A DNA stretch of 64,000 nucleotides from an uncultured Bacilli bacterium (GTDB taxonomy: Bacteria > Bacillota_I > Bacilli_A > RF39 > UBA660). Positions 1-64,000 of this stretch are shown here, one piece after another. Each line of letters begins with the position of its first letter. Within the stretch, counting starts at the first letter, position 1. The translations under genes and the position numbers were made by a program. The stretch lies in the NCBI GenBank assembly GCA_934091055.1, contig CAKOKN010000002.1, forward strand, positions 77,446-141,445, given 5' to 3'. The notes under the pieces were generated by a model that saw only the letters and a program-made list of their open reading frames with translations, ran no database searches and was not told the DNA's origin.

Positions 1-1
1 A

Positions 2-196
2 TATGGAATTACTGTGCCTAAAAAAACAGGCAATGCCGTGATAAGAAACAAAACAAAAAGAAGAATAAAAAACATTATAGATAACAATAAAAACACTATA
101 CAAAATGGTTATGACTATGTTATAATTGTTAGGAAAGGCATAATAGATTTAACATACAAAGAAATAGAACAAGAATTGTTAAATTTACTAAAGTAA
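2..196 (+). CDS. rnpA: RNase P protein component, C-terminal part (5' end outside window)
   Basis: Frame is open to the window edge. The basic core YGITVPKKTGNAVIRNKTKRRIKN is typical of RnpA. It sits directly upstream of yidC-jag, as in most Firmicutes. Confidence 0.8.
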   Translation, partial: YGITVPKKTGNAVIRNKTKRRIKNIIDNNKNTIQNGYDYVIIVRKGIIDLTYKEIEQELLNLLK

Positions 197-197
197 G

Positions 198-1169
198 GTG
201 ATTAATTTGAACAAAGATAAAAATAAAAAAGTAATAAAAGTACTGCTATTAATATTCAGTTTAATAATATTAACTGGTTGCACTAAGACACTAACTGATG
301 ATAATAAAAAAGTTGTAAAAAATGAAGAAACAGGTAAGGCGCTTACAGAAAACGTATTGTGTAGGCCAGCTGATGAAAAAACACTAGAATTATATAAAGA
401 AAATGACGTAAAGATAGATAAATTACCAAAGTGTGAAAACTTTAAGCCATTCGATGAATATGAAGGACTATGGACTACAATCTTCGTAAAACCATTAGCC
501 TTTGTAATCATAAAAATAGGTGAACTCCTAGAAAAAACAGGTCTTGGTAAAGGACTTGCAAATGGCTTTGCTATAATGTTATCCTGTTTAATAATAAGAC
601 TAATATTATATCCATTCACAAAGAAGACTGCTATGCAATCAGAAAAACTAAAAAAAGTTCAACCACAATTAGAAAAACTAGAAAAGAAATATAAAGATAA
701 AACTAGTGAAGAAGATCAAAAGAGAAAAGCTGAAGAAATGATGTTGATTTACCAAAAGAATAAGATAAATCCAATATCAAGCTGTCTTCTATCATTCATA
801 CAAATACCATTATTATTCGCATTCCTAGAGGCAATCAATAGAACACCAGTAATATTTGAAAACAGTTTCTTAAAGTTAGATATGGGAACAACAATATCTC
901 ACGGAATAACTTCCAATCTATGGTACTACTATGTAATATTCCTAATTATAATCTTAGGAACATCATATCTATCATTTAGAAAGACATTAAAAGATCAAAC
1001 CGCAATGGCAACACAAATGAAAGGAACAATTTACTTTATGTTAGTAATGATACTAATAGCATCATTTAGCTTGCCGGTTGCATTAGGATTATACTGGATA
1101 GTATCTTCACTATTTACAGTATTACAAAATTTAATCGTAGAAAGAAGGGTCAAAGGTAGTAATGAATAG
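198..1169 (+). CDS. yidC: YidC/OxaA-type membrane protein insertase (lipoprotein form)
   Basis: Lipobox LTGC near the N-terminus and a multi-TM YidC core (ISSCLLSFIQIPLLFAF, LGLYWIVSSLFTVLQN). The start is uncertain: GTG 198 or TTG 207. Confidence 0.9.
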   Translation: MINLNKDKNKKVIKVLLLIFSLIILTGCTKTLTDDNKKVVKNEETGKALTENVLCRPADEKTLELYKENDVKIDKLPKCENFKPFDEYEGLWTTIFVKPLAFVIIKIGELLEKTGLGKGLANGFAIMLSCLIIRLILYPFTKKTAMQSEKLKKVQPQLEKLEKKYKDKTSEEDQKRKAEEMMLIYQKNKINPISSCLLSFIQIPLLFAFLEAINRTPVIFENSFLKLDMGTTISHGITSNLWYYYVIFLIIILGTSYLSFRKTLKDQTAMATQMKGTIYFMLVMILIASFSLPVALGLYWIVSSLFTVLQNLIVERRVKGSNE

Positions 1170-1770
1170 TCATATATACGAAGCAAAAACAAAAGAAGCT
1201 GCCCTTGAAATGGCACTTCAAGAATTAAATGTTGATAAAGAAGATTTAATTATAAATAAAGTAGATGAAAAAAACAGTCTACTAAAAAAGAGTGTTCAAA
1301 TAGAAGTTTACAATATCAATGAAATAGTTTCATTTATCAAGGATACTATAAGCGAAATAACCAAAAGAATGAATGTCGAAGCCAACTTAGAAGTAAGAAA
1401 AAGAGACAAAAGCATTTCTATAACAATCTTTTCTGATAATAATTCAATACTTATCGGAAAACAAGGCAAGAATGTTGCTGCACTTCAATTACTAATAAGA
1501 CAAATGGTTAATTCAAAATTAAATGAACCAATATCAATAACATTAGATGTTGGAAACTATAAAGAAAAAAGAATTAAAAGTATTGAAGTATTGGCTAAAA
1601 GATTAGCAAGAGAAGCTTACAAAACAAAGACAGAAATAACAATGGATAGTATGAACTCTTACGAAAGAAGAATAGTTCATTCAGTGCTATCAGATGATAA
1701 ATATGTCTATACAGAATCAACTGGTGAAGAACCAAATAGAAAAGTTGTTATAAAATTAAAAGGAGAATAA
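1162..1770 (+). CDS. jag: Jag/KhpB RNA-binding protein (Jag_N-KH-R3H)
   Basis: R3H signature SYERRIVHSVL and a KH-like segment LIGKQGKNVAALQ. Its start overlaps the yidC stop, which is the conserved yidC-jag pairing. Confidence 0.85.
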   Translation: MNSHIYEAKTKEAALEMALQELNVDKEDLIINKVDEKNSLLKKSVQIEVYNINEIVSFIKDTISEITKRMNVEANLEVRKRDKSISITIFSDNNSILIGKQGKNVAALQLLIRQMVNSKLNEPISITLDVGNYKEKRIKSIEVLAKRLAREAYKTKTEITMDSMNSYERRIVHSVLSDDKYVYTESTGEEPNRKVVIKLKGE

Positions 1771-1820
1771 TCTTCTTTTTTTTAACCCATAACATATAAA
1801 TTTAGAAGGGAAGTGATACA

Positions 1821-2684
1821 TTGAATTTTATTGAAGAAATAAGTAAAATAATAAATATAGAAGAAGTATATATAGAACTTTTTCTAAAAACATTATTCTA
1901 TACTGTAGTTATAACGCTAATAGAAAAGCTAGGTTCAAAACTACTAAAAAAAACAAAAGACAACAAAAAAGAATATGAGTATACAAGAGCTTGGAAACTT
2001 ATAATAAAAATAATCTATATAATTATAATAATGATCTTCTGGGGCCGTTATGTTAAAAACTTTATAACCTTAATAAGCGTTCTATCCGCTGCCTTTACAA
2101 TAGCTTTAAGAGATTTAATATTCAACTTTTTTTGTGGATTATATATCAAAATGGTAAAGCCTCTAGAAATCGAGGACAGAATAGAAATAAATAATTATAG
2201 AGGAGACGTAGTAAACATTAATATGATGAACTTTGAAATACTAGAAGTGACCAGTAATGACTTAACAGGCCAAAGTACAGGTATTATCATTAGCCTCCCA
2301 AATTCTATAATTTTTCAATATCCTCTAAAGAACTACAATAAAGCCTTTAAATACATATGGGACGAAATACTAGTAAAGGTTCCCCTAGACTGTGATTTAT
2401 CAAAAACAAAAAGCACCCTATATAAAATAGTAAATTCAAATGAAGTAATCAAAAATATACCTTCCAAACTAAAAAAGCAAATAAACAATGTATCAAATAA
2501 ATATAGAATATACTATAACAAATACGACCCAATAATATATACCAAAATAGTAGACAATTACATAGAACTTCAGATAAGATATCTAGTTCATCCAAAAAAA
2601 GCTAGATTTGTAGAATCCACACTATGGAACTACATATTGCAAGCATATAAAAATAATGAAATAGAACTTTATAAAAACAATTAA
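1821..2684 (+). CDS. MscS-family mechanosensitive channel-like membrane protein
   Basis: Three N-terminal TM helices followed by the MscS beta-domain pattern FNFFCGLYIKMVKPLEIEDRIEINNYRGDVVNINMMNFEILE. TTG start with GAAGGGA upstream. Confidence 0.6.
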   Translation: MNFIEEISKIINIEEVYIELFLKTLFYTVVITLIEKLGSKLLKKTKDNKKEYEYTRAWKLIIKIIYIIIIMIFWGRYVKNFITLISVLSAAFTIALRDLIFNFFCGLYIKMVKPLEIEDRIEINNYRGDVVNINMMNFEILEVTSNDLTGQSTGIIISLPNSIIFQYPLKNYNKAFKYIWDEILVKVPLDCDLSKTKSTLYKIVNSNEVIKNIPSKLKKQINNVSNKYRIYYNKYDPIIYTKIVDNYIELQIRYLVHPKKARFVESTLWNYILQAYKNNEIELYKNN

Positions 2685-2783
2685 TAGGTATTTAAAAAAT
2701 ACAAAAAATATGTTACCATTAAACTAGGAGATGATATTATTAACAACGAACTATTAGAATTTGCCAAAAGAAATAACATAAAT

Positions 2784-3551
2784 TTGGACGAAATAGAAAA
2801 ATTAAATGAGAGTAAGCTCCAATCCAAAGAAGATATTAATAGAATAGTCTACACAAATGGTTTATATGATAACGAAGAAGACACTTATATATCAATTGCT
2901 GACATAGTAGGATACGATTATAGCTGGAGAAACTCCAGGGACATAATTCTAAGTTTTGATAATTATTTCAATAAACAAGGAACAAACTATCAAACAAGAA
3001 GCATAAGTATGCTTAATTATTCATCAGAAGAAATAATTGACGGCTTAAGCAAAAGTTTTATAAAAGAACCAATTTGTATTCAAGAAGCCGAAAGAGGAAT
3101 ATATACAATATCCACAAATGGACTACACAGATATACCATTTTAAAAATACATTATTTAAACGATTTAATCAAATCCACATCAGCCTCTTCAAGAAGATCA
3201 CTAAAAGAAAAATATAAAATACCAGTAAGAAGTCAAAAAATTAATTACATTAAAACATACTGCAATTATCTACTAGATACATTCTTTTCTATAGACCTAT
3301 ATCAAGAGAGAGATGAGAAAGGCAGAACAACCGGAAAAACTAAAATCATTTCTGAAAAAAAAGAAATTGTTATGACTGATGAAGAATTAATAAAATACAC
3401 AAGAGAAAAGCTAAAAAATGTAGATCCTGTATTATATGAGAATGCCGAAAAAGCCGTATCATTAAGAAGCGAAAAGTACCAAAGCTTTCAAAAATTTATT
3501 CAAGAATACTTTTCTGATATATTTAAATCAAAGAAAGGAAGATTGTTATAA
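2784..3551 (+). CDS. hypothetical protein with a ParB/sulfiredoxin-fold-like motif
   Basis: EPICIQEAERGIYTISTNGLHRYTILK resembles the ParB-like nuclease core (compact strand, then (D/N)G-x-HR). The frame is open from 2688 but has no ATG/GTG before TTG 2784, so the start is uncertain (an AGGAG lies at 2726-2730). Confidence 0.45.
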   Translation: MDEIEKLNESKLQSKEDINRIVYTNGLYDNEEDTYISIADIVGYDYSWRNSRDIILSFDNYFNKQGTNYQTRSISMLNYSSEEIIDGLSKSFIKEPICIQEAERGIYTISTNGLHRYTILKIHYLNDLIKSTSASSRRSLKEKYKIPVRSQKINYIKTYCNYLLDTFFSIDLYQERDEKGRTTGKTKIISEKKEIVMTDEELIKYTREKLKNVDPVLYENAEKAVSLRSEKYQSFQKFIQEYFSDIFKSKKGRLL

Positions 3552-3901
3552 TGTTTAACCTAACAAAAGTAGAAGATACAAAACAATTAGAATTACCTCC
3601 TATCAAAGAAGGAGAAATATATATATTAAAAAAAGATGATACAATAGTAGGCTATGCCATAATAAATCAGTCATCCCCAAACAAAGTATATTTTTCAATA
3701 TTAGAAAAATACCGTAGTAACGGATATGGCAACATATTATTCAAACTTCTAAAAGAAAAACTAAAAGAAAAAGACTACACATCATTAACTTTCACAATAT
3801 CTAGAGACAACATTCCAGCCCAAAATATAATTGCCTCCCAAAAAGGAATACTAGTATCAAATAACAGCAAAGGAACAACATATACCATAGACTTAAAATA
3901 A
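3551..3901 (+). CDS. small GNAT-family N-acetyltransferase
   Basis: Acetyl-CoA motif A-like region EKYRSNGYGNILFKLL. The ATG overlaps the upstream stop (TAATG), implying translational coupling. Confidence 0.7.
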   Translation: MFNLTKVEDTKQLELPPIKEGEIYILKKDDTIVGYAIINQSSPNKVYFSILEKYRSNGYGNILFKLLKEKLKEKDYTSLTFTISRDNIPAQNIIASQKGILVSNNSKGTTYTIDLK

Positions 3902-4004
3902 TATCAAAAGTGTCAAGTACACTTTTTTCATTTCTATTTTTTAAAATTAAATGACAATTTAAAGATAATGTGGTAAAATACTATGGAAGAAAGAAGGAGT
4001 GTAT

Positions 4005-5351
4005 ATGGAAGATACAATCGCAGCAATATCTACAACTACCGGTATAGGTGCAATATCAATAATAAGATTAAGTGGTCCTGAAGCAATAAATATAACAAAT
4101 AAAGTATTCACCAAAAACCTAACAAATGCCGAAACTCATACCATTCATTATGGATTTATAAAAGAAAAAGCAGAAAAAATAGATGAAGTTTTAGTAAGCA
4201 TTATGAGGGCTCCCAAAACATTTACTAGAGAAGATATTGTTGAAATCAACTGCCACGGTGGAATAGCCACAACTAATAAAGTTTTAGAAATATTATTGAA
4301 TAACGGAGCAAGATTAGCAGAACCAGGCGAATTTACTAAAAGAGCATTTCTAAATGGAAGAATAGATTTACTAGAAGCCGAAGCCACTATGGACCTAATA
4401 TCTTCAAAATCAGAAACAGCAAGAAAAATATCCATAAACACTTTAACTGGCGAAACATCAAATCTAATAAAAAGTCTTCGTAACGATTTGGTTCAAATAA
4501 TCAGCAACATTGAGGTAAATATTGATTATCCAGAATATGAAGATGTTGAAGAAATGACCAATGATAAAATATTACCAAGTATACAATTATTCAAAGAACG
4601 ACTATCTAATATTATTAAAAAATCTGAAGATAGCAAAGTAATAAAAGAAGGAATAAAAGTAGGAATAATAGGCAAACCAAATGTCGGCAAAAGCAGTCTC
4701 TTAAACTCATTAATTGAAGAAGAAAAAGCAATAGTTACAAGCATTCCAGGTACAACAAGAGACATAGTAGAAGGTACAATTGTTTTAGGAGGAATAACCC
4801 TAAACATAATAGATACTGCTGGTATAAGAGAAAGTTCTGATGTCGTTGAAATGCTTGGCGTAGAGAAAAGCCGCAAAATAATAACATCTTCAGATCTAAT
4901 AATATTTATTCTAAATAACAATGAAGAAATATCTGATGAAGAAAAAGAATTATTAAAAGAAATAAAGGATAAGAAGAAAATAATCGTTGTAAATAAAATA
5001 GATTTAGAAAACAAACTAGATAAAAGTATGTTAGAAGATTATATAGAAATATCCGCAAAAGAAAATATAGGTGTAGATAAAATAAAAGACAGAATAAAAA
5101 AACTATTCAATATTGGCGAACTACAAACTAGTGATTTAACTTATCTATCAAACGCAAGAACAATATCACTATTAAAAAAATCAATGCATCAAATAGAAGA
5201 TACACTAGAGGAAATACAAAACAATAGCCCAATAGACATAGTAGAATTAGGGTTAAAAGATTCTTGGAATACACTAGGAGAAGTAATCGGAGAAACATAT
5301 AAAGACGAATTACTAGACGAACTATTTTCAAGATTCTGTTTAGGAAAGTAG
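4005..5351 (+). CDS. mnmE: tRNA modification GTPase MnmE
   Basis: G1 GKPNVGKSS, G3 DTAG, G4 NKID and the C-terminal CLGK motif. RBS GAAGGAG at 3993-3999 favours ATG 4005 over GTG 3999. Confidence 0.95.
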   Translation: MEDTIAAISTTTGIGAISIIRLSGPEAINITNKVFTKNLTNAETHTIHYGFIKEKAEKIDEVLVSIMRAPKTFTREDIVEINCHGGIATTNKVLEILLNNGARLAEPGEFTKRAFLNGRIDLLEAEATMDLISSKSETARKISINTLTGETSNLIKSLRNDLVQIISNIEVNIDYPEYEDVEEMTNDKILPSIQLFKERLSNIIKKSEDSKVIKEGIKVGIIGKPNVGKSSLLNSLIEEEKAIVTSIPGTTRDIVEGTIVLGGITLNIIDTAGIRESSDVVEMLGVEKSRKIITSSDLIIFILNNNEEISDEEKELLKEIKDKKKIIVVNKIDLENKLDKSMLEDYIEISAKENIGVDKIKDRIKKLFNIGELQTSDLTYLSNARTISLLKKSMHQIEDTLEEIQNNSPIDIVELGLKDSWNTLGEVIGETYKDELLDELFSRFCLGK

Positions 5352-5359
5352 ATGATAAT

Positions 5360-7198
5360 ATGAATTATGAAGTAATAGTAGTAGGTGGAGGACACGCCGG
5401 ATGTGAAGCTGCAGTAGCATCATCTAGAAAAGGACACAAAACACTATTAGTAACAGGAAATATAAACAATATAGCTACAATGCCTTGTAACCCATCAATA
5501 GGAGGATCAGCAAAAGGCATAATAGTAAGAGAAATAGATGCACTGGGAGGCGTAATGGGCGAAGTAGCAGACAAAACACTAATCCAAATGAAAATGCTAA
5601 ATTATGCCAAAGGTCCAGCTGTAAAATCCCTTCGTGCTCAAGCCGATAAAATAACATACCCCAAAGAAATGTTAAATCTTTTAAGACAAGAAAAAAATCT
5701 TTCTATCAAAGAGGCAATGGTTGAGGACTTAATAGTAAAAGACAATACCGTATACGGAATAGTATCAGATAGTGGAGAAAACATAACAAGTAATATCGTT
5801 ATATTAACAACTGGAACATATCTAAAATCAGACATACTAATAGGAGACACTAGAACAAGAAGCGGTCCCCATAACGAAAAACCATCAATGCATCTATCCG
5901 ACAATCTAAAAAAATATGGCTTCAATATCTTAAGATTAAAAACAGGAACCCCTCCAAGAATAGACAGAAGCACTATAGATTTTACAAAAACAAAAAGAGA
6001 AGATGGAGACAAAATACCATATACTTTTTCACATACAAATCCTCCAATCTATGATGTAAATAATCAAGAACCTTGTTATTTAATATATACAACAGCAGAA
6101 ACAAAAAAAATAATACAAGACAATTTAAATAAATCAAGTATGTACGGAGGATTAGATGACATAACAGGAGTAGGCCCTAGATACTGCCCATCAATAGAAG
6201 ATAAAATGGTAAGATTCAGTGATAAAGAAAAACATCAATTATTCTTAGAACCAGAAAGTAAATACTATGACGATATCTATATACAAGGATTTTCAACCAG
6301 TATGCCAAGAACCATTCAAGAACAAATGGTACATTCACTACCAGGTCTAGAACAAGCCAAAATACTAAGATATGCCTACGCCATAGAATATGATGCAATT
6401 TATCCAACCCAAATCAAACCAAGCTTAGAAACCAAAGTATTAAATAATCTATTCACAGCAGGCCAAATAAATGGAACAAGCGGTTACGAAGAAGCTGCCT
6501 GCCAAGGTTTAATGGCTGGTATAAATGCTGGATTAAAACTAGAAGGTAAAGAACCATTAATATTAAAACGAAATGAAGCATATATTGGCGTACTAATAGA
6601 TGACTTAGTAACAAAAGGAACTAAAGAACCTTATCGAATGCTAACATCAAGAGCAGAGTATAGATTACTATTAAGACACGATAATTCCGACCTAAGATTA
6701 AGAGAATACGGCCATAAAGTAGGATTAATAAACGGCGATAAGTACGAAAAATTCCTAGATAAAAAGAATAATATTGAAAAATTAAAAGAAGAATTAAAAG
6801 AAATAAAAGTAACTGTAGATCAAGAAAAAAGAAGAGTAACTACAACTGTATACGATTATTTAAAAACTCCAAATATTAAATTAGACGAAATAATAAAAAA
6901 CTTTAATCTAAACTTAAATTATCCACAAGATGTTGTTGAAGAAGTAGAAATCCAAATAAAATATGATGGCTACATCAAAAAAGTATGTCGTGAAGCCGAT
7001 AAAATGTTAAAACAAGAAGAAAAACAAATACCTATAGATATTGACTATGATAAAATACCTAACTTAGCTAGTGAAGCCAGACAAAAATTAAAAGAGGTAA
7101 AACCATTGACTATTGCCCAAGCAATTAGAATAAGCGGAGTAAATCCCGCGGACATCTCAATACTACTTGTGTACTTAAGGAAGTATTATAATGAATAA
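5360..7198 (+). CDS. mnmG: tRNA uridine 5-carboxymethylaminomethyl modification enzyme MnmG
   Basis: N-terminal FAD fold VIVVGGGHAGCEAA, 612 aa, directly follows mnmE. Confidence 0.95.
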   Translation: MNYEVIVVGGGHAGCEAAVASSRKGHKTLLVTGNINNIATMPCNPSIGGSAKGIIVREIDALGGVMGEVADKTLIQMKMLNYAKGPAVKSLRAQADKITYPKEMLNLLRQEKNLSIKEAMVEDLIVKDNTVYGIVSDSGENITSNIVILTTGTYLKSDILIGDTRTRSGPHNEKPSMHLSDNLKKYGFNILRLKTGTPPRIDRSTIDFTKTKREDGDKIPYTFSHTNPPIYDVNNQEPCYLIYTTAETKKIIQDNLNKSSMYGGLDDITGVGPRYCPSIEDKMVRFSDKEKHQLFLEPESKYYDDIYIQGFSTSMPRTIQEQMVHSLPGLEQAKILRYAYAIEYDAIYPTQIKPSLETKVLNNLFTAGQINGTSGYEEAACQGLMAGINAGLKLEGKEPLILKRNEAYIGVLIDDLVTKGTKEPYRMLTSRAEYRLLLRHDNSDLRLREYGHKVGLINGDKYEKFLDKKNNIEKLKEELKEIKVTVDQEKRRVTTTVYDYLKTPNIKLDEIIKNFNLNLNYPQDVVEEVEIQIKYDGYIKKVCREADKMLKQEEKQIPIDIDYDKIPNLASEARQKLKEVKPLTIAQAIRISGVNPADISILLVYLRKYYNE

Positions 7199-7892
7199 AG
7201 ATTATTTTATAGAAGAATTAACAAAACTAGACATAACTCTTGAAGACAATAAACTAAATAAACTAGAAGAATACTATAGTCTCCTAGAAGAAGAAAACAA
7301 AAAATACAATTTAACAAGAATAATAGACAAACAAAATGTATATTTAAAACACTTCTATGACAGTTTAACCATTACTAAAATAATATCTATAGATAATCAG
7401 AGCATCTGCGACTTAGGTTCGGGAGCCGGTTTTCCAGGTCTAGTATTAGCAATATGCTTTCCTAATACAAGTATAACATTAATAGAATCCAATGGTAAAA
7501 AATGTCATTTTCTAAATCTAGTAAAAGATAAATTAAAACTAAACAATGTAGTAGTATTAAATACAAGAGTAGAAGAATATGCCAAAAACAATAGAGAAAT
7601 ATTTGATATAGTAACTGCTAGAGCAGTAGCTCCACTAAAACATCTATTAGAATATGGCATCCCTTTAGTAAAAGTTAATGGCTACTTTATAGCAATGAAG
7701 GCTAATATTGATAACGAAATCAATAACATAAATAATTATTATCAAAAGTTAAATATTAAAGAAATCAACAAAATAGTATTTGAATTACCAATAGAAAACA
7801 GTTTAAGAACTCTAATCAAATATCAAAAAATAGATAAAACAAACACAAAATATCCAAGAAAATATGCTGATATTATAAAAAAAGAAATATAA
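7191..7892 (+). CDS. rsmG: 16S rRNA (guanine527-N7)-methyltransferase RsmG
   Basis: SAM motif DLGSGAGFPGLVLA. Overlaps the mnmG stop, the conserved mnmG-rsmG order. Confidence 0.9.
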   Translation: MNKDYFIEELTKLDITLEDNKLNKLEEYYSLLEEENKKYNLTRIIDKQNVYLKHFYDSLTITKIISIDNQSICDLGSGAGFPGLVLAICFPNTSITLIESNGKKCHFLNLVKDKLKLNNVVVLNTRVEEYAKNNREIFDIVTARAVAPLKHLLEYGIPLVKVNGYFIAMKANIDNEINNINNYYQKLNIKEINKIVFELPIENSLRTLIKYQKIDKTNTKYPRKYADIIKKEI

Positions 7893-7968
7893 AATACTTG
7901 TAAATTTAACAAAATTATAGTATTATTATATTAGAGTAGATAAGAAGAAGCGAAAAGAGGGTATAATT

Positions 7969-9117
7969 ATGAAGATGAACAAAGAAGTCGTAATGGTAAG
8001 ATTATCTGATATTATTCCAAATAGGTTTCAGCCTAGATTAACATTTGATGAAGAAGCATTAAATGAATTAGCTAATTCAATAAAAGAACACGGAATAATT
8101 CAACCACTAATATTAAGAGATTTAGGAAGCAAATATGAAATAATTGCTGGAGAAAGAAGATATAAAGCTGCCACAATTGCTGGTCTTACTGAAGTTCCAG
8201 CTATAATTGGCTCTATGGATGACCAAACCAGTGCAGAGCTTGCTTTAATCGAAAACATTCAAAGAAAAGATTTATCTGCAATTGAAGAAGCAAAATCATA
8301 TAAGAAAATTCTAGACATGGGTAACTTTACTCAAGAACAATTAGCAAAAAGAATGGGAAAAGGCCAATCAACAATAGCTAATAAAATGAGACTACTTGCC
8401 CTAACTAATGAAGTCCAAGTTGCACTTATGAATAACTTAATTTCTGAAAGGCACGCAAGATGCTTGCTTCAAATCAAAGATGAAGACTTACAAAAAGAAG
8501 TCTTAAATAAAATAATTTCTGAAAGAATGAATGTCAGAGACACAGATGATTATATTAAAAATTTATTAGGTCTACCAAAAAATCCTCATAATAGTATAGA
8601 ACAAGAACATCAAGAAGCAACTCCAATAGTATCTGAGCCAGAATCAGTAATTACACCAAGTGTAGCTCCAAGTATATATAGTGATAGTACTAGTAATGTA
8701 TTAAACACATTAGATAGTCCTAAGGAAGAAGAAAAACCAATCTCTTCCCCAGCTCCTGTTGTTTCAAATGAAAAAACAAGCGACAATCCAAATGTATATA
8801 CACAAGTAAAAAATACTGATTTTGTAGACATCAGCAGTCTAAATCAAGATGACTCACCAAGTACAATAACTCCAGTATTACCAGAGAATGCTGAAGATGA
8901 AAATCAAAATGAGGGAGTAACGGTTATGCCAAATATTGAAAATATAGCAACAAATAAAGAAGAAAAAGATGATTCTTTAACTAAAATTCGTCTTGCTACC
9001 GCAATTAGATTAGTAAAAGATACGTTAGAAGATATCAAAGTAGCAGGTTACAACGCCACTATTGAAGAATCTGATGAAGATAAAGAATATAAAATAGTAA
9101 TAAAAATAGAAAAATAG
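7969..9117 (+). CDS. parB: ParB/Spo0J/Noc-family protein with a long low-complexity C-terminal extension
   Basis: ParB box GERRYKAA and HTH QEQLAKRMGKGQSTIANKMRLL. Residues ~200-330 are P/S/T/E/N-rich, followed by a short folded-looking tail. Confidence 0.8.
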   Translation: MKMNKEVVMVRLSDIIPNRFQPRLTFDEEALNELANSIKEHGIIQPLILRDLGSKYEIIAGERRYKAATIAGLTEVPAIIGSMDDQTSAELALIENIQRKDLSAIEEAKSYKKILDMGNFTQEQLAKRMGKGQSTIANKMRLLALTNEVQVALMNNLISERHARCLLQIKDEDLQKEVLNKIISERMNVRDTDDYIKNLLGLPKNPHNSIEQEHQEATPIVSEPESVITPSVAPSIYSDSTSNVLNTLDSPKEEEKPISSPAPVVSNEKTSDNPNVYTQVKNTDFVDISSLNQDDSPSTITPVLPENAEDENQNEGVTVMPNIENIATNKEEKDDSLTKIRLATAIRLVKDTLEDIKVAGYNATIEESDEDKEYKIVIKIEK

Positions 9118-9176
9118 CAAATCATATCATTAAAAAATAATTTATAAATTATATTTCCATATTTTTCCAAAAAACA

Positions 9177-9205
9177 TTTACATAAGCGTTAATATATGAT
9201 ATAAT
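9177..9205 (+). promoter_or_regulatory. sigma-A-type promoter (TTTACA-17-TATAAT)
   Basis: TTTACA 9177-9182, 17-nt spacer, TATAAT 9200-9205, inside a 290-nt ORF-free gap. Confidence 0.45.
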
Positions 9206-9354
9206 TCTAAAGGATTAAGGGAAAGGGTTAATATGTAGGGTAACAACTATCCGAACTTAAGTCTCTTTACATTAATAATGTTATTATTAAATGGAGAAAA
9301 TTCTAATAGTGATGTTAGAAACATATGATATTTAATCATATTATGTATAAAGGT

Positions 9355-9385
9355 GTATATGTATATATAAAATCACCCATAATTT
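9355..9385 (+). promoter_or_regulatory. possible forespore (sigma F/G-type) promoter of spoIIR
   Basis: GTATA 9355-9359, 18-nt spacer, CATAATTT 9378-9385. The same G(A/T)ATA-18-CATAAT layout occurs upstream of sigG at 61444-61474. Confidence 0.3.
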
Positions 9386-9401
9386 AATAGAAAGGGTGAT
9401 T
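9371..9401 (+). promoter_or_regulatory. hairpin that sequesters the spoIIR RBS, or terminates the upstream transcript
   Basis: AATCACCC (9371-9378) pairs with GGGTGATT (9394-9401) around a 15-nt loop, followed by TTATT. The 3' arm contains the spoIIR Shine-Dalgarno GGGTGA. Confidence 0.4.
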
Positions 9402-9406
9402 TTATT

Positions 9407-9928
9407 ATGAAGAAAATTGTTTTAATAATAGCAATAATTACTTCCATTTTAATATATAGTGAAATAAAAAAGGATACCGTAGTCATACCAAACTCTGCGA
9501 TTAGATTAAGAGTAATTCCAAATAGTAATTCTGCTCAAGATCAAAACATCAAAAAACAAGTAAAAACCTATCTAGAAAAAAACACCTATAATATTCTAAA
9601 AGATGAAAAAAGTATAAAAGAAGCAAGAAAAAAAATCAACGAAAATATCCCTGTAATAGAAGAAAATGTTGACAGAATATTTAAAGATAATAATTATGAT
9701 GTCTCTTATAATGTAAATTACGGTTATAATTATTTTCCAAGTAAAACTTATCGCGGAATAACTTATAAAGAAGGCTATTATGAATCAATAGTCATAAGTA
9801 TAGGTGCCGCTGAAGGAGATAACTGGTGGTGTGTATTATTTCCCAACTTATGTTTAGCAGATTTAGAACAAAAAGATAATACTGAATATAAATCTTGGGT
9901 AATAGAGACAATAAACAAAATATTCTAA
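9407..9928 (+). CDS. spoIIR: stage II sporulation protein R
   Basis: Signal anchor plus the SpoIIR signatures IRLRVIPNSNS and GDNWWCVLFPNLC. Confidence 0.85.
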   Translation: MKKIVLIIAIITSILIYSEIKKDTVVIPNSAIRLRVIPNSNSAQDQNIKKQVKTYLEKNTYNILKDEKSIKEARKKINENIPVIEENVDRIFKDNNYDVSYNVNYGYNYFPSKTYRGITYKEGYYESIVISIGAAEGDNWWCVLFPNLCLADLEQKDNTEYKSWVIETINKIF

Positions 9929-9960
9929 TAAAATAAGCATATAATTGGTTAGGTGATCTA

Positions 9961-10497
9961 ATGAAATTACTAACCATTTTTTTAATTGCAGTAAGTTTAT
10001 CTATGGACGCTTTCTCTCTAGCCTTAGTATACGGAACAGAGGGAATAGAAAAAAAGAATAAAATAATATTATCATTAATAGTAGGCATCTACCATTTTAT
10101 AATGCCTTTAATAGGTCTCACCATAGGCTCATATGTAACAAGCAAGATAATCTTAAATACCAATATATTAGTAGGAATCATCTTATCATTAATATCAATA
10201 GAAATGATTATATCAAGTTTCAAAGAAACAGAAAAAAAGAGTCTTTTAACAATACCAAGTTATTTATTATTTGGTTTATCAGTCAGCATAGATAGTCTAA
10301 CTACCGGAATAGGATTGGGAGGAATAACAGAAAAATATCTATTATCATCATTAATATTCTTTATTACAAGTCTATCCTTCACATACTTAGGTTTAAATTT
10401 AGGAAATATATTAAATGAAAAGTACGGAAAAATATCTACTTTGATAGGCGGTTTCATTCTACTAGTATTAGCAATAATATATATATTTATAAAATAA
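9961..10497 (+). CDS. mntP: manganese efflux pump MntP
   Basis: Six-TM, 178-aa protein with the duplicated MntP motif (SLSMDAFSLAL and SVSIDSLTTGIG). Confidence 0.85.
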   Translation: MKLLTIFLIAVSLSMDAFSLALVYGTEGIEKKNKIILSLIVGIYHFIMPLIGLTIGSYVTSKIILNTNILVGIILSLISIEMIISSFKETEKKSLLTIPSYLLFGLSVSIDSLTTGIGLGGITEKYLLSSLIFFITSLSFTYLGLNLGNILNEKYGKISTLIGGFILLVLAIIYIFIK

Positions 10498-10598
10498 TTC
10501 ATTGTAAATTCACTGTCAAAATAAGCAATATCAATTGACACACTAAATATAAAAGTTTAAAATTAAAGTAAGAGTTGCCTATGAAAGGAGCGTTAAAA

Positions 10599-11849
10599 AT
10601 GCCAAAAATAAGAATTGAAGGTGGAAGAAAACTAACTGGCGAAATAGAAATAAGTGGAGCAAAAAATAGTGCTGTAGCACTAATACCTGCTGCTATACTA
10701 TGCGATGAAGAAGTAAAAATAAGTAATGTGCCAAATATTTCGGATATAGATTCCTTAGAAGAAATACTAAACTACTTAAATGCCGGCATTAAAAGAGAAC
10801 AAGGTATCCTAACCATAGATTCATCAAAAATAATAAATAAAGAAATTCCAGAAGAAATGTCTCAAAAACTAAGAGCTTCTTATTATTTTATGTCATCCTT
10901 ATTAGGGAAATATAAGCACGTAGAAATGTACTTTCCAGGAGGATGTACTATCGGCGAAAGACCAATAGATCAAACTCTAAAAGCATATAAAGCATTAGGA
11001 GCCATAGTAAAAGAGGAAGGCAATCATTTTATAATAGATGCAGAAGAATTAAAAGGCGCCAAAATATATTTAGATATGCCAAGCGTTGGTGCAACTATCA
11101 ATACAATGATAGCAGCTGTAAAAGCTAAAGGAAAAACAATCATTGAAAACGTTGCTAAAGAACCCGAAATAGTAAACGTCGCAACATTCTTAAATACTAT
11201 GGGCGCTAAAATAAAAGGGGCGGGAACAAATGTAATATCCATAACTGGAGTAGATTATTTACATAAATCATTTCACGAAGTAATACCAGATAGAATAGAA
11301 GCTGGAACATATCTAATAATAGCTTCTCTATTAGGAGAAAATCTAACAATTAAAAATCTAATCCCTTCACACATCGAAGCCTTAACTTCAAAACTAATCG
11401 AAGCTGGTGTCAATATGACAATTGAAGAGGATTCAATAACCGTATTAAGTACTGGAAAATATAACGCCGTTAATATAAAAACACTACCATACCCAGGTTT
11501 TCCAACAGATCTTCAACAACCTATAATACCATTCCTAACTCAATGTAGTGGTACAAGTATAGTAGAAGAAACAATCTGGGAAAATAGATTTCAAAATATC
11601 TATGACACCAATCGTATGGGTGCCAATATAATAGTAAAAGATAATAAAATTGCCAAAATAAAGGGAGTAACAAAACTAACCGGCAAAAATGTAACCGCAA
11701 CTGATTTAAGAGGGGGAGCTTCAATGCTAATATGTGGTTTAATCGCCGAAGGAACAACCACTATTGACAATATAAAATATATCTTAAGAGGATATGATGA
11801 TATATGTAACAAGTTATCCAAAGTAGGTGCTAAAATAGAATTAATATAA
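10599..11849 (+). CDS. murA: UDP-N-acetylglucosamine 1-carboxyvinyltransferase
   Basis: ISGAKNSAVA and the catalytic Cys loop PGGCTIGERPID. RBS AAAGGAG at 10584-10590 favours ATG 10599 rather than the tracked 10575. Confidence 0.95.
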   Translation: MPKIRIEGGRKLTGEIEISGAKNSAVALIPAAILCDEEVKISNVPNISDIDSLEEILNYLNAGIKREQGILTIDSSKIINKEIPEEMSQKLRASYYFMSSLLGKYKHVEMYFPGGCTIGERPIDQTLKAYKALGAIVKEEGNHFIIDAEELKGAKIYLDMPSVGATINTMIAAVKAKGKTIIENVAKEPEIVNVATFLNTMGAKIKGAGTNVISITGVDYLHKSFHEVIPDRIEAGTYLIIASLLGENLTIKNLIPSHIEALTSKLIEAGVNMTIEEDSITVLSTGKYNAVNIKTLPYPGFPTDLQQPIIPFLTQCSGTSIVEETIWENRFQNIYDTNRMGANIIVKDNKIAKIKGVTKLTGKNVTATDLRGGASMLICGLIAEGTTTIDNIKYILRGYDDICNKLSKVGAKIELI

Positions 11850-11876
11850 ATATACTTAATTAGGACTAGGTGAAAT

Positions 11877-12557
11877 ATGAAAAAAGTATATTTAATAATA
11901 ATTCTTTTTTTATCATGTTACTTTATATATAATAAAACAATCAATGAAAAATTATATTACTTAACCATCGGAGATGCCATATCTAAAGGAACAAATGAAT
12001 ATAACATAGTAACATATGGTTACAACGATTACATAAAAGATTATCTAAGTAATAAAAACAAATTAAAAGAATATAATAAAACATTTACCAACAACGATTA
12101 CACAATCGAAGACATAGCGAGAATAATAAAGTATAATGAAACAAAAGACGGTTATACTCTAAATAGGTTAATAAAAAAAGCAGATATAATAACAATATCC
12201 CTAGGAATGAATGAATTATATTATAAATTAGAACAAAATAACGAAAATATATATACTTATATTGATAATATATTAGATAAATATCAGGAAATATTAGACT
12301 ATATAAACAAATTTCATCATCAAAAAGTATACATTTTGGGTTTTTATAACACTCTTGGCAAAGATAATGATATTTTCGAATATGCAAATTATAATCTTAA
12401 TAAACTGTGTAACAAATACAATTATACATATATAGATTTAAGCAAACAACTAGATAACAATCCAAATTATATCGCAAATCAAACAAAATTTATACCAAAT
12501 AGCAAGGGATATGAAAAAATTTTTCAAATAATAGTTGAAAATTTAGAAAATAACTGA
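11877..12557 (+). CDS. SGNH/GDSL-family hydrolase, membrane-anchored
   Basis: N-terminal TM helix, then block I YLTIGDAISKG (GDS-type nucleophile). Confidence 0.6.
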   Translation: MKKVYLIIILFLSCYFIYNKTINEKLYYLTIGDAISKGTNEYNIVTYGYNDYIKDYLSNKNKLKEYNKTFTNNDYTIEDIARIIKYNETKDGYTLNRLIKKADIITISLGMNELYYKLEQNNENIYTYIDNILDKYQEILDYINKFHHQKVYILGFYNTLGKDNDIFEYANYNLNKLCNKYNYTYIDLSKQLDNNPNYIANQTKFIPNSKGYEKIFQIIVENLENN

Positions 12558-12618
12558 TATAATATAACCTGTAAATTTATTACTATGACTTTTTGTCATG
12601 GCGGAAGGAGAGAAAAAA

Positions 12619-12834
12619 ATGAAAAAGAACATTCATCCAAATGAAAATATAACTAAATTTGTTTGTGCTTGTGGTAATGTAATCGAAGCTGCCACTACAA
12701 GAAGCGAAGAAACATTTCCAATAGAAGTATGTTCAAAATGTCATCCATTCTATACTGGAAAACAAAATTTAGGATCTAAAAAGGGACAAGTAGAAAAATT
12801 CAATAAAAAATTTGGTTTTACTACTGAAAAATAA
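12619..12834 (+). CDS. rpmE: 50S ribosomal protein L31
   Basis: MKKNIHP start, CACG...CSKCHPFYTGKQ zinc ribbon. RBS GGAAGGAG just upstream. Confidence 0.9.
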   Translation: MKKNIHPNENITKFVCACGNVIEAATTRSEETFPIEVCSKCHPFYTGKQNLGSKKGQVEKFNKKFGFTTEK

Positions 12835-12858
12835 TGTGATTGAATTCACATTTTTTTA
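12833..12858 (+). terminator. intrinsic terminator after rpmE
   Basis: AATGTGA / TCACATT stem followed by a T7 run. Confidence 0.6.
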
Positions 12859-12891
12859 TTTTTATGGTATAATTAGCGTAAGTGATGAAAA

Positions 12892-14883
12892 ATGATTAAT
12901 AAGAAAAAAGAAAAACTGAATTTAAAAAAATATTTTTTAAAGATAAAAAACAACTATCTATTAGTGGTGATTTTCGTTTTGTCCTTATTATCAAATGATC
13001 TGATACTGAGATTAATAACGGTAAGAAACGGACTGAGTATATCGCCGTTACTGATGGATATAGCATATTTAATAATATTATCCTTATTTTCCCTTTTATT
13101 TAAAAAAGAGAATAGAATAAAATATTTTATAATTGTGTCAATAATACTAGATGTAGTGTGTGTAATAAATAGTATATATTATCACTACTACAGTTCATTT
13201 GCATCTATATCTCTATTAGCGACAGCTGTCTTTGCCGCGGATGTTAGTGATGCAATAGTAGAAAATGTCCTAAAGCCAATAGACTTTATATATCTTTGGC
13301 AAATAATATTCATATGTTGTTCTTACCACTACTTAAAAAAGAAAGATTATTTCAAAACATCAAAAATACAAAGTAAGAAAAAACTAGTAAAGAAAGGCCT
13401 ACTAACATCACTGGTTTGTATATTAGTAGGAGCCATATTTATGCCATCAAATGCTTGGTCTAGATTATATAAACTGTGGAATAGAGAATCCGTAGTTATG
13501 AATTATGGCGTTTATGTATATCAAGTAGACGACTTAATACAAAGCTTAACGCCGAAGATAAATAGTATATTTGGACACGATAGTTCACTAAAAAAAGTTT
13601 CTAAATACTATAAAGAACATAAATATAAACAAATAAATAATGAATACACAAATATATTCGAAGGAAAAAATGTTATAGTAATACACGCAGAAAGTATTCA
13701 AACATTTCCAATGAAGCTAAGCTTTAATAATAAAGAAGTAACCCCTAATCTAAACAAATTAGCCAAAGAAGGAATATTCTTTAGTAACTTCTATTCAGAA
13801 GTAGGAGTAGGGACAAGTAGCGATGCAGAGTTTACTTTTAATACATCTCTTATGCCATCAAATAAAGGCACAGTATTTGTAAATTACTTCGATAGAGAAT
13901 ATGTGGCAACCCCGAGATTATTAAAAGAAAAAGGCTATTATACATTTAGTATGCACGCTAACACGGGAGAATTTTGGAACCGTAACACAATGCATAAAAA
14001 TTTAGGATATGACAAGTTTTATAGCAAAAATTCATATACAATAGATGAAACAATAGGATTAGGTTTATCTGATAAATCATTCTTTAAACAATCTGTTGAA
14101 ATAATGAAAAATATCAAAGAAACAGAAAAAGGACCATATTATGGACTACTTATAATGTTAACTAATCACACTCCATTTAGTGATTTAGATCTAATGGATG
14201 AATATCCTACCACAATAGATGTAGATATCAATAATCAAACAATAACAAGAAATTATTTAAATGGAACCACGATGGGAAATTATATAAGATCAGTTCATTA
14301 TGCAGATCAAGCAATTGGTGAATTTGTAGACAATCTTGATAAGTCGGGCTTATTAGATAATACAGTCTTAATAATATACGGTGATCACGACGCTAGATTA
14401 GATTTCAGTGATTTCAATACCTTGTATAACTATGATCCAATAACAGACACAGTAAAAACAGAAGAAGATGAAGGATATATTTCATACAATGAATATAATT
14501 ACGAGTTAGATAGAAAAGTACCATTTATCATATGGACTAAAGATAAAGAATTTAATCTAGAAGTAACTACCCCAATGGGTATGATAGATGCATTACCAAC
14601 AATTGGTAATATGCTTGGTATTCATAGCAAGTACCAACTAGGTCAAGATATCTTCAATTTAAAAGATGATAACATAGTAACATTTGTAGATGGATCTTTC
14701 TTAACATCAAAAATTTACTACAATTCACCAAAAGGAGAAATATATTCGATAAATAATGAACCAATATCAGAAGAATATCTTCAAGAAAGAATAAAACACT
14801 CTTCTGAATTGATTGAAATATCAAATGATATTATTTCTTATAATTTAATAAAAGAATTAGAGGCGGTTAAACCTAAAAATTAG
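12892..14883 (+). CDS. ltaS: lipoteichoic acid synthase (LtaS-type sulfatase-family phosphoglycerol transferase)
   Basis: Five N-terminal TM helices plus an extracellular sulfatase domain (VIVIHAESIQ, GTSSDAEF, MLTNHTPF, YGDHD). Confidence 0.85.
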   Translation: MINKKKEKLNLKKYFLKIKNNYLLVVIFVLSLLSNDLILRLITVRNGLSISPLLMDIAYLIILSLFSLLFKKENRIKYFIIVSIILDVVCVINSIYYHYYSSFASISLLATAVFAADVSDAIVENVLKPIDFIYLWQIIFICCSYHYLKKKDYFKTSKIQSKKKLVKKGLLTSLVCILVGAIFMPSNAWSRLYKLWNRESVVMNYGVYVYQVDDLIQSLTPKINSIFGHDSSLKKVSKYYKEHKYKQINNEYTNIFEGKNVIVIHAESIQTFPMKLSFNNKEVTPNLNKLAKEGIFFSNFYSEVGVGTSSDAEFTFNTSLMPSNKGTVFVNYFDREYVATPRLLKEKGYYTFSMHANTGEFWNRNTMHKNLGYDKFYSKNSYTIDETIGLGLSDKSFFKQSVEIMKNIKETEKGPYYGLLIMLTNHTPFSDLDLMDEYPTTIDVDINNQTITRNYLNGTTMGNYIRSVHYADQAIGEFVDNLDKSGLLDNTVLIIYGDHDARLDFSDFNTLYNYDPITDTVKTEEDEGYISYNEYNYELDRKVPFIIWTKDKEFNLEVTTPMGMIDALPTIGNMLGIHSKYQLGQDIFNLKDDNIVTFVDGSFLTSKIYYNSPKGEIYSINNEPISEEYLQERIKHSSELIEISNDIISYNLIKELEAVKPKN

Positions 14884-14935
14884 AGTATTAATAATATGAT
14901 ACTATTATGATACTATAATGATGGAGGCAAATAAA

Positions 14936-15658
14936 ATGATAAAATTTATACTATGCGATGATAGTACCAACGCATTAGATAGAGCAAGTCAAGCAGTAAC
15001 CAAAACTATGATGAATTATGATATTGAATATAGAATACATAAATTTACAAGATTTGATGATAAATTAAAGGAAATGATAAAAGATGAGGCTGATACTAAA
15101 ATTTATATTTTAGATATTGAACTACCAATAGTAAGTGGTTTAGAAATAGCTTCAGAAATAAGAGAGATAGATGATGATAGCATAATAATATTTGTAACAG
15201 CACATTCTGAGTGCAAAAATGATATCTTCTATTCAAGATTACAGGCAATAGACTTTATTTCTAAATATCATAGATATGAGGAAAGATTAGGCCAAACAAT
15301 AGAACACGTGCTTAAAAAGTTGTGTAAGAATAAATCAATAGATTTTACATACGGTCACGTATATAATAAAATATTCTATAAAGAAATTAATTATATAGAA
15401 AAATCACCATCTCAAAATAAATGTATAATACATTTAACAAATAAGGATGAAAAGTTTATTTCTGATACTATAATGAAATTAAAACAAGATTTAGGTTCAC
15501 CATTTTTCCAAACACATAAATCTTGTCTAGTTAATCTAGATAACATAAAATTTATAGATTATGCAAAATTCACAATATATTTTAAAAATGGAGAAAGTAC
15601 ATTACTTCTAACTCCTATAGCTAGAAAGGAGTTGAGGAAACGTGTCGGAAGTTATTAA
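14936..15658 (+). CDS. LytTR-family response regulator (AgrA-like)
   Basis: Receiver domain (MIKFILCDD, ILDIELP) plus a C-terminal LytTR fold (FFQTHKSCLVNLDNI). GGAGG at 14921 favours ATG 14936. Confidence 0.85.
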   Translation: MIKFILCDDSTNALDRASQAVTKTMMNYDIEYRIHKFTRFDDKLKEMIKDEADTKIYILDIELPIVSGLEIASEIREIDDDSIIIFVTAHSECKNDIFYSRLQAIDFISKYHRYEERLGQTIEHVLKKLCKNKSIDFTYGHVYNKIFYKEINYIEKSPSQNKCIIHLTNKDEKFISDTIMKLKQDLGSPFFQTHKSCLVNLDNIKFIDYAKFTIYFKNGESTLLLTPIARKELRKRVGSY

Positions 15659-16967
15659 TGCATTTGCAAGTGGTGTATCTTTAGATGTTTCTGTATGTTT
15701 CTTTGGTAAAATAGTATTTGAAGAATTCAGAAAGAAAAATAAATCTTATAACATATTTATATTCTTATGTAGTAGTATATTACTTTCATTAATTAGTTCC
15801 TATCTTACTGGAACACCAAAAACAATTTTATTAAGTTTAATAATCTTCTTAACTTTAAAAGCAATGTTTAAAGTAGAAACTGGAAAAGCATTATTTTCCA
15901 CAATAATATATTCAATCGCAGCAATAATTCCTGATTTGATAGTAACAACATTCTTTATTTATGCATTAGTTGGAAAAGCTTACTTCTATGCACATCTAGC
16001 TGGCAGTGCAATATGTACCATATGTGTTAGTGGTCTAATGATTTTATTAATTTATGTCGCTAGAAAGCCATTAAAGAAGGTAGTGAATTTTAATCCGTCA
16101 ACAAATAAAAAGATAGTATTTGTGTCATTCATAACTTTGGTGTCTTTGGCTATATTCTTTTATAGATTAATAAAAACATTTGAATTTAATAATGACATAC
16201 TTTATTACATATTAGTTATAGTTACATTGATACTAATTCTATTACTATTATTTAAACAAAAATCGGATAACGAAAATATTACCAAAAGGTATGACGATTT
16301 ATTAACAGTTATGAAAGAGTATGAAACAGACATAGAAAAGCAAAGATCAACTATGCACGAAAATAAAAATGAACTTATGACTATAAAAAGTAAAATTAAT
16401 GGTCGTGAGAAAGAAGCTGAAGTACTAAGATATATTGACAGTATAATTGGCGATAAAGTTACTAAGGGAAAAACAAAATATTCCAAATTTAAATACTTGC
16501 CATCAAATGGTTTAAAAGGATTTTTCTATTATAAAGTTCTAGAAGCTGGAGAAAAAGATATTGATACAACAGTTAACGTTTCAAAACAAATAGAAAATTG
16601 TTTCTTAAAAGATTTAAAGACTAATGATTTCAAACAATTGGCAAGATTAATTGGTGTATATTTAGATAATGCCATCGAAGCTAGCGCAGCATCAGATAAA
16701 AAATTATTAGGAATAGAAGTTTACTTAATAAACGGTAATGCAAAAATAATTATTTCTAATACTTACGCCAATGATATAAATCTTGATAAAATGGGAAAAG
16801 AAAGATATAGTACAAAGGGTAAAAACAGAGGTCACGGCCTATTACTAGTAGAAATGATACTAAGTAAAAGCGATATCTTTGAAGCAAAAACAAAAGTAAC
16901 AGATGAGTTATACATACAAGAATTGACTATTAAAAATAAAACAAATAAAGAAAAAGACGCAAAATAA
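15642..16967 (+). CDS. AgrC-like (HPK10) membrane sensor histidine kinase
   Basis: About 6 TM helices, then a GHKL ATPase with N-box YLDNAIEAS and G-box NRGHGLLLV. GTG start overlaps the regulator gene. Confidence 0.8.
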   Translation: MSEVINAFASGVSLDVSVCFFGKIVFEEFRKKNKSYNIFIFLCSSILLSLISSYLTGTPKTILLSLIIFLTLKAMFKVETGKALFSTIIYSIAAIIPDLIVTTFFIYALVGKAYFYAHLAGSAICTICVSGLMILLIYVARKPLKKVVNFNPSTNKKIVFVSFITLVSLAIFFYRLIKTFEFNNDILYYILVIVTLILILLLLFKQKSDNENITKRYDDLLTVMKEYETDIEKQRSTMHENKNELMTIKSKINGREKEAEVLRYIDSIIGDKVTKGKTKYSKFKYLPSNGLKGFFYYKVLEAGEKDIDTTVNVSKQIENCFLKDLKTNDFKQLARLIGVYLDNAIEASAASDKKLLGIEVYLINGNAKIIISNTYANDINLDKMGKERYSTKGKNRGHGLLLVEMILSKSDIFEAKTKVTDELYIQELTIKNKTNKEKDAK

Positions 16968-16993
16968 AAAGGTCACAAATTGTGATCTTTTAT
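16966..16993. terminator. bidirectional terminator between the kinase gene and agrD
   Basis: AAAAA-GGTCACA-AAT-TGTGATC-TTTTAT, with A/T runs on both sides. Confidence 0.5.
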
Positions 16994-17005
16994 TTATTGT
17001 GCAGA

Positions 17006-17122
17006 TTATTTGTTTAATAAAGATTTTGGCATTTTAGGTTCATCAGCAAACCATAATATGCAAGCTTTAGTACCTAAGTTAGAAGACAATGAACCGATCC
17101 AAGATAATAATGATGCAAACAT
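17006..17122 (-). CDS. agrD: AgrD autoinducing-peptide precursor (38 aa; too short for the ORF track)
   Basis: Hand translation of the minus strand gives MFASLLSWIGSLSSNLGTKACILWFADEPKMPKSLLNK. AAGGAGG lies 6 nt upstream, 29 nt downstream of the agrB stop. It has an amphipathic leader, Cys+4 (CILWF), then the acidic ADEP-x-PK recognition tail. Confidence 0.75.
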   Translation of the reverse strand: MFASLLSWIGSLSSNLGTKACILWFADEPKMPKSLLNK

Positions 17123-17151
17123 ACTGTACCTCCTTTACTTCTTATTCCATA

Positions 17152-17760
17152 TTAACTATAAGAAACATCATAGTTTTTATAGTTATTATATGGTAATTGA
17201 AACATCCTATAAATTAAAGGGTGAATCATCAAAGTAGCTTCCAATAACCCCAAGAATAAATAATTACTAATAGAACTATCTCTAAATACAACAATTAATA
17301 TCAAATAAATAATACCATTTATCAAAGTGAAAATCTTATAAATTTTTCTTTTTCTTGCATTCAATAAAGGTCTTTTGTAGGTATCCGCTGGTGCATATTT
17401 AATTAAACATATAAATGATAAACAACTAATACTTATCTTTATATAAGAAGGAATGTCAACGTACTTAGCAATAAGTGCTCCTCCTATAAAGAAGAGAATT
17501 GAAATAATTAAACAATGACTGCTTTTCTTTGCGTGCATTCCAAATGCGGTAGTTCTAATAATATTATAAAAAATCATAATAATCAACATATCTTTAAATA
17601 TTCCTAAAATAAAAGCTAATATAAAGATAATTACTATCTTTGTTACAGTAAGATAAATAGCTTCAAGTCCATAGGCAATTTCCTCAAGTTTTTCCTCACT
17701 AAAGTTTGGATTTTTCTTCTTTATCTTACTTATAGAATTATTTAAAAACTTCTCTTTCAT
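17152..17760 (-). CDS. agrB: AgrB-family AIP-processing membrane peptidase
   Basis: Multi-TM protein with the catalytic pair in TAFGMHAKKSSHC (His, then Cys 7 residues later, as in AgrB). Confidence 0.85.
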   Translation of the reverse strand: MKEKFLNNSISKIKKKNPNFSEEKLEEIAYGLEAIYLTVTKIVIIFILAFILGIFKDMLIIMIFYNIIRTTAFGMHAKKSSHCLIISILFFIGGALIAKYVDIPSYIKISISCLSFICLIKYAPADTYKRPLLNARKRKIYKIFTLINGIIYLILIVVFRDSSISNYLFLGLLEATLMIHPLIYRMFQLPYNNYKNYDVSYS

Positions 17761-17971
17761 TTCCTACTCACAACTACAGTATATCACGAATAAGTATTTC
17801 AATAAGTATGTCATATCTTAAACAAGCACCATTTATAAATAAGAAAAATAATTAACAAATAGTTAACTACAAAATCATTTAATCTTTTCAAATTATAATA
17901 CCATTTAAATTAACAATTATCTTGTTATAAATAAAAAAAAGTAGTATAATGTAATAGAGGTGAATAATTAA

Positions 17972-18286
17972 ATGGAACCATATCAATACATAATTATAAT
18001 AGCAGTGTTATTAATAATAGCCTTTTCAGTAGTAAAAATGAATAAAAAAGATTTAAAGCTAGAACTTAATAAATTAGTCGATTTACTAGGAGGCAAAGAA
18101 AACATTTTAAGTACTGAAGTAGAAATGTCCCGTTTTAAAGTAACATTAAAAGATATATCAAAAGCAAACAAAGATGGTATTTTAAAATTAGGAGCTAAAG
18201 GTGTAGTAGAAATTGATGATCAACTAAAAATAATATTAGGTTCAGATGCCAAGAAACTAAAGAAATATATAGATGATTTAAAGTAA
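17972..18286 (+). CDS. membrane-anchored PTS EIIB-like domain protein lacking the phospho-Cys
   Basis: LLGGKENILSTEVEMSRFKVTLKD matches the EIIB(Glc) motif GG-x-x-NI....C-x-TRLR, but has Met-Ser-Arg-Phe in place of Cys-x-Thr-Arg-Leu. Confidence 0.5.
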   Translation: MEPYQYIIIIAVLLIIAFSVVKMNKKDLKLELNKLVDLLGGKENILSTEVEMSRFKVTLKDISKANKDGILKLGAKGVVEIDDQLKIILGSDAKKLKKYIDDLK

Positions 18287-18292
18287 TTAACA

Positions 18293-18325
18293 GTCAAAAA
18301 AGAACAAAAAGTTCTTTTTTTTGAC
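18293..18325 (+). terminator. intrinsic terminator
   Basis: AAAAAAGAAC-AAAAA-GTTCTTTTTT stem-loop with a T run. Confidence 0.7.
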
Positions 18326-18346
18326 ATTTTTCGACAAAATTCGACA
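18320..18346 (+). promoter_or_regulatory. three phased Spo0A-box-like repeats
   Basis: TTTGACA (18320), TTCGACA (18330) and TTCGACA (18340), exactly 10 bp apart. TTCGACA is the reverse complement of the 0A box TGTCGAA. Confidence 0.4.
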
Positions 18347-18392
18347 AATAAAAAGTATATAATATTTTTAGTAAAAGGAAAAGGTGAAATAA

Positions 18393-19637
18393 ATGGATAC
18401 CTCAATTATTGAAAATATTATACCTAATATCATACTTATAATATTCCCATTGTTAATATATTTAGTCTGTATTTGCTGCAAAGAAACAATAACCAAATCA
18501 TACAATCAACTAATATTAAATATAGCGTTATTTACTTCATTATATTTATGTTTAAGATATGGAACAATAACCAATAGTAGTAAAATACTATTATTCTGTA
18601 ATATTCCCATAGTGATAAGTTATCTAAAAAAGAAACCTTTTGTAGGAGCAGTGCTTTCTATAATTAATATAGCTTATTGCTATTTTATGTTTCAGACAGA
18701 TAATTTCTATATAATAACAGGAATAAAATACCTATCATATTTTATACTATATCTTTGTGCCAATAAAAAAAGACTAAGTTCAGAAAGCTTTATTCTATCA
18801 ATTGCAGTACTTCAAGGTTTCTTTCTATCATTTGAATATTTCTTTAAAGAAGTAGATATATCTATAAACGATTTTCTATTATTACTAATACTAGTATTTA
18901 TATATTACTTTGTAACCTTCTTTGTGGTTTATATATTTAAAATAACAGAAAGAGTGCAATCACTAAATACTTCAATAAAAAAATTAGAAAAAGATAAAAT
19001 AATAAAAGATGCATTATTCAAGTTAACACATGAAGTAAAAAATCCATTAGCGGTCTGCAAAGGATATCTAGATATGATAGATATAGATAAAAAAGATAAA
19101 GCAAATAGATATATTATGATAATGAAACAAGAAATCAATCGTAGTCTAAATATTATGAGTGATTTTCTAGAATTCAATAAAATCAAAATAATAAAAGAAA
19201 CATTTGATTTAAATTTATTATTAGATGACGTCTATGATTGTATAAAAATAATAGTTAAGAATAAAAATATAAAATTAGAATATATAGAACAAGTTAATAA
19301 TGAAATATATATAAATGGCGATTATGAAAGACTAAAACAAGTATTAATTAATTTAATAAAAAATAGTTATGAAGCAATAATAGAAGAAGGACTAATAACA
19401 ATATCAAGTGAAATAAACAAAAACTATATAAATGTTATAGTAAAAGATAATGGTATTGGAATGGATGAAGAAACATTAAGTAATGTCAAAGAAATGTTTT
19501 ATACTACTAAGAAAACTGGTACAGGACTAGGAGTAGCCCTTTCAAATGAAATAATTAAAGCCCATAATGGAGAACTAATATATAGTTCAAAACCAAATAT
19601 AGGAACAAAAGTTACAATAAGATTACCATATGTGTAA
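18393..19637 (+). CDS. orphan membrane sensor histidine kinase (candidate sporulation kinase)
   Basis: About 6 TM helices, H-box FKLTHEVKNPL, N-box LINLIKNSYEA, G-boxes DNGIGMD and GTGLGVALS. No adjacent response regulator. Confidence 0.8.
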   Translation: MDTSIIENIIPNIILIIFPLLIYLVCICCKETITKSYNQLILNIALFTSLYLCLRYGTITNSSKILLFCNIPIVISYLKKKPFVGAVLSIINIAYCYFMFQTDNFYIITGIKYLSYFILYLCANKKRLSSESFILSIAVLQGFFLSFEYFFKEVDISINDFLLLLILVFIYYFVTFFVVYIFKITERVQSLNTSIKKLEKDKIIKDALFKLTHEVKNPLAVCKGYLDMIDIDKKDKANRYIMIMKQEINRSLNIMSDFLEFNKIKIIKETFDLNLLLDDVYDCIKIIVKNKNIKLEYIEQVNNEIYINGDYERLKQVLINLIKNSYEAIIEEGLITISSEINKNYINVIVKDNGIGMDEETLSNVKEMFYTTKKTGTGLGVALSNEIIKAHNGELIYSSKPNIGTKVTIRLPYV

Positions 19638-19694
19638 TCTTTTCTTTTATTATTTCAATTTTTTTGTTATAATATTAAATACAGGTGAGCAAAT

Positions 19695-19958
19695 ATGAAA
19701 GATATATTTTTAAACAATTTACCATTTATAGATTTGCACGGATTTGATACAGAAAGTGCTAGAGTAGCAACAAATGATTTCATAGACGATAGTCTAGTAC
19801 TAAAATACAACAAAGTATTAATAATTCACGGCAAGGGAAAGGGACTAGTAAAGAAGTCAGTATATGAAGCTTTATCCCATCGAAGAGAAGTTATAAAGTT
19901 CCATACTGACAACTTAAATGATGGCTGTACGATTGTGTATTTAACTGTTGACAAGTAA
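19695..19958 (+). CDS. Smr-domain protein
   Basis: IDLHGFDTESA and IIHGKGKGLVKK are typical Smr motifs; 87 aa. Confidence 0.75.
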   Translation: MKDIFLNNLPFIDLHGFDTESARVATNDFIDDSLVLKYNKVLIIHGKGKGLVKKSVYEALSHRREVIKFHTDNLNDGCTIVYLTVDK

Positions 19959-19976
19959 AAACTAGTGTGCTATAAT
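19948..19976 (+). promoter_or_regulatory. sigma-A promoter (TTGACA-17-TATAAT) overlapping the end of the Smr gene
   Basis: TTGACA 19948-19953, 17-nt spacer, TATAAT 19971-19976. Confidence 0.5.
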
Positions 19977-20001
19977 AGGTCTCAATTTTAGGGAATGTAT
20001 T

Positions 20002-20121
20002 ATGCTAGAAGATAAAATTATAAAACTAATGAGAGAAATAAATACCATTGTTAACAGCATCATATCTATAATAGTTTTAATAATCATATGTCTATTAATT
20101 TGCATCTTGGAGGTTATCTAG
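20002..20121 (+). CDS. possible 39-aa hydrophobic peptide
   Basis: MLEDKIIKLMREINTIVNSIISIIVLIIICLLICILEVI. Weak RBS (AGGGA 7 nt upstream). It lies just downstream of the 19948 promoter. Confidence 0.3.
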   Translation: MLEDKIIKLMREINTIVNSIISIIVLIIICLLICILEVI

Positions 20122-20152
20122 TTATAACACAACTAAATAAAGGGAGGGTTTT

Positions 20153-21379
20153 ATGGAAAGTGAAAGAAGAATAAGCTGGCTTAGCTTATTTATAAGAATT
20201 ATTATAATATTTGTATTCGCATTAATAGTAATTTGGCTTGTTTCAAAAATCATAAGTAAGAATAAGCTAAGTGAAGCCTTTACAAGTAATATAAACAATA
20301 TGGAAAAAGTATCAGTTGAATACTTTAAAGGAGTAGACTTACCTTTAGAAAAAGGACAAAGTATAAAAATAACATTAGGAGAAATGATTGAAAAGAAATT
20401 AATCGTCTCTACTAATAGTGATGGAAAAGCTAGTTGTGATACAAAGAATAGCTATTCCAAAATAACAAGAAAAAGTAAGAATTATATAGTAGAAACTACA
20501 TTAAAATGTGGTGATGAAAAAGATACTATTACTAAAAAGTTCTCTTTCAAAGATTGCAGAAATTGCAGCCAAGACACTATTAAAAAAGATAGTAAAAACA
20601 CTAAAGATACTAAGAATACTACTAATACTAAAGATGATAAAAAGAATGATAGTACTACAAAAGAAAATACTACCAATAATGATAGTACCAAGAATACTAC
20701 TTCCAATGGTAGCACTTCTCAAGTTAAGTATTACGAATACGCCAAAGAAACAACAACATATTCTAACTGGGTAAGAGGAAGTAAAACAGGAGACAATATT
20801 GAAAATAAATATGAATATTATGGAGTAGCTAAAAAAACTTACTACACACTAGGAGTTATAAGAAAAGAAGATTTAACTAAAGACTATATTTCCTATACAA
20901 TAAAGTTAAATAATGTTCCAAATAATAAATATTATTTCACAACAGTAGAAGAAGCAAATTATTTTGATAAATCTGAAGAAAAAAGTTATATCAATCAAAG
21001 CGATACTTCAATTTATGAAGGAATTAGTTATGGTAAAGTAAGCGCTATTTCAAATTATTCATTGTCAACAAATAACTTTACTTATAAACTAATGCCATAC
21101 TATAGAAGAGGTACATTCTATGTTGATGTAAAAGTATATATTAAAAACACTAATAATTTAAATAGCTATTATGATAGTAATACTAAATCAAATATCTATT
21201 TTGTACCATTAAAACTTAACATTAAGTTTGCTTCAAATGAAATATCAGAAAACAAACCATCAGGAGACTATGAAACAATTTCTTACTATAGATATGTTGA
21301 AACAAGTAGAGATGTAATATGGTCTACTGAAGAAGCAGTAGAAGGTTATACTAAGACTGGAAATACCAAATTAAGCTAA
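20153..21379 (+). CDS. membrane-anchored hypothetical protein with a K/N/T/D low-complexity linker
   Basis: Strong RBS AGGGAGG, N-terminal TM helix, a KNTKDTKNTTNTKDDKKND run, and a Tyr/Asn-rich C-terminal domain. Confidence 0.6.
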   Translation: MESERRISWLSLFIRIIIIFVFALIVIWLVSKIISKNKLSEAFTSNINNMEKVSVEYFKGVDLPLEKGQSIKITLGEMIEKKLIVSTNSDGKASCDTKNSYSKITRKSKNYIVETTLKCGDEKDTITKKFSFKDCRNCSQDTIKKDSKNTKDTKNTTNTKDDKKNDSTTKENTTNNDSTKNTTSNGSTSQVKYYEYAKETTTYSNWVRGSKTGDNIENKYEYYGVAKKTYYTLGVIRKEDLTKDYISYTIKLNNVPNNKYYFTTVEEANYFDKSEEKSYINQSDTSIYEGISYGKVSAISNYSLSTNNFTYKLMPYYRRGTFYVDVKVYIKNTNNLNSYYDSNTKSNIYFVPLKLNIKFASNEISENKPSGDYETISYYRYVETSRDVIWSTEEAVEGYTKTGNTKLS

Positions 21380-21406
21380 ATAAATAAGCAGTTCACTAAG
21401 AATTGC

Positions 21407-21985
21407 TTATTTTTTTTCTAATACCTTATCAACCAGTCCATATTCCAGAGCCTCTTTACTATCCATAAAGTTATCCCTTTCAGTATCATTATCAATAACA
21501 TCTATACTCTTACCAGTGGCATCTGATAATATAGAGTTCAACTTATGTTTAAGTTTTAAAATTCTCTCAGCAGCTATCTTAATCTCTGTTGCCTGGCCTT
21601 GTACTCCTCCAAGAGGCTGATGTATCATAACTTCAGCATTAGGTAAAATAAACCTCTTTCCCCTCTTTCCAACTGCTAAAATAAATGCTGCCATTGATGC
21701 TGCAATACCAACACATATTGTGGATACATCACTTTTAATTAAATTCATCGTGTCATATATAGCCATCCCAGCAGTAATAGAACCACCTGGAGAATTAATA
21801 TATAAACTTATATCACTATTATCTAAACTATCCAAATATAATAGTTGTGCTACAATAACATTCGCCGTACTATCAGTAATTTCACCATTCAATATTATTA
21901 TTCTATCCTTAAGTAATCTAGAATAAATATCGTATGCCCTTTCTCCAATATCATTTTTTTCAATAACCGTAGGAATTAAATTCAT
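21407..21985 (-). CDS. clpP: ATP-dependent Clp protease proteolytic subunit
   Basis: MNLIPTVIE start, RIIILNGEI, catalytic [24 protein letters not shown] precedes the internal ATG at 21985; the tracked N-terminal extension looks spurious. Confidence 0.92.
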
Positions 21986-22095
21986 TTTTATCACCCATAA
22001 ATAGTATAATATATAGTAACACCATTTATACCAAAAAAAGTATGACAAAAAAGAACATTTTATGGTATAATAAAATTATACAGTAGGAGGATTAT

Positions 22096-23748
22096 ATGGA
22101 AACTATAATAATTACCTTAGATAATGGAAAAAAGAAAGAATATGTAAAAGGCATAAAACTAAAGGAAGTAGCAGAAACATTAAAAAAAGATTATCCCTTT
22201 GGAGTTATATGTGGAAACTATAATAATAGAATTATTAATGGTGAAGATACTTTAACTAAAAGTGGAAGATTATCACTATATGATATAAATACTTGTCAAG
22301 GAAATAAAATATATGAAAAAGGATTAATATACCTATTCGAATTGGCAGCTATTGAAGTACTTGGAAAAGGAACAAGTATTACAGTAAAACATTCCATAGA
22401 TAGAGGTATATTTTGTAAAATAAATAAAGAAGTAAAAGAAGAAGATATATTAAAGATCAAGAAGTTAATGAAAGAAAAAGTATCACAAAAAATACCTTTT
22501 GTAAAAATAGAAACATCAAAAGAAGATGCAATTGCATACTTCAAAAGTATTAAAAGAGAAGATAAAGCTAGAACACTATTCTATAATTCATCAAGTTATA
22601 TCAAACTATATAAATTAGAAGATATGTATAATTATATAATAGGAGATTTACCTGAAGATACAGGAATATTAAAATACTTCGATTTATCATTAATTAAAGA
22701 TCGTGGAGTAGTAGTAAGATTTCCATCAGTATATGATCAAGGAAAGGTAAAAAAATATACTCACCACAATAATTACTTTAATTCATTAGAAGAATATTCT
22801 AATTGGGGAAGTAATTTAAACATAACCAATATAGGAGAACTAAATGAATTTATAATAAATAATAATGTTGGAGATATAATACAATTATCTGAAATAATGC
22901 AAGACTATAAATTACTTAACATAGCAGAACAAATAGTATTAAATAAAGAAGACTATAAAATAGTGCTATTATCAGGACCATCAAGTTCAGGAAAGACAAC
23001 AACATCAATGAAACTATCCCTATACCTAAAGAGCTTAGGACTAAACCCTACCCATTTATCAATAGATGATTACTTTCACGAACGAGAAGAGACACCAATT
23101 GGCGTTGATGGAAAACCAGACTTCGAATCATTAGCAGCAGTTGATACCAAACTATTCGATAATCAAGTTAGTAAACTTCTAAAAGGAGTAAAAGTAAAAG
23201 TACCAACATTCAATTTTATTGAAGGAAGAAAAGAGTATAAAAGAGTAGTAGAATTAAAAGAAAATGACATTCTAATTATTGAAGGATTACACGCTCTAAA
23301 TGAAGATATCTTAACAAATATTCCAAAGAAAAAGAAATTTAAAGTATATATAAGCCCATTAACATACTTAGGAATAGATAATGACAATAGAATAAGTATG
23401 ACTGATATAAGATTATTAAGAAGAATGATAAGAGATAATCGAACTAGAGGTTATAACCCATCTAAAACTCTAAATAGTTGGAGATCAGTAAGAGATGGTG
23501 AAGAAAAATATGTCTTTCCATATCAAGATAATGCTGATGTAATCTTTAATTCTAGTCTAGCTTATGAACTAGCAGTCTTAAAAACATTTGCAGAACCTTT
23601 ATTATTCACTATTAAAGAAGATGATCCAGAGTATTTGACTGCTAAAAGATTAATAGAACTTCTAAAATTTGTTTTACCAATACCAAGTGAAACAGTACCT
23701 CAAATATCAATTCTAAGAGAATTTATCGGAGGAAGTTATTTTGAATAG
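22096..23748 (+). CDS. uridine-kinase-like P-loop nucleoside kinase with an N-terminal TGS-like extension
   Basis: P-loop LLSGPSSSGKTTT with a PRK/uridine kinase-like core (IIEGLHALNE). The identity of the N-terminal ~250 aa is inferred only weakly. Confidence 0.65.
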   Translation: METIIITLDNGKKKEYVKGIKLKEVAETLKKDYPFGVICGNYNNRIINGEDTLTKSGRLSLYDINTCQGNKIYEKGLIYLFELAAIEVLGKGTSITVKHSIDRGIFCKINKEVKEEDILKIKKLMKEKVSQKIPFVKIETSKEDAIAYFKSIKREDKARTLFYNSSSYIKLYKLEDMYNYIIGDLPEDTGILKYFDLSLIKDRGVVVRFPSVYDQGKVKKYTHHNNYFNSLEEYSNWGSNLNITNIGELNEFIINNNVGDIIQLSEIMQDYKLLNIAEQIVLNKEDYKIVLLSGPSSSGKTTTSMKLSLYLKSLGLNPTHLSIDDYFHEREETPIGVDGKPDFESLAAVDTKLFDNQVSKLLKGVKVKVPTFNFIEGRKEYKRVVELKENDILIIEGLHALNEDILTNIPKKKKFKVYISPLTYLGIDNDNRISMTDIRLLRRMIRDNRTRGYNPSKTLNSWRSVRDGEEKYVFPYQDNADVIFNSSLAYELAVLKTFAEPLLFTIKEDDPEYLTAKRLIELLKFVLPIPSETVPQISILREFIGGSYFE

Positions 23749-23777
23749 ATAAAAGCATATATATTAATAGGTGTAAT

Positions 23778-24434
23778 ATGAATAAATATAAACTATTAAT
23801 AATTATATGCTTTTTAATTATTACTTTTTGTTTACCTAAAGTAACTGCTACCGTAAATAATCTTAGTCTTCTAGGAAAAACTATAGTGTTAGATGCTGGA
23901 CACGGAGGGGTTGATGACGGAGCCAAAAATAATTATATCGTAGAAAAAGACTTAAATTTAGTATTAGTAAAGAAGTTAGAGAAAGAATTAACTTCAAAAG
24001 GAGCTACTATATATTTAACAAGAAAAGATGAAAAAGATTTATCAACAACTACTGTTAATAGAAAAAGACAAGATTTGTATAATCGTGCCAAGTTTATAAA
24101 TAATTTATCTCCAGATACATATATATCTATTCATTTAAATTCAGCGCCATCACCTGTATGGAGGGGCCTTCAAGTATTTTACACTAGTCAAAATAAAGAG
24201 AATAAGCTTATTGCTGATGTAATAACTAATTATTTAAAACAGAATATAGCTAATGTTAGAGAAATAAAGAAAGATGATACTTATTATATGTATAAGCATA
24301 TAAAGTATCCAGGAGTACTAATTGAAGCAGGTTTTATATCAAATCCCGATGATAATTATTTACTTAGACAAGAAGAATATCAAAATAAATTAGTTAGATT
24401 AATTAGTGAAGCAATAGAGATATATTATAAATAA
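23778..24434 (+). CDS. cwlD: N-acetylmuramoyl-L-alanine amidase, CwlD-like (germination-specific)
   Basis: Signal anchor plus Amidase_3 motifs LDAGHGGVDDGA, ISIHLNS, LIEAGFISN; size is typical of CwlD. Confidence 0.75.
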   Translation: MNKYKLLIIICFLIITFCLPKVTATVNNLSLLGKTIVLDAGHGGVDDGAKNNYIVEKDLNLVLVKKLEKELTSKGATIYLTRKDEKDLSTTTVNRKRQDLYNRAKFINNLSPDTYISIHLNSAPSPVWRGLQVFYTSQNKENKLIADVITNYLKQNIANVREIKKDDTYYMYKHIKYPGVLIEAGFISNPDDNYLLRQEEYQNKLVRLISEAIEIYYK

Positions 24435-24443
24435 TATTATTTT

Positions 24444-24523
24444 CAGTTCGCACTAAAGTTACTCACTGCTATAGAAAGCCTATGGTCTTTCTATAGAAAA
24501 TTAGAGCCTAAGGTCTCTAATTT
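24444..24523 (+). repeat. three-hairpin intergenic element, locus 1 (first unit decayed)
   Basis: CTATAGAAAG-cctatggt-CTTTCTATAG (24469-24496) and AAATTAGAG-cctaaggt-CTCTAATTT (24498-24523). The decayed unit at 24444-24468 aligns with the unit at 44681-44706. Confidence 0.65.
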
Positions 24524-24596
24524 ATGTTTTTGTTATAAAATACAAAAAAACTTTAAAAATAATAAAAAATAGTGTATACTTATAATAGGTGGTACT

Positions 24597-24953
24597 ATGA
24601 AAAAAATATATTTAAAATATGATGAATATACTCCTCCAGTTGAATGTGATTATGGTTTTATTACAGAAATGATATACTTAGGTTTTTTATATCCAATAAA
24701 AAAAAGAAACTATAAAATGTTCTATATCATATTAATGACAGAAGTTGCAGTATCAACCTTAATAATGTGTTTTATACCATTTAAAATAGGAATTATAGTA
24801 TGCATATTAATGCTACTATTAATAAATATTCTATTTGCAGCTAACTATAATATGATAGTAATTGAAGAACTATTAAAGAGAGGCTATGTACCATTAGACT
24901 ATAATTCTTCTAATCAACTAATAAAAAAAGGAATATACTTCAAGTTACAATAA
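24597..24953 (+). CDS. small membrane protein (2 TM), function unknown
   Basis: RBS AGGTGG, two hydrophobic helices, 118 aa. Confidence 0.5.
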   Translation: MKKIYLKYDEYTPPVECDYGFITEMIYLGFLYPIKKRNYKMFYIILMTEVAVSTLIMCFIPFKIGIIVCILMLLLINILFAANYNMIVIEELLKRGYVPLDYNSSNQLIKKGIYFKLQ

Positions 24954-25085
24954 CTTATGTATATTCCTTTTATTAATCTAATATACTTTAATACTATTAT
25001 AATTAATTATTATTTTTTTAAAATATATACCAATTTTTAGAAAATTATGATATACTTTATTAAAGAATAATGGGGTGCATAATAG

Positions 25086-26012
25086 ATGGAAAAAATATTC
25101 AAAACTATAAATGAACAAATAGATATATTAAAAGATAAAGGATTGATTATTGAAGATGAGGACTATGCTAAAGAAACACTTCTAAGAGAAAACTATTTCT
25201 TTATTATGGGTTATAGACATTTATTTATGAAATCCAGTAAAGAAAATAAATTTATCGCAGGTACTACATTTGATGAATTATATGCTTTATTTACATTTGA
25301 TAGATCATTTAGAAATATAATATTTAAAAATGTTCTAGTAATAGAAAATCAACTTAAATCAGTAATTTCTTATCAATTATCTAAAAAATATGGTTATCGT
25401 GAAAAAGACTATCTAAATCCAAAGAACTTTACAAGTGATCACGATAAGGTAAGAAGAGTAAGAGATTTAGTAGATAAAATGAAAAGACAAATTAGAATTA
25501 ATGCTAATAGCCATAATGCTACAATGCACTATATGAATAATTATGGTTATATTCCCCTTTGGGTATTAGTCAAAGTCTTATCATTTGGTATTGTTTGTGA
25601 ATTATATACCATACTAAAGAAAGAAGATCAAATAGAAGTCGCAGAAACTTTTAATACTGTACCATCAGTACTCGAAGATATTCTAATAATACTTTCTAAC
25701 TATCGTAACCTATGTGCTCACGAAGACATAGTATTTGAACATAAAACAGAACGAGTAATACCAGATACTAAATATCATCAAATAATGAAAATACCAAAGA
25801 TGGATGGAGAATATATATATGGCAAGAATGACATATTTGCCTTAATCATAATATTTAAAATACTATTAAGTAAAAAAGATTTTAGATTAATGATGAAAGA
25901 AATAGAGTATGAATTAGAATTATTAGATGGAAAAATAGATACTATATCTATAAATAAAGTTTTAGATAGAATGGGCTTTCCTCAAAACTATATGGACATA
26001 ATAGGATGGTGA
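25086..26012 (+). CDS. Abi_2 (AbiD/AbiF-like) abortive-infection family protein
   Basis: N-terminal QIDILKDKGL, ENYFFIMGYRH, and the conserved NYRNLCAHED motif of the Abi_2 family. Confidence 0.75.
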   Translation: MEKIFKTINEQIDILKDKGLIIEDEDYAKETLLRENYFFIMGYRHLFMKSSKENKFIAGTTFDELYALFTFDRSFRNIIFKNVLVIENQLKSVISYQLSKKYGYREKDYLNPKNFTSDHDKVRRVRDLVDKMKRQIRINANSHNATMHYMNNYGYIPLWVLVKVLSFGIVCELYTILKKEDQIEVAETFNTVPSVLEDILIILSNYRNLCAHEDIVFEHKTERVIPDTKYHQIMKIPKMDGEYIYGKNDIFALIIIFKILLSKKDFRLMMKEIEYELELLDGKIDTISINKVLDRMGFPQNYMDIIGW

Positions 26013-26016
26013 AATA

Positions 26017-27132
26017 ATGAAAAAAAAGAATAATAAAATAATACTACCTATATTAGTTTTCTTTGCTTTTATAGGAGGAGCAATATGGTCTTATCTAGTA
26101 TTAAATCAATTAAATAAAGGTGGAAGTATAACTACTTCTTCAGGAGGAAATTATACAATAAATGAAAATAGTATATCAAAATCAGTAGATAAAGTATATG
26201 ATGCTACAGTAGTAGTACAAAGTTATAAAGATGGCAGTCCAGTATCTACAGGTACAGGATTTGTATATAAAAAAGAAGGATCAACAGCATATATAATGAC
26301 TAATAATCACGTTATATCACAAGGAAACTCTGCTAAAGTAGTATTTAGTGACGGCTCTTCTGCAGATACTAAAATATTAGGTGGAGAAACATATTCTGAT
26401 ATAGCAGTATTAACAGTTTCAGCAGCTAGCATTAAACAAGTTGCTACAATTGGAAATACTGAAAATATAAGATTAGGAGATACAACATTTGCAGTAGGTG
26501 CTCCTCTTGGCGATACTTATAGTGGAACAGTAACTAAAGGAATATTGTCAGGTAAAGATAGATTAGTAGCAGTCTCATTCTCTGGTAATACATCCGATTA
26601 TTATATGAAAGTATTACAAACAGATGCTGCCTTAAATCCAGGAAATAGTGGAGGACCATTATGTAATGTAAATGGTGAAGTAATAGGTGTAACATCACTA
26701 AAACTAACTGAAGAAAAAGCCTCTACTACTACAAGTTATAGTGTTGAAGGAATGGGCTTTGCTATCCCAATCGAAGATGCTCTATATTATGCTGGTATAA
26801 TAGAAAAAGGAGAAACAGTAAAAAGACCATATATAGGAATAAGTATGTTAGATATAACAGATAGTTACTATTTGTGGCAATCCGGAATAACATTACCAAA
26901 AGGAGTAACTAAAGGTGTTGCAGTACTAGAAGTAGTATCATCATCTCCAGCAGAAAAAGCAGGATTACAAAAGGGTGATATTATAACAAAAATTGAAAAA
27001 GAAGAAATATCTTCAGTTGCCGAACTACGTTACGAATTATATAAACATAATCCAGGAGACAAAGTAGTCATAACATATAACCGTAATGGTAAAGAACTAA
27101 CATCAGAAGTAACACTTGAAGAAGTAAATTAA
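26017..27132 (+). CDS. htrA: HtrA/DegP-family serine protease with a PDZ domain
   Basis: TM anchor, catalytic triad context (TNNHV, DIAVL, GNSGGPL), C-terminal PDZ (GLQKGDIITKI). Confidence 0.88.
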   Translation: MKKKNNKIILPILVFFAFIGGAIWSYLVLNQLNKGGSITTSSGGNYTINENSISKSVDKVYDATVVVQSYKDGSPVSTGTGFVYKKEGSTAYIMTNNHVISQGNSAKVVFSDGSSADTKILGGETYSDIAVLTVSAASIKQVATIGNTENIRLGDTTFAVGAPLGDTYSGTVTKGILSGKDRLVAVSFSGNTSDYYMKVLQTDAALNPGNSGGPLCNVNGEVIGVTSLKLTEEKASTTTSYSVEGMGFAIPIEDALYYAGIIEKGETVKRPYIGISMLDITDSYYLWQSGITLPKGVTKGVAVLEVVSSSPAEKAGLQKGDIITKIEKEEISSVAELRYELYKHNPGDKVVITYNRNGKELTSEVTLEEVN

Positions 27133-27256
27133 TCTAGATTAATTCTAGATTTTTTTATATAAGAATTAAAATATCAAAAAATAATAATATAAAACTATTG
27201 TATTTTATCTATAATATTTGTTATAATAAAATAGATGAAAAAAGAAAGGTGAGAAA

Positions 27257-27706
27257 ATGGAAGATTACAAAATAACAACACATAGCGATAACGAAACAAT
27301 AGCAGTCGCACAAAATATAGAATCAGAAAAATTTCCAAATATGGTTATTTGTTTAAATGGAGAATTAGGAAGTGGCAAAACTGTTTTTACAAAAGGCTTT
27401 GCACACGCAATGGGAATTGAAGAAGTAACTTCACCAACTTTTACAATAATAAAAGAGTATAATGGAGAATTACCTCTATATCATATGGATGTATATAGAT
27501 TAGAAGATGCAAATGAAGATATTGGTATTGAAGAATACTTTGAAAAAGGAGGAGTAACCATTATTGAATGGTCTGATATAATAAAAGATATTCTTCCTAA
27601 AGAAAGATTAGATATTAAAATTAAAATAGTAGATGAAAATACTAGAGTATTAGTGTTAACTCCTTATGGTGATAAGTACGTAAGCATATGTGAGGATATA
27701 ATATGA
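27257..27706 (+). CDS. tsaE: tRNA t6A37 biosynthesis ATPase TsaE
   Basis: Walker A GELGSGKTVFTKG and SPTFTI motifs. Confidence 0.88.
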   Translation: MEDYKITTHSDNETIAVAQNIESEKFPNMVICLNGELGSGKTVFTKGFAHAMGIEEVTSPTFTIIKEYNGELPLYHMDVYRLEDANEDIGIEEYFEKGGVTIIEWSDIIKDILPKERLDIKIKIVDENTRVLVLTPYGDKYVSICEDII

Positions 27707-28284
27707 TAAGTTTATTTATAGATACATCGCTTTCTGATGTATCTATTGCATTACTAAAAGATGGTAAATTATTATCTTGTATACATAACAATATACCAGG
27801 AGAACATTCAGTATATGTAAGTAAATATATAGAAGACATATTAGAAAATAATAACAAATCATCAGATGATGTAAATGAAATAATAGTAGTAAATGGTCCA
27901 GGTTCATTTACAGGTATTAGAATAGGAGTAACAATAGCTAAAATATTTGCTTATCTAAAGAAAATAAGAATAGTAACTATTACATCACTACAAGCAAGAG
28001 CTATAGGCAATAATAGTAAATATATACTATCATTAATAGATGCCAAACACGATAACTACTATGTAGGTCTATATGATAGCAAATATAATAAGATTACTGA
28101 AGAATTTGCTTCGATAGATAAAGTAGAAGAATTAAAAGAAAAATATAACCCATTAGTAGTAACACCAAATAATAATTATAATATAGAAGAAATAGTAGAA
28201 TATACTAAATCATTCGAAGGACAAAATCCACATACTGTGGATCCAATATATCTAAAATTACCAGAAGCTATGGAGAAAAAATGA
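27703..28284 (+). CDS. tsaB: tRNA t6A37 biosynthesis protein TsaB
   Basis: ISLFIDTS start, GPGSFTGIRIG motif, overlaps tsaE. Confidence 0.8.
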   Translation: MISLFIDTSLSDVSIALLKDGKLLSCIHNNIPGEHSVYVSKYIEDILENNNKSSDDVNEIIVVNGPGSFTGIRIGVTIAKIFAYLKKIRIVTITSLQARAIGNNSKYILSLIDAKHDNYYVGLYDSKYNKITEEFASIDKVEELKEKYNPLVVTPNNNYNIEEIVEYTKSFEGQNPHTVDPIYLKLPEAMEKK

Positions 28285-28634
28285 TAAAAGAAAGTAATAA
28301 AGAATTAGTAAATCCCTTTAGTAAATCTATAGAATATGTTATAGAAGATAAAACAGTAGCCACTTTAGATTATTCTTTAATATATGATAGAATAGAAATA
28401 GATAATATAATCGTACTAGAAGAATTCAGAGGTAGAGGAATAGGAAGTAAATTAATGAGTTATCTCATACAAGTAGCAGAAGATAACAAAGTAGTAAATA
28501 TAACACTAGAAGTAAGAATAAGTAATATAATTGCTATAAATCTCTATAAAAAATTTGGTTTTAAAGAAGTGGCTTTAAGAAAATACTATTATGGAGATGA
28601 GGATGCAATATTAATGGAAAAACAGGTGATATAA
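28281..28634 (+). CDS. rimI: ribosomal-protein-alanine N-acetyltransferase-like GNAT
   Basis: GNAT motif A EEFRGRGIGSKLM, in the conserved position between tsaB and tsaD. Confidence 0.7.
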   Translation: MIKESNKELVNPFSKSIEYVIEDKTVATLDYSLIYDRIEIDNIIVLEEFRGRGIGSKLMSYLIQVAEDNKVVNITLEVRISNIIAINLYKKFGFKEVALRKYYYGDEDAILMEKQVI

Positions 28635-29642
28635 ATGAAAGATACTTATATATTAGGAATAGAATCTAGTTGTGATGAAACAAGTATTAGTATTATTAAA
28701 AATGGTTGTACGGAAATAGCTACAGTTGTATTAAGTCAAATAGATATTCATAAAAACTATGGAGGAGTAGTACCTGAAATAGCAAGTAGAAAACATATTG
28801 AAAATATAACAATAGTATTAGAAGAGTTATTAAATAAATCACATATGACTATTGATGACATAGACGCTATTGGCGTAACTTATGGACCAGGTTTAATAGG
28901 AAGCCTTCTTATAGGAGTCCAAGCCGCTAAAACAATAGCCTTAGTTGCTCATAAACCTCTAATACCAGTTCATCATATAGCGGGTCATATCTATGCTAAT
29001 AATCTAGAAAAAAGATTGACATTCCCTTTAATAGCTTTAGTAGTAAGTGGCGGTCATACCGAATTAATATATATGAAAGAAGACTATTCATTTGAAAAGA
29101 TAGGAGGTACCCTAGATGATGCTGTCGGAGAGTGTTATGATAAAGTAGCTAAAGTATTAGGAATACCATATCCTGGAGGTCCAGTAGTAGATAAGCTAGC
29201 CTTTGAAGGGCAAGATACTTATGAACTTCCATACCCATTAGATGATAAAAGCTATAACTTTAGCTTTAGTGGTATTAAATCTGCAGTTATCAATCTAGTT
29301 CACAATGAAAAACAAAGAGGACAAGAAATAAGAACAAAAGATGTATGTACTACTTTCCAAAATAGAGTTGTCACAGTACTAACTAAAAAAACAATGCGTG
29401 CTCTAAAAGAATATAATATTAAAAACTTAATAGTAGCAGGAGGAGTATCTGCTAATAAAGGGCTTCGTGAGAGTCTAAAAAAAGAATGCGATAAAGAAGA
29501 TATTAAACTTTCATATCCAAGAATAGAATATTGTACTGATAATGCTGCAATGATAGGTGCTGCAGCTTACTATGCATATAAAAAAGGAATTCTAGCAGAT
29601 CAAACATTAACCGCAGTAGCTTCAGATGAATTATGTAAATAA
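28635..29642 (+). CDS. tsaD: tRNA N6-adenosine threonylcarbamoyltransferase TsaD
   Basis: [10 protein letters not shown], metal-binding HHIAGH, GGVSAN motifs. Confidence 0.95.
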
Positions 29643-29772
29643 ATAAATAAAACTCATATCAAAAAAGATATGAGTTTTATCATTTTTATCTAAATATAAA
29701 ATATTTATAAATTTACTTGCATTTATAATAAAAGTAAGTTATAATGATATTATCATAGGATAGGAGGATAAT

Positions 29773-30849
29773 ATGAAAAAGAATATATTAAAGAGAGTTG
29801 GCTTAGCATCTCTTACCATAATTTCTGCAGTATCATTATCTAATACAGTTAATGCAGCACAAGTTTGTAAAACACATAAGAATTATTATTTCTTTAATGA
29901 TATGAGTGTTTATAGTACTTTAAATAATGGTGTTACTAATCAGGAAAGCGTTACACATAAAGGAACAGCATATTTCCCTGCTTTAGAAAAAGGTGCTAAG
30001 ATAATTGAGGATCAAACTGGAAAAATATGTTTAACAAAAGGAGATAAAAAAGATGGTGATTGTCTTACTAACATAACATCTTGGTCTCTTGATGAATTAT
30101 ATCAAAATTCAAATAGTTATTTCAATGGTGGCACTGATATTACACTAGATATCAATGGAACACAAAGTAAATATAAAATTTATACTGAAGAAAAAGATGA
30201 CGTAATAAATACTTATCTATCACATAATACTTGGTTTAAATCAGAACAAGAAGGTGACCTTGGTGGTGGTGGCGTAAATTATTATAGTATTGACAAAAAA
30301 ACATTAAATGACGGTTCATTTTTGCCATCATCAACTACTATAAAAAGAGAAAGTAAAGAAAACTATTTTGCTGTTTCATTAACAAGAGTAATTAAAAAAG
30401 AAGATCTTCAAGATATAAAGCCTTTTGATTTAATATGGCACACAGGAGAAGAAATAACTAAAACAGTATTAGCACCAGCAGTATACCTTATAACATATGA
30501 AACTTGTGAAGATAAATATAAAGAAACAATTACTTATTACTGTAAAGATGGAGATAAAACCACTAAATGTGAACTTGATCCTAACCCATATACAAAAGAT
30601 AATTTAGAGGATGGCTATACAGAGAAAGTAAAATCACCAGAGATTAAAAACTGTACTCCAGATAAAAAAGAAGTAGATGTTTTAATAAAAGGTGCAGACT
30701 TTTCTGAAGATGTCTACTATAGTTGTACAGTAGATAACCCTAAAACTGGTAGTGCTCTAATATATATTGCTTGGGCAGTAGGATTAGGAGCTCTAGGTTA
30801 TTCAATATACTATTTTACAAAGTTAAGAAAAACCAAAGAAACAAATTAA
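29773..30849 (+). CDS. secreted surface protein with a sortase sorting signal (NPKTG)
   Basis: Signal peptide ending VNA-AQ. C-terminal NPKTG, then a hydrophobic helix and KLRKTK tail, i.e. a (S/P)PxTG-like clostridial sorting signal. Confidence 0.65.
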   Translation: MKKNILKRVGLASLTIISAVSLSNTVNAAQVCKTHKNYYFFNDMSVYSTLNNGVTNQESVTHKGTAYFPALEKGAKIIEDQTGKICLTKGDKKDGDCLTNITSWSLDELYQNSNSYFNGGTDITLDINGTQSKYKIYTEEKDDVINTYLSHNTWFKSEQEGDLGGGGVNYYSIDKKTLNDGSFLPSSTTIKRESKENYFAVSLTRVIKKEDLQDIKPFDLIWHTGEEITKTVLAPAVYLITYETCEDKYKETITYYCKDGDKTTKCELDPNPYTKDNLEDGYTEKVKSPEIKNCTPDKKEVDVLIKGADFSEDVYYSCTVDNPKTGSALIYIAWAVGLGALGYSIYYFTKLRKTKETN

Positions 30850-30955
30850 TAAAACATAAAGATTATAATTAATTTTATAATCTTTTTTTAGACACTCTTT
30901 ATTGTAGTAAAAACCTCTTTGGCATAAAATAAAGTGAAAAAGAAGGGGTGATAAT

Positions 30956-31234
30956 ATGACATTTATAAACAATAATACAGAATTAATAATAACACTACTT
31001 ACTGTAACGTTAACTTGGGTATTAGGTTTTCTATCTAAAAGATGTCCTTACATAAATAATAACTTAATAATAATACAAAACATAGTAATAGGACTAAGTG
31101 TATCAATATTCTATTTTGCCATAACAAAAGACTTTAACTTAGCTATAACACTAAGTGGATTATTTGCAGAAACTGGCTATAATTTAATACATAATATTGA
31201 AAAACTAATAGCTGCAGATAAGAAAAAAGAGTAA
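30956..31234 (+). CDS. small 3-TM membrane protein (holin-like topology)
   Basis: 92 aa, hydrophobic helices, charged C-terminal tail ADKKKE. Function not established. Confidence 0.4.
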   Translation: MTFINNNTELIITLLTVTLTWVLGFLSKRCPYINNNLIIIQNIVIGLSVSIFYFAITKDFNLAITLSGLFAETGYNLIHNIEKLIAADKKKE

Positions 31235-31364
31235 TATCTATATAAAAATAAATATCATCACTATAAAGAACTTTAACTTAAAATTAAAGTTCTTTTCTAT
31301 ATAAAATATATTTACTTCTTAGTTTAATAATGATAAAATTAATTAGAGAAAGATGAGGTGCAAG

Positions 31365-33446
31365 ATGAATATAGAACAATTAAATAGTGAACAACTAAAA
31401 GCTGTTAATCATATAGATGGACCAATGTTAGTATTAGCGGGAGCGGGTTCAGGTAAAACAAAAGTATTAACAAATAGAATAGCAAGACTAATCGAAGAAG
31501 GAGTAAGTCCTTCGAATATATTAGCTATAACGTTTACTAATAAAGCCGCTAAAGAAATGAAGGATAGAATTACTAGATTAGTAGGAGTAACTGCCTATAA
31601 TATACAAATATCAACTTTCCATTCTTTAGGCCTTAAAATACTAAAAGAAAACTATAGTCTACTTGGATATGATAAAAACTTTACTATCATAGATAGTGAT
31701 GATGTATTAACAATAATAAAGAAGATAATGAAAGAACTAAATCTATCTAAAGATTATTATAATCCTAGAGAGATAAAAAATAAAATAAGTTCTGCTAAAA
31801 ACGCTATAATGTCAGTTGAAGACTTTTCTAAAGTAGAATTTGATCATAAGGTAGTAGAAGTTTATAAAATATATACTAAGAAATTAAGACAAGGAAACTC
31901 AGTAGATTTTGATGACTTATTGATATTACCAATTAAGTTATTTAAGACATATCCTAATGTATTAGAAGAATACCAAGATAGATATAAATATATTTTGATA
32001 GATGAGTATCAGGATACTAATGAAGCACAATATACATTTAGTAAAATATTAGCTTCCAAATATAGAAATATCTTTGTAGTAGGAGATAATGATCAAGCAA
32101 TATATGCTTTTAGAGGAGCTAATTATAAAAATATTTTAAATTTTGAAAAAGATTATCCAGAAGCTAAAAGTGTAGTACTAGAAGAAAACTATCGTTCTAC
32201 GAAGACAATACTAAATGCTGCTAATGATGTAATTAAAAATAATAAAGAAAGAAAGAGTAAGAATCTATGGAGTAATAAACCAGTAGGAGATAAAATTACA
32301 TATAAATTAGTAGGAACTGAAAAGGAAGAAGCTTCTTTTGTAGCAGATGAAATCAAGTCTCTACTAGAACAAGGTGTAAAAGAAGAAGATATAGCAGTTC
32401 TTTATCGTACTAATGCACAATCTCGTGTAGTAGAAGAATATATGTTAAAAAAGAATATAAAATATAGAGTAGTAGGAAGCTTCTATTTCTATAATAGAAA
32501 AGAAATTAAAGATTTATTATGTTATTTAAGATTAATAAGTAATCATAAAGATGATGTAAGTCTACTTAGAATAATAAATACTCCTAAAAGAGGTATAGGA
32601 GAAAAAACAATAGATAATCTTACTACTCTAGCAGTAGAACAATCAAGTTCAATATATGAAGCAATAACTTCAGGTAAAGAGCTAGCTTTTAAAAACCTAA
32701 TTGAAGAATTAACCGAAGAGAGTAAAACATTATCACTTACCGAATTAGTAGAAGCTATCTTAGAGAAGAGTGGTATTAAAAAAGAATTGTCATCATCTAA
32801 ATTACTCGAAGACGAAATAAGATTGGAAAACTTAAATGAGTTTAAAGGTGTAACTAAGAGCTATGAAGAGGAACAAGGGTCTGCTACTTTAGAAGACTTC
32901 TTAGATGAAATATCATTAGTAAGTGATTTAGCAGAACATCAAGATGGATCAAATAGAGTAAGTTTAATGACAGTTCATTCAGTAAAAGGACTAGAGTATG
33001 ACTATGTCTTTATAGTAGGTATGGAAGAAGGAATATTCCCTCATTATAACGCTATTAATGATGGTAGTCAAAGTGCTATTGAAGAAGAAAGAAGACTTTG
33101 CTATGTAGCAATAACTAGAGCTAAGAAAAAACTATATATATTAGCGGCTAAAAGTAGAATGTTATTTGGTAATACAAATATAAATAAGCCAAGTCGATTT
33201 ATTGAAGAAATAAATAAAGAATATCTTGATATAGATGAAAAGAAAGTATTAGGTAAAGCAACAAATAGAATAAGAAAAGCAATAGATAAAAATATTGAAT
33301 ATGAAGTAGGAGAAAAAATAAGTCATACTGATTTTGGAGAAGGAATAGTAATAGGAGTAGATAAATCAATATTAACAGTAGCTTTTCCACATCCAATAGG
33401 TATAAAGAAATTAATGAAAGGTCATCCTAACATAACTAAATTATAG
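31365..33446 (+). CDS. pcrA: ATP-dependent DNA helicase PcrA/UvrD
   Basis: Motif I AGAGSGKT, II DEYQDTN, III GDNDQAIYAFRGA, V-VI VHSVKGLEYD and YVAITRAK. RBS GAGGTG favours ATG 31365. Confidence 0.92.
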   Translation: MNIEQLNSEQLKAVNHIDGPMLVLAGAGSGKTKVLTNRIARLIEEGVSPSNILAITFTNKAAKEMKDRITRLVGVTAYNIQISTFHSLGLKILKENYSLLGYDKNFTIIDSDDVLTIIKKIMKELNLSKDYYNPREIKNKISSAKNAIMSVEDFSKVEFDHKVVEVYKIYTKKLRQGNSVDFDDLLILPIKLFKTYPNVLEEYQDRYKYILIDEYQDTNEAQYTFSKILASKYRNIFVVGDNDQAIYAFRGANYKNILNFEKDYPEAKSVVLEENYRSTKTILNAANDVIKNNKERKSKNLWSNKPVGDKITYKLVGTEKEEASFVADEIKSLLEQGVKEEDIAVLYRTNAQSRVVEEYMLKKNIKYRVVGSFYFYNRKEIKDLLCYLRLISNHKDDVSLLRIINTPKRGIGEKTIDNLTTLAVEQSSSIYEAITSGKELAFKNLIEELTEESKTLSLTELVEAILEKSGIKKELSSSKLLEDEIRLENLNEFKGVTKSYEEEQGSATLEDFLDEISLVSDLAEHQDGSNRVSLMTVHSVKGLEYDYVFIVGMEEGIFPHYNAINDGSQSAIEEERRLCYVAITRAKKKLYILAAKSRMLFGNTNINKPSRFIEEINKEYLDIDEKKVLGKATNRIRKAIDKNIEYEVGEKISHTDFGEGIVIGVDKSILTVAFPHPIGIKKLMKGHPNITKL

Positions 33447-33499
33447 GCTAAAAAAGTATTTATTTTAAACTATTAGAATATAATATAGTGGAGGTAAAT

Positions 33500-34054
33500 A
33501 TGGATTATAGTATTTTAGTAAATAAAGATAATCCTCTACCAAGAGCATATATTCCTAATAATTTAGTATTAGCAGATAGTAAATATAAAGATAATATTTA
33601 TATAGATAAAGTAGTAAAAGAAGCATTTGATAGGTTAAAGCAGGATGCTAAAAACTATGGTTATAATATAGATATAGTAAGTGGATATCGTGATTATGAT
33701 TATCAAGAGAAGATCTATAATAAATTACTTGAAGAAAAGGGCTTTACGTATGCTATAACTAGAATAGCAGAGCCTGGTAAGTCTGAACATCAAACTTCTT
33801 TAGCGTTAGATTTTTGTATATATAAAGATGAAAAGTGTTATATAGAACACGATATTCAAGATAAGATTGAAACTAGGTGGATACACCAAAATTGTTATAG
33901 GTATGGGTTTATCTTGAGATATCCTGAGGGTAAGGAAGATATAACTAAATATAGTTATGAACCTTGGCATCTAAGATATGTAGGAGATATAGCTAGTAAT
34001 ATTTATAATAATAATTTAACTCTAGAAGAGTATAAAGAAAGAGAGTCTAGATAG
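33500..34054 (+). CDS. VanY-type D-alanyl-D-alanine carboxypeptidase (M15B)
   Basis: SGYRDYDYQ, SEHQTSLALD, EPWHLRY zinc-ligand motifs. GGAGG precedes ATG 33500. Confidence 0.85.
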   Translation: MDYSILVNKDNPLPRAYIPNNLVLADSKYKDNIYIDKVVKEAFDRLKQDAKNYGYNIDIVSGYRDYDYQEKIYNKLLEEKGFTYAITRIAEPGKSEHQTSLALDFCIYKDEKCYIEHDIQDKIETRWIHQNCYRYGFILRYPEGKEDITKYSYEPWHLRYVGDIASNIYNNNLTLEEYKERESR

Positions 34055-34071
34055 ATAGACTTTCTTTTTTT
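34034..34071 (+). terminator. intrinsic terminator after the VanY-type gene
   Basis: AGTCTA/TAGACT core extended by A-T and G-C pairs, followed by a T run. It overlaps the stop codon. Confidence 0.55.
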
Positions 34072-34157
34072 GTCGTCTCACACTAAAGTAGTTCGTCGTT
34101 TTCTAATGCCTAAGGTCATTAGAAAAAATTTTTGAGCCTATAAATGTCTCAAAAATT
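34071..34157 (+). repeat. three-hairpin intergenic element, locus 2 (first unit decayed)
   Basis: TTTTCTAATG-cctaaggt-CATTAGAAAA (34099-34126) and AATTTTTGAG-cctataaatgt-CTCAAAAATT (34127-34157). The decayed 5' unit shares CACTAAAGT with locus 1. Confidence 0.65.
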
Positions 34158-34179
34158 AAATTATTTATCTATTTACTAA

Positions 34180-34236
34180 TTGACATATATTAAGAATAGT
34201 GCTATCATTTAAATATATGAATACATATTCATATAT
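34180..34236 (+). promoter_or_regulatory. cad operon promoter with an ArsR/CadC-type palindromic operator
   Basis: TTGACA 34180-34185, 17-nt spacer, TATCAT 34203-34208, then an 11-2-11 inverted repeat ATATATGAATA-CA-TATTCATATAT at 34213-34236. Confidence 0.55.
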
Positions 34237-34252
34237 AGAAGGGAATAAATTA

Positions 34253-34579
34253 ATGATAGATAATAAAGATATAAATAAAATAAAAAAGGAATTATTAGAG
34301 GAAGACACTATAATAGATATAGCAGAACTATTCAAAGTATTCGCAGACTCTACTAGAGTAAAAATAATAAATGTATTATTAGAAAACAAATTATGTGTTG
34401 GAGATATAGCCATATTAGTCGGAAGTACACAGTCAGCAGTATCACATCAACTTAGAATTTTAAAGGCTGCTAAATTAGTAAAATATACTAAGATAGGTAA
34501 GACAGTATATTATGAACTAAGTGATAATCACGTAAAAAAACTATTCAATATAGGAAAGGAGCATATTAATGAAATATAA
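34253..34579 (+). CDS. cadC: ArsR/SmtB-family metalloregulator (CadC-like)
   Basis: ELFKVFADSTRVKIINVL and the HTH CVGDIAILVGSTQSAVSHQLRILK. The most likely start is ATG 34253. Confidence 0.8.
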   Translation: MIDNKDINKIKKELLEEDTIIDIAELFKVFADSTRVKIINVLLENKLCVGDIAILVGSTQSAVSHQLRILKAAKLVKYTKIGKTVYYELSDNHVKKLFNIGKEHINEI

Positions 34580-36614
34580 GTATAATATTAAAAACTTAGA
34601 TTGTGCTAATTGTGCTAAAGTACTCGAAGATAAATTAAATAAAGATAAAAATATTAAAGTAGCTTCAGTAAATTTTAGTTCATCAACAGTTACTGTTGAT
34701 ACAGATATCGAAGATGCCTTCCATTACGTAAAAAGAATTGTAAATGAAGTAGAACCAGACGCTATTTTAAGCGAGAATAAAATAAAAGAAAATAACTATA
34801 ATGATATTTATAGAATACTATTAGGAGGTTTTATAGGCCTACTAGGAGTTCTATTAAAAACACCTAGTATAATAAATACAATATTAATAATAATAGCATA
34901 TATAATATTAATATATAAGACTTTAGGAACTGCTATTAAACAATTAAAAAATAAAATAATAAATGAAAATCTTTTAGTATCAATATCCGCTTTAGGAGCA
35001 TTTGCTCTAGGAGATGCTTGCGAAGGACTTATGGTAATATTCTTATATGAATTAGGAAAAGTACTAGAAAGTATAGCAGTTAATAAAAGTCGTAATTCCG
35101 TTGAAGATCTAATGAATATAAAAGAGGAGACTGCAAATTTAAAAGAAAAAGATAAAATAATAGTAGTACCAACTACTAAAGTAAAAGTAGGTGATATACT
35201 AGTAGTAAAAGAAGGAGAAAGAGTACCACTAGATGGCACAATTATAAAAGGCAATGGGACATTAGATACTAGTGCTTTAACAGGAGAATCAGTACCAATG
35301 TTTGTTTCTGTTGGAGATAATATTCTATCCGGAAGTATAAATAAAGGTGGTTTACTTGAAGTCAAAGTAACTTCTATCTATAAAGATTCTACAGTAAATA
35401 AAATATTAGAATTAGTAGAAGCAGCTACTGAGAGAAAAACAAAAACAGAAAAAATAGTATCAAAATATTCTTCAAAATATACATTAGGAGTAATAGTAGT
35501 TGCCATTCTAACTACAGTACTACTACCATTATTTACAAGTCTAACTTACCAAGAGAGTATTTACAAAGGACTAACTATATTAGTAATATCTTGTCCTTGT
35601 GCTATAGCTATATCAGTTCCATTATCATACTTTGCTGGAATAGGAGCTTCTTCTAGAGAAGGAATATTAATAAAAGGAAGTAATTATTTAGATAATATTA
35701 AAAATATTAAAGAAATAGTTTTTGATAAAACAGGAACTATTACTACAGGAGAATTTTATATATCAAAAATAAATATATATGATAAAGAATATCAAGAAGA
35801 AGAAATAATGAAAATATTTGCAGCAGGAGAATCTCTATCAAATCATCCTATAGCAAAGTCAGTATTAAAAAAATATAATAAATCAATTACCAACAAAGAA
35901 GTAAAGGATTTTAAAGAGATATCTGGTAAAGGAATAAGTTTTACTTATAAAGAAGATAAGATAAAGATAGGTAATAGCAAATTCTGTAATATTAAAGAAA
36001 ATAATAGTAATATATATATAGTAATAAATAATAAAGAAGTTGCTAGTATTGAGATAAAAGATGAAATAAAAGATAGTGCTAAAGAAACTATAAATAAATT
36101 AAAAGATATGGGAATAAAAGTACATATATTTACTGGAGATTCAGAAGAAAAAGCAAGAGAAATAGCGAAAGAACTAAATATAGAAAATATAAATTATGAA
36201 ATGCTACCAACAGATAAATATAACTATTTAGAGAAGATGATTAAGAATAAAGAAGAACAATCTATTGTATCATTTGTTGGTGATGGAATTAATGATGCCC
36301 CAGTATTAAAGTTATCAGATTTAGGAATATCTATGGGTAGTTTAGGAACAGACTCTGCTATTGAAGCTTCTGATGTTGTAATAATGAATGATAACCTAAA
36401 TAAAATAATAACAGCAATTAATATATCTAAAAGTACTAGTAAGATAATTAAAGAGAATTTAATCTTTGCAATAGGAGTAAAATTATTAGTATTAATATTA
36501 ACTCTACTAGGAGTTTCTACTATGTTTGAGGCAGTTTTCGCAGACGTTGGCGTAACAGTATTATGTATATTAAATACATTAAGATTATTAAAAAACAATA
36601 AAGAGATTAACTAG
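34569..36614 (+). CDS. cadA: P1B-type heavy-metal (Cd/Zn/Co-type) translocating ATPase
   Basis: HMA domain with CANCA, TM CPC motif ISCPCAIAIS, DKTGT, TGD, GDGINDAP. Confidence 0.9.
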   Translation: MKYKYNIKNLDCANCAKVLEDKLNKDKNIKVASVNFSSSTVTVDTDIEDAFHYVKRIVNEVEPDAILSENKIKENNYNDIYRILLGGFIGLLGVLLKTPSIINTILIIIAYIILIYKTLGTAIKQLKNKIINENLLVSISALGAFALGDACEGLMVIFLYELGKVLESIAVNKSRNSVEDLMNIKEETANLKEKDKIIVVPTTKVKVGDILVVKEGERVPLDGTIIKGNGTLDTSALTGESVPMFVSVGDNILSGSINKGGLLEVKVTSIYKDSTVNKILELVEAATERKTKTEKIVSKYSSKYTLGVIVVAILTTVLLPLFTSLTYQESIYKGLTILVISCPCAIAISVPLSYFAGIGASSREGILIKGSNYLDNIKNIKEIVFDKTGTITTGEFYISKINIYDKEYQEEEIMKIFAAGESLSNHPIAKSVLKKYNKSITNKEVKDFKEISGKGISFTYKEDKIKIGNSKFCNIKENNSNIYIVINNKEVASIEIKDEIKDSAKETINKLKDMGIKVHIFTGDSEEKAREIAKELNIENINYEMLPTDKYNYLEKMIKNKEEQSIVSFVGDGINDAPVLKLSDLGISMGSLGTDSAIEASDVVIMNDNLNKIITAINISKSTSKIIKENLIFAIGVKLLVLILTLLGVSTMFEAVFADVGVTVLCILNTLRLLKNNKEIN

Positions 36615-36720
36615 CTATTAATCTCTTTTAATATTAACTAAAAAATAAAATAACATTTATAATTTAATATTCATTTAATAAAATAATGATATTATCAATA
36701 CATAAGAAAGGAGAAATAAG

Positions 36721-38535
36721 ATGAAAAGAATAACTAAAAATATAATAACTATAGTTACCATATTACTAATGTTAGTATTAGTATTTCTAACTATGAATTA
36801 TGCTAATAATCATATAGAAGATATAAACAATGGACCTAGTAACATACCTGATAATGTTGAAGTAACTGGAGAAAGTACTAATAATAATACTCCTCCAGAT
36901 AATAGTGGTCAAAATAACGGTGAAGAACCACCAGAAAAGAAAGAGGGTGATAATCAAAATAGTAATGAAGAACCTCCTGCTAAACCAGAAGAGAATAATG
37001 ATACATCTAATACAAATAATAACCAAAATAACAATGAAATGCCAACTATGCCAAGTGAAGGTATGTCTAATGTAAATAATACAAGGAGTTTAACCACAGT
37101 TTATTACATAGTCTTTGGGATGGAATGTCTAGTAATAGCGTACTTAATAATGTATTTAATAATGTCAAATTTAAATAAAAAAACATTGAAAGAAACATAT
37201 GAAAATAAAGATAAAGTATTAATAACACTATTAGGGACAATTATACTAGGAGCTCTTCTAACATACTTAAGTGCTGTTATAACAACAAAGTATTTCTTAA
37301 ATAGTGAAGTACAAAGTGGAAATAATAATACACAAAATAATCAAAATATATCTTATTCAGCATCAAAAACTATATCTGAAGATACTACTATTACTGAAGG
37401 AACATATACTTCTACTACCAAGGATGAGAATGCTATACTAGTAGACGGTAGTACAACTACTATTTCAAATGTAACAGTAGAAAAAGAGGGAGACTCTGAT
37501 GGAGGAGATGCTACAAGCTTCTATGGAACGAACTCTGCCATTCTAGCTAAAGGTGGTGCTAATTTAACACTAAGTAATGTAACTATAAATACTAATGCTA
37601 CTGGTGCTAATGGTGTCTTTAGTTATGGAGGAACTGCTACAACTAATAATGCATCAAGCGATGGAACAACAATAACTATAAGTGATTCCAAGATAACAAC
37701 TAAAAAAGATAATTCAGGTGGAATAATGACTACTGGAGGTGGTACAACAATAGCCAATAATCTAGAAATAACAACTGAAGGAACTTCAAGTGCCGCAATC
37801 AGAACTGATCGTGGAGGAGGTACTGTAAAAGTAACTAAAGGTACATATAAAACTCTAGGTCAAGGCTCACCTACTATCTATTCAACTGCGGACATTTCAG
37901 TAAGTGATGCCACCTTACTAGCGGAGGCTTCTGAAGGAATAGTAATTGAAGGAAAAAATAGTGTTTTAATAGATAACTGTACTCTTGAGGACTCTAATAC
38001 TAAACTAAATGGTAAGTCAACAACTTATAAAAATATCTTCATCTATCAGTCAATGAGTGGTGATGCCGCCGAAGGAACTGCTACATTTACATCAAAAAAT
38101 AGTAAGATAACAACAAATAATGGTGATACTCTATATGTAACCAATACTACTGCTGAAATAAATTTAGAGAATAATACTATAATAAATCAAGATAAAGATG
38201 ATAATTTCTTAAGAATACAAAAGGATTCTTGGGGTAATGATGGAAGTAATGGAGGAGTAGTAACTCTAAATATGACAAATCAAAAAGTAACTGGAAATGT
38301 AGTTGTAGATTCTATATCCACTCTTACTATAAATATGACAGATAATTCTTATTATGAAGGTATGATAAACAATGATAATACCGCTAAAAGTATTACATTA
38401 AAGTTAGATAAAACATCAAAAATAAAATTAACCGGAGATACTTATCTAACATCACTAGATAATGCTGATACTACTAATAGTAATATAGATTTTAATGGTT
38501 ATAAATTATATGTAAATAATACTGCTATAAATTAA
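36721..38535 (+). CDS. multi-TM-anchored protein with a low-complexity N/P/E-rich segment and a T/N/G-rich beta-helix-like C-terminal domain
   Basis: One TM helix, then a NNTPPDNSGQNNGEEPPEKKEGD-type linker, two more TM helices, then ~400 aa of short T/S/N/G-rich repeats (e.g. TITISDSKITT, TTIANNLEITT). Confidence 0.55.
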   Translation: MKRITKNIITIVTILLMLVLVFLTMNYANNHIEDINNGPSNIPDNVEVTGESTNNNTPPDNSGQNNGEEPPEKKEGDNQNSNEEPPAKPEENNDTSNTNNNQNNNEMPTMPSEGMSNVNNTRSLTTVYYIVFGMECLVIAYLIMYLIMSNLNKKTLKETYENKDKVLITLLGTIILGALLTYLSAVITTKYFLNSEVQSGNNNTQNNQNISYSASKTISEDTTITEGTYTSTTKDENAILVDGSTTTISNVTVEKEGDSDGGDATSFYGTNSAILAKGGANLTLSNVTINTNATGANGVFSYGGTATTNNASSDGTTITISDSKITTKKDNSGGIMTTGGGTTIANNLEITTEGTSSAAIRTDRGGGTVKVTKGTYKTLGQGSPTIYSTADISVSDATLLAEASEGIVIEGKNSVLIDNCTLEDSNTKLNGKSTTYKNIFIYQSMSGDAAEGTATFTSKNSKITTNNGDTLYVTNTTAEINLENNTIINQDKDDNFLRIQKDSWGNDGSNGGVVTLNMTNQKVTGNVVVDSISTLTINMTDNSYYEGMINNDNTAKSITLKLDKTSKIKLTGDTYLTSLDNADTTNSNIDFNGYKLYVNNTAIN

Positions 38536-38730
38536 TAGTTAAAAGATACTAAGAAAATAAAATTAGTATCTTTTAATATAACAAATAAATTTATCAGAAT
38601 TAAAATAGAAAATATGATATAATAGTAAATAAGAAATAATTATTAATTTAAGAGGAGAATAAAAATGATATACATAACCGAAGACACACATAGAGATTTT
38701 TCTAGGTTTAATAATTTAAAAAAGGAGTAA

Positions 38731-39330
38731 ATGATGGATGATATGAATAAAAACTTCAATAGTTTAATAAATGAAATAAGAAAATGCAATATTTGTGAAG
38801 ATAAGTTTGGTTTCAAGCCACATCCAGTAGTCATAGGTTCGGCCAATTCAAAAATAGTTCAAGTAAGCCAAGCACCATCTAAAACAGTAGACACTACCTT
38901 AAAACCATTTACTGATCAAAGTGGTAAAAAATTAAAATATGAATGGTACCAAATAGCAGATGAAGAATTCTATAATCCGGATAACTTCTTTATTACAGCA
39001 CTAGCGCATTGTTACCCGGGCAAAGATAAAAATGGTAATGATAAAGCTCCACCTAAGGTATGTTATGAAAAATGGATAAAGAAAGAATTAGAATATATAG
39101 ATAACAAAATATATATAATAATTGGAGCTAAAGCTGCTAAAACATTCTTTCCAAACGAAGAATATAATGACTTAATATTTAAAAATAATATACTATTTGG
39201 TAAACTAGCGATAGTTCTGCCGCATCCATCACCACTTAACATAAAATGGTTCAAAGATAACCCAAACTTTATGGAAAGAAGAATTATCGAAATAAGAAAA
39301 ATAGTAAAAGATATACTAAGCAAAAAGTAA
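38731..39330 (+). CDS. uracil-DNA glycosylase superfamily protein
   Basis: UDG-fold motifs IVQVSQAPS (motif A region) and VLPHPSPLN (motif B). Confidence 0.7.
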   Translation: MMDDMNKNFNSLINEIRKCNICEDKFGFKPHPVVIGSANSKIVQVSQAPSKTVDTTLKPFTDQSGKKLKYEWYQIADEEFYNPDNFFITALAHCYPGKDKNGNDKAPPKVCYEKWIKKELEYIDNKIYIIIGAKAAKTFFPNEEYNDLIFKNNILFGKLAIVLPHPSPLNIKWFKDNPNFMERRIIEIRKIVKDILSKK

Positions 39331-39355
39331 ACTAGTGATACTAAAAAATAGTGTA
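39323..39355 (+). repeat. 33-bp direct repeat, copy 1 (includes the UDG stop and terminator arm)
   Basis: AAAAAGTAAACTAGTGATACTAAAAAATAGTGT; 31/33 identical to the sequence at 40744-40776. Confidence 0.65.
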
Positions 39356-39453
39356 GGAGTTACTTTGTTTTTAAAATTTTGTTTTATATATTATAAAACG
39401 CCATCGTAATAAATCGACAATATTGCAAAAAAGTTACTCTGTACCGTAATAAA

Positions 39454-39482
39454 TTGACAAAAATTAAATATAGTATTATAAT
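39454..39482 (+). promoter_or_regulatory. sigma-A promoter (TTGACA-17-TATAAT) of the ATPase cassette
   Basis: TTGACA 39454-39459, 17-nt spacer, TATAAT 39477-39482. Confidence 0.5.
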
Positions 39483-39508
39483 GTATATATAAGAAAGGAA
39501 GATAGATT

Positions 39509-40705
39509 ATGGTTATTCGTGAAAGATATTTAAAATTAATTAGACCATTTTATGATCAAGAGTTAATTAAAGTATTAATTGGTATTAGACGTTCTGGGAA
39601 ATCAGTTATTTTAAAACAAATAATAGATGAGTTAAAAGAAAATAATGTTGATGATAATCACATTATCTATATTAACTTTGAAGATTATGATTATGAAGAA
39701 TATACTGATCCTAAAAAATTAAACAGTTATGTTAAAGAAAAAATAATTGATGATAAAAAGTATTATATATTTTTTGATGAAATTCAAAATGTTGATAAGT
39801 GGGAAAAAGTTGTTAATTCATTAAGAGCAACAAAGAATACATCTATTTTTATAACTGGTTCTAATAGTGATTTGTTATCTAGTGATTTAGCAACTCACAT
39901 AGCAGGAAGATATGTAAGCTTTAAAATAACTCCATTTACATTTGATGAAGTATGTAAGTTATTAAACATTAAAGATAATAGAAATATTGAAGATGCATTT
40001 AATGATTATATTAAATGGGGTGGAATGCCACAAAGGTTTATGCAAAAAGATGATATATCAAGAAAAACTTATTTAAATGATATTTATGATTCAATAATAA
40101 TAAAAGATATCGTAAAAAGATTTAATATTAAAGATATAGATTTATTAAATAGAATAGTTACTTATATACTAACTACTCCATCTCAAGTGTTTTCACCTGA
40201 TAGTTTAAAAAAATATATGCAAAGTGACTCTAGAAATGTATCGCTAGAAACTTTATATAATTATCTTGATTACATAACTCGTGCAAATCTTATTTCAAAA
40301 GCAGAAAGATATGATGTTAGAGGTAAAAGAATTCTTACAGGTAAATATAAATATTATTTAACTGATTTAGGTTTTACTAATATTTTAAGTGAAGGTAAGA
40401 AAGAACAAATTGGTGCCTATTTAGAGAACATTGTTTATAATGAACTTATTGCTAGAGGATATAATGTTAATATTGGTACATTAGAAAATGGCGAAATAGA
40501 TTTTATAGCAACAAGATTTAATGAAAAAATATATATTCAGGTTACTTATATTTTAAGTGATGAAACAGTAATTGATAGAGAATTTAATGCTTATAAAAAG
40601 ATTGAAGATAACTATCCAAAATATGTTCTTTCAATGGATAAATTTGATTTATCACAAAATGGCATAATTCATAAAAATATAATTGATTGGTTGTTAAAAA
40701 AATAA
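39509..40705 (+). CDS. AAA-type ATPase with a DUF4143-like C-terminal domain (COG1373 type)
   Basis: Walker A GIRRSGKSV, Walker B YIFFDEIQ, and a C-terminal restriction-endonuclease-like tail (GEIDFIA). Confidence 0.75.
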   Translation: MVIRERYLKLIRPFYDQELIKVLIGIRRSGKSVILKQIIDELKENNVDDNHIIYINFEDYDYEEYTDPKKLNSYVKEKIIDDKKYYIFFDEIQNVDKWEKVVNSLRATKNTSIFITGSNSDLLSSDLATHIAGRYVSFKITPFTFDEVCKLLNIKDNRNIEDAFNDYIKWGGMPQRFMQKDDISRKTYLNDIYDSIIIKDIVKRFNIKDIDLLNRIVTYILTTPSQVFSPDSLKKYMQSDSRNVSLETLYNYLDYITRANLISKAERYDVRGKRILTGKYKYYLTDLGFTNILSEGKKEQIGAYLENIVYNELIARGYNVNIGTLENGEIDFIATRFNEKIYIQVTYILSDETVIDREFNAYKKIEDNYPKYVLSMDKFDLSQNGIIHKNIIDWLLKK

Positions 40706-40743
40706 ATTGTTATATATGATATAAAAGATTTTAATGTAAATAA

Positions 40744-40776
40744 AAAAAGTAAACTAATGATACTAAAAAATAGTTT
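40744..40776 (+). repeat. 33-bp direct repeat, copy 2
   Basis: AAAAAGTAAACTAATGATACTAAAAAATAGTTT followed by a T run. Confidence 0.65.
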
Positions 40777-40842
40777 CTTTTTTTATAGTCAAGTTAACCA
40801 AATTCATATCATTCACATATACTACTTTGAAGGTGATAACTA

Positions 40843-42225
40843 ATGAATAATAATGAAGATAGAGCTACTCGTAAAGTGGTAATTGATCCAGGACACGGAG
40901 GCACGGATTCAGGAGCTACAGGTAATAATCTCTTAGAGAAGGATTATAACTTATTGATATCAAAATATATGTATGATAGATTTAAAGAGTTAGGTATACC
41001 AGTGGCTATAACTAGGGACTCTGATACAACTTTATCTCCAACTGACAGAGTAAATACCATTTTAAGTAAGTTTGGCAATTCTTCTGATGTTATATTAATA
41101 TCAAACCACGTAAATTCAGGTGGTGGTGAGGGTGCAGAAGTCATCTATGCACTAAGAAACAGAGATACTCTTGCTAAGAGAATACTAGAAAATATTGGAG
41201 CCACGGGTCAAACAACTAGGAAGTACTATCAAAGAAGGTTACCGAGTGATACCTCAAAAGACTACTATTTCATTCATCGAAATACTGGTAATCTAGAACC
41301 ACTAATAGTTGAGTATGGCTTTATTGATAATACCAAGGATGTTGAATTTCTAAAAGAAAACTATGAAAAATTAGCAGAGGCTGTAATATCTGCAGTAGCA
41401 AACTATATAGGGGTGCCATATGTTGCTCCAGACGGATTAATAACTAATACCTATGTTGTTCAAAAAGGAGACTCGCTATATAGTATTGCGGCCAAACTAG
41501 GAACTACAGTCACAGAACTAAAAAAAGAAAACAATCTCACATCCAATACTCTTCAGATAGGTCAAGTACTTCGTATTCCTACTAAAGAAATATATGAGGA
41601 AGATGAAAATGTTTATGTTGTCAAAAAAGGCGATACTTTATATGGAATAGCAAAAGCTAACAACACAACTGTGGATGAGATAAAGAAATTTAATAACTTA
41701 ACATCAAATATTCTATCAACAGGTCAACTACTAAAAATACCAAGTGCTCTATTGCCAGAGGCAACATATACTGTAAAAAAAGGAGACTCTCTATACTCAA
41801 TTGCTAATAAATATAACACCACTGTGGATGAATTAAAGAGAATAAATAATCTAACTAGTAATATATTAAGTATTGGTCAGGTATTAAAACTACCATCAGA
41901 TAAGGCAAGTGATGAAGAAAAAGAGGAGAATACTATTACTTATACAGTACAAAAAGGAGATTCTCTATACAGCATAGCTAAAAAGTATAATACTACTATT
42001 GATGCTATAAAGAATTTAAATAATTTAACTACTAACATACTATCTATAGGCCAAGTTCTTCTTATACCAACATCTACTAACTTAGAGACAACTTACACTG
42101 TTCAAAGAGGAGACTCTCTATACAGTATAGCTAAGAAATATGATACTACAGTAGATAGATTAAAACAGTTAAATAATCTCTCTTCAAATCTCTTATCAGT
42201 AGGTCAAATATTAATAGTAAGATAA
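40843..42225 (+). CDS. N-acetylmuramoyl-L-alanine amidase (Amidase_3) with five C-terminal LysM repeats; no signal peptide (CwlC-like)
   Basis: VIDPGHGGTDSGA, ISNHVNSGGG, and five copies of Y-V/T-V-x-K/R-GD-S/T-LY-x-IA...NNLTSN-x-L-x-x-GQ-x-L. Confidence 0.88.
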   Translation: MNNNEDRATRKVVIDPGHGGTDSGATGNNLLEKDYNLLISKYMYDRFKELGIPVAITRDSDTTLSPTDRVNTILSKFGNSSDVILISNHVNSGGGEGAEVIYALRNRDTLAKRILENIGATGQTTRKYYQRRLPSDTSKDYYFIHRNTGNLEPLIVEYGFIDNTKDVEFLKENYEKLAEAVISAVANYIGVPYVAPDGLITNTYVVQKGDSLYSIAAKLGTTVTELKKENNLTSNTLQIGQVLRIPTKEIYEEDENVYVVKKGDTLYGIAKANNTTVDEIKKFNNLTSNILSTGQLLKIPSALLPEATYTVKKGDSLYSIANKYNTTVDELKRINNLTSNILSIGQVLKLPSDKASDEEKEENTITYTVQKGDSLYSIAKKYNTTIDAIKNLNNLTTNILSIGQVLLIPTSTNLETTYTVQRGDSLYSIAKKYDTTVDRLKQLNNLSSNLLSVGQILIVR

Positions 42226-42330
42226 ATAGAAGGTATATAATTATATATTTTCTTTTTTATTTATCTAAGAGGCTAAATAGTTTTAAAGTTTACACTATTT
42301 TACAGTGATAAAATAATTATAAAGATATAG

Positions 42331-42353
42331 TTATCAACACCTCCTGTGGATAA
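42331..42353. promoter_or_regulatory. pair of inverted DnaA boxes
   Basis: TTATCAACA (one mismatch to TTATCCACA) at 42331-42339 and a perfect TGTGGATAA at 42345-42353. Confidence 0.35.
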
Positions 42354-42397
42354 CTGTAAGTAATTAGACATAAATTGACAAAATTAACAAAAAACTG

Positions 42398-42426
42398 TTG
42401 ACAAGTGTAAAACCCTGTAGTATACT
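42398..42426 (+). promoter_or_regulatory. orphan sigma-A promoter (TTGACA-17-TATACT)
   Basis: TTGACA 42398-42403, 17-nt spacer, TATACT 42421-42426. No ORF of 60 aa or more lies downstream before the terminator at 42805. Confidence 0.5.
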
Positions 42427-42432
42427 TAACCC

Positions 42433-42838
42433 GATATTAAGGCCTACCCAATTAATAAACTTTTTGAAGCCTTTAAAAAAGTTCATTAATTAACATTAGA
42501 AACATTAATTAGATTTAAGAACGGGCAAAATCTGAAACAAGGAGGTTATTACTAGAGTAACAACACATTACGCTCTAGTTTCAAATGAAAAAGTTATTAC
42601 ACTGATGGTAACTCCTGCATTACCAATTTAAATTTTATTCTGTACTAAAATACTATAGAATAATCCTTATAACCTTAATCTATATATTAATACAACTCCA
42701 AATATAAATTAGAACAACGATTTACCTATACCGCAGGAGTTATTCTCTCGAAGTAAAAAGACAATTATTTTAAAAAATCATTTTATAACAACTAACTACT
42801 ATAAAAAAACTATTGCCAATTATTTGACAATAGTTTTT
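42433..42838 (+). ncRNA. candidate ~400-nt non-coding transcript (class unknown)
   Basis: Bounded by a consensus promoter and a strong terminator. It contains a 10-bp long-range complement (42609-18 / 42733-42) and local hairpins. I did not recognise tmRNA, RNase P, SRP or 6S signatures. Confidence 0.3.
42805..42838. terminator. bidirectional intrinsic terminator (rnj 3' end / candidate ncRNA 3' end)
   Basis: AAAAACTATTG-12 nt-CAATAGTTTTT, a perfect 11-bp stem with A/T runs on both sides. Confidence 0.7.
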
Positions 42839-42846
42839 ACTTTATA

Positions 42847-44547
42847 TTAATTATTCTTAGTTTCTACTTTCTTATTATCCTTGTTTAAATTATCTGATTT
42901 AATATCCATAACAATAGGAAGTATAATAGGAATTCTACCAGTCTTATCAGAAAGCATTGGAACAAGACCATTAATCATATTTGATTTCAAATCATTAAAA
43001 TTAAAACTCTTAATTTTAAGTTCTTTGTTTATAATATCAGCAGCAGTAGTTTGAATATCACGAATTAGATCGGCATTCTCATTTACTAATATATATCCTC
43101 TAGTAGTAATAGTGGGATTACCAATTAACATATTATGTTGTGTATCAATATTAGCAATAATAACTAAAATACCATTATTACTCATAAGAATTCTATCCTT
43201 TATAACAGCACTACCAACATCACCAATTCGAGAGCCATCAACATAAACTTCTCCTGCTTGAACTTTACCATCTCTATAAAGTTCACCTTTCTTTAGTGAA
43301 ACAACATCACCATTCTCAAGAACAAAAGTATTTCTTCTAGGAATACCACAACTAACACCTAAGTCAGTATGCTTCTTTAACATTCTAAATTCACCGTGAT
43401 AAGGAACAAAGTACTTAGGCTTAAATAATCTAATCATAAGTTTAAGTTCCTCCTGATTAGCGTGACCAGAAGAATGAATATCAGTCATTGAATTAGTAAA
43501 TACCTTAACACCCTTCTTATAAAGTTTGTTTATTGTCCTAGAAACTGAAGAAGTATTACCAGGAATTGGTGAACTAGAGAAGATAACAATATCATTTGGC
43601 ATAAGTGTAATCTGTCTATGAGTACCCGCAGCAATTCTTGATAAAGCGGCAAGTGGTTCCCCCTGACTACCAGTACATAATAAACATACCTCACCAGGTT
43701 TTAAATGATTAGCTTCTTCTGCAGTAATTATAATACTTTTATCTTCAAAATATCCACATTTAAGGGCAATATCAACAGTATTTTCCATACTTCTACCAAA
43801 TAGAGCAATCTTTCTATTATTCTTTTTACAAGTTTCTATAATGTGTTTAATTCTATATACATTTGAAGCAAAAGTAGCAAGAATAATTCTATTACTAGTA
43901 TAAGTAGAAAATATTTCTTTTAAGTTTTCATCAACTATACTCTCACTAAGAGAAGTACCAGGGTTCATAGCATTCGTAGAATCACTCATAAGAACACTAA
44001 CTCCCCTCTCACCAATTTTTGCCATCTTATGTAAATTAGACATAGGTCCAATAGGAGTCATATCAAATTTAAAGTCACCAGTCATAACAATAGTTCCATC
44101 AGGTGTATCAATAGCAAACCCGTGAGAATCTGGTATTGAGTGGGTTGTTCTAAAAAATTCCACCTTAAAATATTTAGTTTTAACTATAGTATTTTCTTCA
44201 TAAACAATTAAATCTTTATAAACAATATTTCTTTCATCTAATTTCTTTTCAATAAGTTCTTTAGCATTAGCAGGAGCATATATTTTAGGAATATTAACAG
44301 TTTGTAGTAGAAAAGGTATTCCACCAATATGGTCCTCGTGTCCGTGTGTAATAAATAATGCTTTTATTTTACTTTCATTTTCTTTTAAAAATGTATAATC
44401 TGGAATAACATAATCTATTCCAAGAAGTTCGTCATCTGGAAACATTACTCCAGAGTCAACAATAATTATTTCGGAATTATACATAACTACATACATATTT
44501 TTTCCGACTTCACCAAGTCCCCCTAAGGGGATTATTTTTGTATTCAT
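42847..44547 (-). CDS. rnj: ribonuclease J
   Basis: Metallo-beta-lactamase motif ITHGHEDHIGG, beta-CASP region, C-terminal domain; 566 aa. Confidence 0.92.
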   Translation of the reverse strand: MNTKIIPLGGLGEVGKNMYVVMYNSEIIIVDSGVMFPDDELLGIDYVIPDYTFLKENESKIKALFITHGHEDHIGGIPFLLQTVNIPKIYAPANAKELIEKKLDERNIVYKDLIVYEENTIVKTKYFKVEFFRTTHSIPDSHGFAIDTPDGTIVMTGDFKFDMTPIGPMSNLHKMAKIGERGVSVLMSDSTNAMNPGTSLSESIVDENLKEIFSTYTSNRIILATFASNVYRIKHIIETCKKNNRKIALFGRSMENTVDIALKCGYFEDKSIIITAEEANHLKPGEVCLLCTGSQGEPLAALSRIAAGTHRQITLMPNDIVIFSSSPIPGNTSSVSRTINKLYKKGVKVFTNSMTDIHSSGHANQEELKLMIRLFKPKYFVPYHGEFRMLKKHTDLGVSCGIPRRNTFVLENGDVVSLKKGELYRDGKVQAGEVYVDGSRIGDVGSAVIKDRILMSNNGILVIIANIDTQHNMLIGNPTITTRGYILVNENADLIRDIQTTAADIINKELKIKSFNFNDLKSNMINGLVPMLSDKTGRIPIILPIVMDIKSDNLNKDNKKVETKNN

Positions 44548-44680
44548 TAAATTCTCCTTTCTTAATCTTTTTTTCGTTAAAAAATAAAACTAAATATTAA
44601 TTAAATAAAAATTTAAAAGAATAACCACTGCTTACTAATTATACTACACATTAGTGGAAAAAGCAAATATTTATTTTATT

Positions 44681-44762
44681 CACTTCGAGTCTAAGGTCTC
44701 TCAGTGTTTTTGAAGCCTTAAGGTCTTCAAAAAGAAATTAATAGCCTAAGGTCTATTAATTT
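44681..44762 (+). repeat. three-hairpin intergenic element, locus 3 (all three units intact)
   Basis: CACTTCGAG-tctaaggt-CTCTCAGTG (44681-44706), TTTTTGAAG-ccttaaggt-CTTCAAAAA (44707-44733), AAATTAATAG-cctaaggt-CTATTAATTT (44735-44762). Confidence 0.7.
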
Positions 44763-44830
44763 AAAGTTCATTAAAATGTATGGTTGTTGATTTATCTATA
44801 AATATTTTATTATTAATGTACTCAAAATTA

Positions 44831-44859
44831 TTGACATTATTAAAAAATAGAATTATAAT
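44831..44859 (+). promoter_or_regulatory. sigma-A promoter (TTGACA-17-TATAAT)
   Basis: TTGACA 44831-44836, 17-nt spacer, TATAAT 44854-44859. Confidence 0.5.
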
Positions 44860-44926
44860 CAACACAAATAAAGAATAAAATAAATATGTTTTGACATAAT
44901 AGTCGGATTAATTAAGGAGTTCGATA

Positions 44927-45430
44927 ATGAGGTATAAAGTATTTAATAATAGTGATGCACAAAATCAAATACCACCCAAAATATATAAAATAATATATAA
45001 ACTTATTATAGAAAATTACGGTATAAGAGCTAAACTTAATAAAGAAGAATTAAAAAAGATAGATACAATAACAGCATATAATAACTGGGTTAATATGATT
45101 TTTACAACAAAGGATTATTATATAACTGTATTTTTTGATGAAAACAAGATTATAGGCTTTATAGCGTTTATGTACGATAAAAGAGGTTTGTGTTTATCCG
45201 AAGTCCAAATTAATAAGGATTATCAGGGAAAAAATAATAATTTGAGAAAAATGATAAAGATAGTATTAGATAATTGTGAAAAACAAAAGAGTAAAAAAAT
45301 TTACGTAACAATAAATCCAAAAAACACAAAATCAATAAATGTATTCACACATATTGGATTTTATAACACAGAAGGAAAAATTTATGAAATAACATATAAT
45401 AATTTGCAAAAATGGTTAGATAAAAAATAA
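44927..45430 (+). CDS. GNAT-family N-acetyltransferase
   Basis: IGFIAFMYDKRGLCLSEVQINKDYQGKN and a C-terminal NTKSINVFTHIGF pattern typical of GNAT. Confidence 0.65.
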   Translation: MRYKVFNNSDAQNQIPPKIYKIIYKLIIENYGIRAKLNKEELKKIDTITAYNNWVNMIFTTKDYYITVFFDENKIIGFIAFMYDKRGLCLSEVQINKDYQGKNNNLRKMIKIVLDNCEKQKSKKIYVTINPKNTKSINVFTHIGFYNTEGKIYEITYNNLQKWLDKK

Positions 45431-45549
45431 CTGATAACTGTTATAAAATATGTGATTAATACTAAAGAATTATTAATCTAAAACTTATTAAAATGTATTA
45501 TTAAGTTAAAAGAGTATATTTTATGGTATAATAGTTCTAGGAGGTAAAT

Positions 45550-45879
45550 ATGGAAAGAATATATAATAAATTAGTTAGAGATAATATTCCTAATATAATA
45601 AAAGATAAGGGAGAAGAACCTATTACTAGAATATTATCAGATAAAGAATACAAGCAAGAATTAGAAAAGAAATTAAATGAAGAATATCAAGAGGTATTAG
45701 AAGCAAGTGGCAGTGATAGAGTAGAAGAACTAGCAGATATGCTTGAAATAATAAAAGCACTAGGAGAATTAGAACATACTTCATTAGAAGAAATAATAAA
45801 TATAGCTAATACTAAAAGTAGTAAAAGAGGAGCTTTTAAAGATAAAATATTCTTAGAGAAAGTAATAGAAAAAGATTAA
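45550..45879 (+). CDS. MazG-like / PRA-PH-like nucleoside triphosphate pyrophosphohydrolase (small all-alpha type)
   Basis: YNKLVRDNIP N-terminus and the E-x-x-E...E-x-x-D metal motif (EEYQEVLEA ... VEELADMLEII). Confidence 0.7.
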   Translation: MERIYNKLVRDNIPNIIKDKGEEPITRILSDKEYKQELEKKLNEEYQEVLEASGSDRVEELADMLEIIKALGELEHTSLEEIINIANTKSSKRGAFKDKIFLEKVIEKD

Positions 45880-45916
45880 ATAGTATGATAGAATAATATC
45901 AAGAGGTGAAGATAGT

Positions 45917-47086
45917 ATGAAATGTATACTTATGAATAAGAATACCAAAGTTTTATTAGCAGATTATCAACCATCATTAGGAGTATTTACTGATATCTAT
46001 GACATTTATAATATAGATTATGCTCCAGTAATACTAAAGAATATTTATAATAAAGAAAAAGATTTAAAAGTAATACTATCCAACTGGTTCAAAGGTAGAG
46101 GTATTCCATTATGGAGAGACGATTTAGATTTATTACTTACTAAACTAAATATTTCTGCTCCAACAGAATTATTAGATAAAGCATTTGGATTGTCATTATC
46201 AGATCAGTATTGGATTAAACCATATAATTCCCAAATAGAATATAGAGATATTAACTTCTTTGAACACGACTTTAAAGACGCTGAATTTGCTGACGCTACT
46301 TTTTCAAATAGTGCTAAAACAGATACTAAAATAAGTTTGATTTCTCCTAATAATACAACTGATGGTAGATTGAAGAAAACCTGGATAATCGAAGATAACA
46401 AAAGATATCTATTAAAGGGTGGCTATAAAAACGAAGTATTGCAGCCTTTTAATGAAGTTTTAGCTTCAATGATTAGTAGTCGTCTAGGATTTAATAATGT
46501 TCCATATACTCTAGAAGTAATTAATAATAAAATAGTATCAAAGTGTGAATGTTTTATAAATAAAGATACTGAATTGGTTCCAGCATATCAAATATTATAT
46601 GATAATTGTGACAGAGATAATGCATATGAAAGATATATCAATATATTGGAAGAACATAAAGTAGAAAATGCCAGAAGTTCTCTAGAAGATATGTTTATCT
46701 TAGATTATATTATGTTAAATGAAGATAGACATCTAAATAATTTTGGCATAGTTAGAAATGTTGAAACATTAGATTGGATTTCTCCTACGCCAATATTTGA
46801 TACTGGAGAATCATTAAATATAATAGATTATAGTGATGAAGAAGTAATAATTAATGGCGACGGAAGATTTTTTTATAAAGTTAGTAACTTTGACAATATA
46901 CTTGACAATATTAAAGATTTAAAAAGATATGATTTAAATAAACTAGATGGCATTTGTGAGGAAGTTGATGAATTATTACATAAGTACCAATCAATTACTA
47001 ATATGACTGATAGAAGAATAAATAAAATATGTACTCTACTTTACAGTAGGATTAATAAATTAAAAAAGAAGATAGATAGTAAATAA
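45917..47086 (+). CDS. HipA-family serine/threonine kinase-like protein
   Basis: HipA_C catalytic loop LNEDRHLNNFG and Mg-binding PIFDTGES. No HTH partner gene is adjacent. Confidence 0.75.
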   Translation: MKCILMNKNTKVLLADYQPSLGVFTDIYDIYNIDYAPVILKNIYNKEKDLKVILSNWFKGRGIPLWRDDLDLLLTKLNISAPTELLDKAFGLSLSDQYWIKPYNSQIEYRDINFFEHDFKDAEFADATFSNSAKTDTKISLISPNNTTDGRLKKTWIIEDNKRYLLKGGYKNEVLQPFNEVLASMISSRLGFNNVPYTLEVINNKIVSKCECFINKDTELVPAYQILYDNCDRDNAYERYINILEEHKVENARSSLEDMFILDYIMLNEDRHLNNFGIVRNVETLDWISPTPIFDTGESLNIIDYSDEEVIINGDGRFFYKVSNFDNILDNIKDLKRYDLNKLDGICEEVDELLHKYQSITNMTDRRINKICTLLYSRINKLKKKIDSK

Positions 47087-47141
47087 TAAAAAAATACTTG
47101 TATTTATTAACATAGTTGTGTTATAATATAGGTGTCTTGAG

Positions 47142-47170
47142 AAAAGAGTGGCATAAAAATCCACTCTTTT
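47142..47170 (+). promoter_or_regulatory. terminator-like leader hairpin of the rimP-nusA-infB operon
   Basis: AAAAGAGTGG-CATAAAAAT-CCACTCTTTT (10-bp perfect stem) followed by an A/T-rich tail. It lies between a TATAAT (47122-47127) and the rimP RBS. Confidence 0.5.
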
Positions 47171-47189
47171 ATATATATAGGAGGGAAAT

Positions 47190-47441
47190 ATGAATATTGA
47201 AGAACAAGTAAAAAAACTAATTGAAAAGGAAGTAGAAAAGCTAGGAGTAAGAATAGATAGTGTTAAATTAGAAAAAGAAGACAATAATCTTTTTCTAAGA
47301 GTAGTTATCGATAGAGATGAAATAATAGATGTTGATAAATGCGTAGAAGTAACAAATGTCATTAATCCATTGTTAGATGAAGCTAACTTAATAGAAGACT
47401 CTTATATGCTAGATGTGTCTACTAAAGAGAAGGGAAGATAA
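47190..47441 (+). CDS. rimP: ribosome maturation factor RimP, N-terminal domain only
   Basis: LFLRVVIDRDE...YMLDVST matches the RimP N-domain up to the usual LEVSSPG motif. It stops there, and nusA starts 2 nt later. Confidence 0.75.
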   Translation: MNIEEQVKKLIEKEVEKLGVRIDSVKLEKEDNNLFLRVVIDRDEIIDVDKCVEVTNVINPLLDEANLIEDSYMLDVSTKEKGR

Positions 47442-47443
47442 AA

Positions 47444-48511
47444 ATGAATCAAAAACAAATGAAAGAATTTATGAAAGCATTAGATGCTATTATCGAAGAG
47501 AAAAAAGTAGATAGAAAAATAGTTATTGATGCAATGGAACAAGCTATGGCAGCAGCTTATAAAAAGAATGAAGGTATACCTAATGTATTGGCAAAAGTTG
47601 ATGATGAAACTGGAGATATAAGAATATATTCATATAGAACAGTAGTAGAAGAAGTTACTAATCCTGAAACTGAAGTATCATTAGAGGATGCTAAAAAAGA
47701 AGTAGACGATATCGAATTAGGAGAAACTATAATTGATAAAGAACTACCTCTTAAAGATTTTGGAAGAGTAGCAGCAGGTACTGCTAAACAAATAGTAGTT
47801 CAAAGAATCAAAGAAGCTGAAAAAGAAAGCATTTCTGAAGAGTTCAAAGATAAAGATGGCGAACTAATGGTAGGAACATTATCTCGTGAAGATCAACATA
47901 ACTACTTTGTTGATTTAGGTAGATGCAGTGGTATTTTACCAAAAGATCAAATAATACCAGGAGAAAAATTACAAATGGGTTCTTCTGTAAAAGTATATGT
48001 ATCTAAACTAGAAATTGGACCTAAAGGACCATTCATTATGCTATCTAGAAGTCATTATGGTTTTCTAAAAAGATTATTAGAAATAGAAATACCAGAATTA
48101 ACAGATGGTACAGTAGTATTATATTCAGTAGCTAGAGAAGCAGGAAGTAGAAGTAAAATAGCAGTATACACTGAATACAATAACGTAGACCCATTAGGAG
48201 CTATTATAGGTGAAAAAGGAAGAAGAATAGCAAACGTATTAAAAGAACTAAATGGTGAAAAAATAGATGTTATTCTATATGACAAGGATCCTGTAAAATT
48301 TATTACTAATGCTTTAAGTCCTGCTAAAAACGTTAAAGTAACAATTAAAAATGAAGAAAAGAAAGAAGCACTAGCATTAGTAGATGATAGTAACTTATCT
48401 CTAGCAATAGGAAGAAAAGGACAAAATGTTAAATTAGCATCTCGTCTTACACATTACAAAATTGAAGTAAAAAGTGAAAGTACTACTGAGGAAGAAAAGG
48501 ATAGTGAATAA
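47444..48511 (+). CDS. nusA: transcription termination/antitermination factor NusA
   Basis: NusA N-domain, S1, and two KH domains (IGEKGRRIANV, IGRKGQNVKLA). Confidence 0.95.
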   Translation: MNQKQMKEFMKALDAIIEEKKVDRKIVIDAMEQAMAAAYKKNEGIPNVLAKVDDETGDIRIYSYRTVVEEVTNPETEVSLEDAKKEVDDIELGETIIDKELPLKDFGRVAAGTAKQIVVQRIKEAEKESISEEFKDKDGELMVGTLSREDQHNYFVDLGRCSGILPKDQIIPGEKLQMGSSVKVYVSKLEIGPKGPFIMLSRSHYGFLKRLLEIEIPELTDGTVVLYSVAREAGSRSKIAVYTEYNNVDPLGAIIGEKGRRIANVLKELNGEKIDVILYDKDPVKFITNALSPAKNVKVTIKNEEKKEALALVDDSNLSLAIGRKGQNVKLASRLTHYKIEVKSESTTEEEKDSE

Positions 48512-48513
48512 CT

Positions 48514-48771
48514 ATGAAAAAAACTCCTCTTAGAAGATGTGTAGTAACAAAAGAACAACTTCCTAAGCAAGAATTATTAAGAGTTGTTAAAAATAAAGAA
48601 AACAAAATATTTGTTGATGAAACAGGAAAAGCAGGAGGTAGAGGAGCATATATTAAAAAAGATATAAATGTTCTAGAAACTGCTAAAAAGAAAAAGATTT
48701 TAAATAAAATATTTGACTGTGAAATAAATGAAGAATTATATGATGAAATTAAAAATATAATAAATAAATAA
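48514..48771 (+). CDS. ylxR: YlxR/RnpM (DUF448) RNA-binding protein
   Basis: PLRRCVVTKE and GRGAYI motifs, in the conserved position after nusA. Confidence 0.85.
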   Translation: MKKTPLRRCVVTKEQLPKQELLRVVKNKENKIFVDETGKAGGRGAYIKKDINVLETAKKKKILNKIFDCEINEELYDEIKNIINK

Positions 48772-48786
48772 TAGGAGGTGATACAT

Positions 48787-50886
48787 ATGATGAATGTATC
48801 AGAATATGCAAGTGATGTAGGGTTAGAAGTAAAAGATATCTTAAGTTTGTGTAAGAAGCTTGATATTAATGTATCTAAAGAAGAAGATATGTTATCTGAT
48901 GATGACATAATAATATTAGATCAAGAGATTGCTTCTAGTATTGATAGTCAAGATGAAGATTTACAAGAAGAGATGGAAACCTTCGAAGATTCTTATGAAG
49001 AGGAATTAGAACCTGTTACAGAAAAGAAGCCTAAGAAAAAAGTAGTTTCAAAAGAAGATAATAAATCATCATTTAAAGAAAAAAGAAAAGAAATGTATAA
49101 ACATAAAGAAAAACTTCAATCTAATGTTATTGAAGACAATGAGAATACTGTTTTATACAAGGATAATATGACTGTGTCAGAGCTTGCTACTAGTCTAGAA
49201 GTTAATCCAACACAAATAATCAAAAAGTTAATGGCACTTGGTACTCTAGCAGCTATTAATGCACCTCTTGACTTTGATACAGCAGAAATAATTGTATCAG
49301 ACTATGATAAAGTATTAAAGAAAGAAAGTACTAGAGATGAAGTTAATTTTGAGGGCTTAGAAATAGTAGATAAAGAAGAAGACTTAGTAGAGAGACCTCC
49401 GGTAGTTACTATTATGGGTCACGTAGATCACGGTAAGACTACCCTTCTAGATACTATTAGAAAGACCAATGTTGCAGAAGGTGAAGCTGGAGGTATAACT
49501 CAAGCAATTGGAGCATATCAGATTGAATATAAAGGAAAGAAAATTACTTTTATAGATACTCCAGGACACGCAGCATTTACTGAAATGCGAGCAAGAGGAG
49601 CATCTATTACTGATATAGTAATTATTATTGTAGCTGCAGATGATGGAGTAATGCCTCAAACAAAAGAAGCAATAGATCACGCTAAAGCAGCAGGTGTTCC
49701 AATTATTGTAGCAGTTAATAAAATAGATAAACCTGCAGCTAATGTTGAAAAAGTATTAACTGAAATGTCAGCTAATGGTCTTCAACCAGAAGCTTGGGGT
49801 GGAGACATAATGTTTGTTAATTTATCTGCTAAAACAGGTGAAGGAATAGAAGATTTACTAGAGAGAATTCTACTTCTTAGTGAACTTGGTGAATTGAAGG
49901 CTAATCCTAATAGATATGCCAGTGGAACTGTAATTGAATCAAAAATAGACAAAACATCTGGAGTAATTACTAATCTTCTCATTCAAAATGGAACACTAAG
50001 ATTAGGTGATCCAATAGTAGTAGGACTATCTTCTGGTAAAGTAAGAACACTAAAAAATGATAAGGGTGAAGACTTAGTAGAAGCTTCTCCATCTATGCCA
50101 GTGTCAATAACAGGATTATCAGAAAGCCCCGCAGCCGGAGATAAATTTATGGTCTTTGAAAGTGAAAAGAAAGCTAAAAAAGTTGCTGAACAAAGAAGAG
50201 AAATTGCTAAAGAAGGAAGAAATAAACCAAAAGCTGCAGTATCTTTAGATGACCTATTTAATAGAGTAAAAGATGGTGAAAAAGAAATCAATATCATCTT
50301 AAAAGCAGATGTTAAAGGTAGTGAAGAAGCAGTTAAAAATTCCCTACTTAAGTTAGATGTAGAAGGAATAAAAATAAATGTCATTAGAAGTGGTATTGGA
50401 GGTATATCTGAAAGTGATGTAGTACTTGCAGAAGCTTCAAATGCTATAATAATTGGTTTTAATATTAGACCAGATCATAAAATAACAGAATTAGCTAAAG
50501 AAAAAGGAATAGATATAAGACTATATGACATAATATATCAAGTAGTTGAAGAAATGGAAGCTGCTCTAAAAGGAAAACTAGAACCAGAATATGAAGAAAA
50601 AGTATTAGGATCAGCAGAAGTAAGAAAAATATTTAAATTTTCTAAAGTTGGTACTATTGCAGGATCTTATGTAGTGTCAGGCAGTCTAAAAAGAGGAGCT
50701 AAAGCTAGAGTAATAAGAGACTCTGTAGTAATAAATGATAGTACTATTGCTAGCTTGGCAAGAGAAAAAGATCAAGTAAAAGAAGTAAAACAAGGTATGG
50801 AATGTGGTATTACTATAGATAACTTTAATGATATCAAAGAAAAAGATATAATTGAAGCCTATGAATTAGTGGAGATAAGAAAGTAG
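48787..50886 (+). CDS. infB: translation initiation factor IF-2
   Basis: G domain [27 protein letters not shown] at 48773-48778 favours ATG 48787. Confidence 0.95.
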
Positions 50887-50897
50887 GTGGGTATTGT

Positions 50898-51389
50898 ATG
50901 TTTGAAGAATCTATAACAGAAAAAGGTAAATGTAATCAAGGTAAAAAGAGTAGAAAAGAAATAGGTCAAAACGCTTTAAATATGATCGAAGCTAAAATGA
51001 AAAAACAAGAGGATGAAAAAAGAAAAAAAGAATACTTTGATAAATTTGGAAAGAATGCTCAAGGGCCTATTGTAAAAGGAACAGAAGATAGATTACTAGG
51101 TATCTATGAAATAAATAAGTTTGAAAATATAAAAGAAAGAAATAGTTATACTTATGGTTTCACAGAACGTGGAGAAAGACAGTTAGCATCAAACATCAAT
51201 AATTTTACTAAAGAAGAATTAAAGGCGATAGGGAGAAATGACTTTATCTCAGGTATTAAAATTAAAGAATTACCTGAAGAAATCAAAGAGAATAAAGACT
51301 ATCAAGAAGGATATTATAAAGCCGCTGAAGAGCAAATAATGTCTATTCTAAATAGTTATAAGGGAAAGAATAAACATAAAGGTAAATAA
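50898..51389 (+). CDS. hypothetical charged protein, paralog 1 of 3
   Basis: RBS AGGTGG. Shares FDKFGKNAQGPIVKGTEDRL and YTYGFTERGERQL blocks with the next ORF. No family recognised. Confidence 0.7.
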   Translation: MFEESITEKGKCNQGKKSRKEIGQNALNMIEAKMKKQEDEKRKKEYFDKFGKNAQGPIVKGTEDRLLGIYEINKFENIKERNSYTYGFTERGERQLASNINNFTKEELKAIGRNDFISGIKIKELPEEIKENKDYQEGYYKAAEEQIMSILNSYKGKNKHKGK

Positions 51390-51404
51390 AGGTAGGTAAT
51401 AAAA

Positions 51405-51980
51405 ATGTCAGAAAATAAAAGCAGAATATATAAAGGCCCTAAAAGAGATGAAATATCTGATGTAGAAGGTAGCATTGCTATGAGTGCTCTACATCAGGAA
51501 AAGCTATATAAACAAAAATTTGAAAAGTATGGATATGGTAATAATAACAAAAACATTGTACAAGGAACTACTGCTAGACTATCAGCTTTTCCTTATCCTA
51601 AAGATACAAGTGTTATAAGTGATGTAAGAGCATTTCACTACGGCTACTATGAAAGAGGAGATAGATTTCTAAAGATACTTGTAGAAACTGGAAAAACAGA
51701 TGCTCCTATATTAAATGAGAATTTAAAGCTAATTTACAATGAAATAAATGCTTTATATGGAATAAAGGAAGATGAAGTACCATTTGATTCTCTATCTGAT
51801 GCTGCTAAAGTTCAAGAAAGATTAAGAATGATTGGCTATGTTGATGGACTTGATGGAGAAATTGATATAAATAAACTAGATGAAGTAGTAAGAAATAATC
51901 CGTGTTATAGTCAAGGTTATAATCTAGGAGAGAGCATATCAGAAGAGCATAATAAACAAAGTGGTAAGAAAGGAAGATAA
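51405..51980 (+). CDS. hypothetical charged protein, paralog 2 of 3
   Basis: FEKYGYGNNNKNIVQGTTARL and FHYGYYERGDRFL align with paralog 1; a C-terminal YSQGYNLG block recurs in all three. Confidence 0.7.
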   Translation: MSENKSRIYKGPKRDEISDVEGSIAMSALHQEKLYKQKFEKYGYGNNNKNIVQGTTARLSAFPYPKDTSVISDVRAFHYGYYERGDRFLKILVETGKTDAPILNENLKLIYNEINALYGIKEDEVPFDSLSDAAKVQERLRMIGYVDGLDGEIDINKLDEVVRNNPCYSQGYNLGESISEEHNKQSGKKGR

Positions 51981-51981
51981 T

Positions 51982-52323
51982 ATGTCATTAGATAAACTTA
52001 GAAAAGGAAGAAATGTAAAACGTGTCGAGGGAGATAGACATTTTGATGAAGTAATTAAGAAAGCATCTTCAGTTCCAAAAACACCTGCTAAAGAGAAACC
52101 ATATGCTTCTGAATTAAATAACTTAGGAAGAAAAGCATACTTTGATGAATATTTCTATGAAATAAAAGTAGAGGATCAAGTATTTCCTAAAATAGGAGAG
52201 TTTGAAAACCCTTCTGAAACATATAGTTTTAAGCAAGGTTATCAAAGAGGAGAATTACTAGTAAATAATGGTATAGTACCTGAAGAATATCAAAATATAA
52301 ATAATAGTAATAAACACAGATAG
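51982..52323 (+). CDS. hypothetical charged protein, paralog 3 of 3 (most diverged)
   Basis: The ATG lies 1 nt after the paralog 2 stop, preceded by AAAGGAAG. YSFKQGYQRGELL aligns with the Y-x-Y-G-x-x-ERG-x-R-x-L block. Confidence 0.65.
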   Translation: MSLDKLRKGRNVKRVEGDRHFDEVIKKASSVPKTPAKEKPYASELNNLGRKAYFDEYFYEIKVEDQVFPKIGEFENPSETYSFKQGYQRGELLVNNGIVPEEYQNINNSNKHR

Positions 52324-52333
52324 GAATGATATT

Positions 52334-52678
52334 ATGAGTATAAAATTAGATAGATTAAATCATATTCTAACTGAAGAAATATCTAAAGTAATAAGTGAAG
52401 AAGTAAAAGATACTGATGTACAATTTGTTACCATAACAGCAGTAGATATTTCTAGTGATTTATCATACGCTAAAGTATATTTTACTAATTTAATAGATAA
52501 AGATAGAGAAAAAGTAACTAAAGCATTAAATAATGCTAGTTCCTTTATCCGTGGTAAATTATTTGGTAGAGTAGAAATAAGAAAGATGCCTGAATTAACA
52601 TTCGTATATGATGAGTCAATTGAATATGGAAATAAGATTGAAAAGATAATTGAAGAAATAAAGGAAGATGGTGAGTAA
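52334..52678 (+). CDS. rbfA: ribosome-binding factor A
   Basis: RLNHILTEEISKVI and LSYAKVYF motifs; 114 aa. Confidence 0.9.
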   Translation: MSIKLDRLNHILTEEISKVISEEVKDTDVQFVTITAVDISSDLSYAKVYFTNLIDKDREKVTKALNNASSFIRGKLFGRVEIRKMPELTFVYDESIEYGNKIEKIIEEIKEDGE

Positions 52679-53628
52679 TGAACAATATTATTAGCGAAAT
52701 TAAAGTAAGCAATAATATTGTTTTACTTTGTCATAATAATCCTGATGGTGATGCTATAGGTAGTATCGTGGCCATGTATATACTATTAAAAAGATTAGGT
52801 AAAGAAGTAGATATCGTCCTAAATACTCTACCTAAAAGGTTTAACTTTCTAAAAGAGTATCAAGATATCAAGAAAGAAAGTACTAAAAAGTATGATACAG
52901 CAGTTATACTAGATACCGGAAGTATTGACAGAGTAAACAGTGCCTATTTACTTGATACTGTGTCAAAGAAACTAGTAATTGACCATCATAGGACAAATAC
53001 TATGTATGGTGATGTAAATCTAGTAGAGGACTATCCTGCTTGCTGCGAGATAGTATATAATTTAATAAAAGAAATGAATGTTAGTATTGATGAAGATTTG
53101 GCTCTTCCTCTAGCAGTGGGATTATTAACAGATACCGGAGGTTTTGCTCATAAGAATGTTCTTCCTAGTACTTTTACTATGGCTGCCGAACTATCTTCAC
53201 TAGTAGATCTTTCAGACATATATAAGAAAGTACTAAGAACTATTACCATAAATCAGTTTAATATCAAGAAGAAAGCTCTAGATAATCTAGAACTATATAA
53301 TAACAATACCCTAGCAGTTTCTTTTATAACTTCCGAAGATATGGAGAAGTATAATGTTGATGAAGATGAATGTGGTATTCTCGTAGGTATTCCTCTTGAA
53401 ATAGATACCGTTGAAGTATCAATATTCTTAAGAAAATACCCTAATCAAACTAGAGTATCCCTTCGTAGTGGTCATATTGATGTCAGTAGGATAGCCTCTA
53501 TCTTTGGAGGAGGAGGTCACATAAATGCCGCTGGTATAACAACTGTTATGCCTTATGAAGAACTAAAAGAAAAGTTAATAATAGAAGTAGGTAAGAGTAT
53601 AAATGAATGGAATAATTGTCATAGATAA
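52678..53628 (+). CDS. nrnA: DHH/DHHA1 phosphoesterase NrnA (oligoribonuclease/pAp phosphatase)
   Basis: HNNPDGDAIGS, DHH motif VIDHHRTN, DHHA1 GGGGHINAAG. Confidence 0.8.
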   Translation: MNNIISEIKVSNNIVLLCHNNPDGDAIGSIVAMYILLKRLGKEVDIVLNTLPKRFNFLKEYQDIKKESTKKYDTAVILDTGSIDRVNSAYLLDTVSKKLVIDHHRTNTMYGDVNLVEDYPACCEIVYNLIKEMNVSIDEDLALPLAVGLLTDTGGFAHKNVLPSTFTMAAELSSLVDLSDIYKKVLRTITINQFNIKKKALDNLELYNNNTLAVSFITSEDMEKYNVDEDECGILVGIPLEIDTVEVSIFLRKYPNQTRVSLRSGHIDVSRIASIFGGGGHINAAGITTVMPYEELKEKLIIEVGKSINEWNNCHR

Positions 53629-54469
53629 ACCTAAAGACTATACCAGTAGAGATATAGTAAACATAGTATCAAAAAAATTAAATACCAAAAAAGTAGGTCA
53701 TACAGGAACATTAGACCCATTAGCCACAGGTGTATTAGTACTCCCCATAGGTAGAGCCCTTAAAGTATCTGAACTCCTAACTAGTAATACCAAAGAGTAC
53801 ATTGCAGAAGTAATATTAGGCTATGAAACAGATATGTTAGATATAACCGGAACAGAAATCAAAAGAAACATACCCAGTGTAACTAAAGAAGAACTACTAA
53901 AAGTACTAAAAAGTTACATAGGTAAATATAACCAAGAAGTCCCTCTTTATTCAGCAGTCAAAGTAGGAGGAAGAAAACTATATGAGTATGCCCGCAGTGG
54001 CATTCCAGTAACTCCTCCAAGTAAAGAAGTAGAAGTATACTCTCTAGAATTAATAAGTGACCTAAAACATATAAACAATATAGTAGAGTTTACTATTAGA
54101 TGTGAAGTAAGTAAAGGAACATATATAAGAAGTTTAATTAGAGATATAGCCTATAGTTTAAATACTTATGGTACTATGAAAAGTCTCATAAGAACAAGAC
54201 AGGGAATATTTACTCTAAAAGATGCTTATACTCTAAAAGATATTGAAGAGAATAACTATAAATTACTTAGTATCAAAGAGTGCCTCCCCAATATAAAAAC
54301 TACTGTGATAGAGGAACCACTACTTACTAAAGTAAAAAATGGAATGGTACTAGATAAGTTTTTTAAAGAGAATATGTCCCTATTACTAGATAAAGAAGGA
54401 AAAGAAATAGCTATCTACATTGCTAGCGGAGATAATAAAGTAAAACCATATAAAATGATTGAGGTGTAG
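53603..54469 (+). CDS. truB: tRNA pseudouridine55 synthase TruB
   Basis: NGIIVIDKP, catalytic GHTGTLDPLATGVL. Confidence 0.92.
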   Translation: MNGIIVIDKPKDYTSRDIVNIVSKKLNTKKVGHTGTLDPLATGVLVLPIGRALKVSELLTSNTKEYIAEVILGYETDMLDITGTEIKRNIPSVTKEELLKVLKSYIGKYNQEVPLYSAVKVGGRKLYEYARSGIPVTPPSKEVEVYSLELISDLKHINNIVEFTIRCEVSKGTYIRSLIRDIAYSLNTYGTMKSLIRTRQGIFTLKDAYTLKDIEENNYKLLSIKECLPNIKTTVIEEPLLTKVKNGMVLDKFFKENMSLLLDKEGKEIAIYIASGDNKVKPYKMIEV

Positions 54470-54470
54470 T

Positions 54471-56246
54471 ATGAGTAAAATAAAAGTAATGAGTGAACTA
54501 CTATCCAATAAAATAGCAGCAGGAGAAGTAGTAGAAAAAGTAGTATCAATAGTTAAGGAACTAGTGGAAAATTCTGTTGATGCCAAAAGCACTGAAATAA
54601 AAATAGACCTAAAAGAAGCTGGTCTAAGAGAAATAGTAGTTACTGATAATGGTATAGGTATGGATAAAGATGATGCTGTTTTAGCCTTTCAAAGACATGC
54701 CACTAGTAAACTATATACCGATGATGATCTATTTAATATAAACTCTCTAGGTTTCCGTGGTGAGGCCTTACCATCAATCGCTGCAGTATCCGAAGTTCTA
54801 CTAAAGACATCACAAGGCGAAGTAGGAACAGTTGTCCACATCAAAGGTGGAAAAATACTTGAAAATAAACAAGGTGATGCCAGAAAAGGAACACAAATAA
54901 CAGTTACCAATATGTTCTATAATACCCCTGCCAGATTAAAACATCTATCCAGTCCTTATGCTGAACTAGCGGGAGTTACTGAATATGTAAATAAAATGGC
55001 CCTTTCATATCCAAGTATTAAGTTTAGATTAACTAATGATGAAAAAGAACTATTAAATACCGATGGGTCTGGTAATTTACTTAAAGTAATAAAATCAATA
55101 TATGGTCTAGAAATAACTAAAAAGATGCTTGCAATAAATGGCTCTAATGACGACTATGATGTATCAGGTTACATTTCCTTACCTGAAGTAAATAGAGCCT
55201 CAAGAAATCATATGACTGTCCTAGTAAATGGAAGAGTAATAAGAAATCAAGTACTAAATAAAGTAATAAATGACTCTTATTCATCCTTCAAAGAAGATAC
55301 CAGATATCCAATCGTGGTAATTAAAATAGATACTGATCCATCCCTAATTGATGTAAATATTCACCCTTCTAAACAAGATATCAAGTTTAGTAATTTTGAA
55401 GATTTAAAAACACTTATATCAACCCTAATTGTGGATACAATAAAAACAAAATTATTAATACCAAAGATAGAAGTAAAAGAAGAACCACAAGTAAAGTATG
55501 AAAATTTAGCATTAAATTTAGATCGAAATATCATAAATGAACCAAGTGAAGTAAATCCTGATAAAGAAAGATTAACTAATTTAATTAACTTTAACTATGA
55601 ACAAAATAATGAATATGATAAAGAAGAGGAAGAAGAATATATTGAAGAAAGACCTAAAGATACCCTTCCTGAATTATATCCTATTGGACTAGCCTTAGGT
55701 ACATATATAGTATGTGAAAATGAAAGAGGAATCTATCTGATAGATCAGCACGCAGCAGAAGAAAGAATTAATTATGAAAGAAATTCATACTTACTTGCCC
55801 ATCCCAGTGGTAATACCATAACGCCTCTTATTCCTATCATAATAGAACTACCTAATAATGAGTTTATAAAAGTAAAAGAAAATATTGATATTTTAGATAG
55901 TTTAAATATCAAAGTAGAAGAGTTTGGTAGTAATTCATATCGTATTCTATCACATCCTACTTGGTTTACTAAAGGTAGAGAAAAAGAGATAATATCTAAA
56001 ATATTTGAAGATATAACAAATAAAGGTAAAGATTTTAGTTTAGCTAAATTTAATGATAATTTAGCTAAATTAGTAAGTTGTAAAATGAGTATTAAAGCTA
56101 ATACTAGAATAACTAAAGAAGCCCAAGAAGAGATAATTAATAAACTTAGAAAGTGTAATAATCCATTTAATTGTCCTCACGGAAGACCTACTATAATACA
56201 TTTTACTACTTATGAAATAGAAAGAATGTTTAAAAGAGTAGTATAA
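54471..56246 (+). CDS. mutL: DNA mismatch repair protein MutL
   Basis: GHKL ATPase motifs IAAGEVVE, ELVENSVDA, DNGIGM, FRGEALPSI, and the C-terminal endonuclease motif region. GAGGTG favours ATG 54471. Confidence 0.93.
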   Translation: MSKIKVMSELLSNKIAAGEVVEKVVSIVKELVENSVDAKSTEIKIDLKEAGLREIVVTDNGIGMDKDDAVLAFQRHATSKLYTDDDLFNINSLGFRGEALPSIAAVSEVLLKTSQGEVGTVVHIKGGKILENKQGDARKGTQITVTNMFYNTPARLKHLSSPYAELAGVTEYVNKMALSYPSIKFRLTNDEKELLNTDGSGNLLKVIKSIYGLEITKKMLAINGSNDDYDVSGYISLPEVNRASRNHMTVLVNGRVIRNQVLNKVINDSYSSFKEDTRYPIVVIKIDTDPSLIDVNIHPSKQDIKFSNFEDLKTLISTLIVDTIKTKLLIPKIEVKEEPQVKYENLALNLDRNIINEPSEVNPDKERLTNLINFNYEQNNEYDKEEEEEYIEERPKDTLPELYPIGLALGTYIVCENERGIYLIDQHAAEERINYERNSYLLAHPSGNTITPLIPIIIELPNNEFIKVKENIDILDSLNIKVEEFGSNSYRILSHPTWFTKGREKEIISKIFEDITNKGKDFSLAKFNDNLAKLVSCKMSIKANTRITKEAQEEIINKLRKCNNPFNCPHGRPTIIHFTTYEIERMFKRVV

Positions 56247-56332
56247 GTAAGAGCCCAAGGTCTCTTACTTACATAAAAAGCCTCAGGTCTTTTTATGTTA
56301 ATTTAGAGCCTATTATATAGTCTCTAAATTAA
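56244..56332 (+). repeat. three-hairpin intergenic element, locus 4 (all three units intact)
   Basis: TAAGTAAGAG-cccaaggt-CTCTTACTTA (56244-56271), CATAAAAAG-cctcaggt-CTTTTTATG (56272-56297), stem TTAATTTAGAG / CTCTAAATTAA around cctattatatagt (56298-56332). Confidence 0.7.
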
Positions 56333-56371
56333 AAAATATTTATATTGCAAAGAAGAATATTCATATAAGAC

Positions 56372-56402
56372 AAAGACAAGAATCAAATAATCTTGTCTTT
56401 TT
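56372..56402 (+). terminator. intrinsic terminator upstream of miaA
   Basis: AAAGACAAGA-ATCAAATAA-TCTTGTCTTT followed by TT. Confidence 0.7.
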
Positions 56403-56444
56403 ATATTATCTATGATATATTAATCTTACAAAAAGGAGTAATCT

Positions 56445-57332
56445 ATGAATAAAGTAATTGTTATAACGGGACCTACAGCGGTAGGTAAAACTAAATTGAG
56501 TATAGAATTAGCTAAAAGATATAATGGTGAAATAATAAATGCTGATGCTGTCCAAGTATATAAAGGATTAGATATCGGAAGTGCTAAAGTAACTGAAGAA
56601 GAAAAAGAAGGTATTCCACATCATCTATTTGATATTAAAGAAGTAGATGAAGAATATACAATTTATCATTATCAAAAAGATTGTCGTAAATTAATTAAAG
56701 AAGTCCAGGATAGAGGAAAAACTCCCATTCTAGTGGGAGGTACAGGTCTATATATAAAAGCGGCTCTCTATGATTATAAATTAACTGAAGAAAAAGAAAC
56801 TAATACTTATGATAATCTAACTGATGAAGAATTATATAATAAACTATTAGAACTAGATAAAAACATAGTAATAGATAAAAATAATCGTCGTAGATTAATA
56901 AGAGCTATTAACTACTATAAAGAAAATAATAAGTCTATTAATACTAATACTACTAATAAATTACTATATGATGCTATATTTATTGGTTTAACAACTGATA
57001 GAGGAATATTATATGATAAAATAAATAATAGAGTGGATATTATGATTAAAGAAGGTTTACTTGATGAAGTAAAAGCTTTTTATGATAAAGGTATTAGAAC
57101 TAAACCACTACTTAATGCCATTGGTTATAGGGAAATATATTCATACTTTGATGGTAATATATCTCTTGAAGAAGCCATAGATAAAATAAAACAAAATTCA
57201 AGACATTATGCCAAAAGACAATATACATTCTTTAACCATCAACTACCAATAGTATGGTTTGAAACAGATTACAATAACTTTAATAATACAATTAAAGAAG
57301 TTGAAGAGTATATAAAGAATAGTTCAAATTAA
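56445..57332 (+). CDS. miaA: tRNA dimethylallyltransferase
   Basis: P-loop ITGPTAVGKT, VGGTGLY motif. Confidence 0.92.
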   Translation: MNKVIVITGPTAVGKTKLSIELAKRYNGEIINADAVQVYKGLDIGSAKVTEEEKEGIPHHLFDIKEVDEEYTIYHYQKDCRKLIKEVQDRGKTPILVGGTGLYIKAALYDYKLTEEKETNTYDNLTDEELYNKLLELDKNIVIDKNNRRRLIRAINYYKENNKSINTNTTNKLLYDAIFIGLTTDRGILYDKINNRVDIMIKEGLLDEVKAFYDKGIRTKPLLNAIGYREIYSYFDGNISLEEAIDKIKQNSRHYAKRQYTFFNHQLPIVWFETDYNNFNNTIKEVEEYIKNSSN

Positions 57333-57346
57333 TCTTGAACTATTCT
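57317..57346. terminator. bidirectional terminator shared by convergent miaA and gpsA
   Basis: AGAATAGTTCAA-ATTAAT-CTTGAACTATTCT. The arms encode the last codons of both genes; a T run follows. Confidence 0.6.
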
Positions 57347-58311
57347 TTTTCTATAAGAAACTTAGTTAAATTACTAGGTTCTTTTTTATTTATAATAATA
57401 TCATAAATAAGATCAATAATAGGCATCTCTATATTTTTATTATTTAATAATTTTCTAATAGATTTTAAAGTATATAATCCTTCAATAGTATTATTATTAA
57501 TATAGTAATCAATCTCTTCAGCACTCTTTCCTTCACCAATCAACTTACCTAAAGTGTAATTTCTACTTTTAACTGAAGTACAAGTAAGTAATAAATCTTC
57601 AAAACCCGCGAATGAAAGAATTGTCATTTTATTACCACCAAGTGCATTTATCAAGTTTTTAATATCGTGAAGTGACTCTGTAATTAGCATAGCACTGGTA
57701 GAATCAGGATATCCCATACCAGTAATCATACCTGAAGCTATAGCTATAACATTCTTTATAGCTCCACATAGTTCTGTACCAACAATATCATCAGTAGGTC
57801 TTAACTTCACATAATAATTATGCATAGCCTTCATTACTATTTCTTTTGTTTTATCATTATCAGTAGCTAAGCTAAGTCCTATAGGTACTTTCTTAACTAT
57901 ATCAACTGCAAAGGTACCACCAGATATAACAGCAATTTTATTAGTATTAATATTCTTTTTAACTACATCATATAAAAATAAACAAGTATTTTGTTCTATT
58001 CCTTTTGAGGCGATACATATTGTTTGCTTATTATCATAGTATTTAGCAAGCTCTCTACTAACATTATCCACAAACTTCGCAGGAACTACCATAACTATAA
58101 TATCACAGTTAGAAGTAGCTTCTTTCATATCATTAGTAATACAAATATCTTTAGGTAATTCATAATCTATCTTTGGACTTTTTCTATCATTAATTAAAAG
58201 ATTTTTCTCTTCTTCACTATTAGTCCACATCTTTATAGAACAATTATTATTATAAAAGATACTAGCAAGTGCTATACCATAAGCTCCTGTTCCTAATATA
58301 CATATTTTCAT
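57340..58311 (-). CDS. gpsA: NAD(P)H-dependent glycerol-3-phosphate dehydrogenase
   Basis: N-terminal ILGTGAYGIALA Rossmann motif and the conserved GAIKNVIAIA segment. Confidence 0.9.
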   Translation of the reverse strand: MKICILGTGAYGIALASIFYNNNCSIKMWTNSEEEKNLLINDRKSPKIDYELPKDICITNDMKEATSNCDIIVMVVPAKFVDNVSRELAKYYDNKQTICIASKGIEQNTCLFLYDVVKKNINTNKIAVISGGTFAVDIVKKVPIGLSLATDNDKTKEIVMKAMHNYYVKLRPTDDIVGTELCGAIKNVIAIASGMITGMGYPDSTSAMLITESLHDIKNLINALGGNKMTILSFAGFEDLLLTCTSVKSRNYTLGKLIGEGKSAEEIDYYINNNTIEGLYTLKSIRKLLNNKNIEMPIIDLIYDIIINKKEPSNLTKFLIEKE

Positions 58312-58625
58312 TTAATTATCATCTTCTTTCCTGTTTCAATATTAAAGTAATCTCTAGGCGTTTCAAATACTTTTCTAACACCTTTTTTAGGAAGTATAAC
58401 TTTATTTTTACTTAAATCTTTATAATAATACAAAATAGTATTATCTTTATCACACATAATAACATCAATATTTTCTTTCATAAAAAAAGTATGAATACTA
58501 TTACATCTATCAAATAAAATAGCGTAATTAATATTTCTTTTAAACATAAATCCTCTTAATCTAGAAAAGAAACTCTTACATTCTATAAGTTTTAATTCTC
58601 TTTTACCATCAGATAATATCATCAT
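58308..58625 (-). CDS. DUF192-family protein
   Basis: FSRLRGFMF and DVIMCDKDN patterns typical of DUF192/COG1430; overlaps the gpsA start. Confidence 0.55.
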   Translation of the reverse strand: MMILSDGKRELKLIECKSFFSRLRGFMFKRNINYAILFDRCNSIHTFFMKENIDVIMCDKDNTILYYYKDLSKNKVILPKKGVRKVFETPRDYFNIETGKKMIIK

Positions 58626-58755
58626 ACCACCTTAAACTAATTATATAAGAAAAAGATTAAAATATCAACAACAAAATCTTCTAAAAACACTACTTAAATA
58701 AAATATTTACATTTATAAATAATAATAGTATAATTTTAACTGAAAGGAAGATATT

Positions 58756-59526
58756 ATGTCTATTGAAAAAACAAAAGATACTTTAATTCCTATTATCGAA
58801 GAGTATATAAGTATTATCAAAAAAGAATTTCCTAATTTAGTAAGTATTCCTAAATATCAAAATTTAAATGATTTAGTTCATATTACTAACACTAATACCG
58901 TATCATTATTTATTCGTAACAATAATTTTTATTTTCCATTAGATGCTTTTTATGTATTAGAAAAATATAAAAGTATACCAGAATATGGTAGTAATCCAAA
59001 CTATCAATTAAGTAGTGCTATTATTAATAATAATACATTTGAGGACTATATAAAGAGTGTAATATTAAGAGGTTTAACTCCTTTAGAATATTTTAAAGAT
59101 AGTCTTCTTCACGAGACCCTTCACTTTTGTGGTAGTGGAGGAGCATCTTCTATAAGGGAAGGAATAAATGAATTAGAAACAAGATTGTTAGCTAAAAAAT
59201 ATAATTTACACACAACTTACTGTGGATATCCTAAAGAAACTAAGATAGCTAAAGAACTATTAGATATGTTCGGAAGAGATGTAATAGATAAATTAGCTTT
59301 CCATCATTATAAAGGAATACCAGATGAAATATTAAATTTTATAGCATCACTTGAAGATGTTATGGAGAAAGAATTTCAAGAAAAGTATTATAAATATAAT
59401 TCTCCTGGTATAAATGGTCCTATTGAAAAAGCAAGAAGATATGCTGATATAGATTATAGTAGTGCATATGAATTACTTAATAAATACAAACAAAATAGTT
59501 ATCTTGAAAAAAAGCATCATTTATGA
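58756..59526 (+). CDS. hypothetical protein with an HExxH motif
   Basis: LLHETLHFCGSGG is a candidate zinc-metallopeptidase motif. No family recognised. Confidence 0.45.
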   Translation: MSIEKTKDTLIPIIEEYISIIKKEFPNLVSIPKYQNLNDLVHITNTNTVSLFIRNNNFYFPLDAFYVLEKYKSIPEYGSNPNYQLSSAIINNNTFEDYIKSVILRGLTPLEYFKDSLLHETLHFCGSGGASSIREGINELETRLLAKKYNLHTTYCGYPKETKIAKELLDMFGRDVIDKLAFHHYKGIPDEILNFIASLEDVMEKEFQEKYYKYNSPGINGPIEKARRYADIDYSSAYELLNKYKQNSYLEKKHHL

Positions 59527-59550
59527 TAGTATATATTTGGAGGAAGCAAA

Positions 59551-60090
59551 ATGAATAAAAAAGGTTTTACATTAATAGAGTTACTTGCTGTAATAGTAGT
59601 ACTAGGATTAGTTCTAATAATAAGTGTTCCAAATCTTACTGATGTATATAAAAATAGTAAGTTAAAGACAGAAGAAATATTTATAGATAAGTTATCAAAA
59701 AAAATTGAAGAATATATAGACTTTAATAAGGATACTTTGTCTTTTGAAAATGGACCTGTTATAAAAACTAAAAAAGTACCAAATTCTGAATCAACCGAAG
59801 TGACTGTATCTGTATGGAGTGAGAATATAACTTTTCAAAAATTATTAGACAGTAAACTAGTTACTAAAGGAGATTTTATTGATCCGAATACTAAGAAAAA
59901 TTGTTCTGAAGGTAATGGTACTACTGAAGGTAAAGGTATTATTGAAGTATATAAAGATACTGATTATGTTTATTGTTTTGTAGTAAGAAAAAAAAGCTTT
60001 AATATAGGAGAAACATCTTGCTTAAGTGATGACTATCTAAATAAATATACAATGGGTGATGAAATAATAAACACTTGCCCTTGGGACTAA
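59551..60090 (+). CDS. type IV pilin/pseudopilin (prepilin N-terminal methylation motif)
   Basis: MNKKGFTLIELLAVIVVLGL class III signal; C-terminal Cys pairs. Confidence 0.75.
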   Translation: MNKKGFTLIELLAVIVVLGLVLIISVPNLTDVYKNSKLKTEEIFIDKLSKKIEEYIDFNKDTLSFENGPVIKTKKVPNSESTEVTVSVWSENITFQKLLDSKLVTKGDFIDPNTKKNCSEGNGTTEGKGIIEVYKDTDYVYCFVVRKKSFNIGETSCLSDDYLNKYTMGDEIINTCPWD

Positions 60091-60105
60091 TAAAAGGAGG
60101 CCATA

Positions 60106-60549
60106 ATGATACTAATATTATCACTTATTTTTCTTATTGTTGATCAAATATCAAAAATATTAGTTGTGAAATTTCTTGATTTAAATAGTGTAACTCTAAT
60201 TAAAAACTTTTTTTATTTAACATATACAAACAATACCGGAGCAGCCTTTAGTATACTAACTGATAAAAGAATATTCTTAGTATTAGTAGGTATCATAATA
60301 ATTATTTTACTTATTTACTACTTAAAAAAACATCAAATAAAAAATACTATAAATAAAATAGCATTTGCTTTAGTAATTGGAGGTTCAATAGGTAACTTAA
60401 TAGATAGAATAATAAGAGGTAGTGTAGTAGACTTTATTGACATAAAAATATTTAGTTATAATTTTCCTATCTTCAATTTAGCAGATACTTTTATAACTAT
60501 AGGAGTTTTATTACTATTAATAAACATAAATAAGGAGGAGACAAAATGA
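60106..60549 (+). CDS. lspA: lipoprotein signal peptidase II
   Basis: NTGAAFS and FNLADTFITIG catalytic Asp motifs. Confidence 0.88.
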   Translation: MILILSLIFLIVDQISKILVVKFLDLNSVTLIKNFFYLTYTNNTGAAFSILTDKRIFLVLVGIIIIILLIYYLKKHQIKNTINKIAFALVIGGSIGNLIDRIIRGSVVDFIDIKIFSYNFPIFNLADTFITIGVLLLLININKEETK

Positions 60550-61442
60550 TAATAGAAGAAAAAGACATTGGAAAAAGAATAGATAAGTTTCTAACTGAAG
60601 AAACAGAATACACAAGAAGTAAAATACAAAAAATGTTAGAAGATGGTTACATATTAGTAAATAATTCTAAAGTAAAGACAAGTTATCAGTTAAAAGAACA
60701 AGACAATATAACTATCGAAGATTATGAAGAAACAACTGATATATTACCTGAGAATATACCTTTAGATATCTACTATGAAGATGATGATTTGATCGTAGTA
60801 AATAAACCAAGTGGTATGGTAGTTCATCCTGCCCCAGGTAATTATACTGGTACCCTTGTTAATGCTCTTCTATATCATACTAATAATTTAAGCACAGTAA
60901 ATACCAATATTAGACCAGGTATAGTACATAGAATAGATGCTGATACATCAGGATTACTTCTTGTTGCTAAAAATGATAAAGCTCATAACATATTAGCAGA
61001 AGCTATTCAAAAAAAAGAAGTAGTACGTGAATATATTGCTTTAGTCGAAGGTGTAATAAAGGAAGACACTGCAACTATAGATGCTCCAATAGGAAGAGAT
61101 GTTAATAATCGTAAAAAAATGTGTGTAACAGCAACTAATTCTAAAGAAGCAGTAACTCACATAAGAGTATTAGAAAGATTAAGCAGTTCTACTTTAATCA
61201 AATGTAAGTTAGAAACAGGTAGAACCCATCAAATAAGAGTACACTTAAATTATATAGGACATCCAGTAGCCAATGACCCAGTATATGGAAACAAAAAGTT
61301 AATAGATGAAGAATTTGGTCAAATGCTTCACGCTGAAAAGCTAGGCTTTATTCATCCTACTACAAAAGAATATATGGAGTTTACTGCCCCTGTTCCTAAA
61401 AGATTTAGTGAAATATTAGAAATATATCGTAACAAAAAATAA
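60546..61442 (+). CDS. rluD: 23S rRNA pseudouridine synthase RluD family
   Basis: S4 domain, then the catalytic HRIDADTSGLLLVAK and GRTHQIRVH motifs. Confidence 0.9.
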   Translation: MIIEEKDIGKRIDKFLTEETEYTRSKIQKMLEDGYILVNNSKVKTSYQLKEQDNITIEDYEETTDILPENIPLDIYYEDDDLIVVNKPSGMVVHPAPGNYTGTLVNALLYHTNNLSTVNTNIRPGIVHRIDADTSGLLLVAKNDKAHNILAEAIQKKEVVREYIALVEGVIKEDTATIDAPIGRDVNNRKKMCVTATNSKEAVTHIRVLERLSSSTLIKCKLETGRTHQIRVHLNYIGHPVANDPVYGNKKLIDEEFGQMLHAEKLGFIHPTTKEYMEFTAPVPKRFSEILEIYRNKK

Positions 61443-61443
61443 T

Positions 61444-61474
61444 GAATAAGAATCTCAAATAGTATTCATAATGA
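61444..61474 (+). promoter_or_regulatory. possible forespore (sigma F/G-type) promoter of sigG
   Basis: GAATA 61444-61448, 18-nt spacer, CATAATGA 61467-61474. Confidence 0.35.
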
Positions 61475-61495
61475 ATATGAAAGGAGATTTTTATT

Positions 61496-62266
61496 ATGTC
61501 ACGCCATAAAGTAGAAATAACTGGTGTGAATACTGCGAATATAAAAGTTCTGACTAGTGAAGAAACAATAGAATTATTTAATAAAATGAAAAACAATGAT
61601 CCGTTTGCCAGAGAGGATTTAATAAATGGTAATCTAAAATTAGTTTTAAGTATCTTAAAAAAATTTAGTGGTAAAGTAGATAATTTAGATGATTTATTTC
61701 AAGTAGGATGTTTAGGACTTGTAAAAGCCATAGATAACTTTGATACATCATATAATGTAAAGTTATCAACATATGCCTGTCCAATGATTGAAGGAGAAAT
61801 AAAAAGATATTTAAGAGATAATAATGCTATTAGAATATCTAGAAGTATTAAAGATTTAGCATATAAAACACTAAGATTAAAAGAAGAATTATCAGTAAAT
61901 GGAATAGAACCCTCTAATAAAGTAATAGCGGACCAATTAAAAGTTTCTGAATATGATATAGTAGTAGCATTAGAATCCTTAAGAGAACCTGTTAGTATGT
62001 ATGAGCCAATATACAATGATGGAGGAGACACAATCTACTTATATGATCAAATATCTAACAAAGAAGAAGAATATGGATTAGATAGTAAATTAGCATTAGA
62101 TAAAGCAATGAAAGAATTAAAACCTCGTGAAAAAAACATTCTAAAAGAAAGATTTATTATAGGAAAAACACAAATGGAAATAGCAGAAGAATTAGGAATA
62201 TCACAAGCTCAAATATCAAGAATAGAGAAAAATGCTATAAATAATATTAAAAAGTATGTAAAATGA
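61496..62266 (+). CDS. sigG: sporulation sigma factor SigG
   Basis: MSRHKVEITGVNT...LINGNLKLVLSI...DDLFQVGCLGLVKAIDNFD...YLRDNNAIRISRS is nearly colinear with Bacillus subtilis SigG, as recalled from memory. Confidence 0.85.
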   Translation: MSRHKVEITGVNTANIKVLTSEETIELFNKMKNNDPFAREDLINGNLKLVLSILKKFSGKVDNLDDLFQVGCLGLVKAIDNFDTSYNVKLSTYACPMIEGEIKRYLRDNNAIRISRSIKDLAYKTLRLKEELSVNGIEPSNKVIADQLKVSEYDIVVALESLREPVSMYEPIYNDGGDTIYLYDQISNKEEEYGLDSKLALDKAMKELKPREKNILKERFIIGKTQMEIAEELGISQAQISRIEKNAINNIKKYVK

Positions 62267-62314
62267 CTAGAAAAATAAGTTAAAAACCTATATAATATAG
62301 TATAGGTGGTTTAA

Positions 62315-63448
62315 ATGATAGAAAGAATATTAGAAAAATTTAACATTGAAGGAAAGTTAGTAGATGTTAAAGTAAATAATTCAGGTAATATAAATAACAC
62401 TTATGTTGCTACTTTTGAAAAAGAAGATGGTACTTCTAAAAAGTACCTTATTCAAAAAATAAATACTACGGTTTTCACAGAACCCTATAAACTAATGAAA
62501 AATATAGAAGGAGTAACTAGTTACTTGAAAAAACAAATGATAAAAGAAGGAGATAATAGTCATCAAGTTCTTGAAGTAATAAAAACTAAAGATAATAAGT
62601 CATTATGTTATATTGAAGATGCTGGTGAAAGAGATTATTATCGTATCTATGAGTTTATTGAAAACTCTATATCATATGACTGCTCTACTGATCCAGATAT
62701 AGTATATAATACAGGAAGAGCATTTGGCAATTTTCAAAAACTATTAAGAAATTACCCTATGAATAGACTTACTGAAACAATAAAAGATTTTCATAGTACA
62801 GATAAAAGATATCAAAAACTAATCGAAGACATTAAGATAGATTCTGAGGGTAGAGTAATGGAAGTAGCCCCAGAAATAGTATTCATTTTAATGCGTGAAG
62901 ACCTATATTCATTAATTACTGAAGAATTAGGAACAGATGAAGTTCCATATCGTGTTACTCATAATGACACTAAAGTAAATAATGTTATGATGAATCAAAA
63001 AACAGGAGACTTTCTCGCAGTCATCGATCTAGATACGGTTATGCCAGGTAGCCTACTATTTGATTATGGTGATGGAGTAAGATCAACAGCTTCAAGTGCT
63101 AAAGAAGATGAAAAAGACTTAAGTAAAGTAAATATCAATCTAGAATTATTTAAAGCTTACACTGATGGATACCTAAAAGAAATGGCTCCATATATGACTT
63201 ATGAAGAAGTATCACTTATGGGAGAGTCAATTAGAATAATAACATTAGAGTTAGCTATAAGATTTTTAAATGACTATATCAATGGAGATACTTACTTTAA
63301 AACTAGTTATGAAAAACATAATCTAGATAGAGCTAGAAACCAATTAGCATTAGTAAAAGATATAGAAAATAAGTTAGAATATATAAATAGTTTCATAAAT
63401 GAAAGTTACAAAAAGAACAAATCTCCAAGAAGAGTACTAAAAAGATAG
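62315..63448 (+). CDS. APH/choline-kinase-fold phosphotransferase (N-acetylhexosamine-kinase-like)
   Basis: Brenner motif VTHNDTKVNNVM and metal-binding VIDLDTV. Confidence 0.6.
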   Translation: MIERILEKFNIEGKLVDVKVNNSGNINNTYVATFEKEDGTSKKYLIQKINTTVFTEPYKLMKNIEGVTSYLKKQMIKEGDNSHQVLEVIKTKDNKSLCYIEDAGERDYYRIYEFIENSISYDCSTDPDIVYNTGRAFGNFQKLLRNYPMNRLTETIKDFHSTDKRYQKLIEDIKIDSEGRVMEVAPEIVFILMREDLYSLITEELGTDEVPYRVTHNDTKVNNVMMNQKTGDFLAVIDLDTVMPGSLLFDYGDGVRSTASSAKEDEKDLSKVNINLELFKAYTDGYLKEMAPYMTYEEVSLMGESIRIITLELAIRFLNDYINGDTYFKTSYEKHNLDRARNQLALVKDIENKLEYINSFINESYKKNKSPRRVLKR

Positions 63449-63491
63449 TATTCTTTTTTTATTTTAAACATAAACTTTTATAGGTGATAGT

Positions 63492-63728
63492 ATGCGATTA
63501 TCAGATCTTCAAACTAAAGAAATAATTAATATGACTACTGGTAAAAGATTGGGTCTTATTATTGATGTAATAATAGATAGTAATGGAAATATAAAATCTC
63601 TAATTCTTGAAGAAAAAAGAGGTAAAAGATTTTCTAATAGAGAGGAATATGAATTAGATTGGAAGCAAATATCTAAAATAGGTGATGATATAATTTTAGT
63701 AAAGGATAAATATCAAATAGAAAAGTAA
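63492..63728 (+). CDS. ylmC: YlmC/YmxH-family sporulation protein (PRC barrel)
   Basis: MRLSDLQTKEIINMTTGKRLG...IDSNGNIKSLIL, typical of YlmC/YmxH. Confidence 0.8.
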   Translation: MRLSDLQTKEIINMTTGKRLGLIIDVIIDSNGNIKSLILEEKRGKRFSNREEYELDWKQISKIGDDIILVKDKYQIEK

Positions 63729-63779
63729 AACTACTTGTATAAAAAAAAGAATTATTATATAATGTTTATAGGTGGTACA

Positions 63780-64000
63780 ATGAATAAAAAAGGATTTACA
63801 TTAATAGAACTACTAGCAGTAATAGTTGTTATTGGCATAGTGGGAATAATAGTAGTACCAAGTGCTCTTAATATTGCTGATAAGAGTAAGGAAGCATCAT
63901 ATCAAATACTAGTAAAAAACATAGTAACAGCCGCAGAAAACTACTACCAAGAGTGTGAGTATGGTGGTTTAAGTGATACTTCTAAATATAAAAATTATTG
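63780..64000 (+). CDS. type IV pilin/pseudopilin, N-terminal part (3' end outside window)
   Basis: MNKKGFTLIELLAVIVVIGIVG prepilin signal; the frame is open to the window end. Confidence 0.7.
   Translation, partial: MNKKGFTLIELLAVIVVIGIVGIIVVPSALNIADKSKEASYQILVKNIVTAAENYYQECEYGGLSDTSKYKNY

What the first reader, a model, noticed from the sequence alone, without database searches (positions are those of the whole stretch)
24444..24523. Dispersed three-hairpin element with covarying stems and an invariant apical core AG-CCTAAGGT-CT (family description; locus 1, after cwlD)
This locus has two adjacent perfect hairpins: CTATAGAAAG-cctatggt-CTTTCTATAG (24469-24496) and AAATTAGAG-cctaaggt-CTCTAATTT (24498-24523). 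A decayed third unit (24444-24468, CAGTTCGCACTAAAGTTACTCACTG) precedes them and aligns with the unit at 44681-44706. The same ~85-nt, three-unit architecture recurs at 34071-34157, 44681-44762 and 56244-56332. In all 10 intact units the 8-11-bp stems differ in sequence but remain complementary. They all close on the same core, (A/T)G-CCTAAGGT-C(T/A), with variants cctatggt, ccttaaggt, cccaaggt, cctcaggt, tctaaggt, or expanded cctaTAAATgt and cctaTTATATAgt. The core can extend the helix: G-C, C-G, C-G around a TAA triloop, with one bulged T. Every unit is intergenic and in the same + orientation. A conserved loop with covarying stems points to selection on the structure and on loop recognition by a protein or nucleic acid, not on the stem sequence. 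I do not recognise this as a named repeat or RNA family. Loci 1-3 each sit at the upstream edge of an accessory block (the membrane protein + Abi genes; cadC-cadA; GNAT/MazG-like/HipA-like). This suggests a REP/BIME- or attC-like recombination or insertion hotspot as one hypothesis.
Basis: seen in the sequence. Interest (0 to 1): 0.72.

Follow-up and report, generated by a model that had tools for sequence, protein, structure and literature searches.

The report
Tandem mismatch-capped hairpin repeats between genes
An abundant, uncultured low-GC gut bacterium and at least 14 related species carry a previously undescribed family of short intergenic DNA repeats, built of two or three adjacent hairpins that share a tiny asymmetric cap. 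They resemble the REP elements of E. coli in behaviour but not in design, and they often sit where gene content varies.

Summary
The window holds four intergenic modules (24444-24523, 34072-34157, 44681-44762, 56244-56332), all on the + strand. Each has three adjacent hairpins.

A covariance model built only from other genomes recovers exactly the nine perfect window units and nothing else. Stems covary strongly: 82% paired against 57% when shuffled.

It is only 5'-GCC...GTC-3', which forms a G-C pair, a C·T mismatch and a C-G pair. The capping loop is usually TAAG, but at loci 1 and 4 it is the part that changes between close strains.

The family occurs in about 15 low-GC uncultured gut species. 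It is strictly intergenic (0 of 67 elements lie inside ORFs). It lies after stop codons, or between a canonical terminator and the next promoter. Orientation follows the upstream gene about 2:1.

The family has no Rfam, plasmid, phage or literature match. It fails the defining tests for canonical REP, attC and intrinsic terminators.

The same variants occur in unrelated contexts, and near-identical copies occur within 13 kb. Synteny breaks and defence or accessory islets abut the elements.

Best reading: a new REP-like, non-autonomous hairpin repeat recognised as single-stranded nucleic acid, with DNA favoured. The partner protein and the function are unknown.

The parts
24444..24468 (+). Locus 1, unit 1. 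This is subtype ii: an imperfect hairpin CAGT-TC-GCA-ctaaagt-TAC-TC-ACTG with a degenerate apex, preceded by a T-run.
   Evidence: The same subtype occurs in L110 and L063.
24469..24496 (+). Locus 1, unit 2: CTATAGAAAG-CCTATGGT-CTTTCTATAG.
   Evidence: model hit of 28.8 bits. The loop reads TAAG in strain L008 and ATTAA in L010.
24498..24523 (+). Locus 1, unit 3: AAATTAGAG-CCTAAGGT-CTCTAATTT.
   Evidence: 40.5 bits. The loop reads TCAG in 6 strain contigs. L010 has a compensated stem change (A-T to G-C) and a 10-nt palindromic loop.
34044..34071 (+). Canonical intrinsic terminator of the VanY-like gene (AGTCTA-gataga-TAGACT plus a T-run), immediately before locus 2.
   Evidence: Read. The same terminator-then-element order occurs in L113 and L124a.
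34072..34098 (+). Locus 2, unit 1 (subtype ii, degenerate apex).
   Evidence: A near-identical unit 1 occurs in L113 in an unrelated gene context.
34099..34126 (+). Locus 2, unit 2: TTTTCTAATG-CCTAAGGT-CATTAGAAAA.
   Evidence: 41.6 bits.
34127..34157 (+). Locus 2, unit 3: AATTTTTGAG-CCTATAAATGT-CTCAAAAATT (expanded loop).
   Evidence: 20.3 bits. It is followed by the promoter TTGACA(34180)-17-TATCAT(34208) of cadC-cadA.
44681..44706 (+). Locus 3, unit 1 (subtype i): CACT-TC-GAG-TCTAAGGT-CTC-TC-AGTG with a 2x2 pyrimidine internal loop.
44707..44733 (+). Locus 3, unit 2: TTTTTGAAG-CCTTAAGGT-CTTCAAAAA.
   Evidence: The stem is identical in five species-level genomes.
44735..44762 (+). Locus 3, unit 3: AAATTAATAG-CCTAAGGT-CTATTAATTT.
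   Evidence: 41.9 bits. The orthologues L102 and L066 have different, fully compensated stems.
56244..56271 (+). Locus 4, unit 1: TAAGTAAGAG-CCCAAGGT-CTCTTACTTA. It overlaps the mutL stop codon.
   Evidence: The loop differs in the sister lineage (TAG) while the stem is identical.
56271..56298 (+). Locus 4, unit 2: ACATAAAAAG-CCTCAGGT-CTTTTTATGT.
   Evidence: 36 bits. The loop is TAAG in the sister lineage.
56298..56332 (+). Locus 4, unit 3: TTAATTTAGAG-CCTATTATATAGT-CTCTAAATTAA. The long loop is itself palindromic (CTAT-TAT-ATAG).
56349..56400 (+). Not part of the element. This is the remnant (3' end of a 70-aa ORF plus its terminator hairpin at 56372-56400) of a 2.1-kb three-gene block that is present in the sister lineage and deleted here between AAAGAAG microhomologies.

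Best explanation
This is a lineage-specific family of REP-like, non-coding, non-autonomous repeat modules. A module is 55-90 bp long and consists of two or three hairpin units placed head to tail in the same orientation.

Each unit has an A/T-rich stem of 8-11 bp whose sequence is free to vary. The stem always closes on 5'-GCC...GTC-3', that is a G-C pair, a C·T mismatch and a C-G pair. The unit is capped by a tetraloop (TAAG in 56% of units) or by a longer insert that is itself palindromic.

Shown here:
- The family, its structure and the stem covariation.
- The invariant asymmetric cap.
- Strict intergenic location in the spacer between transcription units.
- Persistence at orthologous sites across species.
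- The same variants in unrelated sites.

Inferred:
- The unit is read as a folded single strand. DNA is favoured over RNA, and in the window the strand would be the lagging-strand template.
- A trans-acting, structure-specific protein uses the mismatch to tell strand and orientation apart, and copies or maintains the elements. This is how Y1 HUH enzymes treat REP and IS200/IS605 hairpins.
- The fragility or portable homology of the hairpins makes these spacers preferred junctions for gain and loss of accessory and defence genes.
For: Structure and statistics.

The invariant asymmetry is never repaired. The symmetric form GCC-N4-GGC occurs 0 times, against 62 occurrences of GCC-N4-GTC.

The pairing pattern looks DNA-like.
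- G·T pairs are no commoner than A·C (5 against 3).
- A-T to T-A flips are common.
- In orthologues, whole stems are replaced with both arms changed.

The element is not tied to transcripts.
- Locus 2, L113, L124a and L239 copy B lie after a canonical terminator and before a promoter.
- Locus 3 lies between divergent genes, about 13 nt upstream of a -35 box that I read by eye on the minus strand, upstream of RNase J. The promoter scan did not list this promoter.
- 19 of 60 elements are antisense to the upstream gene.
- 0 of 67 lie inside ORFs.

The elements persist. Locus 3 is present in 5 genomes and locus 4 in at least 4 lineages. Stems are identical where coding DNA is 76-82% identical.

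There is evidence of multiplication.
- Window locus 2 matches L113, and L072 matches L101, at 80-82% identity in non-homologous contexts.
- L239 holds three near-identical copies within 9 kb, one of them inverted.
- In L243, homology to L108 ends exactly at the element's edge.

Orientation. The window adjoins oriC-side genes, and all four modules face the direction of fork movement.

Distribution. About 15 species-level low-GC gut MAGs carry the family, and the other 596 Gb of genomes scanned do not.
Against: No partner enzyme was found. About 60 window ORFs include no Y1/HUH transposase, other transposase or integrase. The rest of the genome could not be searched.

No empty site, target duplication or excision footprint was found, so mobility is inferred from distribution alone.

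The 2:1 co-orientation with the upstream gene, and starts only 4-9 nt after stop codons, also fit an RNA role.

L132 and L134 each hold oppositely oriented elements 300 nt apart, so a pure replication-direction rule fails.

Contexts taken from metagenome assemblies (L243, L239) could be chimeric.

The defining features of canonical REPs are not met.
Confidence: 0.45

Rival explanations
1. RNA-level element. The hairpin array is transcribed at the 3' end of operons. There it blocks 3'-5' exonucleases, backs up termination or insulates neighbouring operons. Alternatively it offers two or three copies of a GCC/GUC-capped hairpin to an RNA-binding protein.
For: About two thirds of elements are co-oriented with, and a median of 25 nt downstream of, a gene's stop codon. 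The two-hairpin form starts 4-9 nt after stop codons. In the sister lineage the locus 4 element lies between mutL and an ORF that starts about 30 nt later, so it must be transcribed there. The RNA folds are stable.
Against: The terminator scan finds no terminator at loci 1 and 3, and there is no U-tract after the hairpins. Several copies lie downstream of a canonical terminator, or between divergent promoters. A third are antisense. There is no G·U enrichment. There is no promoter of its own and no Rfam match. A conserved C·U mismatch is not explained by a stability role.
Confidence: 0.25
2. Site-specific recombination site, attC-like in logic. A recombinase acts on the folded strand and inserts or exchanges gene blocks next to the element.
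For: Variable blocks begin at or within about 30 nt of the 3' edge of the element. Examples:
- Locus 1 has AbiD plus a small protein, where L010 has a DUF285 gene.
- Locus 3 has different genes in L102, L128 and L066.
- Locus 4 has a 2.1-kb block in the sister lineage.
- Locus 2 has cadC-cadA.

In L239 a retron block is flanked by 121-bp direct repeats that contain the element. The conserved mismatch recalls the extrahelical bases that set strand choice in attC.
Against: There is no integrase, attI or cassette array in the window or in the variable blocks. No second element lies at the far end of the blocks at loci 1, 3 and 4. The locus 4 difference is a microhomology deletion 17 nt away from the element, not a deletion at it. 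Other variable blocks in the window have no element (38731-40705 and after miaA). Units are 26-35 nt long and lack the R/L boxes.
Confidence: 0.1
3. Mutational by-product. A short seed motif nucleates DNA hairpins, and template switching within quasi-palindromes extends and perfects the arms. The elements have no function and no dedicated protein.
For: The arms are perfect and differ between loci. Both arms change together. The loops are the variable part at loci 1 and 4. The longer loops are themselves palindromic.
Against: Self-correction should erase the C·T mismatch, yet it is invariant. Unit order and the unit 1, 2 and 3 subtypes are conserved across species. The same variants recur in unrelated sites. 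Stems are more conserved than the neighbouring coding DNA.
Confidence: 0.12

Closest known systems
REP / BIME / REPIN elements (repetitive extragenic palindromes of Proteobacteria, mobilised by RAYT/TnpA-REP)
   Same: They are short imperfect palindromes of 20-40 nt. They are strictly extragenic, mostly just 3' of genes and rarely between divergent genes. They occur singly or in clusters and carry a conserved mispair or bulge in the stem. They are present in many copies and persist at orthologous sites. They are associated with IS insertions and rearrangements.
   Different: REPs have conserved, G+C-rich stems and a GT[AG]G tetranucleotide at the foot. In BIMEs and REPINs the units are inverted relative to each other (definitions from PMC6006769). 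Here stems are A/T-rich (basal GC 0.17) and variable. The conserved part is at the top of the hairpin. GT[AG]G occurs in only 7 of 96 units. Units are in direct orientation. No RAYT was seen. The hosts are low-GC Bacilli/Clostridia-like gut MAGs.
Integron attC sites
   Same: Structure is conserved rather than sequence. Unpaired bases give strand identity. The sites are co-oriented and lie at the boundaries of accessory genes.
   Different: An attC is one 57-141 nt hairpin with R''/L''-L'/R' boxes (R' = GTTRRRY). It works with IntI and attI, in arrays of promoterless cassettes. None of this is present here, and units are 26-35 nt in tandem.
Subterminal hairpins of IS200/IS605 elements and their miniature derivatives
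   Same: They are small hairpins with a mispaired or extrahelical base, read on single-stranded DNA of the lagging-strand template. They have no terminal inverted repeats.
   Different: Those hairpins flank a transposase or passenger gene and need guide and target tetranucleotides. Here there is no flanked gene, no TnpA was found, and the hairpins are tandem.
Intrinsic (Rho-independent) terminators
   Same: They are hairpins downstream of genes in an A/T-rich genome.
   Different: There is no T-run after the stem. The elements are found both before and after genuine terminators and between divergent promoters. Genuine terminators do not share a conserved cap.
BOX elements of Streptococcus pneumoniae; single-strand origins (ssoA) of rolling-circle plasmids
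   Same: BOX elements are modular intergenic repeats of a Firmicute that fold into stem-loops. In ssoA a conserved loop motif sits on variable stems and works in one orientation only, on single-stranded DNA. Both comparisons are from my own knowledge.
   Different: There is no sequence relation. BOX modules are 45-59 nt with conserved sequence. ssoA is a single element of about 150-200 nt on plasmids, and the element found no plasmid match.

Membership tests
REP/BIME (canonical, as defined in PMC6006769) | Short extragenic imperfect palindrome in many dispersed copies | tested here: met
   There are 4 loci in 64 kb. 85 unique units were found in 860 kb of related DNA. 0 of 67 elements lie inside ORFs.
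REP/BIME (canonical, as defined in PMC6006769) | GT[AG]G tetranucleotide 0-2 nt 5' of the hairpin foot | tested here: not met
   Only 7 of 96 units have GT[AG]G within 6 nt of the foot.
REP/BIME (canonical, as defined in PMC6006769) | G+C-rich basal stem; stem sequence conserved within a family | tested here: not met
   The mean GC of the four basal stem bases is 0.17. There are 53 different 8-nt stems among 85 units.
REP/BIME (canonical, as defined in PMC6006769) | Units paired in inverted orientation (BIME/REPIN) | tested here: not met
   Units within a module are always in direct orientation.
REP/BIME (canonical, as defined in PMC6006769) | A cognate tnpA-REP (RAYT) gene in the genome, usually flanked by REPs | not testable with these tools
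   None was found among about 60 window ORFs. The whole genome was not available.
Integron attC | Single 57-141 nt imperfect hairpin with R''/L'' and L'/R' boxes (R' = GTTRRRY) | tested here: not met
   Units are 26-35 nt long and tandem. Their 3' arms end in A/T-rich sequence such as CTCTAATTT.
Integron attC | Integron integrase, attI and a cassette array nearby | tested here: not met
   No tyrosine recombinase was found in the window. There is no element at the far end of the variable blocks.
Intrinsic terminator | G+C-rich hairpin followed directly by a run of T | tested here: not met
   The scan finds none at loci 1 and 3. Genuine terminators lie next to the element at locus 2 and in L113, L124a and L099a.
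Any Rfam 15 RNA family | Covariance-model score at or above the gathering threshold | tested here: not met
   There were 0 hits in the window. Only chance-level hits were found at locus 3 at E up to 10. No hit overlaps an element in 8 related loci.
CsrB/RsmZ-type protein-sponge RNAs | Independent sRNA gene with GGA motifs in several hairpin loops | tested here: not met
   Loops read TAAG and variants without GGA. No promoter of its own is evident; several elements start at or within a few nt of stop codons.
IS200/IS605-derived miniature elements | Left and right subterminal hairpins with guide and target tetranucleotides, and a TnpA(Y1) in the genome | not testable with these tools
   No empty sites were recovered and the whole genome could not be searched. 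The T-run seen 5' of subtype-ii unit 1 in 6 of 6 cases is a lead only.

The most novel reading that the evidence does not exclude
The modules are the landing and exchange sites of a so far unknown single-strand, hairpin-specific recombination system in gut Bacilli. The system uses the C·T-mismatched cap to choose the strand, and it organises small defence and accessory islets (AbiD, a retron, cadCA, PDC-like genes) at operon boundaries. It would be functionally analogous to integrons, with different sites and a different, unidentified enzyme.
Probability: 0.1. Interest if true: 0.85.

Novelty: new variant of a known kind. Interest (0 to 1): 0.6.

Why it matters
The host is a very common but uncultured human-gut lineage. 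One miaA allele alone is on 193 contigs.

A repeat family whose conserved part is a three-base-pair cap with an obligatory mismatch, on freely varying stems, is an unusual design. It implies recognition of shape plus a minimal sequence, probably on single-stranded DNA.

If a partner enzyme exists, it would extend the REP/RAYT and attC/IntI paradigm to low-GC Firmicutes. It would also give a handle on how small defence islets are gained and lost in these genomes.

Practically, the elements break metagenome assemblies. Several contigs end inside them, and they may cause chimeric joins. They could also serve as strain markers, because at loci 1 and 4 the loops differ between close strains.

Tried and rejected
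- Tandem-core pattern scan of viral contigs: 41 hits, all coding or direct tandem repeats and none of hairpin type.
- Hairpin-type 16-mers in viral contigs: one genuine element only (L149), next to cell-surface-like genes rather than in a clear phage context.
- BLAST against plasmids and phages: nothing.
- Literature search for the core sequence: only PCR primers. Keyword searches found no description.
- tRNA or tmRNA origin: none in the window.
- Restriction-site idea (CCTNAGG): the site is not avoided outside the elements, with 5 outside sites against about 3-4 expected.
- GC skew of 8-kb loci to infer replication direction: confounded by the coding strand, so abandoned.
- General loop hypervariability: it holds at loci 1 and 4, but locus 3 is identical in 10 strain contigs and locus 2 in 2. 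I therefore report it as a tendency.
- IS30-family insertion in L066 as evidence of targeting: it lies about 12 nt upstream of the element with a possible 11-12 bp duplication, so it is not at the hairpins.
- Exact-protein look-ups for the VanY-like gene and PcrA found nothing.

Full report
**1. What is there**

An exhaustive hairpin scan of the window lists nine perfect hairpins whose inter-arm sequence starts CC and ends GT. They lie at 24469-24496, 24498-24523, 34099-34126, 34127-34157, 44707-44733, 44735-44762, 56244-56271, 56271-56298 and 56298-56332. A tenth unit, imperfect, lies at 44681-44706.

GCCTAAGGTC with at most one mismatch occurs 8 times against 0.82 expected. RNA folding predicts three adjacent hairpins at each locus, with z-scores from -2.9 to -7.1. 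The window is 27.4% G+C.

Its first genes are yidC, jag/khpB, mnmE, mnmG, rsmG and parB, all on the + strand. From knowledge of Firmicute chromosomes, this cluster lies next to oriC and is transcribed away from it. The + strand is therefore the direction of fork movement, and all units face that way.

**2. Anatomy, from 85 unique units**

Hairpin-type hits came only from 23-30% G+C uncultured gut MAGs. These carry labels such as:
- 'uncultured Bacilli' (Hadza)
- 'Tenericutes UMGS610 / UMGS1739'
- 'Clostridium sp. CAG:302'
- 'Firmicutes bacterium CAG:321'
- 'Bacilli LOHA07 / LOHA26'
- a rabbit MAG

That is about 15 species. All hits in high-GC genomes were tandem direct repeats. A metagenome scan added 80 low-GC loci.

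Across 860 kb there are 85 unique perfect units with 53 different 8-nt stems. The loop between GCC and GTC is TAAG in 48 units. In 21 it is another tetranucleotide (TTAG, TGTA, TCAG, CAAA, TAGG and others). In the rest it is 3, 5 or 7-11 nt long. The longer loops are themselves palindromic, for example CTTA-ATAA-TAAG and CTAT-TAT-ATAG.

Only GCC and GTC are invariant. Because many variants keep a single G before TC, the reading that fits all units is a G-C pair, a C·T mismatch and a C-G pair. The symmetric, 'repaired' form GCC-N4-GGC never occurs (0 against 62).

Modules come in two forms.
- *Three-unit form.* Unit 1 has a short outer stem, a 2x2 or 3x3 all-pyrimidine internal loop, and GAG/CTC below the cap. 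In a second subtype of unit 1 the cap is degenerate and a T-run precedes it. Units 2 and 3 have recurrent stem types: about TTTTTGAAG or CTATAGAAAG for unit 2, and about AATTTAGAG for unit 3.
- *Two-unit form.* It begins CCYCTTAAG-GCC... and starts 4-9 nt after stop codons.

**3. Statistics**

Sites were picked by the cap alone, so the stems were not part of the selection. Of 62 such sites, 46 have at least 8 of 10 Watson-Crick flanking pairs, while control caps reach at most 5-6.

On 57 units, 82.2% of cells pair against 57.0% after shuffling (0 of 500 shuffles reach it). The covariation score is 0.619 against 0.169, and slid controls score 0.25 or less. RNAalifold reports 14 of 17 pairs with double changes and almost no one-sided (G·U) intermediates.

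A covariance model built from 60 units of other genomes recovers exactly the nine perfect window units on the + strand, and nothing else below E = 0.5 apart from reverse-strand echoes of the same units.

**4. Context**

None of 67 non-redundant elements lies inside an ORF. 41 follow a co-oriented gene, at a median of 25 nt. 19 do not. One apparent exception, L124b, follows a 45-aa ORF.

The elements are not terminators. The consensus scan finds none at loci 1 and 3. Their position relative to genuine terminators also varies.
- At locus 2, L113, L124a and L239 copy B the order is stop codon, canonical hairpin plus T-run, element, sigma-70 promoter.
- In L099a a terminator follows the element.
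- Locus 3 lies between divergently transcribed RNase J and a GNAT gene. It is about 13 nt upstream of a -35 box that I read by eye on the minus strand; the promoter scan did not list this promoter.
- In L132 and L134, oppositely oriented elements lie 300 nt apart.

The element therefore occupies the spacer between transcription units. It may or may not be transcribed.

**5. Evolution**

*Orthologous copies persist.*
- Locus 3 is present in L066, L102, L108 and L128, where the flanking coding DNA is 79-82% identical. Units 2 and 3 are identical in L108 and L128. In L102 and L066, unit 3 has four changes on each arm, all compensated.
- Locus 4 is present in L101 and L106 (76-79% identity) and in a sister lineage (95%).
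- At locus 1, strain L010 shows one compensated pair change.

*Between close relatives the changes fall in the loops.*
- At locus 1 the only two SNPs in the 163-nt spacer among nine strain contigs are loop positions 24483 and 24510.
- At locus 4 the three differences from the sister lineage within the 88-nt element are all in the loops of units 1 and 2.
- Locus 3 is identical in ten strain contigs and locus 2 in two. This is therefore a tendency, not a rule.

*The same variants occur in unrelated contexts.*
- Window locus 2 matches L113, and L072 matches L101, at 80-82% identity with no homologous flanking genes.
- L239 holds three near-identical two-unit elements within 9 kb, one of them inverted.
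- L243 is 99.5% identical to L108 up to the exact 5' edge of unit 1 and then differs. That is either a rearrangement or an assembly join through a second identical copy.
- Several contigs end inside elements (L008, L009, L146, L173).

**6. Link with variable gene content**

- *Locus 1.* The element is followed by a 118-aa protein plus AbiD. L010 has a DUF285 gene instead.
- *Locus 3.* The genes after the element differ in L102 (three paralogous membrane proteins) and L128 (a 554-aa protein), and also in L066. L066 also has an IS30-family element about 12 nt upstream.
- *Locus 4.* The sister lineage has a 2.1-kb three-gene block starting 30 nt after the element. The window has lost that block by a deletion between AAAGAAG repeats, which left the terminator at 56372-56400.
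- *Locus 2.* It precedes cadC-cadA.
- *L239.* A retron block (Ec107-like RT, a PtuA-like fragment and a Fic protein) is flanked by 121-bp direct repeats. Each repeat contains the element and a promoter.

Against a specific mechanism:
- The variable blocks hold no recombinase.
- There is no second element at the far ends of the blocks at loci 1, 3 and 4.
- Other variable blocks have no element (38731-40705 and after miaA).

A rough count in the roughly 21 kb with orthologues gives 2 of 2 element-bearing junctions variable, against 3 of about 18 others. This is my estimate and corresponds to P of about 0.05.

**7. Interpretation**

The family behaves like REP/BIME elements. It is extragenic, lies at the 3' side of genes, is clustered, carries a conserved mispair, persists over time, multiplies, and sits at rearrangement-prone sites. 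It nevertheless fails the canonical REP definition quoted in PMC6006769:
- GT[AG]G at the foot occurs in only 7 of 96 units.
- Basal-stem GC is 0.17.
- Units are direct, not inverted.

It also fails the tests for attC, intrinsic terminators, Rfam families and CsrB-like RNAs (see the membership table).

I favour recognition of a folded single strand, with DNA more likely than RNA, for these reasons:
- The position relative to terminators and promoters is inconsistent.
- A third of copies are antisense.
- There is no wobble-pair signature.
- Whole stems are replaced rather than changed stepwise.
- The mismatch is never repaired.

An RNA role at 3' ends remains a serious rival (0.25). No partner protein was found in the window, and the rest of the genome could not be searched.

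**8. Verdict**

The feature is real, statistically secure and apparently undescribed. I found no Rfam, plasmid, phage or literature match. I file it as a new variant of the REP-like kind, with an unusual conserved-cap, variable-stem design. Its function and mechanism remain open.

Noticed in passing
window 198-9117: The window opens with yidC, jag/khpB (KH + R3H), an MscS-like gene, mnmE, mnmG, rsmG and parB, all on the + strand. This is the gene cluster that flanks oriC in Firmicutes, so the window is probably the first 64 kb of a replichore.
   Followed up: partly
window 24597-26012: A 118-aa protein with no family match plus an AbiD-type abortive-infection gene (PADLOC AbiD, E = 6e-58) sit directly after locus 1. 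One strain contig (L010) has a DUF285 gene on the other strand at this position instead.
   Followed up: partly
window 38731-40705: A uracil-DNA-glycosylase-family gene plus an AAA_14/DUF4143 ATPase (PADLOC candidate PDC-S01, E = 1e-149) are absent from some strains (L169, L171). This is a variable islet with no hairpin element at its edges.
   Followed up: partly
window 56349-56400; L159 7757-9904: The terminator before miaA is the remnant of a three-gene block (90 aa, 440-544 aa of variable length, 70 aa). The block is present in the sister lineage and was deleted here between AAAGAAG repeats.
   Followed up: yes
L239 928-3864: A retron-type defence block (RT Ec107-like at E = 2e-130, a PtuA-like ATPase fragment and a Fic-domain protein) lies downstream of recG. 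It is flanked by 121-bp direct repeats (96% identical), each made of the hairpin element plus a promoter, RBS and start codon. The differences between the two repeats seen within the element lie in the cap of hairpin 1.
   Followed up: partly
L066 281-2337: An IS30-family-like insertion (408-aa protein with an HTH_38 domain) lies about 12 nt upstream of the locus 3 element. It has a possible 11-12 bp direct repeat, ACAAATTTTAAT.
   Followed up: partly
L008, L009, L146, L173 (contig ends); L243 position 830: Metagenome contigs often end inside the hairpin modules, and one contig changes context exactly at a module edge. The elements probably break or mis-join short-read assemblies.
   Followed up: partly
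L253, about 5320-5372 on the reverse strand (compare L099 2873-2926): A strain variant has lost the 5' arm and cap of the first hairpin, leaving only its 3' arm CTTAAGAGG. This is a deletion polymorphism within an element.
   Followed up: no
window 14918-17760: An agr-like quorum-sensing set: a LytTR response regulator, a GHKL histidine kinase, and AgrB on the opposite strand.
   Followed up: no
window 34213-34236: A perfect 10-bp palindrome, ATATATGAAT-acat-ATTCATATAT, lies between the cad promoter and cadC. It is probably the ArsR/CadC operator.
   Followed up: no
window 50898-52323: Three small ORFs between infB and rbfA have no Pfam match. They are too diverged from the sister lineage to align, while the rest of the operon is 80-95% identical.
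   Followed up: no

Follow-up and report, generated by a model that had tools for sequence, protein, structure and literature searches.

A fast-evolving gene cassette between infB and rbfA in RF39/CAG-302 gut bacteria and its AB and C protein families

Few gene neighbourhoods in bacteria are as conserved as the rimP-nusA-infB-rbfA operon. Many Firmicutes, Bacillus subtilis among them, have a small gene called ylxP (DUF503, PF04456) between infB and rbfA. The operon studied here, from an uncultured Bacilli bacterium, instead carries three open reading frames at this position, and across its relatives one to four extra genes are fixed in the centre of the operon. The carriers form a whole clade of abundant uncultured human-gut bacteria (RF39/CAG-302, with genomes of ~1.1 Mb) that have also lost half of the ribosome maturation protein RimP. 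What these genes are, how they evolve, and what they might do beside the initiation factor IF-2 and RbfA are the questions that this locus raises. We addressed them in a 64,000-nucleotide stretch of contig CAKOKN010000002.1 (hereafter, the window) and in related loci. The starting point was an initial annotation made from the letters of the window, which had read the three ORFs as a lineage-specific set of ribosome- or translation-associated factors.

The cassette within its operon

All genes of the operon lie on the + strand of the window, in the order rimP (N-domain)-nusA-ylxR-infB-ORF1-3-rbfA-nrnA-like-truB-mutL-miaA. The features on which the analysis relies are the following.

47190-47441, + strand: rimP, 83 aa, N-terminal domain alone (PF02576, RimP_N)
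47444-48511, + strand: nusA
48514-48771, + strand: ylxR/rnpM-like gene, with infB directly next and no ylxQ between them
48787-50886, + strand: infB (IF-2), the conserved upstream anchor, with Pfam domains IF2_N, GTP_EFTU and IF-2; an alternative GTG start lies at 48778
50898-51389, + strand: ORF1, 163 aa, AB family (described below), a divergent protein of the short form ("B-type"), pI 9.2, tail KGKNKHKGK
51405-51980, + strand: ORF2, 191 aa, a long-form ("A-type") AB member, extended relative to the B form by an insert of ~40 aa
51982-52323, + strand: ORF3, 113 aa, ATG at 51982, C family, with motifs GRKAYFDEYFY and GYQRG..LV..G.VPEEYQNI and the C-terminus NKHR
52334-52678, + strand: rbfA, the conserved downstream anchor (PF02033)
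52678-53628, + strand: nrnA-like gene (DHH/DHHA1), abutting or overlapping its neighbours
53603-54469, + strand: truB, overlapping the nrnA-like gene

The initial annotation had placed three tightly packed ORFs of 163, 191 and 113 aa in the gap between infB and rbfA, and both their coordinates and their spacing were recovered here, with gaps of 11 nt between infB and ORF1, 15 nt between ORF1 and ORF2, 1 nt between ORF2 and ORF3, and 10 nt between ORF3 and rbfA. It had further given each ORF its own ribosome-binding site, with no terminator or promoter between them. In agreement with this, a purine-rich Shine-Dalgarno-like motif precedes every ORF (GGTGGG for ORF1, AGGTAGG for ORF2 and AAGGAAG for ORF3), no terminator-like site was found on the + strand from 46800 to 57600, and promoter-like sites in the scan of the operon region were rarer than in shuffled sequence. 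No Rfam element was matched. Given the tight packing, the separate ribosome-binding sites and the lack of a terminator, we infer that ORF1-3 are co-transcribed with infB and rbfA and translationally coupled. The overlap or abutment of the nrnA-like gene and truB suggests that the transcription unit runs on past rbfA.

The GC content of ORF1-3 (27-31%) is the same as that of their flanks. The encoded proteins are strongly hydrophilic, with GRAVY values of -0.8 to -1.25, and contain no transmembrane segment or signal-like stretch (maximum 19-aa Kyte-Doolittle mean at most 0.37), as had been proposed from the letters. Every peptide string quoted in the initial annotation occurs in ORF1-3, and the two absences that it reported in this operon, those of ylxQ and of the C-terminal half of RimP, are both visible in the feature list above.

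Two protein families and a predicted fold

The three ORFs had been described as mutually related. This proved correct for ORF1 and ORF2, which match each other in BLASTP (E 2e-6) and whose family alignments match with a probability of 96.5% and E 9.6e-10 in hhalign; a single HMM built for both types recognizes ORF1 at E 3e-38 and ORF2 at E 5e-36. By these sequence criteria, ORF1 and ORF2 are true tandem paralogs, and we refer to their family as AB. The best matches of ORF1 are the B proteins of related genomes, 151-153 aa long (E 1.8e-11 over the full length), while ORF2 is of the A type, whose members in relatives are 195-203 aa long with 40-47% identity. The long form differs from the short one by an insert of ~40 residues. 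Both types share the motifs G..DRL, [YF]xxG[YF], IGxND and LPxxIxxNxxYxxGY, in which lie the few nearly invariant polar, aromatic and glycine residues, namely, in ORF2 numbering, R58, G80, Y168, G43, G54, D147 and G171. The signal for a repeat inside AB is weak (29%).

ORF3, on the other hand, falls into a separate family, C, whose members are 107-121 aa long and well conserved, with 25 invariant columns in 23 sequences. Its pairwise matches are at E 0.016 to ORF1 and E 0.77 to ORF2, and the profile-profile probability of C against AB stays at 9-16% also when deep profiles are used, with 11% when C is set against the C-terminal half of AB. What the two families have in common is a collinear echo (AYFDEYFY in C and SYxYGYY in AB), the motif [YF]xxGYxxG and a basic C-terminus. 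This resemblance appears to be only a collinear motif echo that falls short of demonstrating homology, and an AB protein may have given rise to C through its C-terminal half.

The basic C-terminus is a recurrent trait: C ends in NKHR, and the final residue is R or K in 81 of the 88 AB proteins, with KHR as the commonest ending. Median pI is 8.8-8.9 in both families. On the strength of these pI values and terminal residues, RNA binding is plausible for the families, and ORF2, which is acidic to neutral (pI 6.0), would be a poor fit to a simple RNA binder.

The initial annotation could not assign the ORFs to any known family, and neither could we. Scans of ORF1-3 against Pfam, NCBIfam, PHROGs and PADLOC yielded no significant match; within these, PHROGs gave only noise at E 0.1 or above, and PADLOC-DB gave nothing at E<=0.1. 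The Pfam scan of 73 AB members was likewise without a significant match, and the sporadic sub-threshold matches to Glyco_hydro_108 (4 of 73 AB members, best E 0.003) and Taw22 were judged to be noise. Sequence-profile searches of the PDB with A, C and deep AB profiles returned nothing below E 0.2. A homology to some characterised family unrelated to translation, which would have spoken against the proposed role, was looked for in these searches and did not appear.

Word-indexed searches retrieved only a handful of unnamed metagenomic relatives, and a search of JGI metagenomes with a five-sequence B-type alignment found nothing. Exhaustive HMMER searching with the AB profile recovered, among representatives of 50% clusters, 90 at E<=1e-3 and 38 at E<=1e-10. 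These are mostly 150-190 aa long, with a few fused doubles of 221-264 aa, and the sole annotation among them is "hypothetical protein". Our literature searches turned up no account of these genes.

To gain insight into the AB fold, we modelled ORF2 with AlphaFold. With an alignment of 73 AB sequences the model reached pLDDT 92 and pTM 0.81. A model from six sequences had pLDDT 53 and was discarded; the rise from 53 to 92 with the deeper alignment points to a real co-evolutionary signal. The predicted structure is compact and all-alpha, with seven helices (residues 14-42, 48-59, 74-95, 104-117, 132-149, 160-163 and 166-185) followed by a disordered basic tail at the C-terminus. Foldseek found no neighbour of the pLDDT-92 model in the PDB (best E 0.97) or in BFVD (best E 0.63), with TM values of ~0.2. 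The confidently predicted AB fold is new in the sense that it has no match among PDB and BFVD structures. With its clear motifs, compact predicted fold and conserved K-H-R tail, AB offers a well-defined target.

Synteny and evolution of the cassette

In the scan of genome collections, the matches were to metagenome-assembled genomes labelled uncultured Bacilli, "uncultured Tenericutes UMGS1185" and Clostridium sp. CAG:302, and the genes were carried on contigs of 1.10-1.16 Mb. CAG-302 is a family within the order RF39 (PMC7676259). The context sample comprised 80 loci in addition to the window, taken from the most divergent clusters and from genome and metagenome scans and covering at least 12 divergent RF39/CAG-302 lineages. 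As judged from these sequences, the AB and C families are restricted to RF39/CAG-302, a reduced-genome uncultured gut clade.

The initial annotation had asked whether homologs always sit between infB and rbfA. We ran the AB and C HMMs over every ORF of 50 aa or more, on either strand, in the window as well as in the loci, and AB and C genes were found solely between infB and rbfA, in 80 of 80 loci and in the window. The layout is fixed as infB-AB(1-2)-C(0-2)-rbfA, in which C always closes the cassette on the rbfA side. The window has the unusual order B-A-C, against A-B-C in relatives. Individual members have been lost in some lineages: A is deleted in frame in locus L067, B is missing from L026 and C from L007, and L027 has one AB gene. 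Every complete locus retains at least one AB gene. In all loci the neighbours of the cassette are housekeeping genes only, and no toxin, effector or mobility gene was found beside it in the loci examined. Homologs scattered in unrelated contexts such as prophages, named beforehand as evidence against the proposed role, were sought and did not turn up; nor could any relative in the A or C family be confirmed on the viral contigs of IMG/VR. We reject a foreign insertion or prophage in view of the flank-like GC content, the lack of viral relatives and the fixed synteny.

ORF1-3 are genuine protein-coding genes under selection. In informative pairs dN/dS is 0.07-0.45, indicative of purifying selection. 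The suspicion that these are spurious or decaying ORFs without function draws on their ORFan-like, low-complexity look (K/E/N-rich) and their annotation as nothing but "hypothetical protein", and it is hardly credible against intact frames in more than 80 loci, dN/dS below 1, invariant motif columns, ribosome-binding sites and a high-confidence model driven by co-evolution. The reading of the locus as a set of lineage-specific, unassignable and operon-embedded genes thus gains support from purifying selection rather than decay, from fixed synteny and from the lack of any known family.

The cassette evolves in a fast, mosaic fashion. Between sister species, nucleotide identity is 92-100% in the flanking genes (rimP, nusA, infB, rbfA, nrnA, truB and mutL) and drops to 72-82% in A, 69-82% in B and 78-91% in C. 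For sister species with flanks at 94-99%, the ranges are 66-82% for A and B and 76-91% for C. Synonymous divergence follows the same pattern, with dS of 0.5-1.0 in the cassette versus 0.08-0.3 in the flanks, a 3-10 fold increase. Across the clade, IF-2 is ~80% identical and AB proteins go down to ~25%. Allele combinations are mosaic: loci L012 and L023 share 98-99% identity in A and B and 86% in C, L015 and L021 share 90% in C and 72% in A, and the N-terminus of C in L057 is recombinant. In the window itself, positions 52115-57342 are 93-96% identical to the L012 group and the remainder ~80%, which places a recombination breakpoint inside ORF3. Such recombination between species, seen directly in the window, suggests that homogenisation of the conserved flanks may account for part of the contrast between cassette and flanks.

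This divergence does not extend into populations. Among 22 strains of one species, A is 99.3-100% identical at the nucleotide level, and the protein is identical in 19 of the 22. We reject hypervariability within species in view of this 99-100% conservation.

Candidate roles and known systems

The most likely role of AB and C, put forward tentatively on the grounds of operon context and guilt by association, is that of lineage-specific accessory factors that would serve the small ribosomal subunit during the late steps of 30S maturation or at initiation. Under this model, the AB and C genes would be passed on vertically at their single fixed position, infB-AB(1-2)-C(0-2)-rbfA, and their products would be made together with IF-2 and RbfA through coupled translation. 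They would fill the operon slot held by DUF503/YlxP in other Firmicutes and may compensate for the lost C-terminal domain of RimP. Their flexible basic C-terminal tail, with its K/R end that is typically K-H-R, would be the element contacting rRNA. If this is true, AB and C would be new factors of 30S maturation or initiation, and would illustrate the rewiring of ribosome biogenesis in reduced genomes.

The RimP part of this model draws on the observation that RimP consists of the N-domain only in every cassette-bearing genome examined. [quoted passage not shown] The genomes compared here are all inside the clade, and the truncation may be a clade trait without a functional link to the cassette.

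Three observations count against a role in 30S maturation or initiation. ORF2 is acidic to neutral (pI 6.0). The loss of single members in L067, L026, L007 and L027 shows individual members to be dispensable in some lineages. In addition, fast divergence that includes synonymous sites, together with mosaic alleles, is atypical of core translation factors and more like that of conflict or recognition loci, so that a role outside translation is conceivable. The main rival reading is a conflict-driven passenger, that is, a diversifying and recombining module outside translation (an immunity protein, antitoxin, decoy or guard of the initiation machinery against phage or competitor effectors) that would be expressed from an essential operon. 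The pattern that such a passenger would produce is in several respects the one described above: genes far more diverged than near-identical flanks between sister species, with dS raised 3-10 fold; the allele combinations of L012-L023, L015-L021 and L057; the breakpoint within ORF3; a copy number of one to three with an order swap in the window and fused doubles; and AB proteins at ~25% identity where IF-2 keeps ~80%. We nevertheless consider it unlikely, since the cassette keeps to one strictly fixed slot throughout the clade with no toxin, effector or mobility neighbour, has no PADLOC or PHROG match and no relatives on viral contigs, and evolves at dN/dS below 1. High conservation within species gives no sign of diversifying selection within populations, and the contrast with the flanks is possibly in part the flank homogenisation seen in the window. 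Were the genes not ribosomal, their extreme divergence beside near-identical neighbours would point to an unrecognised conflict or recognition system in a housekeeping operon.

AB and C could also be lineage-specific structural ribosomal proteins, which the mature RF39 ribosome would contain in stoichiometric amount, and not transient factors. In favour of this, they are small and mostly basic, have a basic C-terminal tail, belong to a tightly coupled translation operon and are represented by at least one AB gene in every lineage seen. We find this improbable, as the genes lie outside the ribosomal protein clusters, evolve at very high rates and vary in copy number, individual paralogs are lost, and ORF2 is acidic to neutral; moreover, a compact seven-helix globule of 150-200 aa would be large for a newly recruited ribosomal protein.

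More speculative still is a reading that joins translation and conflict. The cassette might be a rapidly diversifying, recombining interface in the IF-2 operon. Its new-fold proteins would bind the machinery of initiation or of 30S maturation, and conflict would drive their turnover between species, for instance if they guard IF-2 or the 30S subunit, or act as decoys of either, against effectors of phages or competitors. If so, an essential translation operon would have a defence-like module built into it.

Strongly diverged forms of the normal operon residents, namely YlxP/DUF503, YlxQ/L7Ae-like or the missing RimP C-domain, are suggested by a slot that is that of ylxP in Bacillus and by a lineage lacking ylxQ and RimP_C, but we reject them as very improbable on account of the wrong fold class and the absence of matches: the DUF503, L7Ae-like and RimP_C families are alpha/beta or beta-rich, whereas the confident AB model is all-alpha and finds no PDB match by sequence profile or Foldseek, and the Pfam models of DUF503, L7Ae and RimP_C matched neither ORF1-3 (E<=10) nor any of 73 AB members (E<=0.1).

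Set against known systems, AB and C are, by sequence, new as protein families, and AB is new as a predicted fold; whether they constitute a new kind of system depends on experiment. YlxP is the closest in position. It resembles the cassette proteins in occupying the same slot (infB-X-rbfA), in being small and cytoplasmic, and in having a link to translation or the ribosome that is presumed from context. It differs in size and fold, as DUF503 proteins are ~90 aa long with an alpha/beta ferredoxin-like fold in solved structures, whereas the AB model is all-alpha at 150-200 aa and the sequences show no similarity. The cassette, moreover, consists of one to four rapidly evolving genes from two families.

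In their mode of evolution, AB and C are reminiscent of the immunity or antitoxin arrays of polymorphic toxin systems, which are likewise small, soluble, helical proteins with tandem paralogs, fast divergence, mosaic recombination and copy-number variation. Unlike these arrays, the cassette occupies a single fixed housekeeping locus without an adjacent toxin or mobility gene and has no match in defence or phage databases. Lineage-specific small basic ribosomal or ribosome-associated proteins, such as bS22/SRA, bTHX and mitoribosome-specific proteins, share with the cassette a restricted distribution, a mostly basic character and basic termini that could contact rRNA. They are usually much shorter or unstructured.

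The late 30S assembly factors RimP, RbfA and RsmA provide the last comparison. RimP and its C-domain share with AB and C their encoding in the same operon, as do these late factors; they differ in having no homology to AB or C and another predicted fold class. The C-domain of RimP is the very domain lost in RF39/CAG-302, so that a replacement factor encoded in the same operon would be conceivable.

Operon extent and its leading genes

On the + strand, the operon seems to extend over ~9 kb, with rimP as its first gene and mutL as its last, since truB and the mutL gene that follows have overlapping or abutting ends (window 53603-56246). No + strand terminator was found from rimP through mutL, and the sole sizeable gap is the ~200 nt preceding miaA (56247-56444), where the following feature is located:

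56242-56273, palindrome with a 12-bp stem, upstream of miaA

At the head of the operon, RimP consists of the N-terminal domain only (66-83 aa, PF02576 only) in every clade genome examined, the window copy lying at 47190-47441. In the window and related loci, the rimP stop is separated from the nusA start by 2-4 nt, and ylxQ is absent between ylxR and infB across the clade. The infB start itself is ambiguous, with two candidates in window 48778-48789. A GTG at 48778 opens the ORF (MIHMMNV...), and the ATG at 48787 (699 aa) is the start chosen by gene callers on identical contigs; the strongest SD-like motif (AGGAGGTG) lies upstream of 48787.

The interval between RNase J and rimP

Three additional genes separate RNase J from rimP in the window:

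within 44927-47086, GNAT acetyltransferase, 167 aa
within 44927-47086, PRA-PH/MazG-like protein, 109 aa
within 44927-47086, HipA-like kinase, 389 aa

Because relatives such as locus L012 carry only the 109-aa gene in this interval, it is a variable islet adjoining the operon. For the 389-aa kinase there is a PADLOC match at E 3.6e-16, to the candidate defence family PDC-M03A.

Cassette composition among related loci

The composition of the cassette (gene types A, B and C, with A and B as long and short forms of one family, AB) varies naturally among related loci. It comprises A and C only in L026, A and B only in L007, one AB gene in L027, and AB+C+C in L079, while in L067 (3269-3487) an in-frame deletion of approximately residues 56-178 has shortened A. 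Double-length fused AB proteins also occur (P0033, 264 aa; P0086, 247 aa; P0043, 221 aa).

The segment downstream of ORF3

Nucleotide comparison with related species (loci L012, L021, L023-L025) delimits one segment of 93-96% identity:

52115-57342, high-identity segment, 3′ part of ORF3 plus rbfA, nrnA, truB, mutL and miaA

The same contigs are just 77-84% identical to the window at RNase J, rimP-infB and gpsA, and their RbfA proteins are 100% identical to that of the window. Judged from these sequences, the segment (~5.2 kb) looks like a recent homologous exchange between lineages, bounded by a breakpoint within ORF3 on one side and by a second, where miaA ends, on the other.
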